A DNA stretch of 62,940 bases, counting the filler, from Licmophora abbreviata (lineage: Eukaryota): assembly GCA_900291995.1 (NCBI GenBank). It is 16 parts of 16 records of this genome, joined end to end, with 100 filler letters (N's around TTAATTAATTAA, not from the genome) between each part and the next. Parts side by side here need not be neighbours in the genome. Positions count along the whole stretch, not along the records: positions 33,509 to 38,122 come from OLMU01002059.1; positions 38,223 to 45,297 come from OLMU01002060.1; 14 more parts are not named here. One strand, written 5' to 3'. Within the stretch, counting starts at the first letter, position 1; every line of letters starts with the position of its first letter. The notes under the pieces were generated by a model that was given only the letters and a program-made list of their open reading frames with translations, was not told the DNA's origin and did not search any database. Made by a program: the position numbers and the translations under genes. Positions 1-62,940 of the stretch are shown one piece after another.

Positions 1-1
1 A

Positions 2-724
2 ACGGGCTCCGCAGCTCCATCGCTGGTTGCATCGGCCGCCCCCAGCGTTGTCACCGTACCTTCGGGAATTCCTACGTCGTCCGTGAGTCCGACTGGTGAG
101 GCAAGCGATGTGCCCACATCTGCCCCTTCGTCTGCTCCTACAGACTCCGCCCCTCCTTCGGGTACTCTGTCCATGGAACCAACTATTGCTACTTCCTCCA
201 CACCGACATCGACTGTGGTTCCGACAGCTAGTGTGAGTCCGACTGCTGTCGCTAGCTCGGTTCCATCCAGTATGCCAACGGCAAGTGCAAGCCCATCGAC
301 AACTACGTCGGATGTGCCGACTACTGTGTCTAATAGTTTGGCTCCCTCAGAGCCGGCTGCTACCTCGGAGACGGTAGCTCCCACAGAGGGCTCGACTGCT
401 TCGATCAGTCCTAGTGAGACACCAACTGCCGTGTCATCATCAGCCTCGAATGCTCCTACGACTAACAGCTCGGACTCTCCAAGTTTTGCCCCGAATTCTG
501 AATCATCCAGTGCACCGTCAGTAGTAGCCACGCCAGTTCCGTCAGACGCTTCGGCGGCTCCGTCAGGCTCTTCAGCACCGCCGTCGAGCGCTTCGGCTGC
601 TCCTTCTGCGACCACTCCGGCTCCTTCCGTTGCACCGAGTGTTGTGCCGAGTGTGGCACCTTCGCGTGCCAGTGGCGGAGGTCTTTCGTTCAGCCAGCCG
701 ACGAAGGTTCCTGGAAGCCCATAA
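2..724 (+). CDS. Ser/Thr/Pro-rich mucin-like extracellular protein, C-terminal part (5' end outside window)
   Basis: Frame is open from base 2 (TGSAAPSLVASAAPS...) to TAA at 724; many PS/PT repeats (APSSAPT, VAPSVVPS). Confidence 0.75.
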   Translation, partial: TGSAAPSLVASAAPSVVTVPSGIPTSSVSPTGEASDVPTSAPSSAPTDSAPPSGTLSMEPTIATSSTPTSTVVPTASVSPTAVASSVPSSMPTASASPSTTTSDVPTTVSNSLAPSEPAATSETVAPTEGSTASISPSETPTAVSSSASNAPTTNSSDSPSFAPNSESSSAPSVVATPVPSDASAAPSGSSAPPSSASAAPSATTPAPSVAPSVVPSVAPSRASGGGLSFSQPTKVPGSP

Positions 725-1257
725 GGTGTACAACAAGAAGCGAGGTGTGTAGAGAGTAGGCGGAAAGATAAGATGATTCTGGTTGCGGGGAACGTTAATA
801 ATTGAACATGCCTTGTTTTTTTTCTGTATCGAATACTGGCAATTTATGCACCGTGGCTGTAAGCAAGGTTGTACTTGTAGTAATCAAGATACTACTTGCT
901 ATCTATTTTGCAACAATGCTCTAGGCAAGCAGCGAGCTTCGTTTCAAGTACGCATGGCTGATGTCAGTAGACGTAGCCATACCGGTACCGGTATGGACAT
1001 TCCCTTTCTAGACTCTAAAGGAAAGGTGTCACACACTGATAGGCGAACCGGCAATAGAGCAAAGAGCCACGTGTAAGTACGCGCCGCGGACCGCAGGTTT
1101 GTCGCCCGAACCTCTGTGTTCGATTTTGTTCTCTGTGATGATGCATCCAAAGAAAAGTGTGCTGCTGTGATTCTGTGACCATGACTAGGCTTGCTGTACG
1201 CTTCTCCCTTTTACTGGTGGTGTGCATGAAGTCAGAGTATTGTAGCGGTAGGCGGTC

Positions 1258-2430
1258 ATGGTGAAAGAAAGTCGAATAATGGGGCGACCCAAGAGAGGGC
1301 CGAAGCGTCGTCGACTTGATACTTCGTCGGCTATGCTCCTCGCGGTTCTGCTAGCGACGTCCGCATCACCCAGTTGCAGCGCTTCGTCCTCTTCCTCCTC
1401 CTCCTCAACCCAGTCATCAATCCAGCTCTCTTCGGATCATGCAAAAATTAGTCAAAATATAACTTCGCAAGGAACAGGGATACGACCGCCGGAAGACGAC
1501 AAAGGCAACGGCCCAGACGAGCTAGTTCAGACGGAGACCATCACGGAACCATCCACCACAAAGAAGAAGAAAAAAGAGAAGGCAATGGGATCCTCTTGTT
1601 CAAAAATAGGCAATTCTGTAGCTGGCGGACGGGAGGCAGCATCCTTGCGGCGAATTAAACGAGAGTGGCGCGATGCTGTCAAGCTGGGCATCGCGTACGA
1701 TTGGATCAAGATGGAAACGATATCGAGCTCCAAGGACAAAGATGAACAACAGCTATATGTGAGGGTGGGACCATGGGGAAAGAACCTGTTGCGGTGGCAT
1801 TTCTCGGTTCAGGGGCCTCCCGGCTCTCATTACGAAGGCGGCATCTATCATGGACGAGTGTTGCTGCCGCGAGACTACCCTGGCTCACCACCTCGGGTGC
1901 AGGTCCTCACACCGTCAGGGAGATTCATTCCAGGAGCCGATATATGCCTGAGTGCCTCTGCGTTTCATCCAGAGTCTTGGACGCCTCGGTGGAATATACT
2001 CTCCCTGATCGAAGCCTTGGGGCTTCACATGCTGACGAGTGCCAATGAAATTGGAGGCATGGATGCGACCCCAGATGAGCGGCGCAAGTATGCCCGTCAG
2101 AGTCGTACGTGGAGTCTCGGTCGAGGCGTAGATCATCGCCGCATGGTGGAGGCTGGGATCTTCCCATGGGCAGGGGATGGCACTAGCGACAAGACGGACG
2201 AAGCCTCGATGATTGATAGTACGATATCGCGAGGCGACGAGGGCGATGGCGGTTTTCTGATGACTCCCGTGAAGCAGACGGCCGAGATCCAGCTTCAGAA
2301 GCAACTGCCTCGACAAGTGACCGTGACAAGCGTGGTCATTCAAGCCTTTGTGGAGGTGCTCACCAGTCCACCGCGTCTCCTGATGCTCGCACTCCTTACA
2401 ATTTTTGTATACCTAAATAGACCAGGATAA
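1258..2430 (+). CDS. UBC6: Ubiquitin-conjugating enzyme E2, Ubc6/UBE2J family, with C-terminal membrane anchor and N-terminal extension
   Basis: WHFSVQGPPGSHYEGGIYHG, YPGSPP, TPSGRF, catalytic ICLSASAFHPESWTP; hydrophobic tail LLMLALLTIFVYL. Confidence 0.88.
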   Translation: MVKESRIMGRPKRGPKRRRLDTSSAMLLAVLLATSASPSCSASSSSSSSSTQSSIQLSSDHAKISQNITSQGTGIRPPEDDKGNGPDELVQTETITEPSTTKKKKKEKAMGSSCSKIGNSVAGGREAASLRRIKREWRDAVKLGIAYDWIKMETISSSKDKDEQQLYVRVGPWGKNLLRWHFSVQGPPGSHYEGGIYHGRVLLPRDYPGSPPRVQVLTPSGRFIPGADICLSASAFHPESWTPRWNILSLIEALGLHMLTSANEIGGMDATPDERRKYARQSRTWSLGRGVDHRRMVEAGIFPWAGDGTSDKTDEASMIDSTISRGDEGDGGFLMTPVKQTAEIQLQKQLPRQVTVTSVVIQAFVEVLTSPPRLLMLALLTIFVYLNRPG

Positions 2431-2438
2431 ACGCGTTT

Positions 2439-3301
2439 CTATCTTGTGAGCGAGACTGCTTCAGGTTGTTCATCCGACGTCACCCTGTTCTGTTCAATCG
2501 CCCCCTCGACATCGTCGCTATCGGCGAACGAGTATCTGTAAATCTCATCCATACTCTTCTTGAGACTCGGATGCAGTAGCTCGGGGCATTCCTCAAATAG
2601 AATCATGACAATGCCCCAAACCGATGCCGCAAACAGTGGATATCCATGTCCAAAGGGCACTTTGACTGGACTGCGCACGTGTAACCCCTGAGCAAGCGCC
2701 ACCAGTACGCGACTCGCCAAATACAAGACAACCTGGTAGTTGACACTGCTGTATCGTCCCCAAATGGTATATCCTCCGATGGCCCCTGCCATCAGCGCGT
2801 GATGGGATCGTTCTGGATGTCCCGGAGCCCGTGAAACGAGCCGCTGACCCCGGTGCGGGCCATCAACGATCAGATAGAGTATACTTCTACCAAGGGCGTG
2901 CCATACACTTTTGCTGTGAGCGCCCCCTGGAGGGTATATTCGGTGAACCCGACGCGATGCCCACTTGAGAGTGGCCAGGATCGTCTGCAAGATGATAACG
3001 CGACGAGCACACAAGTTGTGGAGTCAGGGCAAGCATTGATCATACCCAAAGAATCACGATATCGTACACGCACCTTATAGAGAGCCGCGAATGCTGCCAG
3101 GTTGGTGCTATGTTCCAGTACGAGCTTGAGAACAGTACGCAGTTTCTGTTGATGGGTCATGTCGCGCCGGAAGAGCAACGTCATGACCACCGCATGCGGA
3201 AATCGTATTTTCATTCCATAACGAGCTCCAGCCCATAGGCCCTCGGTGATGGCCTGGATCTCTGACGCCAAGGAGTGGGGGTGAAGAGAGGTATCCATCA
3301 T
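2439..3301 (-). CDS. PXMP4: Peroxisomal membrane protein 4 (Tim17/Pmp24 family); intron 2985-3073
   Basis: GARYGMKIRFPHAVVMTLLF, HSTNLAAFAALYK|TIL, GAIGGYTIWG, VNYQVVLYLASRV; the GT-AG intron joins two ORFs in frame. Confidence 0.9.
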
Positions 3302-3542
3302 TGTTGCAGCATATGCAGAGGGGCTCCATGTATCATGGCCGCCGGCATTCTGCGGGATTTGTCGTCTCGAGTCTGGCCGGCGCCGCCACCGGCTAGATCA
3401 GGTTGCTTACCGACCTCACGAGGAATCGTTTCCAACCTAATCACGTCACAGTTAGGGCATCTCACCATCATCCTCGTTGAAACGGGTACAGAAACGGCAC
3501 TCGTAGCTATCTCCTAAAGGATTCCTCTATTTATACAGTCTG

Positions 3543-5057
3543 TTAGAAAGCGATTGCCATCACTGCTACCAGAGATGTCCACAAGAATAACGTGCCAACC
3601 CCAACATTCCTCTGCAGCAATTTGCACGACGATGTGGGCGTACTAGTAGGCGTTGAACCACCGATGACTTGGTCCACTGATTCGGGAGCCTCGGTCGGGG
3701 GTATGGCCGTCGGCGATGAGCTTGAGGCAGACGTCGGCAATGAGCTTGAGGCAGACGTCGGTGATGAGCTTGAGGCAGACGTCGGCAATGAGCTTGCGGC
3801 GAACGTTGGCAATGAGCTCAAGGCAGACGTTGGCGATGAGCTTGCGGCGAACGTCGGCGAAGAGCTTAAGGCAGACGTTGGCGATGAGCTTGTCGCGAAA
3901 GTCGGCGATGAGCTTGCGGCTGACGTCGGTGGTGGGCTTGGAGTGGCTTGAAACTCCGGCGGTATCTCAGCCAGCTGATGGGATGAAAGAAATTCCCATG
4001 CTAAAGCTGTTGTGTCAATCGTAGTAGAAGCAGCGAAGGGCCGAGGAGGTGAAAACTCTCGAGCAAGGATGTATGGCGAATGTCCTGCAGTGGACAGCCT
4101 CAGGAATTGAACAATCGCGCCGTCGGAACACCCTGTCGACGTACGAGTTGTCAACCGCCCCTCTTCAACGATAAGATCCATTTCAGGTATGGCTAGATCT
4201 TCCTCACTTTGCTCTGTACAGCCATTCAGCTTTGAAAGCTCAAGAAACGCCGTTCGAAACGACGGCACATACAAGCCGTCGGCGTCATTCCCCTCGATCG
4301 ACACCACCGCATCTCTCTCCCCCATTACGGCCCATATTGGCGTCGGTGTGTAATCAGCTGCGGGTGGAGTCACCCACAGTCCAGAGAAACACGCCACGCC
4401 AGCGATGAAGTCCGAGTGCGTCATGGCCATGCCGAAGCTTGCGTAGCACCCATTCGAGTGCCCCGTCGTGTAGATCCGACGTGGATCAATCTCGACGACA
4501 CCCGAGGTGAAGACTGCAATCTGATCTACCACAAGTTTGCCAATTCTTCGCAGCACGTCCAGATCCCCGACTTGCAACGCCTCTGCCGTGCCCCCAGCAC
4601 AGCAGCACGACGAGGTTTCCTTGTCGGGGTCGGTAGCGTCGACCCCGGTGTGACCCGCTGGTACAGCCCAACAGATGTCCGAGTTTACGTCGGGATCGGT
4701 ATTTCCAATCGGCCAAACGACGACAAAACACTCAGACGTAGAAAGCTGCAGCCATCCTGAGTAGTCTGCAATACTGGCGGGACATGATCCAAAGCCATGC
4801 AGGTCGTAGACCAGCGGCGTCGATCCGGCGGCACATGCAGGAACATACGTGTAGAAACACCGTCTGCGATTGTTTTGAAAGTCCATGATGCATCGTCTTG
4901 GAATATCAACGCCCGGAAGTTTACCTTTCATTGCAGTCTCACTGACGTCGCAATCGGTATTGAGCGGACCGTCGTCCTGCGATCGCGTGACGCGACCAAG
5001 CAAGAGAACGACGACGGCAAGGAGCATCTGTATCCTCGTCATCACTGAGGACCTCAT
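3543..5057 (-). CDS. Secreted, probably GPI-anchored alpha/beta-hydrolase (LpqC/PHB-depolymerase/feruloyl-esterase-like)
   Basis: Signal peptide, LVYDLHGFG, IDPRRIYTTGHSNG nucleophile elbow, GERDAVV and AGH for the rest of the triad, Ser/Pro/Thr stalk, hydrophobic C-terminal tail. Confidence 0.8.
   Translation of the reverse strand: MRSSVMTRIQMLLAVVVLLLGRVTRSQDDGPLNTDCDVSETAMKGKLPGVDIPRRCIMDFQNNRRRCFYTYVPACAAGSTPLVYDLHGFGSCPASIADYSGWLQLSTSECFVVVWPIGNTDPDVNSDICWAVPAGHTGVDATDPDKETSSCCCAGGTAEALQVGDLDVLRRIGKLVVDQIAVFTSGVVEIDPRRIYTTGHSNGCYASFGMAMTHSDFIAGVACFSGLWVTPPAADYTPTPIWAVMGERDAVVSIEGNDADGLYVPSFRTAFLELSKLNGCTEQSEEDLAIPEMDLIVEEGRLTTRTSTGCSDGAIVQFLRLSTAGHSPYILAREFSPPRPFAASTTIDTTALAWEFLSSHQLAEIPPEFQATPSPPPTSAASSSPTFATSSSPTSALSSSPTFAASSSPTSALSSLPTFAASSLPTSASSSSPTSASSSLPTSASSSSPTAIPPTEAPESVDQVIGGSTPTSTPTSSCKLLQRNVGVGTLFLWTSLVAVMAIAF
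3709..3924 (-). repeat. Coding minisatellite, 9 x 24 bp, encoding SASSSSPT-like units
   Basis: The + strand unit GTCGGCGATGAGCTTGAGGCAGAC repeats with period 24 from 3709. Confidence 0.9.
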
Positions 5058-5448
5058 TGCTTTTCAAGTCTATAGATCGACCTGCTCGACAAAGGAGACA
5101 GATCGACAGTCAATGAATGCTTCCAGCGACGAGACACTCACACTGCGATCATCATGGCGCATCTCACCTCAATCGTATCAAGCAGGCGAAAAAGAAAAAG
5201 AGCGCCGCGCGTCTCTCTGTCTGGTCTGACCATCATCGGTCCTCAGTCGTATCTGTTGAGTCGAGGCAGTCGATTATGTCCGTAAGTCGTCAGTCATCGC
5301 TTTTCAAACGCGGCGATGATCGAACACAAACGCCGCCGGACGCGATGTTCGAATGTCTCTCTCAACTTTGAACACACACCCGCCATGGCCTATTGATTTT
5401 TCGTCGTCGTTACGGTTCCCATCCTGCCAGTCACATTTCATCTCTCCC

Positions 5449-6243
5449 ATGTCATCAAATCCTTCCATACCCAAACTTTCCGCGCCTCAGAACGAACTCT
5501 TAGTCAGACTCGGAACGAACTTTGAAACGGGCTTGACCGCCGACGAGGCCAGCACCCGCCGCGAGGAAAGCGGCTTCAATACTCTGACTCCCCCCATCAA
5601 CTGCCCCTCCTGGGTCTGCTGCTTACTTCCTTGTATCAAACATCTTTCGAGTATGAAGGCCTTTCGANNNNNNNNNNNNNNNNNNNNNNNNNNNNNNNNN
5701 NNNNNNNNNNNTTAATTAATTAANNNNNNNNNNNNNNNNNNNNNNNNNNNNNNNNNNNNNNNNNNNNCTTGTATCAAACATCTTTCGAGCATGAAGGCCT
5801 TTCGAAAATTAAAACCCGATGATGCCGAAGTGCTGCGAGGAGGTCGATGGGTGCGCTACGATGCAGCGGGCCTCGTCAAGGGTGATATCATTCGACTCGA
5901 AGAAGGAGACGTCGTTCCGGCGGATGGAGTCGTACTGGCGATGCAAGAGCGAAGTGATATGCTAGTGGATGTTCGAGGCGTAACTGGAGAGGACAAAGCA
6001 CGGAATATAATAGTGCTGGGTCATGGAGAGGAGGAGCAGTCGAAGATTTACTACGGAGGGCTTGTACTGCATGGTGCTGGTACCGCCGTCGTGACGGCTG
6101 TGGGATCTCAAACACTGCTGGCTCAATTAATTCAAGAAGGCAAGTTTCCCCCGAAAGAAAATGTCCTGCGTGGAAGAGACCTGCAGGGTGGCGAAGACGA
6201 CGAAGACTCAGGAATATCACTCATTTCTCGTAACGTAGTATAG
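5449..6243 (+). CDS. Short (~218 aa) protein containing only the P-type ATPase N-terminal and actuator domain; spans a gap with overlapping flanks
   Basis: GLTADEA...GFNTLTPP, AEVLRGG, LVKGDIIRLEEGDVVPADG, VTGED, G.AVVTAVGSQT, then stop. Bases 5630-5667 are repeated at 5768-5805. Confidence 0.75.
5668..5767. other. Artificial scaffold spacer N44-TTAATTAATTAA-N44 (first of 15; others start at 9737, 11600, 13034, 21500, 24630, 26326, 27438, 33409, 38123, 45298, 48472, 54569, 59601, 61122)
   Basis: Identical 100-nt layout each time; the 12-mer gives stop codons in all six frames. Confidence 0.98.
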
Positions 6244-6338
6244 AAACACATGGAAAGAAAAGCACGTGGCGAATCGATATCATCATTTCTATAGAGCTAC
6301 GTTTCTTCTCTCTTTCTCGACATCGTCCTTTGCTTTCT

Positions 6339-7241
6339 TTACTGCACAAACGTGTCTTCTTGTTCCGAATATTTTGGTCTCGCTTTCGGAAGTTGAATCG
6401 ACAGTACCACCAACCAAACTGGAAGCATAATGACCATTGCGTCAGTGAAATAAAGATGGCAAACTTGCTAAACGTACCCCACTCTTCAAAGCGCAGAACG
6501 TCGGCAGCAAAGTTGATGAAGCACAAGAATGCCATGAGCAGTCCCCATCGTGCCCACCAGATGCCAAAGGGCCGGAGCGAGGGACTCAGGGTACCGACGC
6601 TGTAATAAATCAGGGTCAGGATTCCAAACAGAGCAAGCCACTCGAAGGCGTCCACCCAAATGATCAATCCTGAAGAAAAGAGAAAGAGTGAGGGAAAAAT
6701 AAGTTCCGAGCTTCTTCCTTTCTAGAAGCAGCAACGCAAGTTATACATAGTCTAGAGACAACGCACCATTCGTGACGAGAAAGGTCACCTCAAGACTGCG
6801 CCATCCAATTTCGTCATTGGACCCCTCTCCGAGCCAATTATCCATATTGAAACTAAAGGCCATCCATTCCGCAGCATTGAATGCTCCAAAAAGTAATAAG
6901 CGCGTAATTAACTCGGTATACGAGCCCGCCATGACAAGCGCCGCCATGGCCGCATGGACTCCCACTTGCCGCTTCCCACCCCTCGACAAAATCCAGGCGA
7001 TTTGCAAAACAGGAATCGTAAATAGCAACCAGGCCATCGCATTGAGGATACCAGCACTGAGAATCAATGGACTTTCCTCCTTGCGATGGTCCCACTCGAT
7101 CTGCAGGTATTCTGGATCCAGCTCTCTCCAGCTGTTGAAGTCAAAATGAGCACGATTGCCGTACTTGACCTTGATCACAATGCCCATGATGTTGCTAGCC
7201 ATGAAGAAGAGGGCCGAAAAAATGCAAGTAATGTCCACCAT
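6339..7241 (-). CDS. Uncharacterised multi-pass membrane protein; intron 6670-6766; probable 1-nt frameshift near 6440
   Basis: Several hydrophobic helices; splice gives NG|LIIWVDAFEWL; a final helix MVIMLPVWLVVLSIQLP lies in the neighbouring frame. Confidence 0.65.
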
Positions 7242-7602
7242 GGTATATGATAGATTACTACGGAAGACTGTTTGCTCCTTTTCGGCGGTCTAAGCTGGTA
7301 GGACAAGCAGTGAACTGAATTGGAGGCAGTGAACGAGGTGGCTGTGGTCATCACATTCAACATGCATCTCTCATGGCGAGAGCGCCGAGCCGTTGCGTTT
7401 TTAGTTTTTACTTATTACACACGACTGCGAGAAATTTAGCGCGCGCCCAGCGTCTGTCTGCTGCTCCGCGCGATGCCAATGACGCTCTGTGGGTAGGCGG
7501 CGCCGCTTTCATGAAGTGCAGCACAAACTATGTTCACAGTGTTGCTGCTCGTTCGTTGCGTTTGTTCGCTTGCGAAGTCCTCAAGCTCCCATCACCATTG
7601 TA

Positions 7603-9705
7603 ATGTCGTCTCGTCATCGCACAAAGACGAAGAGTGGACTTCCACGATGGGCTCGTGTGAAGAAACGAAGTCCGAAACGGGCAGACATGACCGTCGCGAT
7701 ACCCGACGAAGAGCTCTACCTGCGAACACGATGTTACGTGGAGATGTCACGGAGCGTCGATCGCGCCTTGGAAACTGCACTCGTATCGCACATGGGGCCT
7801 CTTGTGACCGAGCTGCATCGTTTTTTCTTGTCTGTATCTCCATGGCAACAACAACAACAACAGCAGCAGACTACGGCGGCTAATACTGCTGCGGGGCGTG
7901 GTACTTTTACTACGGATGATGCTAGTACTAGTAGAAAGCGACCCAGGATCGACTGTGTTGATACATCAGAGGACTCGCTTGACGACGACTCGGCTCAGGG
8001 CGAATCCTTGCTGTTTACCTTCCACCCTCCCCAGCGCTACTCAGCAGAGCTACTGCCCGTCGCGGTACTGCACGGACCCCCCTGTATGCTCGATCGACAC
8101 GAACTCATGCACCACCTGTACGCAAAGTTGATCCATGGCGGGAGTCTTCGACCTGCCGTCTGCTGGTTGCGTCGTTTCGATGCGCGGCAAGCTACGGTTG
8201 CGACTCTTCTACAAGAAGTATTTCGACAATGCCTGGAACAAGATGATGATGTATCGTCCGACGCAGCGACCATGCTGCTGCACAGGCTTCGCAAGAAACG
8301 AGGGTCCGCAGCAGATGCTCTCCTCGAATGGGCCAAAGAGTGCAATAGTATGTTGGATTCGATTGTCATCATGGTGGAGGGCGTAGACACTTCCACCATG
8401 GGGTGGCAAGACTTCTTACAGTGTCTGTCGACACTGCGGTCACAGCATGGCGTACAGGTCTGTCTCCTCATGTGCTTGTCGCCAGGTGCCGGGGCGTCGT
8501 CGTCGGGTTTGAGACTACCGTCTTCTGTCCAAGGCATGGCAGGGATCGCCGTAAAAGAATATGCCTTGCCTTCTTCGCATGTCTTGTATGACTCTATTTG
8601 GAACACGTTATGGATCGATCGGCCGCTTCCCGTTAGTATTGCTCCTACCCTTCTCCGTTCGATGCGCGCGACGTTTGTCCATCAGAACTGTTCGGTGACG
8701 CATGCCATCATGGCATTGAAAAAGATACTAGCGCACCAGTTTATGGAGAGAGGATCCTTCATGAGAGGTGCGGATAGTGTTCCAGGTGAAGAAGATCGCA
8801 TGCAATGGTTCCATGTGGACGAGGAAGCGCAGAATTATGCCTTTTCGAAGGATGCTTGTACTCCTACATCATCTTGGAAGAGGCAAGTGCAAGAGAGCTC
8901 CGACGCACGAAGCGCCTTTCACACAGTATTGAGCGTCATTGCTCACGTTGTTTGCGAGACAAAGGGTGACGACAACCCGGATCTTCATGTAACCGTCCAG
9001 GATTTGTTAGAGCAATCGTTCTCCGACCGTGCTTATGCAACGTCGTCTTTGCGATCAAAGATCATTTCCCTGTTTCGTCGGTCGAGCAGTGACTCAATTT
9101 TGAAGTGTTTAATTCGCTACCGAAGGAAATTTGATGAGTCTGACGAGGCTCATAGATCTTCTTCTTCAAAACGACGCCTGCCGCCACAGTTGTCGACTCT
9201 TTATGAGCGCCTGAATGAACTGATTGTGTTGGTCGATCGAAGCTCTCGAGACCCAGACGAGCATCCATCGTGGTCGAAGGAGTTGTCAGAGATGATGGAG
9301 GCATGGATCTACGATGTTTACTGTGAAGGTTCAAAGCTACTGTCTCCACGAATCGAAACTTCTCCAGCCGTCGGATCGTCCATTGGGCCTGAACTGAGGA
9401 GATCGATTGCCGAAGCACTACTTGATTACGCCCCGGCCTCTAGTCAGGACCGGGATGTGAGCACCCTCCCGTCAGAGCTGTTTTCGCTCATCCGCGACTG
9501 CGTTGTGGTATCGAGGGAAGAGTGGTTTCGTCGCTTCTGGACTCAGTCCCCAGGCGAAGAAACGACGGTGCCAGAGATGTGGTCTCAGTTTGCACTTGGT
9601 GTGTACCAGCTAGAATTTCTTGGTCTCATTCAGGAGAAGAGCGGGCAAACAAAGTCGGAACGAGTTTATGAAAAGACCGCACTCGTGTGGTGCATCGGGG
9701 AGTAA
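7603..9705 (+). CDS. ORC3: Origin recognition complex subunit 3-like
   Basis: ELLPVAVL, IVIMVEGVD..WQDFLQCLS, FVHQNCSV..IMALK, and winged-helix end FALGVYQLEFLGLI...VYEKTALVW resemble ORC3; ~700 aa. Confidence 0.65.
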   Translation: MSSRHRTKTKSGLPRWARVKKRSPKRADMTVAIPDEELYLRTRCYVEMSRSVDRALETALVSHMGPLVTELHRFFLSVSPWQQQQQQQQTTAANTAAGRGTFTTDDASTSRKRPRIDCVDTSEDSLDDDSAQGESLLFTFHPPQRYSAELLPVAVLHGPPCMLDRHELMHHLYAKLIHGGSLRPAVCWLRRFDARQATVATLLQEVFRQCLEQDDDVSSDAATMLLHRLRKKRGSAADALLEWAKECNSMLDSIVIMVEGVDTSTMGWQDFLQCLSTLRSQHGVQVCLLMCLSPGAGASSSGLRLPSSVQGMAGIAVKEYALPSSHVLYDSIWNTLWIDRPLPVSIAPTLLRSMRATFVHQNCSVTHAIMALKKILAHQFMERGSFMRGADSVPGEEDRMQWFHVDEEAQNYAFSKDACTPTSSWKRQVQESSDARSAFHTVLSVIAHVVCETKGDDNPDLHVTVQDLLEQSFSDRAYATSSLRSKIISLFRRSSSDSILKCLIRYRRKFDESDEAHRSSSSKRRLPPQLSTLYERLNELIVLVDRSSRDPDEHPSWSKELSEMMEAWIYDVYCEGSKLLSPRIETSPAVGSSIGPELRRSIAEALLDYAPASSQDRDVSTLPSELFSLIRDCVVVSREEWFRRFWTQSPGEETTVPEMWSQFALGVYQLEFLGLIQEKSGQTKSERVYEKTALVWCIGE

Positions 9706-10092
9706 AATAAACGATCTTTCTGCGGTGCTCTTTCATNNNNNNNNNNNNNNNNNNNNNNNNNNNNNNNNNNNNNNNNNNNNTTAATTAATTAANNNNNNNN
9801 NNNNNNNNNNNNNNNNNNNNNNNNNNNNNNNNNNNNAAATAAACTTCCTAATACGATCTTTCTGCGGTGCTCTTTCATGCAAAAATATAAATTATCTAGC
9901 CATGTCGTCTCATACGGCGTCCTCCATTAGTTTTCGATGGCGATTTCCAAAACCGCCAACTTGACCTTTCGGTACAACGTAGTAGACCACAATCCATGAA
10001 CAATTCTTTACTTATCCTCCGACGCGGAGCTTCTCTCAAACACACTGTCACAAACAACTAAAAATAGCGCACATCGCACAAGCAGAGCTAGC

Positions 10093-12057
10093 CTACCCTT
10101 CCTCAGGGCGACGAACCGTGCTCTCACCCTGTTTCCGCTCCGAAGCCAAAGGAGTGGGTGCTTGCTTCGTCGCCGCAGGTAACGGCGAAGAAGTAACATG
10201 ACTCTGATCGATCGAGACAATAAATGGGTGATTCAGCGCCTCGGTAGCCTTGAGTCTCTCTTTGGGGTCGAATGTTAGCATCTTATAAACGAGATCCACA
10301 AACAGTTCGTAGTTCCGGGGCGAGTTGCCAGTCTCGCTTGGCGGGTGCTTCTTTTTCCGAGTCGTATCCGCGCCAATCACCTCCGTGAGAGCTGAAATTG
10401 GATCTGTACTGGGAACGATCTTCTGTTTAGAAGGCGATGACCGTGATGTCGACGAGGCTGTTGCTGGAGTCTGGCGCACTGCCCACTCGTCAACGCCCGC
10501 TTCCGACTGTACCCGTTCAAAGAACTGCAGCCGCTGCGTGTCATTCGACTGATCCACCATTCGTGACGGAACCATACCCAGCATCTTTGAGTGACAAGCA
10601 AAGTCGGAGAATGCCGAGCGTGAGTTTCGGTTGTCCATGCTGACACCAGCGACAGTACACGACGGCAGAAAAATACACACCTTCACAATTTTTTGCATCT
10701 GGTCAAACTGATCTGCGCCGGAGAACAAGGGCTCTCCGGTATGCATCTCAACAAGAATGCAGCCCAGGCTCCACATGTCAATCGCGACGCTATACGGCAA
10801 TCCCAACATGACTTCAGGCGACCGATAGAACCGACTCTGAATGTACGAGTACATTCTCTTGTTCGACCGACACGACGAGCCGAAGTCGATCACTTTCACG
10901 CCGCTCCTCTTTGGATGCCGTAGCAAAATATTCTCGGGTTTCAAATCACAATGAATAATGTCAACGTCCTCTCGGGCTAGGAACGACAACGCCTTGAGAA
11001 TCTGCTTCGCAAACTTTCGGATCAGATTCAATGACACACCCCCGAACTGCGTATTCTTCAACAACTCGTACAAATTCAATGATAACATCTCAAACACTAG
11101 ACACTGATGATTTCGATATATGAAATGAGACAACAAACGAACTGGAGACGAGAATCGAGTAGAGATTGGATTGAATTGAACACGGTCAGCCACGAGTTCT
11201 CGAGCATGGGATTGCATGCACATCACTAGCACGCAAGGAATGAAACGCACCAATATTGTTTTGGTCTTCCGGATCCTGGTCCTGCAAATGCGACAGCAAC
11301 TCAATCTCCGTCTTTGCCTGCATCAAGAAGGGTTTCTTGGATTTGATAATTTTGATGGCCACGTCTTTGTTCGTCTCCGAATCATGCGCTCGGACAACCT
11401 GGCCAAACGACCCTTTCCCTATTCTCTCTTTGATGACGTATCTACCATAAAACATCTCTCCGCTCGTCACAATGTAATCAAAGTTCTCGTCGTCCCATCC
11501 ATTGTTGTTCGCGCCCTGTCCTTTTGCCTTCTGCGCAGCCCTCGCGGCCCTCCGTGCATCGCGTTCCTCATAGTAAACCTTATTGATGTGCTTATACGTN
11601 NNNNNNNNNNNNNNNNNNNNNNNNNNNNNNNNNNNNNNNNNNNTTAATTAATTAANNNNNNNNNNNNNNNNNNNNNNNNNNNNNNNNNNNNNNNNNNNNT
11701 CATTGTTCCCTCAGCTGCTGCCATTTCAGGATGTTGTCGGATTGGCGGATGTGGCTGTTGTTGGTGATGCATCATGACAGGGTTTCCCGGCGGCATATCT
11801 CCTCCTCCTGGGAACGGCGGTGCCGGTCTCGGTACCGCTGCTCCCGCTACAAAGTGTATCGGCTGAGACGCTGGAAAAGCTGGAATCTGCTGCTGTGACT
11901 GCTGCTGTTGTTGTTGTATCCACTGCTGCTGCTGCTGCTGCTGCTGTTGAGGTACCCCTGGATGTCGACTTGACGCCTTTGCAGCCTGAGTGGTCTGACT
12001 GAATGTCTTCTGCTGAGGCAGAAACTGTCTATCTTGTTCGTCTTCGAGATGATCCAT
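10093..12057 (-). CDS. DYRK1: DYRK1/minibrain-type dual-specificity kinase with polyQ N-terminus; introns 11142-11250 and 10585-10680; spans a gap
   Basis: DH box NNGWDDENFDY, IGKGSFGQV, HCDLKPEN, DFGSSC, activation loop YSYIQSRFYRSPE. Confidence 0.93.
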
Positions 12058-13133
12058 GACAGTATCCCAACAATTCGTTTCTCCCAGAGACCTCTATGCA
12101 TACACTATGTTAGGCCACCAGCCGATCCAGTCGTTCTAGAACCGCGCCAGACCCGTTTGTTGTTGATGTGTAGAATGACCAACGGGCACACACGCTGCCG
12201 CCGCCCTTGCTACAAAGAAGAAGTCAGCGACGCTCGTGTTTTTCTGTTTCTCGGAAAAACAGAAATCAATCTGCGCTCTTCCAGCGCTCACCACGACTTT
12301 CTATTCGTGAATGGGGGTGCCACACAAGGCACTCTCGTCGTCGTCTGTGGTGTTCTTTCTCCCAGTCGCGTCGTGTTGCGTGACGCCGGAAGAAGTCGAT
12401 CGCTCAAAACACGAAAGACACGCGAGGCAACGCTTGCGTGCCGGCAAGGGCCTTCATGAACGAAGACTTGTGCGATGCTTGCGTTTTCTCTGTCACTATT
12501 TCTCTCGAATATACAGTTATTCGCAACCAAATATCGTGGAAATATACATTTGCTGGAAGACTCTATGTCGTTTAGGGAGATGCGAGTCGTGGGACTTCGT
12601 AGAGGTTCTACGTGGAGCATCGCAGATAACGCCCCGGCCTACTCGCCTGGCTCGAAAGCGGATGACGTACGTACCGTCGGGTGAGCCCGCGTCTCATCTC
12701 CACTCTCCGCTCATAACCTTCTTACTACTCCAGTTTTAAATCCACTCTCCGACGACGGCGCAAACCATCATGAGGGTGACCATGATATGGATGGCTGATC
12801 CCTCATTACACCAAACGATCACCGATTTTCATGATTTCCGTCTCCCAGACATGTAGATTGGTTTCAGTAGGAAGAAGACAAAAGCTAAAACTATGGTGGT
12901 CGTCGTCAATGATGGAGCAATCCTTCACTTCGTCACCGACTCGTCGCACGAACACTAGAAAGCGGCGGCGTCCCTCGTCATTGAAACCGACCAAGAAGGA
13001 TTTCTTGCGATCGACGACAGAATCCAATGGACTNNNNNNNNNNNNNNNNNNNNNNNNNNNNNNNNNNNNNNNNNNNNTTAATTAATTAANNNNNNNNNNN
13101 NNNNNNNNNNNNNNNNNNNNNNNNNNNNNNNNN

Positions 13134-13666
13134 ACCAGTGGCAATCTCTGGATGAGATCGAAGAATCGACGCTTTCCGACAAAATGGCGGAAGCCGTTCG
13201 AATACGGCTGATGCAGAGCCTGGAAGCCACGAAAGATGCTATGAAGGAGACTATGGTTTCCTGGAAAGATACACTCATGGGCGAGTCATCGAAAGAGACT
13301 ACTGACACGACATCCAAGGAGGTTAAAACCGCTGCACCATCAAGGCCAGCACTGAGCGAAGCAAAGGTCACGAGTGCCGTCGAAGAGGCCGCCGTAGCAA
13401 CACATCGAGCTGCAGATATTATTCGATCGTCATCGTCGTCTACCAGGTCAACAGACGCAGCAAAACTGTCGGAGGCCGCAAGTAAAGCGGCTGTCGCAGC
13501 CTCGGATGCTGCTGCAGCTGCCGAACGTGCCGCCGACTCCGTCAATCTTGGTCTTTCCAGACATCCGTCGGACACGAAGAATGACGGGCCGTTGAGACGA
13601 ACGTGGAAGAGATGGTTTGGAAAAGGTCAAGGAAACAAAGGTGACGAAGAACCCTCGAACCCTTAA
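13134..13666 (+). CDS. Hypothetical Ala/Ser-rich protein, C-terminal part (5' end in or before gap)
   Basis: Frame is open from the gap edge to TAA; helical, low-complexity sequence; family not recognised. Confidence 0.5.
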
Positions 13667-14297
13667 ACTTGTGAAATCGAGAAGCAGACACATAGAGTTA
13701 GTACTATTCGAGTGTGGCTTGTACGGCCTGAGTAGGTGTCCAACTTGCGTTTCTCCCTCGTCGTGAAGTCTTGCCTCTCGTTTTTCGTCTTCGACGTACG
13801 ACGTGTCTCTATGACTAGTAGAGGTCTTGACTTCCTGATGGCAATATAGCTTAAGTATGCTACATGCTGGTACGTAGCATGCCTGGGTATTAGACTACTA
13901 TACCAGACTAGCATCGGTACTTCGGCGCACGTCACTTGGTTGAGTGGATACTCCGCCCTGTTCTTTGGAATTGTGGCGCGCCAAAACTGATTCGAATTGA
14001 ACGGAAAGATCTAGAGCCGATTCCCAGAAGCCATAAGTACTTTTTAAAAACGATTATTGCCCCTCGTTTTTACTCTTAGCATTGAAATTTATAAGTAAAG
14101 TGATACACATAGTATCATGATCCGGATCGCGGGCGCGGGCTTTAGCGGGATCCCGTGGCAACCACGTAGAAACATACTGGAACAATGGAGATTTGAAATG
14201 CGATGGCCGGGGGCGACTCCCACAAGACTAGTGCGGTCACAAATTTTCCAGCACCACGTTGATGGTGAGGTTGCTCAATACAACAACGAGAGCAACC

Positions 14298-15740
14298 ATG
14301 AACTCCCCCGGAGACACGTTCTCCGAATCCTCGTCCAACGAGGCTCACGATGCTATCATGGACATTGGAGTGCCAGAACCCGTTGTTACGACTGGGAAGA
14401 CGACCAAGAAGGTGGCAAAGGCGAAGCCCTGGTACCAACTTCGCTTTGTGTACTGTCTAGGACTCTTTCTCTTGCTTTCTGGGATGTTAGGTATATTCTT
14501 GGCCCTGTTTTTGGGCACTGACCTCCTTTCCGGGAAATCGGACAATAGCTCTTCAGGTTCCACTGGTCTCGGGGCGGTCACGTCGTTCCCGACCGTAGCT
14601 CCAACCGAGCAGCCCACCTCCGAGCCTTCAGGCGTCGCAGCGACGGCAAGGCCGACCGAAGTACCTTCGCTGCGGCCGACCGCCCCACCCACCGCGGCCC
14701 CATCGAAAGCATCACCACCCCCTACGCCTTTCCCTTCTGCTCCACCGCCCGAGTCGTTGAACTTGGAAACATTCTCGTTCTACGTCATGGGCGATGTCCC
14801 GTATGCGCCCTGGGAAGAGGAGGTCCTCAAGGATCAAATGGCCGACATGTCCTTAAATCGGCCCATAGGATCCACCTTCGCCGTCCACGTCGGGGATCTT
14901 ATGAAGTCCGCTCGTACGAGCTGCGCCGAGTTCTCCTTCAAGGGCGTGGCCAACATTCTCCTTCAGGGTCCTGTACCGACCTTTGTCATGCAGGGCGACA
15001 ACGATTCCCAGGATTGCCCGGACCCGGAGCTAGCAGACGACTTCTTTCACAATACGTTTGTATCCCACCCCATCAATGCTATCGCTTTTGAACAGCAGTG
15101 GAGTCAAGAAGGGAGACTTCCTAGTGACGTGGAGAAACTGAGTGTCAATCGCTGGGTCAAGCACCCTGACCAATTTGCGTTTGTCAAGAATGACATTCTC
15201 TTTGTATCCGTGCGCATAATGCGGGTAAGGCCAATCGACAATGCCTTTGGGAAACAGGATAAGTGGGACGCTCGTATTCCGGACAGTATCGAATGGTTCA
15301 CTTCAAACCTCGAGCGAGCCCTGAACACCACGCAACTTCGAGGTGTCGTCATCTTTGGTCATGCTCTGCGCGACGAACAAACCCGTCCGTTCTTCGAAGG
15401 AATCGTGCCTCTGTTTGTACCCATGCGAGTTAACATTCCTGTCCTCTACCTCCATGGAGATGGACATAGCTGGGGCGTCGACACGAAATTTGCGGATCAG
15501 ACGGGCTGGTCTCAATTCTCAGATATTCAAGTGGAGCAAGGCGCTCTGGCCGACCCGCTTCTGATCGAAGTTGCTCCTGTCGTAGAAGATGTCATGTTAC
15601 CATTGACGAAAGAAAAGAAGGAGCACTTTGTCTTTGGCGATGGCTTGTTCCGTGTTGACCGTCAGCGCGGAAGTACGACTAGCAGAGCCTACATTCGTCT
15701 ATGCGCTTTCTGCCGATGGCGTTGTAGCATCACCTTATAA
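14298..15740 (+). CDS. Type II membrane calcineurin-like metallophosphoesterase with Pro/Thr stalk (true stop may be 15682 after a 1-nt indel)
   Basis: TM helix FVYCLGLFLLLSGMLGIFLALFL; metal motifs MGDVPY, HVGD, GDND, FGH, HGDGH. Confidence 0.8.
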   Translation: MNSPGDTFSESSSNEAHDAIMDIGVPEPVVTTGKTTKKVAKAKPWYQLRFVYCLGLFLLLSGMLGIFLALFLGTDLLSGKSDNSSSGSTGLGAVTSFPTVAPTEQPTSEPSGVAATARPTEVPSLRPTAPPTAAPSKASPPPTPFPSAPPPESLNLETFSFYVMGDVPYAPWEEEVLKDQMADMSLNRPIGSTFAVHVGDLMKSARTSCAEFSFKGVANILLQGPVPTFVMQGDNDSQDCPDPELADDFFHNTFVSHPINAIAFEQQWSQEGRLPSDVEKLSVNRWVKHPDQFAFVKNDILFVSVRIMRVRPIDNAFGKQDKWDARIPDSIEWFTSNLERALNTTQLRGVVIFGHALRDEQTRPFFEGIVPLFVPMRVNIPVLYLHGDGHSWGVDTKFADQTGWSQFSDIQVEQGALADPLLIEVAPVVEDVMLPLTKEKKEHFVFGDGLFRVDRQRGSTTSRAYIRLCAFCRWRCSITL

Positions 15741-16060
15741 GCTTGGTGGACGAATGCGGGAAGTATTTTCTCCCGCGTTTACTACTTTTTTAGACATTCC
15801 AACTTACGACAGTAACTTAGTTTTTAAGCTAGTCTACGCCTGTCATGCCAAGGAGAGCTACCGAGGAGCAGAGTTTCACTGTCGAGTGGCTGCGATGTCG
15901 TCAACGATGTATCAACACTTCACACGACAGAGCAGTTGTAGCACCACTGCCGATGGATAGATGTCATGGGCTTTCCCTCTGCCGGTAGGGCGAAGCTGAT
16001 CATCACAGGCCGGAGTCGGACTCATACCCATGTTGTGGACGTGAATGCTGTCGTTGTGGA

Positions 16061-16876
16061 GTGTCCACGGTCGTCGTTTCCACGCCGACCAAACCTACTT
16101 TTGAAGTCACATCATTTCTGTGTGTCCACAGTCTTCGTTGCCAACCCAGAACAATGCCTCGAGGCCATGAGCTCTCATACTATATGACTACCATGAGAAC
16201 TGAGTCTCCTCCAAAGCAACCAACGCCAGGCATGGACTCTTCGGTGATGGGCGGATTATCTCTAGATGAGATCGAAGTTCGGCTTCAAGATCTGAAACGC
16301 CGAATGGAAGTTGCCATTGCCGTGAATGAGGCGGACATCTTACGGATGAGTATTGAACAAAAGCAACGAGAAGAGTTTCTTGTGTCCCTGGACCAAGGAA
16401 AGCTCTTCCGTGATAGCTCAACCATAGGGCAATCGGTGCGAGCAGCGCGTTTGAGGATGTCGCCCACCTCGGAATCGTCACCCTCGAGGTGGAGCGAGTC
16501 AAGGAGCCAAAAAAGCGTTGAGAGTAGCTTATCCTCCGCTACATCCTCGTTTTCGTCTGGAGAGCAGTCTATCTCCACCAATGGATCATCTGAGTCTCAC
16601 TCATCACCCGGTGAAACGAGCATACGAACCGCACAGTCGGCGATGCGGATGGATGCGATTCGGCAGCTTAACCACATTCAGGAAGTCAAGATTCAATCCA
16701 TGCTCCAGAATCTCCGTCAGAGCATGTTCAAGACGAGCCTAACGGACGATGATAAATCAAACCTTTCGCTCCCTCGAAGAGAGGACCAATACCATGGCAT
16801 TCCCACGGTTGGTGATGGCGAATCCAACATGATGACGAGTGGAGCCGCGTATCCCCCTGATGCCCAATCCATATAA
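16061..16876 (+). CDS. Hypothetical Ser-rich coiled-coil protein (start uncertain)
   Basis: 271-aa ORF filling the space between genes; coiled-coil LDEIEVRLQDLKRRME; family not recognised. Confidence 0.5.
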   Translation: MSTVVVSTPTKPTFEVTSFLCVHSLRCQPRTMPRGHELSYYMTTMRTESPPKQPTPGMDSSVMGGLSLDEIEVRLQDLKRRMEVAIAVNEADILRMSIEQKQREEFLVSLDQGKLFRDSSTIGQSVRAARLRMSPTSESSPSRWSESRSQKSVESSLSSATSSFSSGEQSISTNGSSESHSSPGETSIRTAQSAMRMDAIRQLNHIQEVKIQSMLQNLRQSMFKTSLTDDDKSNLSLPRREDQYHGIPTVGDGESNMMTSGAAYPPDAQSI

Positions 16877-17035
16877 CTGCAAGGACTTGAGCCTCCAGGA
16901 GAGTAGAATATGGCAGCGTTGCGTGCGCCTTTCAGTCTTGTTAGGGTTGTAGACTAATAAGGACTTACTGATGTAGCTCCCGTCATGCGCGAAACCGAGT
17001 TCAAAATCCATCTATCTCTGGTTCGCACGACAGAC

Positions 17036-17047
17036 TTTCCCGCCAAA
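17036..17047. promoter_or_regulatory. Canonical E2F-type site TTTCCCGCCAAA upstream of ASCC2
   Basis: Exact match to TTTSSCGC, about 65 nt before the ATG; function not shown. Confidence 0.35.
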
Positions 17048-17109
17048 CGTTCGATTTCAACCACTGCTCGTCGACACTCCGACAGACACACGAACCCGCC
17101 GACCCATGA

Positions 17110-18819
17110 ATGAGCACATTGATCGTTGGTGCCTTCGAAACTATGTCAGATCAGGCTGAACAATGTAGCGATGATGCTGCTGTATCAATCGCTGATCTGG
17201 TGGGGGCATTGGAAGATTTGTCGGTGACTCAAAGCGGGGAAGAACAGCGACAAGCCTCACTGCCATCATCTCTGCACCTATATCGAGCCGGATTGGTGAT
17301 ATACCACCTCAGAGAGAAAGGAACTAAGGCAGATCACGAGCGCGTGCGATCAATCGTTCAAGATCTCTTATTGTGTCTCCCTGTGGACTATCTATCGCGT
17401 GTTTTGTTGAGCGAGCTAAATTCCGCGTTCATGGCCGTGTTGCTGCCCAGCGAGAAGCCCACCGACGATGACAACTCGGCTAGTCTACTCGGGATGCGGT
17501 CGATGTGTGGGATATACGAAAACATCAAAGTAACCTGTATGAACGGTTTCTCAAGGGAGCTTTGTTCCTCCCTGGCTGTGGCCTATGACAGTTTACGGCG
17601 ACAGCTTTCGAACCGAGACGAGTTTCTCTGCACCAGATTGCTGGGTACGCTGTCTTCGCTTCTTCTAGACGGAGTTTTGGGAAGCAGCGAGTCAAACGAG
17701 GAGGACGAAGAAAGTCGAATAGAAGTCATTATGGAAACGATCAAGGAGCTAACGCTGGACCAGCAAAATACGTACTTGGGGGACACTCTAGAGTTTCAGC
17801 GCCGAACCGATCACTCGAGAACCGACTCGTACTTGCCATCTGTTCTGATGTCTCGATTGCGAAAATCACCGCAAAGGGACTATCTGCTTCTTATGCTTGA
17901 GTCGGCAGCTTGCTCCAGCACTTCAAATTCCCGCACGATGCTTGAGGTAGACCATGATATGAAGCGTCCGTCTGCCCCGTCGAAACCTACCACTGCGCAA
18001 TCCGAAATTCAGCGTCGGATACAGCGGGTCCGTGACGTTCTGCCGGATCTGGGAGAAGGCTACGTCGAGACAGCGTTGTCGTGTTTTCAGGGCGACGTGG
18101 AACGTACGGTAGCGGTATTGCTCGAGGGACAGTACGACCTCTCGTCATTGCCAGTGGCTCTGCAGCGACTGGATCGGAATCTGCCTGCTCGACACACTGA
18201 GACGACACCTGATGCGTACACGCTCGACGATGACGAAGCCCGCCGGGTGACCAAACAGCGCGCGGCCGAAATGCAGCGGTTGGAAGAAGCGGAAGCATAT
18301 GCATTGAACGTCATGACGGCGCATCACAATGAGTACGATGACGACTACGACGATCAGTACGATGGGATGGATGGAGGTGACTTAGGTGGCGGCGATGGCG
18401 AGACCTACGACGTCGACCTGGACACAATTCGAACGTACAATCGAGTGGCACGTGCAGCTGAAAAGGAAGAAATGTTCTGGAAAGAAACTCGTAACGTCAA
18501 CAAAGCACAAGCAGGCGCAAGACAGAAGCAATCGGAAGAGGGAGGCGAGGCCCCCAGCAGATATCGTGGAAGGGACAAGGGCAAGGGAGGCCGCTTGATA
18601 GGGCCCGACGGGAAGTACCTGCCAGTTCAGAAAGGTGGAAAGAAGGGTCGCCAGCAACAAGCAAAGCAACAGACCGAAGCAAGAGCGGAAAATGGCGAGG
18701 AAAGACAGGGCGACGGCATGACAAAGATCCAGAAGCGGCGAAAGAACGACAACAAGGCGAAAGTGGGGAACCATCATCGCAAAGAAAGAGCCCAGAAGAA
18801 AGCAGCATCGGGAATGTGA
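17110..18819 (+). CDS. ASCC2: CUE-domain protein, ASC-1 complex subunit 2 (Cue3) homologue
   Basis: CUE domain IQRVRDVLPDLGEGYVETAL..F.GDVE..VA.LLEG, EYDDDYDDQYD motif, basic C-terminus NKAKVGNHHRKERAQKK. Confidence 0.82.
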   Translation: MSTLIVGAFETMSDQAEQCSDDAAVSIADLVGALEDLSVTQSGEEQRQASLPSSLHLYRAGLVIYHLREKGTKADHERVRSIVQDLLLCLPVDYLSRVLLSELNSAFMAVLLPSEKPTDDDNSASLLGMRSMCGIYENIKVTCMNGFSRELCSSLAVAYDSLRRQLSNRDEFLCTRLLGTLSSLLLDGVLGSSESNEEDEESRIEVIMETIKELTLDQQNTYLGDTLEFQRRTDHSRTDSYLPSVLMSRLRKSPQRDYLLLMLESAACSSTSNSRTMLEVDHDMKRPSAPSKPTTAQSEIQRRIQRVRDVLPDLGEGYVETALSCFQGDVERTVAVLLEGQYDLSSLPVALQRLDRNLPARHTETTPDAYTLDDDEARRVTKQRAAEMQRLEEAEAYALNVMTAHHNEYDDDYDDQYDGMDGGDLGGGDGETYDVDLDTIRTYNRVARAAEKEEMFWKETRNVNKAQAGARQKQSEEGGEAPSRYRGRDKGKGGRLIGPDGKYLPVQKGGKKGRQQQAKQQTEARAENGEERQGDGMTKIQKRRKNDNKAKVGNHHRKERAQKKAASGM

Positions 18820-18886
18820 AATCTTCCCAACAAATTAGACTTTTAGTTCGTACAATAATATTGGACCCCAACACGTCAGGATAAAC

Positions 18887-21800
18887 TCAGACCTTCTGCT
18901 GGGCAGCCTGCGACACTGACGGGTCCGCTAAGATAAAGAACTTAGCGCCGTTGAGTTCGATGCCATGAATATCCCCTTGCCAAGTCTTTTCATTGTCCAT
19001 GAGCGTATCCAGAGCCATCTTCGCTTGTGAAGATGTCAACTGAGCAGCGGCGTCTGCTTTCATACCAAGAAGACTTTCGCCGACCTTGTCTGATACAATT
19101 GCATCGATCACCCCCGATTCGTCTTCTATGTGTACCGCAAACTGGAAGATAGCTGAGCCAGGCGTAGGACCAGCAATACATAAGTTTTTCAACCCACTGG
19201 TTCCTTCTCCGGCACCTGGGATCGTATCGGTAATGCGAAACTTCACCGCAATCGAACTTGGAACTGGCTCGGAGATGCAACGAGCGATACAGAGATCCAA
19301 AGATGGAGCGGGCTGCGCGTCCCGTGTCGGCACACTGGCAGCAATGGACATGGCCGCGTCTGTAGCAAGACCTGGCATTCCCCCCTCAAGTGGCAACACG
19401 CCGCTCGCGGGATTAAAGGGGTCCTTCTTTTTCACACGAGAATCATGCTCTTCCAACATTACTCGGATCTCAAAGGTCTGTTTTGGCAACGGTGTCAGCC
19501 ATGCCTTGGAAGAGACGTTCAAACCTGACGGCAAATGTCGGAGAAAGAGTGTTAGCACGCGTATGCCCTAGGTTGCAGAAAAGTTCCAGCCACAACTTAC
19601 ATCTCAGTCCGTTGAACAACTTTCCTTCGTGCACATTTCGAAGTCGAACGAAGCTTCCAGGTTTTACCACTTTAGAGACCAGGTCCCACTGAGCATCTTC
19701 CCATATGGCAACGTTCGCAACACGACCACATAACGACTTGGGAGGTTCAAGCGCAGTGTGCACCGAAGAGTCTTGCGCTGACTCGAAACCAGAATCTGCC
19801 GGCTCGACCTTCCACCCATTGATCACATCAGCAATCGACATTACAGCTTCTGCAGACGGGTCGCCCTTCCTTGTGGCCTCTGCAGCTGACGCAGAAGAGA
19901 CTGGAAGACTACGAGACGATAGAGAAATGAAGGGTGTGAGACACACGACGTGTTGCGAGCCGCATACACGTAGACAACTCACAAGTCTGATTCAGGTGGC
20001 CCTGTCCCATCCCACACGCGAAGGAACGCAAGAGGCGACATGCCATTTCGCAACTCCGGCGGGACAGGAAGAACAGCAGAGACGAGCACAGTAAAATCGC
20101 CTCGAGCCATTTCGGTAAAAGCTTGGCTTTGTTCCTGTCGAGACAAGTCCATCAGCTTGAAGCGCTGTGCAAACTTCATCGTAGGATGGGACTTGAGTCG
20201 TTCTTTCGCCCATTTCCATAGCTCCGATGATAGCAGAACGTCCTGTGGTTCAAGCGTAACCTCCTGTCTGGCGGTCGGGATGAAGTCCCAGTTGTCCTGG
20301 ACGTCTAGCGATGCATCTTGTGTCGGATCTTTTGGTCGAGAAACGACGTACGAGGACGCCCTACGGCCCAACAGCTGAACCTGCTCCTTCCACAGCTAGG
20401 GTACGGACGACGAGACGAGACGAATTTAGTGTCGACCCGAAAGAGGAAGAAAAACACACGCCTTTACTCGACTTACTTGCACTTGAACACGATGAAGACG
20501 GAGGATGTCACCAGCTTGCCTTAAATTTGGGAGGCTTTGGCGTTCCTTGCAGAATATGTTGAGGACAATGGACGCAACTGTGTCGTCACTAGAGGCACTC
20601 GACACATCCGGCAGAGGAAGGGTTTCGTCCACTAGTGAGACGCTAAGCATCCAATCGCCCTTCTTGGTCAGAAAGGGCGATCCAAAACCGAGTACCGTGG
20701 CGTAGATGTTTGCCTGGAGATGCGTCTCCCCTGCACCCGAAGCCTGGAGATCGCCTACCAGCTTGCTTAGCTCATTCTGCGATGGATGTCGTACAATGAG
20801 TGAGATAGTTTGTCAAGCGAACGAGCGGTGAGCTAGCCTGGAACTCCGACGTACCAATTTGTGATAGACCACGGCAGTCTTGGGACGTTTGGTGCGTGGT
20901 GAAGCCGGTTGCTTATTTTCGCCGTCCTCTTTGGCGAGAGCGCTTCTCTTCTTCCCAGTTTCCGAGTCGTCCACGTTTCTCGTCTCTACTTCAGGCCGCG
21001 TCGCAGTGGCGGTTGTCAGCGGAGTATGTTCTCCTTGTTGCTCCCCTTCACGTGATTCCCGTGGTGTCGGACTTTTCTTTTTGCTAGTCATTGGAGACGC
21101 TCGCTCCTTATCGACCACAATCGGACCCCCATCGTCGTCGTCGTCATGATCCCAAGCCTCGTACTTCTCTTGGACTTTGAGCTGCTGTTGAAGGTCACTC
21201 GTTTCCTTTATTTGGATTCTCCCTTGACGAATCGACTCGGGCGTCAAATCAATTTCTTGCATGACCTCCCCCTCCGTAGTGGATGCTTGTTCAAGTGGCA
21301 GTATCGCTGCAGTCACAACGAGTCGCTGCGGGTCGTGAAAGTACACGCGCGCCATGCTTCCATCGCCAGTGTCCATCTTCATCGTACTCTTGTCGCCAAT
21401 GCAGACACAAAAAGGTACCAACGTTTCCTCGTCGAACCAGTTCTTGGGGGGTGCGGGATGATGCATTTGGCAGGCACGTGCTGCAGTGAGAGTAGACCGN
21501 NNNNNNNNNNNNNNNNNNNNNNNNNNNNNNNNNNNNNNNNNNNTTAATTAATTAANNNNNNNNNNNNNNNNNNNNNNNNNNNNNNNNNNNNNNNNNNNNA
21601 TCAGTCGTCATCGTCGTCGACGACGGAGTGGGCTGCCATTCCGCCCGTCTGATCTGACGAAGCCCCCAGACCTTCTCCAAGCGACAAATGCTCAAAGAAA
21701 GATCTTGAGTGTACATGCTAAGCTGCGACACAGTCGTGGTGACATGCGTGGTCTCGGACACGTGAGGAATAGACTTGGCCAAAATCTTCTTGTGAGGAGC

Positions 21801-22223
21801 GGGATTCGGAGTGCCAGCCGGAGAAGGAATCGAGTCTTCCGAAGTCCCCTGAGACGGCTCCTGTTGCGTGTTCCAGAAAGGCACTTCCAATTCATCATTT
21901 TCAGGGACAATGTAGTCGGTCTCTTCTTCCTCCTCTTCGTCATCGTCGTCCTTGAGAACAATGCGCTTCTCCATGTAATTCATCAGGCGTTCGTTGCGCA
22001 TGTCTTTCCACTCCTCGTATGAAATATTCTTCTTCTGAGAGTCCAATACACTGCGTGACGATATTGCAGAAGAGGTGCGAGAGGAGGGCGAGCGAGTGGA
22101 AGAAATGGACTGGGAGTAGTCGTCGTCGCCGCCGTCGTGTTGCGGTGGATCGGCGTGTTTCGCATTGGGCTCATTTTCACCGTTTGCCATGAAAGTTTTG
22201 ACGAATTTTATAAGGCCACTCAT
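18887..22223 (-). CDS. POT1: POT1-like telomeric ssDNA-binding OB-fold protein with long N-terminal extension; multi-exon; spans a gap
   Basis: OB1: NIYATV...GDWMLSVSLVD, NIF...LP...AGDILRLHRVQVQ. OB2: LRVWDGTG, VKPGSFVRLRNV. C-terminal OB: IEDESGVIDAIV. Joining 21600-22223 across the gap is inferred. Confidence 0.75.
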
Positions 22224-22535
22224 AGTGATGGAGATACGTCGGATACAAAGGACTGCAGTGGGAAATAAGAGAAGGCAGCAAAACGCGGATGACGGACTCC
22301 ACTGACACCCGCGGCGTCGCGGTGTCCATGGTCTGTGTGTTGTATGTGTGAGTCTTCCAAGTTCAAATGGATGTGTCCGTCGGTGGTGTTTTCGCCTTGT
22401 TGGAGCTCGTGATGGCGTAGATTGTGTACTGGTATATGCGTAGAACGGAAGATTCAAAATTTGCAAGAACGCGTGATGCGAACCGCTGCGGCGCGCACGC
22501 CGTTCCGCAAGACACCAAAAGCAGCGCCGCCGACC

Positions 22536-25500
22536 ATGACGAATTCTATATCGCAAGACGACGGCACCAGTGAGAACTACCAGACAATGGGAGTCTCTAC
22601 AGAACCTCTTCTGTCCTCTCCTCCCACTCTACAGCAGCTGGATGTCGACGAAGAAAGCCCAGCGACGACAAGATCAAGAAGAGCGGATGACGACGATGGG
22701 GAACACAATGAGTCGTACTACTACGGCGGCTTCTCGTCCTTTTTCTGGGCTGCATCACCCACATCGAAGAGACCATCGTCTCCCTTGCAGTCGTCGGAGA
22801 ACGAGAGATCCTATCCCATGATCGTGGAGGCGTGGGAGTCGATCCTTTGCCGGATCCGGGTCCCTCTTTTGCTGTTCGTGGTCCTTGTGGTGTGGCCCCT
22901 CGGCGCCGTATGTTTCCGACATTTGACATCGGCAACAGACAGCACCTTTCACCCTATTCCGACATCGCTGTCTGGACAGGCCCAGACCGCCTTCGCTGAA
23001 TCGTATGCCGACGACTGGCAGGATCCTATGCATCCGAGCCTTTCGATCGTCTTGGAGAATCCCGACAGTGCTAGCAACGACACTCTGGTGGACCCGCGCT
23101 CGCCGCTCTACGAGCCCGCCTTTCATTTCTCCACCGAGCTTCCCATCTTCCTCAATCAAACCTGCTGGAAGCTGCAAGACGGTACTGCCCGCTGTTCCTC
23201 CAACGAGACATGGACGAAAGTCACGTCGTATTTTTCCCTACTCGACGATCAGCTCACGTATCTGGCCAAGTCGGCAGTAGCCAACGAAGGTCGCATGACG
23301 GTCGTGCAAGTGCAGTATCTCCTTCCATCGAACTCTACGCATACTCGTGCTCGAGTCGCGCAGCTCATGGAAGCCATTGAAGTGTTCGCGGCCCGCTATG
23401 AGGATACTCCCCTCTCCATCACGTTCACAGGCCTCAAGTGGTTCCAGTCGGATCTCATAAAATCGACGCAGTCGGATATGCGCAAGATGGATGCTCTCGT
23501 CTTGCCCTTGGCATTGTTCTTGCTCGGGGTTGTCTTGAAACAAGCACGCGCTGCCTATGTGTGGATACTGCCGCTCTGCACGCTGCTCACGACTATTTGC
23601 GCCTGGTCCATGGTAATGCGAGTGGTGGCGTCTAATATGCAAATTACACAATTCACGCCATCCATCATGATGTCTGTTACCTTGGGCATGGGAATGGACT
23701 ATTCGCTCTTTTTGTTGTCCCGCTACTTGGAAGAAATGACAACGACGACGACGCGATCATCAAGAACCAAGCAGCAGGCGATACGGCACATGCTCTATCA
23801 CGGCGGACATGTTCTGTTGTTGAGCGGACTGACGCTCATGTGCACGTTTCTCGGCCTTTGTTTCTTGCCGCTTGCCATGCTCAAGAGTGTTGGTATCGGA
23901 GCGGCTGTGGCTATAGGCTGTGCTCTCTTTGTTCAGTTGACTCTGGTCCCAGCTGTGTTGCATACACGCTTTGGAGACTTGATAGTCGAAGGTTCGGCGG
24001 TACAGCACAGAGAGACAGAGAGGGACGGGGATGACGCCGACGATTCCTTTCTGGAACGGGCTGCCTTAAGTCAAGCGGACGCTGCCGACCCTCGATCTGG
24101 AAGAAATTGTCTCGTCACTTGCTACATCGGGAAAAATCCATCATTATATTTTTGGTCATTGTCCAGCTGATTCTGCCGGTGGCACTCTACGCGACCAGCT
24201 TCAATTCCTCCTTGTCGTTCGACTTGATGTTACCGTCGACGAGCCCCAGCCTGGATGCATTCCATCGACTCGGAGCTCAGCTCGGATGGGGCCGTCTGAC
24301 TCCGTACAGGATTCTTTTTGACGGTCGTGCCGCAGGCATCAAGATGGACTCCGCGGAAGGCTTTGACGTCATGCACCGCGTCCTGGACGAGCTCATTGCC
24401 ATTGAAGGCCATGAAGACAAGGGCATCACTCATATTGCGACTGGAATGGACGAAATTCAAGGTCTGACGGATCATCTCATGGATACACTGGGTCTTTCGG
24501 CAAGATCAAAGATGAAAGATGGCGTTCTCTGCGATCAGGACATGATCGAACGACCTACGATGTACGGTGGCATTTCTATCCTCAAAAACGCTCGTATTCC
24601 GCACTCGCTCTTCGTTTCCGCAAAGTATTNNNNNNNNNNNNNNNNNNNNNNNNNNNNNNNNNNNNNNNNNNNNTTAATTAATTAANNNNNNNNNNNNNNN
24701 NNNNNNNNNNNNNNNNNNNNNNNNNNNNNCTCGTATTCCGCACTCGCTCTTCGTTTCCGCAAAGTATTGTGCCAAGGTCGCCCCTCACTGCCCCGTCGAA
24801 ACGCTGCATCTCATTGATTACGTCGACCAGGTATCTACCTCTAAGGATCGCTACGCCACGTTTGTAACTGCAACGCTGGGAACGAATCCCTTTTCCAGCG
24901 AAGGCCTTAGCTGGCTCGAAGCGGCACGGTCTACACTGAAGCGCCTCGAGGACGGTGGGGCACTGGGAGACATCAAGGTCTACTTGGAAGGCACTGCGGC
25001 TATTGAATATGATGCAGTAGACGCTGTTTACTCTGCGTTTCCGTTGGTAATTGGTATCACCATGGCGGTTGTCTTTATCTTGATGGGAGTCTTCTTCAGG
25101 AGTCTTTTGGCACCGCTCCGTAGCGTGGTAAGCATTAGCTTGACTCTGAGCTTTGTCTTTGGCTGGTTGGTCCTCGTCTATCAGCACGGCATCCTCGACT
25201 GGACCGGGATTCAAAAGTGGACTTCGACCGGCGATGAGATTTCTTGGTTGGTCCCGGTCATGGCGTTCAGCATCATTGTGGGGCTTGCGCTCGACTACGA
25301 CGTGTTTCTGATAAGTCGCATTCTTGAGTATCGCACGGACGAAGGATACGATCACAAGAGTTCCATTGCGGCTGGGCTGGATTCAACTGGAAGTATTATT
25401 ACGGCGGCAGGACTCATTATGGGAGTGGCCTTTGGTGGCTTGATGTTCTCATCCTCCCCCGTCCTCTACCAGTGGTCGTTCCTCTTGACGACGGCCGTCC

Positions 25501-25691
25501 TACTGGATACATTCGTGATTCGTACGTTGATCGTGCCTATCGTTATGGGATGGACGGGGAGCAAATACAGCTGGTGGCCACGGCAGATGCCCGATGCCGG
25601 GCCTACCGTGCAGTGGTATGACAGCTGCGGTGCGCGAGAGAATGGAATCTACCAGCTCATGGAGAACGAAAGAGACGATATCTCAATGTGA
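22536..25691 (+). CDS. MMPL/RND-family membrane transporter; frameshift at ~24035-24105; spans a gap with overlapping flanks
   Basis: Two homologous halves with GMGMDYSLFLLSRYLEE and GLALDYDVFLISRILEYR; TGSIITAAGLIM; LLDTFVIRTLIVP. Confidence 0.88.
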
Positions 25692-25743
25692 TTTGTTGTA
25701 CGTACACAACTAGTTTAGGACCACACAGACTCTCTTGTCACTG

Positions 25744-26325
25744 TCATGCTGTTGTGTCACTCGTCGTCCCTCCAGCTCCGACAGTGTCGTCGTACAGTGA
25801 TCGCTTGGGAAAGTTACAGACATCCATAAACCACCGCTTGGCTACTGTAAGGACCAGTATAGGTCGACTTGTAGTGGACGATTCATTGGCAAGTCCTCGA
25901 TGCAGTATTCGATAATCAAAGACAAGCGCGTCGCCACATTGCAGAATCGGTAGTATCGGCGGCCGCAAAGTCTTTCTCGCCTTGGCAAGAAGCATCATGC
26001 GTGCTAGATCTCGCGTGTGATAGTGCGTACCAGGACGAAGCTCCGTCGGTCCCAGCTCGATGGGCACACTGACGAGTGGAAGAAAGATGTTGGCACAGTG
26101 ACAGGGCAGGTGCCGGGAAAGATCGACGTGCCCTCCATCGGAATGCCAGGATTGTTCCGGTGCGCCCGGAGTCGATACCAAGAGTGACACATGGCAGATC
26201 TGAACATCCTTCCAAGTAGATTCGTTGAGCACTGAGGGAAGGAGAGGCTGCAGAATATCCAACAGTGGCTCAAGTGGTGGATGCGATATGTCATACAACA
26301 GAGAGAGTTCGTAGCGTCCAGGACT
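25744..26325 (-). CDS. Phytanoyl-CoA dioxygenase (PhyH) family Fe(II)/2OG oxygenase, 3' part
   Basis: PGAPEQSWHSDG (HxD), GPTELRPGTH, GDALVFDYRILHRGLAN, RPIL. Confidence 0.85.
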   Translation of the reverse strand, partial: SPGRYELSLLYDISHPPLEPLLDILQPLLPSVLNESTWKDVQICHVSLLVSTPGAPEQSWHSDGGHVDLSRHLPCHCANIFLPLVSVPIELGPTELRPGTHYHTRDLARMMLLAKARKTLRPPILPILQCGDALVFDYRILHRGLANESSTTSRPILVLTVAKRWFMDVCNFPKRSLYDDTVGAGGTTSDTTA

Positions 26326-26464
26326 NNNNNNNNNNNNNNNNNNNNNNNNNNNNNNNNNNNNNNNNNNNNTTAATTAATTAANNNNNNNNNNNNNNNNNNN
26401 NNNNNNNNNNNNNNNNNNNNNNNNNATTCCCTTGACTAGAAGATAGAAATTACTCTCTGCCAAG

Positions 26465-26973
26465 ATGATGGACCCCATGGCCAACTTGGACGGCGGCGCC
26501 GCGCCAGGCGCTGCCTCCTCCACCGACCCAACGACGACGACCAAGGAAGTCTTTGATCCGATGGCGCTCAATACGAATCTACAGCGCATCGATAAGATAC
26601 GGGCCTTCATGGGGATCGTCTCGGGATGCGTCGCCGGAGTCTTGGGTCTGACTGGCTGGGAGGGATTGAGTAAGTCGGAGTCTTACCGCTCATTGCCCGC
26701 TTTCGATGAGGATCGTTGGTTCATGGCATGACAAGGAACGAAAATCTAACGAGTCCGCTGTTGGCATTATTTCTTTTTTCACACATAGTTTGCTTCGCTT
26801 TATTGCATTTGACAGTGCTGGTATCCATGTGGGTCTTCAAAATGAATTTTGATCTCAAGGGATATACAAGGCAATCCTGGGTAGGCTATCTCACAACGAA
26901 CCTCCAACAGTGCGCACTGTCGTTCATGCTCTTTTGGACGCTCTTTTACGGCCTAGTGTATCTGTATGACTAA
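26465..26973 (+). CDS. EMC6: ER membrane protein complex subunit 6; intron 26670-26788
   Basis: IVSGCVAGVLGLTGWEG and C-terminal FMLFWTLFYGLVYLY. Confidence 0.9.
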
Positions 26974-27614
26974 AACAGTGGCTTCAGAGAACACGAAATG
27001 CCTTCGATCATTATTATATGTGTAGCTTTTGGATTGACGTGGTACGAGTAACAGCTCTCAGACTCAGCAAAACAGGATTGACATTCGCTCCACTAGAGTC
27101 TAGCGCTAGGAGAATCAATGAGGCATCGCTCGCTTCGTCACTCAGTACGGCTAACGATTTTCTTCCATCGTATCTATGCAGAAAGAAAGACTGGACGTAG
27201 CGGGATCAGTGCAAGAGCAGGAACGCAGCTGCTGCCTCGTCTATCATACAGAAGTAAAAGTTGGATATTTAGAACCATGATTTCGCTCCTGCATGTTATT
27301 CGCCAAAGTTTTGTACCAGGTACCTGGCATTATTACGCTAGAGGATGATGATACCAAATGTAATTCCAGGTACCGGCAGGAGCACATTCATGTGCTCCTG
27401 GGTACCGGTTATAACACTCATACGAGGTAAAATGCAGNNNNNNNNNNNNNNNNNNNNNNNNNNNNNNNNNNNNNNNNNNNNTTAATTAATTAANNNNNNN
27501 NNNNNNNNNNNNNNNNNNNNNNNNNNNNNNNNNNNNNCTCGTAAGCTCGCACAGCAGAAGCCACTTGATTTTTCCGCGTTTCGTCTTCGCGCGACTGATC
27601 AGTTGATTGAGAGT

Positions 27615-27675
27615 GAGTCAGTCGAGTCGAGTCTCACGACTGCTTTGACTCGACTCGACTCGACTGACTGACTGA
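27615..27675. repeat. GAGTC/GACTC pentamer array forming an 18-bp perfect inverted repeat
   Basis: 27616-27633 AGTCAGTCGAGTCGAGTC is the reverse complement of 27652-27669. Confidence 0.85.
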
Positions 27676-27915
27676 TGTCAGTCCTTGGGGCACTGCATAA
27701 ATGATTCGGCGTACTCCGTAGGATCCAACAGGCACCTGGTATGACTGTACTTGAACGCGTAGTCATCTCACAAAATGCCGAAGAAATTGCGGAAGAGAAG
27801 GAAGACAGTACGCAAAACAACAGAACTCCCACACAGAACTCCCAAACGGAACTCCCACTGAGGTGGTATCATACCGGTACATCATATTCATACGCTTGCA
27901 ACAAGGAAAAGCACC

Positions 27916-29138
27916 ATGTCAGCCTTCTCTGTTGGTCTCGAGTACTCCCCGACGATCGTTGAGGCCGAGATTACAACCGAGCACGGCGCGCATGTCAAGA
28001 TCAATGAGAGTGGCTGCTGCGCCCGTCACCCCGACATCATGCTGCGCAAAAAATTGACCGGTCTCAGGAAGCGCACGACAGGGAAGTGCTGGGAGATCAT
28101 ACAGCAAAGCTGCCATAAATGCGATGTAATTCATGATCTCGAGGTTGCCGAGAAGAAGGCAATTCATGATCTCGAGGTTGCCGAGAAGAAGGCAAACCTT
28201 GAAGAGAAGAAGGCAAACCTTGAACTCCAAGCGAATGAAAGGAAAACTCGGATGGCCTTTGAAAGCCTCAAGCTTCAACAAGCATGGGCCCAACGCGGCG
28301 ATAGTACCGGCAGGACGTTACCGTCTTCCGTCGACTCTGAAGGTCTTGACTCTTCAGATATCATCATACCGCCAGGAAGCAGCAAGGCTGACAAAATTTC
28401 CGATGGTAAAGGTCTCAAGACTGCCAAGAAGTTCAAGGCTGCAACTGGCGCAGGGCTGAAGGCTCTCAATCAGCAACGCCACAAAGCCGTTGCCTTGGCG
28501 TCAGCCTTCACGAACTCTACGATTCCCGCATCCTCCGTGTCCTATGTCACAAGCATGCCCTATTCCAAACAAGATAAGACTTGTACGTTAGCGGGGCATA
28601 CACCGGATACATTAATAAGCACACGGGTAAGCCGCATGGCATGGGATGCTTGGAGTTTGAAAAGCCGGAACCATCTCTCAAGCATGAAGGTGAATTCAGG
28701 AATGGATTGGAACATGGCCCTGGTGTCATTACAAGCAAGGACCCATCAAATCCATATCATGTTGAGGGTGATTTTGTTCGAGGAGAACTTTGTGGGCAAT
28801 GTAATATTACCTTTGCTGACGGAGGAAGGTTCTCTGGAGAGTTTGAAAACGGTGAACAGACTGGCCATGGTATCATGGTTGAGGCAGATGGCTCCCGCTA
28901 TGAAGGTGAGTTCAAGCACAGCAAGAAGCATGGACATGGCCTATACGTCCTCAAGAATGGAATTGAATATGATGGCGACTTCTACCAGGGCTTCTTTCAC
29001 GGCAAAGGTGTACTGAAGTGGCCCCACGGCGACTACTACATTGGAAGCTGGAAAGATGGCAACAAACACGGCGTTGGTCACTTTTATTCGGGTGGCAAGA
29101 AGAAGAAGCAGAGGTGGTTCAATGGAGTTATGAAGTGA
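27916..29138 (+). CDS. MORN-repeat protein with N-terminal Cys/His motif and coiled coil; frameshift at ~28565-28580
   Basis: GCCARHPD...CHKC in the first frame; about 7 MORN repeats (YEGEFKHSKKHGHG, YIGSWKDGNKHGVG) in the second frame. Confidence 0.8.
28129..28224 (+). repeat. Perfect in-frame tandem duplications (2 x 33 bp, then 2 x 21 bp) in the coiled coil
   Basis: IHDLEVAEKKA x2 and EKKANLE x2, identical at DNA level. Confidence 0.9.
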
Positions 29139-29412
29139 GCGGCAGAATATCTATTGCCCCCAATGGTAATAGCGTATGACGTCTGTTTTTCGTAATACTA
29201 CTGATAAGACTTAACTCAAAGCACTCTTGCTAAGACCCTCCAGTAGTGCGCAATATCGTTCATGCTTGCTTGGGCGCACTTTTACGGAAGAGTAATACAC
29301 GGAGATGGATTTTGAAGCAGAACTTCATGCGCAGCTCTTGTATGCGCATCAGTAGATAGTACTAGGATTGGGACTCGATGAAGCAGGATCGGCGTCCATC
29401 GTCCCATTCTAT

Positions 29413-30104
29413 TCACCTCGGTGCTCCGAACGCTTCTGGCATTCTCTCCACTGTATAACGATAGCCACTAATGTACATGCACGGCACACCGGGAATCTTT
29501 CGAATCCGCCCTCGAAGTTCCTTATCGCAAGTCGCCACAATGAAACACCGCCACTGCTTCACCATGTTCACGAGACAATCGTCAGCATAACATCCTTTGC
29601 AGTTACAAGGGATACGCTCGAATCGAGGATCCTTCGCTAGTCGCAGTGCAATCTTGTATTTGCTTCCCAGCTTTTCCAGTTCGCCCATGACACAGTCGGT
29701 AATGCAGGGAATACACTTTGCCAGCAGACAGTCCATCATGGCTCGAATCATGTCGAGCTTTTTGCTACAGAAAGGAGGAAAAACCAATAGTGTTGTACGT
29801 GAGAAAAATTCTCGCATGTTCTGGATTCAACATCGTCCATCAATCGGCACACACGTCCGACATACCGAATACTGAAATTGATAAAGTTCGTGTCCACCAA
29901 GACATGATAGGGAGGTCCCAATTGAGTATTGTATTGGAAGAAAAGAGCCGACACAGCTTGTTCTACTTGCCGCGGTTCGTTTTGCTTCGCCTGTTCCGCT
30001 TGCTTTTTCTTTTGCTTTTCCATGTTCGACTTGACCCGCGTGTCCTTGGGACTAATGATCTTCTTGGTGACGGCAAACTTGCGCGTCTGTTTCGACTTGC
30101 CCAT
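29413..30104 (-). CDS. FCF1: rRNA-processing PIN-domain nuclease Fcf1/Utp24; intron 29765-29865
   Basis: [75 protein letters not shown]. Confidence 0.96.
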
Positions 30105-30568
30105 TTTCTCTAGTTGCCTTTCGTTCTGGGTATGAAAAATGAGATGATTCTTTCCAAACAAAGTACAGGGCTGCCAATGGTTTGAAATGTTGTGATGAGG
30201 TCTCTTGAATCGTAACGGCACGTTCGGTTCGTGATCAGAGCGACAGCAGCAGCAAAATTGCCATCGTATCACAAAGAAAAAACGCGGTCGTCGCGATGTG
30301 ATGCGTGGCTCTGCGAGCATGGAGTGCCTGTCCGCCGCCCGCCCATGACGCAGCAAATAGCCCGCGAGCTCGCCGGGACAAAACTCTTTTGTGGGAGCGT
30401 CGATGCTGAACTTTTTCGCCGCGAATGAATCTTCCGAATCTTTCCCGCAAGTACTCTGTGTGAGGTCGTTGCTCCAAGGAAGTCGAAGTGAAGTGGAGCA
30501 AGCAGCGCTGACAGCATCATTTCGGGACATCAGCAGCCTCGTTGGAAGCCTCCTCTACGTTTTTCACA

Positions 30569-31290
30569 ATGGATGCTAGTCCCGACTTCCATATATCCAA
30601 TCTTGACAGCATCCCAAGGGGGTCTAGGGGCCCATCGTCTGACGATGCTCAGTCTGTGGCAACTACCCAACTGGCTACAGAAGTCGGCTCAGTGGTGGGT
30701 GCTCCGAAGGACGCCTTCCTTCGTAGTATCACATTTTTCAAGGATAGGCCTTCGCTGGATTGGAGCATCGAGTTGTCCGACCCTCCTGCGTCTGTAAAGA
30801 AAAAGAAGGACCGAAAACTGACGGTTCAGAGTTTGGGAGGAAGTATTGGATTGTCGACCATCCAGCCTGGCGATGCTCTCAAGAAGATTAACGGCAAGCG
30901 AATAGGACCTAGCTACAACGCGGAAAGAGCAAGGGCGCTGATGGACCAGTGCCTCGAGAATCAGGAGGTGTTGTCGATCGAAGTGGGAAACACTGATGGA
31001 TCCGATGTGCTTGTTCAAGCTACGATTCTCAAGCCAAGCCCGGAGATGACTTATAAAGATATGGGAATGGTTGTATGGTTTTGGGGCGTATTGTGTATCA
31101 AGGCGATCGACAAAGAGAGTCTGTTTGCCCATACTGCCTTGAAGGCATCGGATCATCTTGTCTCCATTAACGATATTGCTTGCGATAGAATCACGCCAGA
31201 GGGATTTGCTCATGTCCTCGATGAATTGCCTCTCGAGGTGACTATCGTTGTAAAGCGTGGAAACAGAGGTGGAGTGGCATGTTCGGGTGA
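30569..31290 (+). CDS. Tandem PDZ-like domain protein; probable 1-nt indel near 31262
   Basis: IQPGDALKKING and LKASDHLVSIND...EVTIVVKR; the corrected end would read RGKQRWSGMFG*. Confidence 0.65.
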
Positions 31291-31480
31291 AGCCGACAGA
31301 AGAGTTTTGTACATGGGAAGGGAGACCAAGTATCATGATCACCCCAGTTCGAGCGTAGATAGAAAGGTAACGTATGTTATGCTGCAAACACGCATTTCTT
31401 TGTCTATGAAGTGGTATACAATCTACAAACTAAGTCGCCTTAAATGACAGGAATTTGTCACGTCTGTTTTTGTGTTGAGG

Positions 31481-33408
31481 TTACCGTCGTGGGGGAGGAA
31501 CGCCTTCGACTTGATTCCAGGGAAGCAAGCTCCTCCAGAATACCTCTAGCATTGGAGAGTCGGGATCAATCATGTTCATTTGCGGAGCACCTCTCATGTT
31601 TCGCAGAAAACCTCCACCCGGAAAACGTGCAGCTGCGTCTCGTTGCTCGCGTAGGGCATCCGGTCGTCGTAGGAAGCGGCGTCGATTCGGGTCTACTACC
31701 AGAGCCTGTGCCAACAATCCAGGATCTAGAGGATTGACATCCATAGGAAGCGTGCGGATGCGATCATCGTAGTCAGAGGGATCGCAGTCTGAATAGCGAA
31801 TGACCGCTGGAGACAGGGAAACGGGTAAATCAGAATCCGCAGAGAAATTCTGACAGTTCTTGTACATCCACAAGAGCGTGTCGTCCCCGGACCAGAGTTT
31901 AGCGTTGCGTTCTACAAATATTTTGGTCAAAACAGCGATAGCGTTCAACGATGCGTGTCGAAGGATAGTATCCTCCGTGCCGGAATCCGTCGTGTAGTGG
32001 ATAGCATCGCTATAACTTCTGATTGGACGTAGTACGGCCGGCCAGTCGGTTCGAAATGATCGGGCGGCAGTATCGACCTCATTCTTGTCAAGAATCTGCT
32101 CAATGATCGATGGAAATCTGCGAAGCGCGTCCTGCAGAGCGTCGTCGGCACGTTGATGCAGATCTTCGTCAGCACTGGATGTGCCCATGCGATGCAGTGC
32201 CAAAGCATATGAATAGGAGCAGTTTGGCAAATCTAGAAGATTGCCGTGGTGGCTATTCCGCGTCGACTTCTCCTTGTAATGAATTGTGACCTAAGAGAAA
32301 TGTATGCACAATGATGAGTATCAAAGGAGGCAGATTTTAGATTGTCGTCATCGACGCACCTGCTTGCTTTCCACCAAATTTACTAGGAAGCGTTCATGTT
32401 GTTCATGCATAGTAGACAATGCAAAATAGTCGATGATAGGTAGAACTCCCATGGGATCCCGCAACAGGTCGAGTGAAAGTAGATACCTCGCAACTGCCAG
32501 CGATGTCCGTACGCACCTACGGGAGGATGAAAGAGAGCAACGGTGGAGCATCAGCCGAATTCTCCCAAACGACGCACTTGCCGGATCGAAACTTGGACTT
32601 ACCCGGCTATGCTACTGACTTGCAGCAACCGAAACATAGCCATAAACAAGGGCTTGTTTTCCTTCCGGTCATAGTCCACGAAACACGGTTTGCGAGCATC
32701 ACTTGGAACAAAGCTTGATAAAGACGAGCATTCACAAATCCACAAGGCCCGACGCAGCAGAGCCATCCCTTCTTGACTCCGATTTGTATGGTAGAGTACC
32801 GACGACAGCTGCAGCAATGCCTCTACGACAAATGGATGATGCGCCACAAACAGCGCCAGTGCATTCGCATCCCCCGTCTCCTGAATTCGATGATAGTCGT
32901 CTAGGTCCAGCTGGTAGGTATCCGAGTACTGAAACGTGTACCAACGCTTCAAATCCTTCCATGGTGATGCTACCTCTACGGTTCCTCGTTGGTACGGCCA
33001 AGGCAAAGATGCTTCTGTATTATCACCATTGGCCACAATAAGATCGTACGTAGTCATCTTGATTCCTCCCCCTACATAGTGCGGAGGTCGCACCCATCCG
33101 TCGCGAGGTGACCCAAACAGGCACTGCTGGGTCCGTCGCGACGATGGACGAGACATGACAGCCTCTGAGTTGCCTCCTGCTAGCAGCGACGTCCTCATGA
33201 CATATTCCATGTCCAAGTCTCGTAGGTCGAGACGGTTCAGCACTACTACTAGTACCAGCGCAGGCGTAGCAGACTGCGACGACTCACCAGTACCATCAGT
33301 AGTGCCTCCCATGCGATCGGCATCTCGGGCCTGAAATTCAGCGAGAATGGCATCGAGATCTTCGGTAGTCTCATGCGTGTCGACTGGTGGCATTTTTCGA
33401 TCCCTCGA
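31481..33408 (-). CDS. TCF25: TCF25/Rqc1 ribosome quality-control factor, 3' part, two introns
   Basis: WYTFQYSDTY, HHPFVVEALLQLS, ENKPLFMAMFR, spliced GCVRTSL..ARYLLSLD..RDPMG...IDYFAL, LPNCSYSYALA. Confidence 0.85.
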
Positions 33409-33553
33409 NNNNNNNNNNNNNNNNNNNNNNNNNNNNNNNNNNNNNNNNNNNNTTAATTAATTAANNNNNNNNNNNNNNNNNNNNNNNNNNNNNNNNNNNN
33501 NNNNNNNNCAGTATCTTTGCCATTCCAACCGCTTCATTTCTTTCGTCGGCACC

Positions 33554-34471
33554 ATGGACAACGCGAATGCGCTCTTGACGGATCTCCACGCTCGTGTGGA
33601 GGCAGGGGATGTCGAGGAGGGTATGAAGACTCTGTCGAAAATCAAGGTGTGTGTGGGAAGAACGAAGGAAACAAGTCGGAAATGACGAAATTTGTGCCAC
33701 ACAAACAAAGCTGTCGTGTCAACGGCTTCTGATGGTTACTCACATTCACAGTGACTATTCTCTCTCCTGTTCTCCCCCTTTCTAATCCGATTGTTGTATT
33801 TAAATCAGATTGCAATGTTACAGTTTCCACAGCCTCTTTCCCAAGAGCATTCTCTGATTGCCATCAAGGCCTTGGAACTCGGCGTGCTTCTGTCGGTCGC
33901 CGCCAGCGACTTGGACGCCTTTTGCCGCAACTTTGCTCAACTTCAGCCTCACTACGCGACCAACAGCAAGAGTCCTCGAAAATGCCACATGATCGGATTG
34001 AATCTCATGTGTCTCCTGGTGGAAAATCGTCTCAGTGAGTTTCATGCAGAACTGGAACTGCTGACTCCGACCGAAGCCTCGGACGCACTCGTCACGTTCC
34101 CCATCACCCTGGAACGGCAACTCATGGTGGGATCCTACGATGAAGTCCTACATGCGAATACACAAATTCCAGATCCATCCTTTCAGTTCTTTTTGGATAG
34201 TCTCTTGCAAACGGTACGAGATAGTATTGCCGACTGTCTCGAAGTGGCTTACAATACCATCAAGCTGAGCGATGCTGTGGAGGTCATGAAGTTCCGAAAT
34301 GAAGCTGAACTGCGAGAGTATATCACAGAGTGTCGGGACGATTGGATTCTGCAAGCGGATGAAATTTGTTTTCAACCACCTCCGTCTGGAAGCAAGGCAA
34401 GCGATGTGCCCAGCTTGACGTTGATTCAGCAGAGTCTGACGTATGCGACGGAACTCGAGCGGATTGTTTGA
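33554..34471 (+). CDS. RPN12: 26S proteasome lid subunit Rpn12/PSMD8; intron 33647-33808
   Basis: GLNLMCLLVENRLSEFHAELELL, FPITLERQLMVGSY, TVRDSIADCLEVAY, YATELERIV*. Confidence 0.95.
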
Positions 34472-34632
34472 AACTGGATATATCAGGGAAGTGTGCCAAT
34501 GGAATAGCAGTCTCAATTGAACGGAGCATTGGGAGACAACAAATTAGCCGACCAGAACCTCTTCTATATCTGTCGTTTTGTCACATGATTCTTCGGTTGT
34601 TCTGTTCCATCTAGTACAGTATGGTGCTGTGT

Positions 34633-35259
34633 CTATTGATCATCGTACTCTTCCCTTCTTACAAGTCTAAAGCTCCCCCATGGCCGCGGCGCCCCAAACG
34701 GACCGACACACTCTCCCGTCAATGGAAGCTGAAAGACATCGGTCGGTGACGCTTCACACGTGGAGTTTTGGGACGCAAAGAAAGAGCGATCAAAAAACAG
34801 AGCAGCAGTCTCATCCCAGTGTCCCAAAGTGTCATCATAGACATCACTGTCACCCCAGCTCGTATCCCCAGGAAAGAGCGTCTGTCCATTGTAGCAGGTC
34901 CCCAGTGGCGTCATGTACGTGACACAGTCGGCGATGCACTTGGCGCGGCACAACGTCATGTTGATGAGCATCACGTAGTCGCGATTGTGCACTGCGACTT
35001 GATCGAAGCCTTGATCATTCGGTTTTTCAAGAGATACGCCTTGGCTTGATGAAGTTATTGTGATCACAATGGACACCACAAGGATGACGAAGAGCCCACT
35101 AGAAGTAGCCCGAGATTGCCGACCGAACGAGCGTCGTAGTCTACTGCTGCCACTACGACTTCTATACGCAGTCTTTTCGGTAAACACGCGGCTCTTTCCT
35201 GCTTCTGTCATAAGCCGCATAGACGCCAAACGGTCAAGCAGCGGGTTTACTTGAAACAT
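34633..35259 (-). CDS. Hypothetical single-pass or secreted Cys-rich protein (start uncertain)
   Basis: Hydrophobic segment GLFVILVVSIVITIT followed by a 6-Cys domain ending ECVGPFGAPRPWGSF. Confidence 0.6.
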   Translation of the reverse strand: MFQVNPLLDRLASMRLMTEAGKSRVFTEKTAYRSRSGSSRLRRSFGRQSRATSSGLFVILVVSIVITITSSSQGVSLEKPNDQGFDQVAVHNRDYVMLINMTLCRAKCIADCVTYMTPLGTCYNGQTLFPGDTSWGDSDVYDDTLGHWDETAALFFDRSFFASQNSTCEASPTDVFQLPLTGECVGPFGAPRPWGSFRLVRREEYDDQ

Positions 35260-35770
35260 GAATGCAATTGGCGATCGCAGTCCTCGCCGCTCACGATGGT
35301 GTATCCCTGCACCCACATCTTGCTCTGTTCATCAATGTTTTGGTCGCGACGCTGCGACGCTTATTGAACGCGTCCCGCGCGCGCTGGAAGATTAAGAGAA
35401 GCGCGCAGTCCTCGCATATCGGGTCTTTCCGTCACCCGGCGAGAGGCTATTGTTGCTCGTTTCCACGTCAGCAGAACTCACTTTCATCCCGCGCCGCACA
35501 TACGCCGTGTGCTCTGCGTCTCACAAACTCCAAGAGTTCCTCCGATGACACGACATCAAACCTTGCTCAGGAAGCATCATCAGGATGATACGATCGTGTG
35601 AACACAACACACAAACTCTATGTATAGACTCATTCGTTCAATATCATCAACGTCGACCCCGTGAGGCTTTTACTCATCATCATCGAAGCCAGCGCAACTT
35701 TCGAATTTGGAATTCTGAAGCCTCACTTTTTCATCACAAACGCATTCTCACTGTTTTCTGTATCATCATC

Positions 35771-37222
35771 ATGACGATTCTCCCGCACAACCAACGGCCT
35801 TCCCTCTTGGTCCAAGGCCTATCTTCCTCCTCTCCCTCCAAGCCTATCGAACGAGTCGTCTTGATTGGCGGCGGACATGCGCACGCTCAGGTCATTCGCG
35901 CTCTGAACCAAAAGAGTCGACCGAGCCACGTTCACGTCACCCTCATCGACGTCCAGAAAGACGGGTCGTACAGTGGCATGGTCCCTGGATGTATAGCCAG
36001 GGCATATTCAGCAGAGCAGACACTCTTGCATCTAGAACCGCTTGCTGAATGGGCAGGAATTGACTTTGTTCAGGATAAGGTCGTCGACATGGATCTCGAA
36101 CGAAATTGTGTCTACGTGGAGCACAGCGACACGCCGATTCCGTTTGATGTTTGCAGCATCGATATTGGGAGTACGTCGCGAGGCGTTGAGGAGACACCTG
36201 GAGCCAAAGTGTATAGCATTCCGACGCGGCCTATTTCCGAGTTGGTGCGACGTATTGAAGAAGCCGAAGCAGACATAGCTCCGGACAAAGAAGAGCATGT
36301 CGTTGTGGTTGGTGGTGGCGCAGCGGGAGTGGAACTGTCCATGAGCATCAAGGGGCGATGGGGCCCACTGACGGACAATCTGAAAGTAACATTGTTGGAT
36401 TCAGGAACGGAGCTTCTGCCGAGCGAGTCGCCTGCCTGTCGCAAAGCCACGCGCGAGGTCGTCGCGGAACGGGGAATTCGAGTTCGCCACAGGTGTCAAG
36501 TCGAGCGCGTCACGTCGGACGCTGTGTGTCTGACGAATGGTGAGGAGATTCCCTACTCGCATTGTATTTGGGCTGGTGGTGCGGCGGCTCACCCACTGGC
36601 CTACAAACTGCAGAAGAAGGGATTGGCCGTCAATGAACGTGGGTGGTTTCGAGTCAACCGGAATCTTCAGAGTCTGTCGCATCCGCGTATCTTTGCGGCT
36701 GGTGACTGTTCCAGCATGGAAGGTCTCGCGACTAGACCACCACCGAAGGCCGGAGTCTATGCCGTACGTGCCGGGCCTATACTGATTGAGAACCTGACGG
36801 CGTTTCTACAGCACAAGTCACTTCGAAAATACACACCACAAGATGACTTCCTGAAACTACTTGTATGTGGAGATGGGACAGCCATGGGCTTCCGATTTGG
36901 CATTCCCTTTCGTGGGAAGTGGGTTTTTGACTTGAAAGATTCCATTGATACTCAGTTTATGAGTCTCTTTCGACGAGAAAACTTGCCCGAACTGGAAGAG
37001 GGACAATCGTACGACACGTCGCAGTACGACGAAGTAAAACAACCTGCAGAGTGGGAACGCATGACTCCTGAAAAGGCGGCCGATCTGTTGAGCTGCCCGG
37101 ACGATGACGTGGACTATCGAGACGCCCAGCATTTGCTGCGCGACATGACGGCCGATCAACGATATAGGAACGAAGTTCTGTCGATGGTAGATGCGCACTC
37201 GTTTGTGTCCGTTGTGGGGTAG
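35771..37222 (+). CDS. FAD-dependent pyridine nucleotide-disulfide oxidoreductase of the type found N-terminal to SelD, here stand-alone
   Basis: VVLIGGGHAH, YSGMVPG, VVGGGAAGVEL, IFAAGDC, PKAGVYAVRAGP, YTPQDDFLKLL, WVFDLKDSIDTQFM. Confidence 0.85.
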   Translation: MTILPHNQRPSLLVQGLSSSSPSKPIERVVLIGGGHAHAQVIRALNQKSRPSHVHVTLIDVQKDGSYSGMVPGCIARAYSAEQTLLHLEPLAEWAGIDFVQDKVVDMDLERNCVYVEHSDTPIPFDVCSIDIGSTSRGVEETPGAKVYSIPTRPISELVRRIEEAEADIAPDKEEHVVVVGGGAAGVELSMSIKGRWGPLTDNLKVTLLDSGTELLPSESPACRKATREVVAERGIRVRHRCQVERVTSDAVCLTNGEEIPYSHCIWAGGAAAHPLAYKLQKKGLAVNERGWFRVNRNLQSLSHPRIFAAGDCSSMEGLATRPPPKAGVYAVRAGPILIENLTAFLQHKSLRKYTPQDDFLKLLVCGDGTAMGFRFGIPFRGKWVFDLKDSIDTQFMSLFRRENLPELEEGQSYDTSQYDEVKQPAEWERMTPEKAADLLSCPDDDVDYRDAQHLLRDMTADQRYRNEVLSMVDAHSFVSVVG

Positions 37223-37412
37223 GGGATCATCCCTCATATTTCGCTCGGTACATATGATAACTGCAGTAAAATGCGAAGTCACTCATGTCACACCTGCTAT
37301 TCAAACTAAGATCATTGCCCCGGTAGCATTCCAGAGATGAACGCTACACTTACCTTTCCCCTCCGTCTTCCGTGAAATACCGGTACAACTCTCCAGGGAG
37401 CCCAGGGTGAAG

Positions 37413-37504
37413 TGAGTCAGAGTCGAGTCGAGTCGAGTCTAGAGTCAGGTGAGTCGCGTGGGTCGAGCGGTCATCGCATGAGACGAGGCGAGTCACTCGA
37501 CTCA
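37413..37504. repeat. Second GAGTC pentamer array, intergenic
   Basis: TGAGTCAGAGTCGAGTCGAGTCGAGTCTAGAGTC...GAGTCACTCGACTCA. Confidence 0.8.
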
Positions 37505-37828
37505 TTCCCGATCACATTCGGAGTTCGTAGCTCGAACGAAGATATCTAAAATATTGAACATCGTCGCATTGCTATATCGCGTAGAACTCTACGGCCCATT
37601 TCCTGGTAGTAGTTCTAAAATGTGTAGAAACCTACGCAAGTTTTCTTGTAGTATTTCTGGAGTGCTCTGCCTACATGAACATGGTACTTCTCCCAATTTT
37701 TGAGACAAAGATGTGTGCGAGACACAGCCGGACACCGAAGAGAAGTCATCAAAGGACCGCGAGAACAGGCATCAGGCGAGACCTGCTCAGAGAGTATACC
37801 AACAACACTTTCGAATTGACGATTGATC

Positions 37829-40800
37829 ATGTCGTTTCGTCGTCCTATTGGCGCACAGGCCGACTTGAAAGAGCTGGAATACGTCTCGGCTCTTCATCAG
37901 ACAGGCTTGCCCTTGCTTCGCGACAATGGGACGGTATCTTCGATCGATATCCAAAGGTTCTTAAAATCCCGAATTGGGATTGAGGCAGATCACTCTCTTC
38001 ACTGCCTTCGCATCGTGCGCGGCCTTGGAGGCGGGGTCTTGGGGGATGAAGCTATTGAGCAAATCTTGAATTCTCAGGATTCTACGGGCGCCAAGTCGCC
38101 CGAAGAAGCGATGAAGAAAGAANNNNNNNNNNNNNNNNNNNNNNNNNNNNNNNNNNNNNNNNNNNNTTAATTAATTAANNNNNNNNNNNNNNNNNNNNNN
38201 NNNNNNNNNNNNNNNNNNNNNNGCCAAGAAGCAGGATGACGTCGAGGCCCAGGAGAAAGAGACGAAGGAGAAGAGGCTGAAAAACCGAACGAGGACGAAA
38301 CATTCGAAGAATATCTTGACTTGGTGCAGCTTCTTGCAGCTCTCTTGATCCCAACGCTCGCTCGCGCGGGAAAGGAATGGCGTGGCGAACATGGCGAAGG
38401 CAACGAGGAAGATTCGCGTGAGGGAGTTTACGAAGAAGAAGAAGGCCAAAAGCAAAGTGTCTTTGCTAGGATTGAGGCATGGGACAAGGCTCGAAGGGAA
38501 GTGAAGAGTCAGGAACTCTACGAGTCGCTTCGTCCCAAACCAGAAAGCCTGTTGAAGGACTCCTTGACGGTACTGCTTCATTCAACGACAGCACAAGTCG
38601 ACGGCGAGTGTAAATCCAGTTTGAACTACCCGGCTGTTACGCCAGCACTGGTACAGGAACTGTTGGAAAGCAACGGGGAGTATGAAAGAGCCGCCGACAC
38701 TGCTCTCGTCGAGAAGATGGTAGCGGCGGCTTCGTCGAAGTCTGGACTGCTCGATGAGGAAGCGTTTGTCAACGCGATCACGTCGGACGTGAGTGAGTAT
38801 CCGATTGGAAGCGAAGATCAACTCACGACAATGTTTTACGACGTTTTCGGTTTTGAAAGCTTCGAGGAAAGGAAAAGGCAGCTGGAGGACGAATCGAATA
38901 TCGAAGGTGTGGCCAAGGACTCGAATGGGATTGACGATGTCACTGATATGGGAGACAACACAAAAGAGAAGGAAGGGGTCCCATCTTATCGATTGGAGAT
39001 TGGCAATGTTCTGTCTCCGATCGATTTCTCGATTGATGCGCATTCCTCGTCTGTACTGATGATTGGGACATGGGTTTTCTTTGTCTTCACGGTCATCCTG
39101 TACGCGACACTCTTCCAGAGCATGGATGCCCTTCAAAAGCAATGCGATTCCAAAACATTCTCGTGCCAGATCCGCAGTACAATTATCGTTTGGATGGTTT
39201 TCGCTTGTATTTTTGTCGTGGTGGGATACGTCATGATCATCCCGCTAAGTTTCGGTAACAATCCTAGGCGTCGGTCGCCTCGGAGCACTGCTTTTTCCTT
39301 GTTCCTTTGCGCGGTGTATACGTGGATGCCATTTGTGGCCATCACGCTGTATCGAGACCAGCGAGAACAGCCTTACAACGGGATGGAAGAAGCCGTAAGC
39401 GGGCCTTACTTCTCGAACTCGATGAATCTTGTTCTTGCGATTGGATGTCTACTCATGGCAATATACTTCCATCAGTTTGTGCTTTCATTGTTGGGCAACA
39501 GACGAATTCGAGAGTCGGAGCTTCTGAACAGGCTATTCGCGACTTCGACAGTCCGAGGAGTGGCCAGGACGAAAAAAGCGGCTACCCGGAAAATCAATAC
39601 AATGCTACAGAATGCGCAGTGTCTTCATTCGTCGGTGTCTAGTCGTTTGTCGTCGGCATCCTTGAATACGAGAAGCTCCTTGCGCGCGAAGAATGGATCG
39701 GAAGAGGCAATGGTGAACTACGTTCTTCGCGGTGAATCATATGAAAACTGTGGCGGGTTACTTTGGACCTGGAAGAGGATTTTCAATGGATCGCTCTTCG
39801 ATACGGAAGGTGTTTGGTTCTGCTCTCGTTTGCTCGTCTTTCAGTTCTGTCAGCTCGTGGTCGCCTTGCTTCTAAGCTACATTGTATTCACGTTTGTCGA
39901 AACGGTTGCCGTGGAGGCCGATGCTGCCACCAAGGATTTGGAAGAAAATCACCCTAATGCACCCGATTGGGTCAAAGATATTGTTCCAACTGGTGCCCAG
40001 GCACGAGGTGCCTTGTATCCGGCAGCGGTGGTCGCTGTTCTCGTGATGATCACTCTCATTCTCATTTATCTCCCGAGCTATACCAGCACTACTATTATGT
40101 ATCGAACGGGGGTGATTCCATCTCTCAAGTCTCATTACTTCACCAAGTATCGAACGAACGTTGACCTTGTAAGTGCTCCCTCGGGTACCATTATCAAAGT
40201 TGTTTGTTTATGTTCTTAATCTGCTCACGTTTTGCACCGGTACGTAGGTATACGGAAACATCGGAAATGCAATCTTCGCCCTTCTGGGTTCAGCGGGGCT
40301 TTTTTGGGCGTTAACCGCGCTTGTGCTGTTCTTGTTTCTGTGGGAGTTTTCTAGAAATTTCATGATTCTGGTGACTGCTTGGGGTAAGACTCATTTTTGT
40401 CGGTGTGCCTTTCGGTGCAGTCTGAATATTGCCTGACATGTTGTCATCTGGGCCAATTGCTGACACAGGAATCGGCCTAACGATCACAATTGTTCTGAAG
40501 ATGATGCTGACCAAGTTATGCCGCAAGAAATTCTTTGCCGGGTTCTACAGGACCCGTCCCGGCGCCGCTAATTTGTCGACGCTCGCTCTTGAATGTTGGT
40601 TCATAGGACTAGGTGGCGGTGTCTTGGTAGGGCGTTTCACTCAGTTTATTCTCGCAGCATGCTTCTGGGTAGGCCGCACGGACGTCCCGTTCCTTAGCGA
40701 GGACGTTTCTGTAATGGGATATGCCTTTGACTATGTGCCCACCAACTTCGTCAAGGACCTCCTGGTTCATGATGCCCATCACCATCCCTATCTGGAACGC

Positions 40801-41097
40801 CTCCTCACCATGTACCTCTTGAAGTTGAAGAACGATTCGTTCTGTACCGACGCAGGTGCTTGTTGGCGTCAACTGCTTGTCGTTTCGCTGATGCCCTGGA
40901 TGATGAAGAGCCGGGTGTTTAGCGACAAGCGTTTGGCTGACGCCATGAAGGCTTTCACCGACCGACGCGTCGAGTTGGAAGAAGAAAGCCGCCCGAGAGG
41001 ATTCAAGGAGGAAGTCATGAGTGGTCTCAACGATATGGCGGAGCAGGTTGTTGATCGACGTCCAGAGGAAAATGAGAGCGCCGATGAAGACAATTAG
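37829..41097 (+). CDS. Large multi-pass membrane protein with STRA6/RBP-receptor-like C-terminus; introns 40169-40247 and 40384-40468; spans a gap
   Basis: Many TM helices; both splices keep the frame; C-terminal R-x12-G-x2-D-x3-L, D-x17-HP and W-x9-P-x5-R pattern. Confidence 0.7.
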
Positions 41098-41201
41098 CCT
41101 TGAACAGAGTCGGGTTTGCGAGGAAAGTGTCGTAGGTTTATTAGCAATATATGTGTTACGTGTTACAATTCTAGCATGCTGTTTACAGCGTATCAGATAC
41201 A

Positions 41202-42176
41202 CTAGTGAAAAGGGCATTTCGATGTCTTTGGGGACGTTGAAAGGGCGTCCCGGTGGCCATTCGCTTTCGTGACATCCAGCTCGCGACTGTTGGTCGGTGC
41301 CATCAACTTAGTCTTGTCACTGACATTTTCCAGCGAGGTCGAGATGTCTTTTGACATTTGCTTGTTGATGGCCCCACCAAACCTCGGCGGAGGCGCAAAC
41401 GGACAGAAACGTGGCACAGTACCCAGATACTGACGATATTCTGGACCAATCGAGTTCTCTAGATCGGGCTCCTCTAGCAAGCGGACGGCCAACACAATAT
41501 ATAGTGTGTCAAAGGTAGCCAACAGCAACTTCGGTGTTGTCAGGATGGGAGACGCCCATAGTCCCGTGAGCATACCAGTCATGATGGGGTGAGAGACCAG
41601 TGTGTAATTCCAACGAACAGTGATCCCGTCTTCATTCTTGGCTGCCGATAAGCCTATGGCTCGGTTAATGTCGACTCCCAGGCCTTGAGTCAAACCAGTA
41701 AGGGAGAAATGATCCAAGGCAAACGTTGCTGTCACAAGAAACAAGAATCCCGTGCCAAAGAGTGCAAGGGTTGCGCAGGCGATCCAAGTTTGCTCGATTA
41801 CATCATAAAGGATGGGACCTTCGAAGTTTCGCCAATAGTGCATTTGAAGGTGAAGCAACACTGCTGACTGCAAGATGTAGAATGGGCGTTCCCAATTGTG
41901 CGGCAGAGACATCCAATGCTTAACGGCTGGGCGAGCCAGGGCCGAGTGAGGGACGCAGAAGGCAGCCATCAAGAATATATCTACCCAAATAGCATCCCAG
42001 AAGGAGTAAGTGGATGCTGATCCAATGCTGTATGGGTCGACGCTCTGCAACAGAGACGGGAGAACCTCCCGCGGCAACATGAACACGAAGTATCCGCACA
42101 GTACCACGAAGAAGTAGAGGTAGGAGCCGGTTGAGAAGACTGCCGACAAGGCTGTCGCTTGATGAGAGTTCGTCAT
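41202..42176 (-). CDS. MddA/nurim (ICMT/PEMT superfamily) integral-membrane methyltransferase-like protein
   Basis: F..PHSALARP..K, ERPFYILQS, TFALDHFSLTGLTQ, Y.LVSHPIMTG...LWASP, EEPDL...GPEYRQY...VP. Confidence 0.8.
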   Translation of the reverse strand: MTNSHQATALSAVFSTGSYLYFFVVLCGYFVFMLPREVLPSLLQSVDPYSIGSASTYSFWDAIWVDIFLMAAFCVPHSALARPAVKHWMSLPHNWERPFYILQSAVLLHLQMHYWRNFEGPILYDVIEQTWIACATLALFGTGFLFLVTATFALDHFSLTGLTQGLGVDINRAIGLSAAKNEDGITVRWNYTLVSHPIMTGMLTGLWASPILTTPKLLLATFDTLYIVLAVRLLEEPDLENSIGPEYRQYLGTVPRFCPFAPPPRFGGAINKQMSKDISTSLENVSDKTKLMAPTNSRELDVTKANGHRDALSTSPKTSKCPFH

Positions 42177-42817
42177 GGGTGAGATGCTGTTACCTGTGAC
42201 TAGACTACAAAGTGCAATTCAAGAGAGGGGGTTTCTATGATTGTAGCTACCATTCCTGAATTTGTGAGAGTTTCTAAAGGCAAAAAGACATGTCATCAGC
42301 GTGATGACCATCGCGTCTGTGTACACGGCGAACAGGATCGAACAGTTCGCTGCGGTTTGCTACGACGTCTCTGTGCGCGGCGAACAGGCTAGAACAGACG
42401 AAAAGACTTGTATGCCGTGATGGTGATGGCATGTGACGTGCAACCTTCGCGCTTGCATGCAGGTTTTTATCGGCTCGTCCGGCGCGCGACGATAATCGGG
42501 ACTGACAAGATGTTGTTAAGAGAGTGGTTTGTGTTTTCGACGCCGGACAGACAAACTCAGATCTTGTTGGTATGGCGCCATACTCGTACCTCGTATCCGT
42601 ATATAGTATATACAAGTAATGGAGGGTGCACTGGTGGTGCAGTTTTTCTGGGTGTGTGCCTTTTGCGACTTTGTGCCTACAACGATGGTCGATGCGACGG
42701 CACAAGGAACACAGCTTTTAGCATCGCAACGGCGTGCTCATAACCACCCCTCAACTAGAACCAAACCATATCGTGACAACCTGGGCCTACAATTCTTCGA
42801 AAGTATTTTCATAGAAG

Positions 42818-43462
42818 ATGACAGCCGTAAATGAGCTCGAAGATCGTGTCGCGAAGCTTGAACAGCACCGATACGGCTGTCCGGAGGGTATCGAGGTGGA
42901 CGACCCCATGCGTCGTGTACGAATTGAAGTAGAACAAAAGGGCCTTGTGAGTGCTGCTTGGAAGTGGGTGCCGGCTGCCTACTATGACTGGACCCTTCAA
43001 GAGCGAGCTAAGTGTCTCCAGGCTCCCTCCACGGACAACCTCTGCAAATCTCTCTTGCTGGAAAATAAGCAGTCGGACAATAGCGATGATCTTACGAACC
43101 CTAAGTTTGTATTGGTCGTAATTCAGTATGAGGCGACCTTGGATACGAGCAAACTAGCTTCCGCAATAAGGTCGCTCCGCCCGAACATCATGGATCGCCT
43201 GGACTACAATCAGTTTGATTTCCGCGTGGCGTCGAGCGAGGACAACGACCGACTTACTGGCTTCAAATTTAACTCGGTGACACCCTTTGGCTTGCTGGAT
43301 AAGAAGGTTCCCATCGTTTTGAGCGAGGCGGTCGTACCGTTGCACTTTTTCTGGATGGGAGGAGGCCACGTGCATTTAAAGTTGGGTCTCGCGGTATCCG
43401 AATTCGTCGCTGCAACGAAAGGTATGGTGGCCGACATAAGCCAGCCTCGAAATGGAGCATGA
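42818..43462 (+). CDS. YbaK/ProXp aminoacyl-tRNA deacylase-like protein
   Basis: LCKSLLLEN, LTGFKFNSVTPFG, FWMGGGHVHLKL. Confidence 0.85.
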   Translation: MTAVNELEDRVAKLEQHRYGCPEGIEVDDPMRRVRIEVEQKGLVSAAWKWVPAAYYDWTLQERAKCLQAPSTDNLCKSLLLENKQSDNSDDLTNPKFVLVVIQYEATLDTSKLASAIRSLRPNIMDRLDYNQFDFRVASSEDNDRLTGFKFNSVTPFGLLDKKVPIVLSEAVVPLHFFWMGGGHVHLKLGLAVSEFVAATKGMVADISQPRNGA

Positions 43463-43578
43463 GGCGATCGAGGGAGTGACGACTAAAACAGTATTCTAAG
43501 TACAGAATCGATTACTTTGTAACTACAAGGCTTAGCAGTTCGTTCGATACTACGAGGTGACTCCAGCTCGCACCGCGC

Positions 43579-44100
43579 TTATTTATCCGCGACAAGTGCC
43601 GCCAATTGGTCTTCGCTCTCCAAAAGGTTGGTGAAGGCGTCGCTCTCTACCCACTTTTCGAAATCGGGCGAGTCGACAGAGGGAATTCCAGTCGACGTCG
43701 CTGCCGGGGCAGCAGCAGCGGGGGGCGCCTCAGGCTCTGGAGGTGCCTTCGTCATGGCACCTTTAATCTTGAAGATTGCAACCAAGGAGCCGTACCCAGT
43801 CAAGATAGCAGCAGCGACTATCGAGGAGAATAAAACAGAGGGTAAGAACCAAGTTAGATTAACATGGAAGAGACGACGATCGGCTAAAAATACGGGCACT
43901 CCAGAAAGGAATCCGGAGTTTCATCGTCACACACTAAAAATCTCACCCTGCCAGTCTTCAGGAAGTACGTTGCGCACTGTCTTGTCAATGCCTGTCCATT
44001 CTGGTTTGGGTCCGGATGCCATGGTACGTCGTTGTTGTTGCTGCATGGCCGTAGAGGCCAAACGGCGGCGAGCCGCCACAGTAGCCAGTGGCAAGACCAT
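43579..44100 (-). CDS. Small single-pass protein with mitochondrial-type presequence; intron 43818-43946
   Basis: Arg/Ala-rich N-terminus MVLPLATVAARRRLAST...RRTMASG; spliced PEDWQ|VAAAILTGYGSLVAIFK helix. Confidence 0.7.
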
Positions 44101-44529
44101 CGTTGAAGCGGCAGAGGGCGCTTGTGTGCGTTTGTGAGCCGGCAGAAGAAGTCAGCGAGGACACTTGACGTAGATTGTAGTACTAATTCTACGTAAGGAC
44201 AGGCTATCGGGCGGCAATCGCGTCCAGTCCGTCCTGCGCGCGCGACCCTCCTCGTAGTTTTTTGACCGCCGCCCGACGATGACGACTTGAGAATGTCGAG
44301 ACAACACGACCCCACATGCATTGCGCCGCGTCTGCCGTTTCTGCCAGCGCTCGCTGAGTCAATTCAACTGTTTGCTTTGTCAGTGGCTTCAAGTTTGCCG
44401 TTGCGGTCTGTCCGGTCGAAAACTGGATTGGTGGAGACGAATCCCGGGCCGAAACGAAAACCGCGCCAGCCCGAGACTTTGTTGTTTGACGATTGATTGT
44501 CCCCCGCGGCCTTTTCCTTTCGCTATATA

Positions 44530-45584
44530 ATGAGACGACTGCTGGGACTAAAAAAGAAGCGTCGGTTGACGCCTCGTGGTAAACCCCCCGGTGACACGTA
44601 CAACTATGCAATGCACGAATATCGTCAGACCGTGGCCCCGGAAACTTCCAATGATGCTGGTACGATTTCCGAGTTTGCCGATTACAAGTACGGTAATTCG
44701 GGGACTGGAGTAGAACTGGGCCATGCTGAAGAGCCGACATATCAGAAAATGGGCGGCGACTCGTCAGTACGAGACAATCGAGCCTCGGGGCTGCCTCCGT
44801 ATCCAGCCAATAGCACATCGAGTTCCGCGCAGCCCCCAATGAAACCTCAGCATGCCGCCTCTCAGCCGTCACTCTCGGAACGACAAACATCAAGGAGGCG
44901 AGCAGACGAAGGCTCGAAACGTCGTCCATTGCTTAGTGAACCGGAAATGCCCGACACGACGTATGAAGAGGAATACGGGGATGCTTACGTGGGCGGGACC
45001 ATCAAATATGTGTATCCGTCCGGCTATCAGTCAATGCGACCCCGCGGTGGGCCTTGGAAATTGAGCCTTGTTATTTGTGTATTATTTACGTGGCTGTCTG
45101 TCTTCATTGTGGGACATTGTTCGGATCGGGTAGCGGAAGATCAGTCGTACCAGGCGAATGAAATTGACGATGACGCGCTCGTAATTGAAACGCGATGGTG
45201 TGGCTCACGGCCCCTATATATTATGTGGGTCATGAGCATGCTAGTCACTGGCTTGGCGATGGCGTACTTGCTCGGTAATTGGCTACATCAAAGTCCGNNN
45301 NNNNNNNNNNNNNNNNNNNNNNNNNNNNNNNNNNNNNNNNNTTAATTAATTAANNNNNNNNNNNNNNNNNNNNNNNNNNNNNNNNNNNNNNNNNNNNGGG
45401 CAAGAGTGACTACTATGTGCGACTGGGCGATGATCCTCATGACGAAGGTGGCTCGGTGGCATCCCAGTCGTCCAGTTTGCAACAGTATCAGCGAACCATC
45501 TATCAGTCGGATGGGACACCTGCCTTTTGGGGAGGACACATTTATCGACCAACCCAAGCTGCTGTCGCCGTCACCAGCCGCTGA
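44530..45584 (+). CDS. Hypothetical two-TM membrane protein; spans a gap
   Basis: 282-aa ORF with two TM helices continues after the gap (GKSDYYV...FWGGHIYRPTQAAVAVTSR*). Confidence 0.65.
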
Positions 45585-45963
45585 TGTCTTGGCTGTCGTC
45601 TCTATCACATATTACTTCTAGAGTAATCTACGGTAGCTATCTTACTAGCTGGCTACATGGGTATTGCCTTCGTACACTTTGTCTTTTTCGGCTTATCCAC
45701 CATTGCTCAGTCGCTGTGAAGTCGCAAGCGGCATGATGTATTTCGTCGTAGTCTACGGATGAAAGATTTCTTCGGAGAGAGCATGAACGAAAAAGAACCT
45801 GTAGGAAGCAGAAGCACGACTGATGACGTGGGCAAATCTGGTCCTCTCTGAGATGTGGTGAGTGTGTTCTTCCATTTCATTTTGCATCGTCGAACACTTC
45901 ACAGATCACAGCAGGGGTAGTATATATACCTCCTATTTTAGTCACTGCTTCTATCCTATTACC

Positions 45964-47586
45964 ATGTCAGCAAGTACCAAGCCTCTGAAATTGACCGCAA
46001 CAGAAATCCCGTGCTGCATTTGTGGCCAAATGATTCTTCCAAACGCGGCAAATCAATGTGGATCTTGTCTCGCTCAAGAATTCAATCTCAAGGAGACTCT
46101 GCAGCGAGGACCGGGCGGTTCTCCCGAAATTCCCGTCCACCAATGCCGTCGATGTCGAAAATTTGAGAGAACGGAACGTCACTATGAGTATGCTGAACCA
46201 GAAAGTCCAGAACTGCTGGCGTTGTGTCTCAGGCACATTCCCGCTCTATCATCTTCTGCAATTCCTCGCATGCACCTCGTCGACGCCATGTGGGTCTGGA
46301 CAGAACCTCACTCAATGCGCCTCAAAGTGAGATTGACAGTACGAACCGTGCTACAGAGTGTTATGATCCAGCAGCGCGTACTTGTAGAACTGATTGTCAG
46401 GTGGAAGCAGTGCCCCGACTGCGCTCGTGAATTTCGGAATCGAACATGGCAAGCCATTGTTCAGCTCCGTCAAAAGCGTCACGACGATGCTCCTCGAAAG
46501 GGGCTGGTCTTCTTAGAAATGGCCTTGGCTCGCAATGCGGAAGTACGAAAACATGTTCTGCGTGTCGACAACTGTAAACAGGGCTTTGACTTCTACTTTT
46601 TGTCTCTGGTGCATGCGCAACAGTTTGCCTCCTATCTGGCAAGAGTCGCGCCCATGCGCATCAAGACATCGAAAAAACTCGTCAGTACCGACGTGAAGAA
46701 TAACACAGCGAATTTGAAACACACTGTGACATGTGACATGGTTCCACTTTGTCGCGACGATCTCATCGTCGTGGATAAGACTGCCAAGGGAAACTTATCC
46801 GGAAGACTATGCTTGGTCACGAAGGTGTCAAGTGTCGTCCGATTGGTGGATGCATCGCCCAAGCGTAGTGGCGTCATGGATGGAACTATCGGAGAAGTAG
46901 CACCTGAAACGTACTACAAGGCTGGTGGTGAGAAGCTGTATAGGATTTTGTCGTCGTCTCGACGTTTGGCCCGTTTCATCGTGCTGGACATTGAATTGTG
47001 TGGAGACGAGCATGGTGGGGACGACTCAGGTCAAATGTACGCAGGCCCCAAAAGTGAAGTGAGCAAGTATGCCCTTGCCGATGTAGAAGTGGCAAGAGAA
47101 AGCGATTTTGGACAGAACGATGAAACATTTTGTTGCGTTACACATCTAGGGAACTTGTTACAGGCTGGCGACGTTGTTCTCGGTTACGACCTGGCTTCTT
47201 CTGTGCTGTCGGGGGCTGCCGAATGGTCGATGGATCATGCCTTCAACTCAAGCTTTGTCATGCCCGATGTTGTTTTGGTTAAGAAAGTTGAGGGTACTGA
47301 AAAGGAGGCGGAAGAACGCCAACGTGCTAAGTCTAGTGGGTCGAAGAAGAGAGAACGCCGACTCAAGCGAGAAGACAAGAGGATGCGTGAACTCGAAGAA
47401 GCCGCTGGGCGGATGGGATTCCTCGAGACTGAAGAATATGATCAAAAACAGTTTGACCAAGAGCTTGTAAACGACCCTGAGCTCGCCGATGAGCTGCGAG
47501 AGGCGGAACGAGAACTAACCACCGTTCAAAACGAGGTGGATGATGAGATGGCTGCTACAACGACCCAGGATCAAATCTCTAGCTAA
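45964..47586 (+). CDS. NMD3: 60S ribosomal export adaptor Nmd3
   Basis: CCICG..I.PNAANQC..CL, WTEPHSMRLKVRL, QCPDC, WQAIVQLRQK, THLGNLLQAGD.VLGYDL, PDVVLVKK. Confidence 0.96.
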   Translation: MSASTKPLKLTATEIPCCICGQMILPNAANQCGSCLAQEFNLKETLQRGPGGSPEIPVHQCRRCRKFERTERHYEYAEPESPELLALCLRHIPALSSSAIPRMHLVDAMWVWTEPHSMRLKVRLTVRTVLQSVMIQQRVLVELIVRWKQCPDCAREFRNRTWQAIVQLRQKRHDDAPRKGLVFLEMALARNAEVRKHVLRVDNCKQGFDFYFLSLVHAQQFASYLARVAPMRIKTSKKLVSTDVKNNTANLKHTVTCDMVPLCRDDLIVVDKTAKGNLSGRLCLVTKVSSVVRLVDASPKRSGVMDGTIGEVAPETYYKAGGEKLYRILSSSRRLARFIVLDIELCGDEHGGDDSGQMYAGPKSEVSKYALADVEVARESDFGQNDETFCCVTHLGNLLQAGDVVLGYDLASSVLSGAAEWSMDHAFNSSFVMPDVVLVKKVEGTEKEAEERQRAKSSGSKKRERRLKREDKRMRELEEAAGRMGFLETEEYDQKQFDQELVNDPELADELREAERELTTVQNEVDDEMAATTTQDQISS

Positions 47587-47813
47587 GTAAACGAAAATCA
47601 GCTGAACAGAAGCTCTCAACTGCAACTCGTCGCGTCAACGCCATCGACCAGTATCCCGTCATTCTGGTCGAGGTCCGTCGTGCTTGCTATGAAGACCCAC
47701 AGAAGATGAGGAGAAAGCAGCTATAGTATACATTTAGTTTGCAACATTGAGATGGGCAGTGCTACTTCCAACAGAAGGAAGACCGTAAGACAATAAGTAC
47801 GGTGCGCATCCCA

Positions 47814-49258
47814 TCATACCTCGCAGTTCTCCTTTCCACATTCCGCATCCGGTGGTTCCGCGGTGGCGGCCAAGAAAAGCGCCGCAAGGAAAATACCGCC
47901 ACCGACGAGTCCTTGAGTTCCCACGGTCTCACCGAGAAACAAACAGCTCATTATGGCCGCCCACAGCGGTTGCGAGGCATACAATGTCTGTGCTCGTGTG
48001 GGGCCAATGGCTTGCTGGCCACCTACTTGAAGAAATGGGACAATAGCATTTACAGCCAATCCACTCCATACGATAAGTAGACCCAATGTTGTTCCGTTCT
48101 GCGCAAAATCGTTTGTTGATAGAAAGCTCGAAGTCTCTTCAAACCCGAAGCCAAGCAAAAGTAATATCGACAACAGGGCTTGTGTTGCAATCTTACTGGT
48201 GATGAGCTGCTTTGGCGGCACTAATTTGCCCCATTTGAAAAGCCGCAGGTCGTACGTCGCATAGAATCCTGCCGCCACGATACATAGAGCATCGCCGATT
48301 GCTCCACTGCTCATGGCGTCGTCCAAAGTTGCTACAGAGCTCGCATCCTGCGTGAATAGTCCTACTCCCGCCAGTGCCAATCCAATCGAAAACATGATTC
48401 GTTTGGGAATCGGTACGCCCATAAGGCCTTGTGCCACAGGAACAATGAGCGTAGTGAGTTGAATCAGAAAGNNNNNNNNNNNNNNNNNNNNNNNNNNNNN
48501 NNNNNNNNNNNNNNNTTAATTAATTAANNNNNNNNNNNNNNNNNNNNNNNNNNNNNNNNNNNNNNNNNNNNACCAAAGAACTTCCAGAGTCCCAACTCCA
48601 GACCAGCTCGAGTGGCTTGTGCCCCGGCCTCTTGTTCAAGAACTCCCGACTCTTTCTGATTCTGAAGTAGCGATCTCGGCAGCGGAATAATGGAATCCAA
48701 AAACGGACCTCCCACAACAAGTCCCAATAACGCCACCCCACTCACGGCAGCATTCAACAGCAGAACAGGTGGGGCCATCGTCATGGCTGCGTCTGGAGTG
48801 GACAGTGCCGCGTGCATGACAGGTGACATAGAGGCAAACACCAGGGTGATCAATCCAACGGTGACCAAGCCTCTTCGGTATTCTTGTTCGGCATAGGAGG
48901 GGGCATCCACCCTTGCGCTACCGGCCGTCGTTAGGGAAGTTACTGGTGCCGTCGTGACGAGCTGACGCTGATAGAGCAGATCTGGGGCAGCTGATGGGGA
49001 AAGCGTTCTTTTCACCTCTTCTAGCGCTATCTGATCCTCCGCAAGGCTTCGTTCCGAAAGGTTCAGGCACTGAAATTTTTTGCGTGCAGATTGAATGTCG
49101 CTGGCACTGGATCGGTGCACGAGGCGCCGACAAGCTGTTGGCGTGAACGCATTGGCTGCAATACCTGACGATGATGATAGAGACGCAACGTATGTAGCAA
49201 TTAGGCAACTCCTCCTCTTGAATGACTTTCGGCTGTGCTTTTTCGTTGATTTAATCAT
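47814..49258 (-). CDS. EamA/DMT-family transporter, probably plastid-targeted; spans a gap
   Basis: ANA-FTP signal/transit junction; AGLELGLW, FLIQLTTLIVP, GDALC, QVGGQ...PTRAQTLYASQPLWAA....FLGE. Confidence 0.85.
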
Positions 49259-50041
49259 CCTGTAGTGGTTGAAAGAGGGCTTCAACAGAACTTTTGTGAC
49301 AAGGGGCCAGCAAGCAGAGAACAGAGAGAACACAAGTCGACGACACCACAAGAAAAGTAGCTAGTGTCATGACGTGTTGTGAGGGCGCCACGTTTTGTGT
49401 GTGCTTCAACTTGAAACTTTGGGCTCGACCGGCGCTCGTTGTACGACGGTCAGACTGCGAGCTGGGCTCATCGGCGATGAAGGAATCTTCCGTGGACTCT
49501 ATGGGGAGAAAAGTAAGTACTCAGGCACATATGTGTCATTAACGATGTAAGAGTGAACGTCCATAATAAGCAGTGCACATTTATGTGTTGAATTTCATAT
49601 ATCATCATATGTCACTTATGGACTGACAGCGATAATATCGCCAGCCATCGTCGATAGACTTAAGCATTTACATGCATCTTGTACGATTGACATTTTAGAA
49701 ATATCTTTGCACATGGTTTGAGCATCCCTTCTCCTGCGAGGAATTTTCCCTTGCCCATCAGTGATGTTGCCCATGGAGATTTACGATAGATACACAGTAT
49801 CCACCGCACAACGCACCTTTACAAATCACCCAACGGAAAGTTGGTACACGAACAGACGAGGGCACGGAACGCGTAATTTGAAGACGATCGGCTCACTTTT
49901 CGATTGGAGCCAGGACCCAGAGAAAGTGGTCGTGCATGTTCGTCGATTTCTGAAGTGGTGTAGCCTTCATTTCGTTGGTCGACCTGGGGAAACCGACAGT
50001 GTTCATGGTGAGGTGAAATCTGTGTACATATTTTTGTCAAG

Positions 50042-52107
50042 ATGGCTGAGAAACAGTCGCCAGAGTCTGCCGTGGGCAGCAGTGGAAGCAGCCATAGTGT
50101 CTCGTCTCCGAAACGATCTTCTAGCGAGGATATAGTGGTTCGAAAACAGCCCCCGTCACACGTCTTTGCCGACGAGTGGTTCGAGATAGAAGTTACCTTG
50201 GAGCACAGCAAGTCTAGAGGCTCGGCGCCGGGTCAGGGCTCGGACAGTGTTGTTGAACTCGTTCCGACACTGCGGCTGCCGAATGGACTGCCCGTCGACG
50301 GTGACGCATCCCTGGTAACCAACCCGCAGACAATACGATCTCCCCTATCCGAATCACCCCCAAGACGAAAGAGGAAGTTACGGTGCAGAGTAGAAACTAC
50401 AATTGAGTCCCAGAAGGATAAATTGACTTCTTACGTGATCCACCTCGCGCCGAACGCAAGCAGTGATCCTATCGTCTCGAACATTGCCGCCGTGTCGACG
50501 CGAAATATCAGTATTGTCAGTTACAAGATTTCCGTCTCCCCCGACCAAGCGTGGCAGTCAATATGGTACAAAGACGAGGGTGGTCGAGACAAAGCCATGA
50601 CTGTTACTGCAGGGCTTGTGGACAAGCACAATCGTCCCGTGAAAAGTGAGGCAGTCCCGTTGCAGGTCACGCTATTCTACGACAGCTACGAGAATCCAAT
50701 ACGAGTAAACAATCAGGAGATCCTCCGACAGATAGGCGAGGAAAAGCACGTGCTTACAAAGCCTACGGGGAAGACGTCGATCAAATTTCGCATTGAGGAC
50801 GTATCGAAGAACCATCAAGGCCAAGCGTTTTCAGTCGAGATAGCGCCAAGCTCAAAAGTCAAAGGTTTGAAGCATATCGGACCGGGTTTCACCCCAACAG
50901 TCTCCATTAGATCCAAGCGGAACAAACGACAACGGGCGACAGCCGGCTCGGGAGAGACTCGACAGAGGATCCACAGTCCGGCACGAATGCAGCATTCTAG
51001 TGCCATGTATCATGGGGAGGCAATTCCGCCAACGAATGAAAGCGTTCTCGCTGCAGCGGACATAGCTCAACTGCGTGAAGCGATGAAAGGATCATTCATT
51101 GGACTGAAGAGGTTGTGAATGGTCTTTACCCACTTCAATGGCATGTGATTGGATATGCACAACACCCGGATGGAACCCCCGACTACAGCAGCCCGTATCA
51201 CAATATGCCGAACCCAAATGCATGTATCTCCCGAGTGCTATCTCTTTACTCAGCTGAGACCCGTGACTACCTCCGTGTTATCTCAAATGCAGTGGAAGAG
51301 GCGACGCCGTCTCATCGTCGAGACGACTCGATCCAAAGCAACGCTTCCTCGACTGGAGGTGGCGGGGGATTGCGAGATCCTCGGGAAAATTTCAATAGGG
51401 TGTTTGGTGGTATGCCGCCGGGAGTGCCATATCCTGGAATCCCTGTGCAGTCGACGCCTATGGGTAGACCATATGGAATGCCACATGGACCTACTCCAGA
51501 CTTGTTCCGTCCTGGTGGAGGTCTAATGGCTCACGCGAGCTCACATCCCGCCACTGTTCCGCACCAAGCCTTGACACGACAGGGAATCCCTCCGATCAGG
51601 GATGTCATGCGACCCGGTTCCATACCACAAGACGCCAATGCCGGAGCGAAATCTTCCAAGAGCAGCCTTCGCGACTTGACGTCACCTCTCGAGGAGGTTC
51701 CGGGCGCAGGAGCGCAATACGATATCGAGTCTCGCGAGAGTGAAGTATCATATGTCTTGGCGCGGCATTTCAAGTCGCTACTGTCAGGCAAGCGACTTGG
51801 GTTTCCTGCCTATAGTGCGGCAAAGGAGATCCTAGGGTTTTTCAGGGAGTCGAACCACAAAGTCGGTGTTGGTCAATTCGCACCCATATCGCAGTTTGCC
51901 GATGAATTCGGGCCGACTCAGATTTTGCAGTGTTCGCAGATTCTCGAGGATGCGATGGCAAAGAAAAGTCAAGAGGTGTATGCTTTGAAAGACTGGGGAT
52001 CCATTTCGAATCTGATTGACCACGCTATCGTTTACGCTTGGAGTAAAGATATCGAACCAACTCCTGGCGATTCTCAAACAAGTTCGGGTGGAAGTGGGGA
52101 CGACTGA
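50042..52107 (+). CDS. Hypothetical protein with beta-sandwich, putative DNA-binding domain(s); frameshift at ~51090
   Basis: Two ORFs join as MKG(V)IHWTEEVVNGLYPLQW; conserved-looking WYKDEGG and KFRIEDVSKNHQGQAF...SIRSKRNKR. Confidence 0.65.
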
Positions 52108-52224
52108 CGCTTGACAGCTTGCGAATGGCACAGGTCATACTATTTTAAATATAGTAGGCAGCTCGTTGCTGTCACATCCTTCTATGATGCGAAAGGATTC
52201 AGGCATAGAAATTTTAACTTCCCT

Positions 52225-53309
52225 TCACTTCAATCCAACGAGCCCCAGGCTGACTTCCCATAGCCGCTTGGCATCCTAAAGTAAGACGTGAGGGAAGCGT
52301 AAGTTTCTAAGTCTCGCTGTAACCAAGACGATAAACTCTAGGGACGCACCTCTTCGTTGCTAGCATATTCGTTTGTGGGCACTGCCTTGGAGTTGACCAA
52401 ATACGAACCGTTCTTTGGAGTGTCCTTCGAAACGGCACTCCAGACACTTGTGTAAGCCCCTTGCGCCGGCGTTTTCTGTAGCGCTGCCAGTACCCACGCG
52501 AACGCATCATTTGGATAGCGCAAATACCAGGGCATGTTGCGAACCACGTCGGTGCGAACCAAGCCTGGGTGGATCGAAACCGACAAGATGTTTGTGTACC
52601 GCTTAGCAAGCTCCTTGCTAAAAAGAATGTTGGCCAGTTTGGACTGCGCATATTGACCAAACAGGGAATAGGGGCGAGTAATATCACAAAACATGTCCTC
52701 AAAGTCAAACCCTTCCTTTGCAGACATATAAGTACTCGAGGTGACTGTAAGCACACGGGCGCCCTCAGTCTCCTCTAGTTTCGGAAGAAGCAGTAGCGCC
52801 AAGAGAAAATGGCCGAGATGGTTGGCTTGCATCGTAAGTTCGTGCTCGTCTATGGTAATTCTTTTGGTTCCCATCATGACCCCGGCGTTGTTGATCAGAA
52901 CGTGGAGGGGAAGTTTTGTGTCAAGAAACGATCGCGATGCTTTTCGAATCGACCGATAGTCTGACAGATCCAGCGGCAGAAAACGAAGCCGTGACTCCAC
53001 TGACTTGCGATCTGAAATATGGAAAGAGCCCACGATGTCATCAATGGCTTCCTTTGCACGACTCTTGCTCCGACATCCCATTACGACTGTTGCACCGAGC
53101 GCCACTAGCTGCCTCACTGTCTCCCTACCAATCCCAGCATTGGCTCCAGTGACGAGAACGACCTTGTCCTTCATGGAATTCGACTCAAAATTAGGTCGCG
53201 GACCCTCCACATGTACAACACGCGTTTTTCGAATCAACCATACTGACACCAAAAGGAAAATTATCCCTACCGGAACAATGGCGGCTATCGGCGCCTCGCT
53301 TTGGCACAT
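52225..53309 (-). CDS. Short-chain dehydrogenase/reductase, RDH11/12/WWOX-like, with N-terminal TM; intron 52276-52349
   Basis: TGANAGIG, LINNAGVM, NHLGHFLL, YAQSKLAN, HPGLVRT; last exon DAKRLWEVS. Confidence 0.92.
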
Positions 53310-53966
53310 GGAAACACTGCTGGCCACCGCCGCGGTCACACAGTCAGTCGCATAGCAAGCGATGCGTTCATGTTTCCCCATCCACACTCGTGCCACATGG
53401 CACAGAAGGTCAATATAGATATAGCATAGGTAAATGCGAGGACCGGTCCTGCCAGGACAAGGCCGTACGCCAGTTCGCAAGAGGCCATTGTCCGCTTATC
53501 GCCATGGCGCGTTGTGTTTGCGCCGTATCGCTATCTCTCTTTTTTCAAAAGTTTTGTTTTGCGCGCGCCCCATAATGGTGCGAGCTCGTCTACTAACATC
53601 GTCTCTCAGATCTCAATTGTTTAAGTCCCGGATTCCAGTGCCGGATAGCCGGGTTGCAGCCACTATTCGGACGGTCGATGCGATGATCTTCGTCTGGAGA
53701 ACAGAGGTGCAGAGAGACAGTCGAGAGTGGAGAGTCTTGGTGATATCTAGTCCTCAAAGTGTTCTAACTGAATGATGGATGGTGGCTGGAGCACTCAATT
53801 TAAGCTTGTCGGATCTCGAGATCTCGTCGAAACAATTACATAGTGAATGAGATAAGGACAAGGATCGATCCACGTAACGTATCTTCCTTCTATGTAACTT
53901 CTTCGCATGGGCATTACTTGTCTCACTACGAACAGCGTGGATCTGCGGCAGCTGGCGATACACCAC

Positions 53967-54469
53967 TTACTCTGCAGGAGCAGCAGCCGGTGTGGGCGCC
54001 GCATCAGACGCAATGGCCTGCTCTTCGGCAGCAGGAGGCATTGGGTCCTTTTCGATCTTCTTCTCTAGATCCTCACGGGTCTCGTCCATGTGCGCCTCGT
54101 GCTTGGAAATGTCCTCCTTGAGTTTCGCAACCGCGGACTTGGCCTTGTCAACGCATGCCTGGAGCTCTTCTTCCGTGGCACCCTTGTCATGAAGCTTCAA
54201 GTATTCTTCTCCAAACTGGCGCTGACGAGCCGTAATGTTGTACTGTACACGAATTGAACAATGGATACAGTGTATCGTGAGCACAAGCACGGCCTAAAAG
54301 TAAAAAGACAGGAAACGGGTGCGTTCGATGACCCTCTCTCACTCACCTCGATTCTCTTGATTGCCGCGCTCTCCTTCGTGTCAGAGCAACAAGCCATAAA
54401 GCCTGCCCAGCAATTCTTAGACTTGCGGGTCGTCTTTTGGGTGATGGACTCGGATACGGGTGTGCTCAT
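53967..54469 (-). CDS. Small coiled-coil hypothetical protein; intron 54243-54346
   Basis: In-frame splice KRIE|YNITARQRQFG with canonical GTGAGT...CAG. Confidence 0.7.
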
Positions 54470-55030
54470 GGTGTTGAGGTCTCTGCAGTCTTGTGTCACG
54501 GCAAACTGTTTCTACAAATAATGACAGATACAAAGTGTGTGTGACACGAGAGAATTGTTCTGTGTGCCNNNNNNNNNNNNNNNNNNNNNNNNNNNNNNNN
54601 NNNNNNNNNNNNTTAATTAATTAANNNNNNNNNNNNNNNNNNNNNNNNNNNNNNNNNNNNNNNNNNNNGTTTTGGCCGATCTTTATAGAGTATACAGCTA
54701 TTTAGTAAGATTAATTTATAAATACATTTGTCGTTTAATAAAATGTAATTATGTGCGACTCCGTTGTCCTTGGGAATTTTATTCGGTACTCGCAACAGAC
54801 ATTTTGATATATATGTCCATGAGGAGTTTGTCTCCCAAAGAAAGACTCCGACTGTTGTTCAAATTTGTTTCACTCCCAAAAATACATAACAGCATTGCTG
54901 ATCAAGCCGAGACGGCGCGCTGATGATCGATGCGATAACGCAAACGAAAAAGCAAAAAGAGACTTTGGAACAAGGTATAAGTCATCATATCATCACTGGG
55001 CTGCATCATTGTCAAGCACTGCGTATCATC

Positions 55031-56336
55031 ATGATGACATGTTCGCTGCTAGCTTGTGTCCTTTGTTTTTCTGTCTTGTGGGTAGCTGTCTCGTGTAATG
55101 ATCCTTCGATTGAAGAAGGTGGTGGCTTAAGGCGATCTGGGATTCTGGACCGAGAGGTAAGGCTCATTTTTTAGATCATTCCAGGTGACGCCGACGACAT
55201 TTTTGCTAATCAGAGATTTCCGTGTTCCTCTTTCACCCCAGTTCTTTACGGAAGTTGCGAATGGGAGAAAACATGCGATCAGCGAAGTCTTTCCAACTCG
55301 TCTACATGATCCGACAGCGTTCGACGAAGCATCTCTGTCGACGTCCTTTGACGCCTTCGATGAGGTCGCCACAGACCGGAAACACCGAAAGACGGTCGCT
55401 GGCTCAACAGAGCTGAGGATTGAGAATGACTGTGGAGATGGTCTCTATTTCGTCGTTTGGGTTGAACGTCCGCCTTACGGGCATCTTGCTGACGGTGTCT
55501 TCGTTATGAACAAGGGGCAAACTCCAGAGTCGTTCCCTGGACTTGTCAGCCCGATTTTCTATATTTATGCCATGATCCCAGGGGAGCTCGAATGGGAGGA
55601 CGAAAACTCAGGAGTTTGCCTTTACGGCAGCTATTGCGGCTTAAAGGTCGATCTCGGCTCGCTGGATTACGATGTCTTCACTTTCACTCTTCAGTGTCCT
55701 GGCCACTTCGACAAAGCACCCAGCCCTGGCCCCACACCGCTACCCACTCCAAGCCCCACACCTCTCTCCACTCCTCAACCAACGATCGCTTCGTTGAACT
55801 CACTTCTCGATGGACAATGGCTCTATGCCCACAACACTCGCCGGCAGACGCACCACTTGAGCAACGGGGTAGGTTACGTACCGCTTGCTTGGAACAGCAA
55901 TTTGGCCGTTAGCGCTCAAACCTACGCTGAAAAGCTCATCGATGGCTTCGACGATTGTCACATTGAGCACGGCTTTGAAGGCGATAGCTTTGGTGGAGAG
56001 AACTTGTACAGTATGTGGACGCGGTCGAGCTCCATTGCATCTGGTTCATGGGTACCCGATCCTCCAAACGCAGACGCGGTTCTCCGAGCTTGGTACGAGG
56101 AAGAAGAATACATTAAACCTTGGACCCGTCAACTCCATCGCACGCAAGTTGCATGGCGTGGTACACAACTTGTCGGGTGTGGTCAGGCCCAGAAGATCTT
56201 TGGTGGAAACGGCGACACGTGGTGTTCCATTCACGTATGTCGATACATTGCCCCGGGGAACTGTAATGTGAACGAGAACAATTATCTCGACAAGGTCTTC
56301 GACGACTTTTCACCCTGCGGGCCTTTCACAGCCTAG
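55031..56336 (+). CDS. Secreted CAP (SCP/PR-1) domain protein with extra N-terminal domain; intron 55157-55241
   Basis: Signal peptide; HNTRR, PLAWNSNLA, GENL, HRTQVAWRGTQLVGCG, VCRYIAPGN. Confidence 0.9.
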
Positions 56337-56477
56337 TCCAGGTGAATCAAACACACGTGAGTTGTATGCAATAGGGGCTTTTGAACACTATGTAACACCT
56401 GAGTATTGAAATTGAGTTGAATATCTATTGAGACCTAGCTACGCCGAGTCTTTTGTTTCAAAGCATGAAATTCAAGG

Positions 56478-58121
56478 TCAATGAGTACTGCCGCGATCGG
56501 AATTCTGCTTCTGACTTACTGAATCATCAATGCTTGACGTTTCCGGCGCAAAGAAGCTGTGCGTTGACCCCCGTCCACGTAGAGGCATCCCCGTCGACGT
56601 GTCGACCGGGACGAGTCCCGTTGGCGTGTTCTTTGATGCCGCTTGATTCCAGTAGTTCTTCAGGGTGCCATAGTCGCCATCAGTAGGCACTCCACCTATA
56701 GGAGAGGAACGGTCTCTCGTTTCGCTTGCTAACGATTCATCTGTATCCAAAGCCTCCAAAGCACCCTCCCGAGGATCGATGGTCAATGCAGCTTTCTCGT
56801 CGTCACCTTGTGTGTCCAGCACCTTGTTGCAGGAATCCAGCAGCTCAACAGAATGGACGTAGACGGTATCTTCTGCTCCACTACCATGTGATGCACTGTG
56901 CGCGTGTTCCTCCGGCGCCTCCACATAATAGTGAATCAACAGGTTGTCCAGCTGCTGCGTGCACCTTTTTCTACTAGGAGAGTGTTTTTCTGCATCACTC
57001 GTGCGATCCGCTCTTCCCGACTTGATCTGCATCCGTTCCGCCCGCTCGGCCTGAAAGCGACCCTTTCGTGCCTTTTGGGTCTGCCACGCACTCCGTACAT
57101 CGACACTTAGCACCTCGGCAATACAGTGCGCCAACGCCTCGAGTGTCTCCTCCGTTGAAGCATCTCCACGAGGCTTGCCGTAAAAATCGAGCGCGTTTGG
57201 ATTCGAAACGACGATTCGTTCGAGTTCCTCGAGTGCCTGTGACTCCAAGCGCACGGGTCGACGAGTTTTGAGGCCGTCCTCTACCCAGGATGGAACGCGT
57301 ACTGGTTCACGCGCAACGATGTCTTCCGCTGAGGGTGACACGGAATCATAGTGCGGTACATATGGCTTGACATCTAAAATTGGAGTTGTATCGACAAGGT
57401 CCAAGCCAGATACATCGAGAATGGGCGTGTTGGTAGCAGAAGCTCGGATTGAATCCAATCGGCAGAGCGTAATGCCAATCGGGTTGAAACGATGGGGTGA
57501 ACGAGTGGCCAGAGTTCCTACTTTGGTGCCTCCCAGAGCCGGAGGAGCAATCTTGTTCGGTACACGACGGCCCATGGTGTTGAGATGAAAGACAAAGACC
57601 ACCCAAACATGCGAGTACTCGTCGAGACCTTGGACAGCATCCATCGTCATAGCTGTGAGTTCCAGTCGGCCTCTTGCATGTGGCACCAGCAGCCCCTGGC
57701 GCGGCGTTCCAACACAGAGTCGATAGAGCGAACGAACTGCACCAATAGGCTTTACTGTTAGCTGACCGTCTGTCTCTCTCAAGACATCCTCAAGTGTTGC
57801 ACGTTTCTTGGGGCGAGACGTGTTCGCGGAGCCATCAGGTTTCGCCTTGCCCGCGACGCGACGCCGTCTCCGCCATAGAAAGATACTCGACGACAGCAGA
57901 AGGATCGTTGCCGCGGCTGAAGCAACGACTACCGTCACAGACGGCGGCTTGGCGGTGTGCATGATGGCAGCATGTTTGTCGACGAGTGAGCACGTAGAGT
58001 AATGTGATGGTGATGTTGTGTCCGACGCTGAGGAAGCTGCAGCATCGTCCGAGGAGGGCAACGGCATCAGCAACGACGACGAGAGGTCTCCGATCGCCGG
58101 CAAGCCGCTCGAGTTCGCCAT
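56478..58121 (-). CDS. TRMO: tRNA (adenine37-N6)-methyltransferase TsaA/TrmO family
   Basis: PIGAVRS...GTPRQG, GLDEYSHVWVVFVFH, ATRSPHRFNPIG, GLDLVDTTPILDVKPY. Confidence 0.92.
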   Translation of the reverse strand: MANSSGLPAIGDLSSSLLMPLPSSDDAAASSASDTTSPSHYSTCSLVDKHAAIMHTAKPPSVTVVVASAAATILLLSSSIFLWRRRRRVAGKAKPDGSANTSRPKKRATLEDVLRETDGQLTVKPIGAVRSLYRLCVGTPRQGLLVPHARGRLELTAMTMDAVQGLDEYSHVWVVFVFHLNTMGRRVPNKIAPPALGGTKVGTLATRSPHRFNPIGITLCRLDSIRASATNTPILDVSGLDLVDTTPILDVKPYVPHYDSVSPSAEDIVAREPVRVPSWVEDGLKTRRPVRLESQALEELERIVVSNPNALDFYGKPRGDASTEETLEALAHCIAEVLSVDVRSAWQTQKARKGRFQAERAERMQIKSGRADRTSDAEKHSPSRKRCTQQLDNLLIHYYVEAPEEHAHSASHGSGAEDTVYVHSVELLDSCNKVLDTQGDDEKAALTIDPREGALEALDTDESLASETRDRSSPIGGVPTDGDYGTLKNYWNQAASKNTPTGLVPVDTSTGMPLRGRGSTHSFFAPETSSIDDSVSQKQNSDRGSTH

Positions 58122-58361
58122 GGTCGAAGCAGCTGTGTTGTGGGAGGCGGAGTGATGACAAAAATGGCGCGCCGGTCGCGCAGAACGCGCGCGCCTCCAG
58201 TTCGGAGATTGATGAGGACGTTTCTACGAAACCCACAGACAAAAGGCTAGAACAGAGCGAGGAGGTAGACTATGGCCTTACCGTTATAGTTATTCCAAGT
58301 CCTAAGACAAACGCTTCTGGTTTGTAGCAAACATATTACCTGTTGTGAAATATTAGCGCCT

Positions 58362-59807
58362 CTATAGTCGGCTTGTAGCTGGTGGAGGATGCATGGAAAG
58401 AATGGTCTGGGTCAGCTCCATGACGGTCGGGAGCAGCGAAGCTACCCTGCTGGCAATGGCGCTACTCGCAACTCCAGCTTTTGCTCGCTGAGCCACTCCT
58501 TGCACAATGACACAGTTCTTGAAAAAGAGAAACGCCAAGTAGAATCCTCTCCAATCCATGGCGACCTCTTGAGAGATGAATGGGTTGAGCTCACAGTACT
58601 GTTTCACGAGCTGTCGCCAAGTCGGAATGCCCGTGCCAGTCAATGTCATGCCTAGAGGCGGAGACAACAAGACGGTTGGTTAGAGCACGAGCCTCTCTTC
58701 TTTCATCGACATATTATCCAATTAGTCCTCACCTGCTAAACCAGCAATACCCACATCTTGCTGTCGTGGCATAAAGTATACCATGCTCAAGTTGGCCAGA
58801 TCGCATAGAGGATCTCCAATTGTACTCAACTCCCAATCAAGGACGGCAATGACTTTCGCTTTGGTGGGATGAAACACCATATTGTCTACCTTGAAATCCC
58901 CGTGAAGCAACGATACGTAGTCGGGACACTGCGGTGCAACGCGGGCGAGCTGCGAAGCAATCATGGGGAACTCGTCTGGTACAGCGCTCCCCAATTCCGA
59001 TTGCTTCTTGCTGACTACCAAGAGCCGTTCAATCTGGCGTTTCACAAAGTTCCCTTCCGTACCGTATCCCTCTAAACCAACCTGGCGATAGTCTACTCGA
59101 TGTAAGTTGGACAAAGTCCGTACAATGTCGCGATACGCATCAGCTCTCTGAGCCGCCGTCATTCCAGGAAGAGACGGGTCAGTAAAGATGCGTCCTTTGA
59201 CAAACTCCATGAGATAAAACTCAGCTCCCAAAACACTCTTGTCCTTGCAGTAGGCATAAACTCGCGGTACCGGCACTTGGCGACTTCTCAGATGCGCCTG
59301 TCGATTGTGTCGTTCCAGTGCCTTCAAAACGCGAAACTCGCGGTGCAATGCATGAGCCGAGGCGTGGGCCACTTTGGAAGGCTTCTTGCGTAGGACTAGA
59401 TTCAAGGTATCCTCATCTTGGAACTGAAGCTGTATTCTATATGTAGGATTCGACTGTCCGAATCCAAACTGTCGCACCAGCATGTGCTGCCGCAGCGCGG
59501 GTGCATCAACAAGCGAGCTTTGGTTTACTGTGTCTGAAAAGAGCGACCGAATTGCGGGCTGTCTCGCCATCCATTCTGCCAGCGATTTGACATCTAAAGT
59601 NNNNNNNNNNNNNNNNNNNNNNNNNNNNNNNNNNNNNNNNNNNNTTAATTAATTAANNNNNNNNNNNNNNNNNNNNNNNNNNNNNNNNNNNNNNNNNNNN
59701 GAAAAGAGCGACCGAATTGCGGGCTGTCTCGCCATCCATTCTGCCAGCGATTTGACATCTAAAGTTTGTCGCACCGGAGTAGTAGCCTGGCCCTGATCTC
59801 CTGACAT
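58362..59807 (-). CDS. Stand-alone ACAD10/ACAD11-type phosphotransferase (APH) with C-terminal PTS1; intron 58652-58732; spans a gap with overlapping flanks
   Basis: [60 protein letters not shown]; ends SRL*. Confidence 0.9.
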
Positions 59808-60176
59808 CCTACAGAAAGAACGAGTCGCGTCGAAGATGGAAAGATTGACGTTGACACGTCGATGTGCTCTCACATCATCGTCGTCGCGGTGGGTCTCGCG
59901 AAGGCGGCGTATGTCAAGCGCTCCCTGATCGAACAAGCCATCAGCAGAGCTCGCATCTGAACTGCCGTATGGCGATAACAGAGCTTTCAATCTGCAGTGG
60001 GTGGCCCGATGTTTCCGATCAAACGCGGCCATTTGAAGCTCGTAAGCAGGTCTATGATAGTTGAGCGGTCATCCGGGTCAGCTACAGAGCAACACCTTTC
60101 AAGTAAGAAGTCTCCAGTGCCTCAATAGCTGGCGTTACCTGACCAAACCTAGTATGAAGGCAGTCCTTACATACTA

Positions 60177-61024
60177 CTACTCTCCCTCAATCCCAAGAGC
60201 TCGAGTGGTCTGCTCTTTCAAAGCAGTACGTACTTCATCCCTTCTTTCATGTGCCAATTTGTAAGCAATGTCCAGATCCATCGCCGCTTGCTGATTCGAC
60301 TCGACCAACTCTTCAATTCGCTTCATTTGTTGCGTCCGCGTCCGATGCATCCCCGGTAACGCCGCCATCCGTTCATCGATCTCGGCACTTTTCTGTAAGA
60401 CAGCCGATGCTAATCTCGCAACCAATTCAGTGTCCTTTTCCATTTCCATCTTTGCATGAAGTCGAATGAGATCTTCTCTCCGCTGGGGTAGGACTCCTCC
60501 GCTGGCCTTTTTCACTAGCTCCAACGTCTTTTCGTCTCCGTGTCGATACGAATGATAAAAATCATCAAAGTCTGCGTCCGATGTTTCAGTCGTCGATGTG
60601 GAAGTTGCATTGGTACTGGAAGCAGTCAAGTTTCCCGATTCTGGTGCTACCGCGTCTCGCAATCCCCGTAGCGCCTCAAACATGGCCAGAGATAGTCTGT
60701 GAAGCAATGAAACAGAGGTGCGGTGGTGAATCGAAGATAGTATTTTCATGATACGAAAGGACATAACACAATTCACGCTGAGCCTACCTATCTGTGAAAG
60801 AGAGTGGAGAGAAACATCGATGGTTCCAAGAACGTGAGCTAAGGGTCACAATCTCCACGAAGTGCAGTAACGAGACCGAATCAAAGCATCATCTCACCGA
60901 TGCTGTCCTGTACAGCAGTAATCTCGTCAATTTTTGGAGGCGATACATTCTGTTCAATTGCCCCACTAGTATCAATGCGCAGTGCAGAGGTATTATCGGA
61001 TGGGGACGACTGAGGCGTTGTCAT
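60177..61024 (-). CDS. MED21: Mediator subunit 21; exons 61024-60898, 60791-60788 (4 nt), 60696-60177
   Basis: DEITAVQDSIDRLSLAMF and LASAVLQKSAEIDERMAALPG....QMKRIEELVESN match the Med21 pattern. Confidence 0.78.
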
Positions 61025-61221
61025 GGTGGGTATTACTTTCTGGTTGTGATGTGGGATGCAGTGGTGTGTTTGGATCGCGGTGCTGCGGCGTCGCTGACAC
61101 GCGGTCAGACGTGCCACACTGNNNNNNNNNNNNNNNNNNNNNNNNNNNNNNNNNNNNNNNNNNNNTTAATTAATTAANNNNNNNNNNNNNNNNNNNNNNN
61201 NNNNNNNNNNNNNNNNNNNNN

Positions 61222-61988
61222 GGTTGGCCTTGGGGTTCTGGGGAGCCTCGGTAAGAAGGACAGGGTGGGCCTCGGGGGCAACACGGAGTTCGTTGTAGAA
61301 CGTGTGGTGCCAGATCTTCTCCATATCATCCCAATTGGTGACGATACCGTGCTCGATCGGGTACTTCAAGGTCAATACACCACGCTTGGCCTGGGCTTCG
61401 TCTCCGACGTAGGCATCACGCTGCTCCATTCCAACCATGATTCCAGGCTGACGGGCGCGTCCAATCAGCGACGGAAACACGGAGCGAGGGGCGTCGTCTC
61501 CGGCGAAACCGGCTGAACAAAGGCAACAAAAAAGGCATCGTGGGAGCGAGAACGACGAGAAAGTGAGCAGAGGTCAGTTTATGCGTTATCCATGAACATA
61601 AAAAACGAAATAATGATCGAAAAGTTTAGCCGTAGCAAGCCCAATAGCAACGACCAGAAGCGGCGAAAGATCCAGATACGGTCACCGCCATTGGAAACCA
61701 GAGCGAGGATCTTGATCTGAACTCCTCTCACAGTCTTTCTATCGAAAAGAGAGGAACCAAGATGCCCCACGAAATCGACAATGACTCAAGAACGGCTCGA
61801 TAATGGCGACAGAGTGACCCACGCTGGTACAACAAAGCACGAGTCAAGACTGAAAAGCGGGTCTTTTGTGTCCACCACAGCTCCTCAGTTCTTTTCTCTT
61901 CCCTCTTTTCTTCAGCACAGGACCCACCTTTGCACATTCCGGATCCATTGTCAATGACAAGGGCAGCGATTTCTTCTTCTTCCGCCAT
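61222..61988 (-). CDS. ACT: Actin, 5' part (rest lost in gap); intron 61513-61927
   Basis: [26 protein letters not shown]...[42 protein letters not shown]. Confidence 0.99.
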
Positions 61989-62563
61989 GGTTGCTTTGGG
62001 TCTCAATGCCAGCTGCTTCTTGCTTGGTGTTGTGAGCCGTCAGCGTGGTGCACCCTGGGACTGCGTACAAATTCTTCGTAGAAATCTACGAGCGGGGGCG
62101 GCCAATGATGCTACGTGGAAAATACGTAGATGTCGTAGTCAGACGTGCAAGCGCGCGATTTCTTTGGATGAGTACGGGAATGTACGTGATGTAGATACTG
62201 GTAACCGTTCTACTGAAGAAGATTCAAAACTGCTTTCTTGAAAGAGCACGCACATGAGGAGACGAGATTGGACTGACCAAACACGATCTCGGAGATGTTT
62301 CTCACCTCAGCTGTAGCCCATTCAGCTGGCTGTATCAAGGGCAGAATCTACAACAGAGCGTTCTTCGCTCCAGTGTCCAGCAAGATCCGAGAGACATTTT
62401 TCATACGAGTTCTTTATACAGGAAAATATTGGAATAGAGAAAATGGTGGATATCGGTTACCCGGATGCGAATCTTTTCCCGCTCCAAATCCGTTCGGAAA
62501 CATCAGTTCGACTTCGACCATGACGATGTCGACCAACCAAACCCTCCACTCTCAACTGCCACA

Positions 62564-62940
62564 ATGAAGATTCTCGAGTACGAGGACAGTCCATCCCTGG
62601 AAGATCAGTCGAGTAGGCAGAAAGTTGTTCCCATGCGCGAGTACGACTTGACGTTGGACGGAGAAACATCCAACACGCCACAACTTCTCCTCACCAGACG
62701 AACCTATCGATGGTGGTCACTGCGGTACAACCACTCGTGGCTCCCGATGCGCGTCATGAGAGATCTATTCCTTCCTGTTGGATATCCAGACTCGGTGCGG
62801 CCGGAGTACATGGTCTACCAAGTGTACGATTCTCTGCAAGGCTTGTGTTCTTATCTGAGAGGCGTCGTCAGTACTAGTGCGGTGTTGACAGCTGCGGGTG
62901 TCGGCAATGCCGAAGCGACCGCCATGAGTGCCGCCATGGT
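62564..62940 (+). CDS. RUS1/C16orf58 (DUF647, root-UVB-sensitive) family protein, 5' part
   Basis: Translated by hand (absent from the ORF track): LFLPVGYPDSVRPEY..YQVYDSLQGLCSYLRGVVST.AVL.AAGVG. Confidence 0.9.
   Translation, partial: MKILEYEDSPSLEDQSSRQKVVPMREYDLTLDGETSNTPQLLLTRRTYRWWSLRYNHSWLPMRVMRDLFLPVGYPDSVRPEYMVYQVYDSLQGLCSYLRGVVSTSAVLTAAGVGNAEATAMSAAM

Follow-up and report, generated by a model that had tools for sequence, protein, structure and literature searches.

A diatom membrane protein family with a predicted STRA6-like fold, represented by a three-exon gene of Licmophora abbreviata

In a stretch of 62,940 nucleotides from the diatom Licmophora abbreviata (GenBank assembly GCA_900291995.1), called the window below, a plus-strand gene encodes a polytopic membrane protein whose membrane domain very probably has a fold similar to that of STRA6, the vitamin A receptor of animals, as judged from structural models of two relatives. 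The product is a member of a large, unnamed family of protist proteins of about 1000 residues, and this family and STRA6 probably share a common ancestry, as very distant homologues. The reading that we favour, and that we consider reasonably likely, is that of a distant member of the STRA6 superfamily with a family-specific cytosolic N-terminal extension, to which transfer of a lipophilic molecule and its regulation would be ascribed.

The gene runs from an ATG at position 37829 to a TAG stop ending at 41097, in agreement with the preliminary description of this locus. That description was right about the coordinates and the C-terminal sequence blocks; it had overlooked two introns, a contig linker and an in-frame stop codon. 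The product comprises at least 995 residues, 98 upstream and 897 downstream of the linker at 38123-38222, which interrupts the coding sequence inside the acidic N-terminal region. The window contains 15 such identical linkers, the one at this position lying within the gene. A TGA (38237-38239) is found in frame just past it, and the total length and the frame across the linker are thus not fixed by the sequence. Both introns are short, with canonical GT...AG borders. The features are as follows.

37829..38122, plus strand: first part of exon 1, with the start codon, an N-terminal domain (conserved, about 70 residues long) and the onset of the acidic linker, without signal peptide (relative P0001, 20/23 rows of alignment A4)
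38123..38222, no strand: contig linker within the coding sequence, N44-TTAATTAATTAA-N44
38240..39037, plus strand: exon 1 continued, acidic region and conserved soluble middle domain, probably cytosolic (D+E 62, K+R 28, pI 4.3 over 265 residues)
39038..39496, plus strand: membrane helices 1-4 by hydropathy, forming the N-terminal membrane domain, with a conserved cysteine pair in the helix 1-2 loop
39497..39808, plus strand: basic loop (K+R 17) and conserved amphipathic helix K..AA..K......NA, probably cytosolic (helix 353-384 of model 2)
39809..40168, plus strand: last stretch of exon 1, encoding membrane helices 5 and 6 (hydropathy, P0003 alignment)
40169..40247, plus strand: intron 1, GTAAGT...AG, 79 bases (gapless P0003 alignment over the junction)
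40248..40383, plus strand: exon 2, membrane helix 7 and start of helix 8 (hydropathy, P0003 alignment)
40384..40468, plus strand: intron 2, GTAAGA...AG, 85 bases, splitting a Gly codon (gapless P0003 alignment over the junction)
40469..41097, plus strand: exon 3 and stop, completing helix 8, then a weakly hydrophobic helix, the three blocks and a charged tail (hydropathy, family alignment)
40573-40674, plus strand: weakly hydrophobic helix in exon 3, with conserved E41, GLGGG and R55 (exon-3 numbering)
40633-40695, plus strand: block 1, in the last exon
40729-40788, plus strand: block 2, in the last exon
40852..40914, plus strand: block 3, a helix with the pattern W-x9-P-x5-R, also seen in zebrafish STRA6 CaMBP2 (comparison by eye; family conservation)

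The spliced product could be aligned with a protein of Attheya (P0003, 1048 aa) from residue 148 to residue 1025, in the same order, with 47% identity over 908 columns and no gap at either splice junction. The N-terminal exon is also conserved, as seen with the relative P0001 and in 20 of the 23 rows of alignment A4; since the relatives have the same N-terminus, the first part of the exon belongs to this gene. A linker inside the coding sequence, followed by an in-frame TGA at 38237, could suggest a non-functional locus, either a pseudogene or an assembly chimera across the linker. This is hardly credible, because the sequences on either side of the linker align, in the correct order, with one and the same set of relatives, the 897 codons past it are open once the two canonical introns are removed, and all the family-conserved residues that were checked are present. 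The TGA itself lies just five codons from the linker, where the reading frame is not fixed. This diatom gene, with its three exons, looks intact and is interrupted by the assembly linker alone. A prokaryotic-type operon context was also considered and dismissed, the locus being eukaryotic with introns.

Among 25 homologues, the 10 that carry an organism name are all from diatoms, and a precomputed Pfam domain is found on none of the 25. A profile search over 1.84 billion representatives returned 2552 cluster representatives with E<=1e-3, a number that falls to 1910 with a cut-off of E<=1e-10 and to 892 with E<=1e-30; a homologue search using an alignment as query among proteins of 1475-4210 residues gave no match. 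Conservation was counted in a 102-row alignment that contains the window's own exons, with exon-3 numbering for the blocks. The three C-terminal blocks quoted in the preliminary description are all present in the last exon, and their pattern positions rank among the most conserved of the family: R55 (90/90), G68 (85/88), D71 (86/88), L75 (78/86) and D87 (85/86), then H105 (84/85), P106 (85/85), W132 (79/83), P142 (84/85) and R148 (76/82). Only F93 and L97, two of the 12 positions of the block patterns, are conserved below 85%. The charged residue E41, located like R55 within the membrane, is conserved in 90 of 94 rows, and a cysteine pair, C302 (67/69) and C309 (69/71), sits in the loop that joins helix 1 to helix 2.

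As judged from sequence models, the protein is not placed in STRA6. The match to the Pfam RBP_receptor model (PF14752, gathering score 25 bits) that the preliminary description had proposed to look for failed to appear: none of the four pieces of the window matched, and among 112 distinct relatives a single one did so, below threshold (0/16, 1/48 and 0/49 by set). This relative, P0052, scored 13.6 bits (E 0.027), under the 25-bit cut-off, with its residues 1454-1595 aligned to profile positions 398-540 of 605 in matching order. The STRA6 structure 5sy1 was absent at E<=10 from PDB sequence searches with exon 3, with three family profiles and with P0052. In the ESM Atlas, searched by language-model features, PF14752 is assigned to 19 of the 30 clusters nearest to exon 3; the best score reaches 0.95 (222/256 features in common), at a recognition value of 1666, below the 2300 mark, where a high score is weak evidence. 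The first six membrane helices gave noise only, with a best score of 0.77 (Tmp39/TMEM117). One mainly diatom cluster (score 0.92, 208/256 features) has PF14752 on 52% of its 50 members. The family had been presented as unrecognised, which mostly holds, except for this automatic annotation.

A structural match to STRA6 had been set beforehand as a test of the preliminary proposal, and STRA6 was indeed retrieved at the top of 48,161 representative chains in the VIA structural search for the models of both relatives, which are 47% (P0003) and 35% (P0031) identical to the window protein. Model 1, of P0003, was built with 16 sequences (pLDDT 62.6). The first-ranked chain is 5sy1_B, with a Z of 10.8 and an rmsd of 5.8 over 372 aligned residues; the runner-up has a Z of 8.8 over 110 residues, and in Foldseek STRA6 comes at rank 13 with an E of 0.27. 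Model 2, of P0031, was built with 102 sequences including the window's exons (pLDDT 80.3, pTM 0.80). Again 5sy1_B is first, with a Z of 14.1, a value of about 14 being within reach of mostly helical models of no known kinship; the rmsd is 6.0 over 467 of 582 residues, and the runner-up has a Z of 10.2 over 111 residues. With Foldseek, 5sy1_A is the sole match to model 2 at E<=0.001 (E 9e-4, probability 1.00, 610 columns, TM 0.42/0.53, 0.53 by target length). The next match has an E of 0.07 and a TM-score of about 0.1, and every other TM-score is at most about 0.2. The preliminary description had also named a stronger match to some other, unrelated family as evidence that would go against it; none was found, the VIA runners-up spanning only about 110 residues. 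On STRA6, the relatives superpose with an rmsd of about 6 Å and 11-14% identity, including the region of membrane helices 1-4. The reading of a STRA6 fold is thus supported overall, on models of two relatives, keeping in mind that a common fold does not show a common function.

Hydropathy analysis reveals eight strongly hydrophobic helices and a weakly hydrophobic one, in line with the multi-spanning protein of about 1000 residues previously described. The N- and C-termini would both be cytosolic, since no signal peptide is read in the N-terminal sequence, the basic loops alternate as expected from such an orientation, and the cysteine pair of the first loop would lie on the non-cytosolic side. 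Plastid targeting was dismissed for want of an N-terminal signal peptide. By hydropathy and sequence, the predicted layout differs from that of STRA6, with its nine membrane helices, one horizontal intramembrane helix and external N-terminus. In STRA6 the intramembrane helix comes after the ninth helix, and the intramembrane helices of the two chains form the core of the homodimer. The weakly hydrophobic helix of the diatom protein, with its conserved E and R, may play the part of this horizontal helix, and the layout would then be in effect that of STRA6 minus its first helix, which would place the acidic extension of at least 360 residues in the cytosol. The loop between helices 5 and 6, equivalent in place to the RBP4-binding loop of STRA6, has 24 residues. 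A dimer prediction with two copies of P0031 residues 203-702, in which the alignment was not used, scored 0.14 against a mark of 0.32, which counts as 'no answer', neither for nor against.

The large acidic N-terminal extension reported earlier is borne out: its 363 readable residues contain 76 D+E and 40 K+R, with a pI of 4.5. An extension of about 360-400 residues with two conserved domains is kept in divergent family members, and the soluble middle domain shows the motifs YLDLVQ...LIPT and GE.ERA...LDE.AF..ALTSD. A Pfam scan of 23 N-terminal fragments gave no meaningful match, and a PDB profile search with the extension nothing convincing. The idea of an EF-hand comes from two weak PDB matches, to a calmodulin chain (E 0.28) and to S100-A7 (E 1.1). 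EF-hand Pfam families matched neither the 23 N-terminal fragments nor full-length relatives, and the canonical 12-residue calcium-binding loop was not recognized on visual reading, neither position 1 nor position 3 of the loop being acidic.

At the other end of the protein, the W-x9-P-x5-R pattern of block 3, which the preliminary description had aligned with STRA6, also occurs in the zebrafish STRA6 CaMBP2 peptide given in PMC7154012. An ungapped comparison by eye with this 27-residue peptide gives 8/27 identical residues, and 7/21 within the block. In the family alignment, 92-99% of the rows keep the W, P and R. In STRA6, calmodulin is tightly bound on the C-terminal helices, CaMBP2 being the main site. 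The structural superposition stops at STRA6 residue 574, which faces the helix of the models that immediately precedes block 3, and it therefore does not back the register of block 3 with CaMBP2. Calmodulin binding by the diatom protein is possible on these sequence grounds, with appreciable doubt.

Two alternatives to the favoured reading have to be weighed. The resemblance to STRA6 could reflect chance or convergent packing of long membrane helices in an unrelated, novel polytopic family. Direct sequence tests indeed all fail or stay below threshold, helical models can reach a Z of about 14 through arrangement alone, and the number of strongly hydrophobic helices and the predicted topology are unlike those of STRA6. 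Nevertheless, STRA6 comes first for two models obtained from different sequences and alignments, and the match spans 64-80% of its chain in order, 2-4 Z units above the runners-up of about 110 residues. Foldseek likewise gives a probability of 1.00, with none of the other TM-scores above about 0.2. The sub-threshold Pfam match, in matching order, is an independent signal for the same family; the Atlas features also favour RBP_receptor, weakly by the tool's own measure, and W-x9-P-x5-R is common to both proteins at conserved positions. Convergence looks improbable in view of these concordant signals.

It could also be that the fold is STRA6-like and the function is different: a signalling receptor or scaffold with a cytosolic N-terminal output, or else a protein that handles lipids or forms a channel, no small lipophile being passed to the bilayer. 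Consistent with this, the conserved two-domain N-terminal extension of about 400 residues has no STRA6 counterpart, the conserved intramembrane charges (E41, 90/94; R55, 90/90) would fit a polar pathway as well, and a shared fold is no proof of a shared function. On the other hand, STRA6 is the sole solved structure with this fold among the matches listed, and it acts by passing its ligand along a lipophilic cleft; no sign of any specific alternative activity was found, and Pfam has no meaningful match in the 23 N-terminal fragments. We regard a different function as rather unlikely.

For the distant STRA6-superfamily member, a role as a transporter or receptor for a lipophilic ligand is deduced from the fold, and ligand transfer by analogy with STRA6 is a tentative but serious possibility. 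The lipophilic cleft would let a small hydrophobic molecule, such as a retinoid, an apocarotenoid or a sterol-like compound, move to or from the bilayer, with a binding partner or the water phase at the other end, and no energy source would be needed, as in STRA6. The conserved helices past the last membrane helix could form a regulatory module, one of them bearing the W-x9-P-x5-R of the STRA6 calmodulin-binding helix, and the family-specific N-terminal domain would supply extra control. The diatom protein would not serve as a receptor of retinol-binding protein; no RBP4 is known in diatoms. A more elaborate scenario, which we hold to be a long shot, would see the STRA6 fold as an old eukaryotic module for delivering lipophiles to membranes, expanded in diatoms into a large family. 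A degenerate EF-hand-like N-terminal domain would partly replace or join calmodulin, dock on the C-terminal helices and gate the cleft by Ca2+. The cargo could be a sterol, or else a retinoid or apocarotenoid such as the retinal used by diatom rhodopsins.

STRA6 has been described as animal-specific (PMC5977736), and PMC7154012 states that no other transporter, channel or receptor resembles it in sequence. None of the papers retrieved in a literature search describes a protein resembling STRA6 in stramenopiles, diatoms included. From the models, the STRA6 fold would very likely also exist in a large uncharacterised diatom family. If true, thousands of diatom sequences would move the emergence of the fold well outside the animals. 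They would also provide very distant comparators, in which the residues held in common should mark the essentials of the STRA6 mechanism, and point to an unstudied route of hydrophobic small-molecule handling in algae. Diatoms account for a large share of marine primary production.

Among known systems, zebrafish STRA6 (5sy1; PF14752) is the closest counterpart considered. According to PMC7154012, PMC8951293, PMC12953553 and PMC12225734, STRA6 is a dimer with nine membrane helices and one intramembrane helix, a lipophilic cleft, a lateral window and bound calmodulin. The likeness lies in the fold of the membrane domain, followed in order over 372-467 residues on the models of the relatives, in a last helix that is long and embedded in the membrane, with several cytosolic helices after it, in the W-x9-P-x5-R of the main calmodulin-binding helix, and in the lack of a nucleotide-binding or other energy-coupling domain. 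In contrast, identity is 11-14% and the diatom protein is unrecognised by the Pfam model. STRA6 has its N-terminus outside and 9+1 helices, whereas the diatom protein would have an internal N-terminus and eight helices plus a weakly hydrophobic one; its conserved acidic cytosolic extension of at least 360 residues has no counterpart in STRA6.

The vertebrate STRA6L/RBPR2 is not known to have such an N-terminal extension. This second RBP4 receptor, set beside the diatom protein by description, resembles it as a divergent member of the same superfamily; it shares only about 20% with STRA6 according to the review PMC8951293, which indicates how far this family can drift in sequence. The Atlas clusters automatically annotated as 'Retinol binding protein receptor domain-containing protein', compared by their labels alone, lie closest to exon 3 in the feature search, and some or all of their members may represent C-terminal fragments of the family described here.

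Window sequence places a single gene on the + strand, at 37829-41097, with a spliced product (the window protein) encoded by three exons, the first of which is interrupted by a spacer:

37829, +: ATG start codon (sequence)
37829-40168, +: exon 1, interrupted at 38123-38222 (sequence)
40169-40247, +: intron 1, GTAAGT...AG, short and canonical
40384-40468, +: intron 2, GTAAGA...AG, short and canonical
41097, +: last base of the stop codon (sequence)

The interruption of exon 1 consists of 100 bases (44 N, TTAATTAATTAA, 44 N) and is one of 15 identical 100-base spacers of the form N44-TTAATTAATTAA-N44:

Spacers 1-8: 5668-5767, 9737-9836, 11600-11699, 13034-13133, 21500-21599, 24630-24729, 26326-26425, 27438-27537
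Spacers 9-15: 33409-33508, 38123-38222, 45298-45397, 48472-48571, 54569-54668, 59601-59700, 61122-61221

The window thus consists of short contigs strung together by linkers with stops in all frames, so that any gene crossing a spacer is incomplete. An in-frame TGA is found at 38237-38239, five codons past the linker, and is followed in the same frame by 643 open codons. For this reason neither the reading frame nor the true length can be read across the linker, which conceals a small intron, a shift of frame or a stretch of missing sequence. An alternative, Lys/Glu-rich frame continues directly 3' of the linker (38224-38239). Relatives begin with sequence matching the 98 residues ahead of the linker, which assigns both linker sides to one gene. 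Past the linker, the 897 residues of spliced product are collinear with residues 148-1025 of P0003, a relative from Attheya, at 47% identity over 908 columns, and neither splice junction falls at a gap. The upstream neighbour (35783-37219, +) is a pyridine nucleotide-disulphide oxidoreductase (Pyr_redox_2, E 5.6e-37). Downstream lies a convergent ORF of 338 residues (41205-42218, -), the translation of which looks hydrophobic and gave no Pfam match at E<=0.001.

The large exon, used in a word-indexed search, returned two truncated relatives, and exon 3 retrieved 25 among longer proteins, all labelled hypothetical or uncharacterised and none carrying a precomputed Pfam domain. All ten relatives with a named organism are from diatoms (Attheya, Fistulifera, two Nitzschia, Bacillariaceae sp., Entomoneis, Seminavis, Amphiprora, Epithemia, Odontella). 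Sixteen full-length members, used as a profile against 1.84 billion cluster representatives, yielded 2552 proteins at E<=1e-3, 1910 at E<=1e-10 and 892 at E<=1e-30. The best 150 of these 2552, all with E < 1e-88 and thus outside the distant tail, have a common build. From the N-terminus, they have a conserved domain (about 70 residues), an acidic linker that varies, a conserved soluble middle domain and a membrane half of four helices; after these come a basic loop containing an amphipathic helix, five further hydrophobic helices and, past the membrane, a conserved helix set. One subgroup (P0034-P0041, P0036, P0062, P0067 and others) carries an insert of 100-260 residues between the membrane halves.

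At the sequence level, the kinship with STRA6 proposed in the preliminary description was not recovered by the Pfam RBP_receptor model, PF14752, which matched none of four window pieces. Among 112 distinct relatives (0/16, 1/48 and 0/49), the lone match, to P0052, fell below threshold (E 0.027, 13.6 bits for a cut-off of 25). Residues 1454-1595 of P0052 pair in matching order with positions 398-540 of the 605 of PF14752, and this span is the counterpart of the last membrane helices of the window protein together with the first two of the three C-terminal motif blocks compared earlier with STRA6. As PF14752 was singled out in advance, a chance of about 1e-6 per model remains small even over 112 proteins, although E-values of membrane proteins are not very trustworthy. 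P0052 (1638 aa) is also longer at its N-terminus, by about 290 residues with weak matches to PH-like models (PH_TFIIH, E 0.015; bPH_3, E 0.057). The zebrafish STRA6 structure, 5sy1, was absent at E<=10 from PDB sequence searches with exon 3, the family profiles A1, A2 and A3, and P0052. In an ESM Atlas feature search with exon 3, PF14752 was present in 19 of the 30 nearest clusters (top score 0.95, 222 of 256 features in common), including a mainly diatom cluster with PF14752 on 52% of 50 members; the recognition value of 1666, below 2300, makes this weak evidence by the tool's own measure. The same search with the first six membrane helices gave noise only.

Folds were compared on models of two relatives. 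For P0003 (model 1, from 16 sequences; mean pLDDT 62.6, pTM 0.63), Foldseek gave nothing at E<=0.001; chain 5sy1_A came 13th by E-value (0.27) but led the rows shown in both probability (0.60) and TM-score. With an aligner independent of Foldseek, 5sy1_B headed the 48,161 representative chains, its residues 59-574 matching 388-945 of the model (372 residues aligned, rmsd 5.8, Z 10.8); four-helix bundles of about 110 residues came next, with Z of 8.8 or lower. P0031, a more divergent member (35% identical to the window protein), was modelled from a 102-row alignment that included the window's own exons (model 2; mean pLDDT 80.3, pTM 0.80, membrane domain mostly >85). STRA6 was then the sole Foldseek match at E<=0.001 (E 9e-4, probability 1.00; TM 0.42 by query and 0.53 by target length; 610 columns, 14% identity), the runner-up having E 0.07 and a TM-score of about 0.1. 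The second aligner again placed 5sy1_B first, with 467 of 582 residues aligned at rmsd 6.0 and a Z of 14.1, a value which, as the aligner warns (Z ~14), helical models may reach without kinship; its runner-up had Z 10.2 over 111 residues. STRA6 is thus the top structural match, as had been proposed, for P0003 with the second aligner and for P0031 with both methods, covering 64-80% of its chain in order and standing 2-4 Z units above partial matches. Two first ranks, this coverage, the Z margin and the agreement of Foldseek make a STRA6-like fold of the family's membrane domain, as modelled, well supported. Together with the sequence-level hints, the fold makes common ancestry with STRA6 the likelier reading.

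The three motif blocks do all lie in exon 3, as described, and of their 12 pattern positions, 10 reach a conservation of 85% or more in the 102-row alignment. Conservation of this kind is usual in true remote homologues, the argument for blocks 1 and 2 resting on the STRA6 sequence as quoted in the preliminary description. Block 3, compared by eye and ungapped with the 27-residue zebrafish calmodulin-binding peptide CaMBP2, as given in PMC7154012, has 8/27 identities, including W, P and R at the same spacing (W-x9-P-x5-R). Both superpositions end at STRA6 residue 574, inside this peptide, opposite the family helix that immediately precedes block 3 (P0031 701-719, P0003 929-943). This counts against the proposed register of block 3 on CaMBP2, although the aligner reports only where the aligned span begins and ends, and in monomer models the helices of the tail may be placed differently.

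The N-terminal extension is acidic, as initially noted (363 readable residues, D+E 76, K+R 40, pI 4.5), and searches with it gave neither a Pfam family, EF-hand included, nor a sequence relative in the PDB. Two of its conserved segments did match EF-hand proteins weakly in searches with family profiles, one a calmodulin chain (E 0.28) and the other S100-A7 (E 1.1). By eye, the cytosolic segments at 37829-38050 (..NGT.SS.D...FL.SR) and 38650-38830 (..SG.LDE.AF..ALTSD) resemble degenerate EF-hand loops, a likeness that is a lead only.

STRA6 has been termed animal-specific (PMC5977736) and devoid of sequence similarity to other proteins (PMC7154012). The literature search, with weak coverage of stramenopiles, found no paper on a diatom STRA6-like protein; to that extent the family is unrecognised, as first suggested, but automatic annotation in the ESM Atlas already tags some diatom sequences with PF14752.

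Hydropathy analysis reveals eight strongly hydrophobic helices and, after them, a long, weakly hydrophobic helix with conserved E41, GLGGG and R55 (exon-3 numbering). No signal peptide was detected in the window protein. Basic residues concentrate in alternate loops: helix 2 is followed by 4 within a stretch of 6 residues, helix 4 by 17, helix 6 by 4 and helix 8 by 5. A conserved cysteine pair in the helix 1-2 loop (39143-39166; C302 in 67/69 rows, C309 in 69/71) may form a non-cytosolic disulfide. Since these features fit N-in, C-in, we infer this topology, with a last weak helix that probably does not span the membrane. STRA6 itself is described, in reviews and an NMR paper, as a dimer, each protomer of which contains nine membrane helices plus one intramembrane helix, with a lipophilic cleft that has a lateral window to the bilayer, tightly bound calmodulin, and retinol transfer without energy source (PMC7154012, PMC8951293, PMC12953553, PMC12225734). 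By analogy, the window protein could pass a small hydrophobic molecule passively, and control of this transfer might come from its conserved cytosolic helices and N-terminal domains. Its last weak helix would resemble the horizontal intramembrane helix of STRA6, which we take to lie after helix 9, and the whole arrangement would be that of STRA6 minus its first helix.
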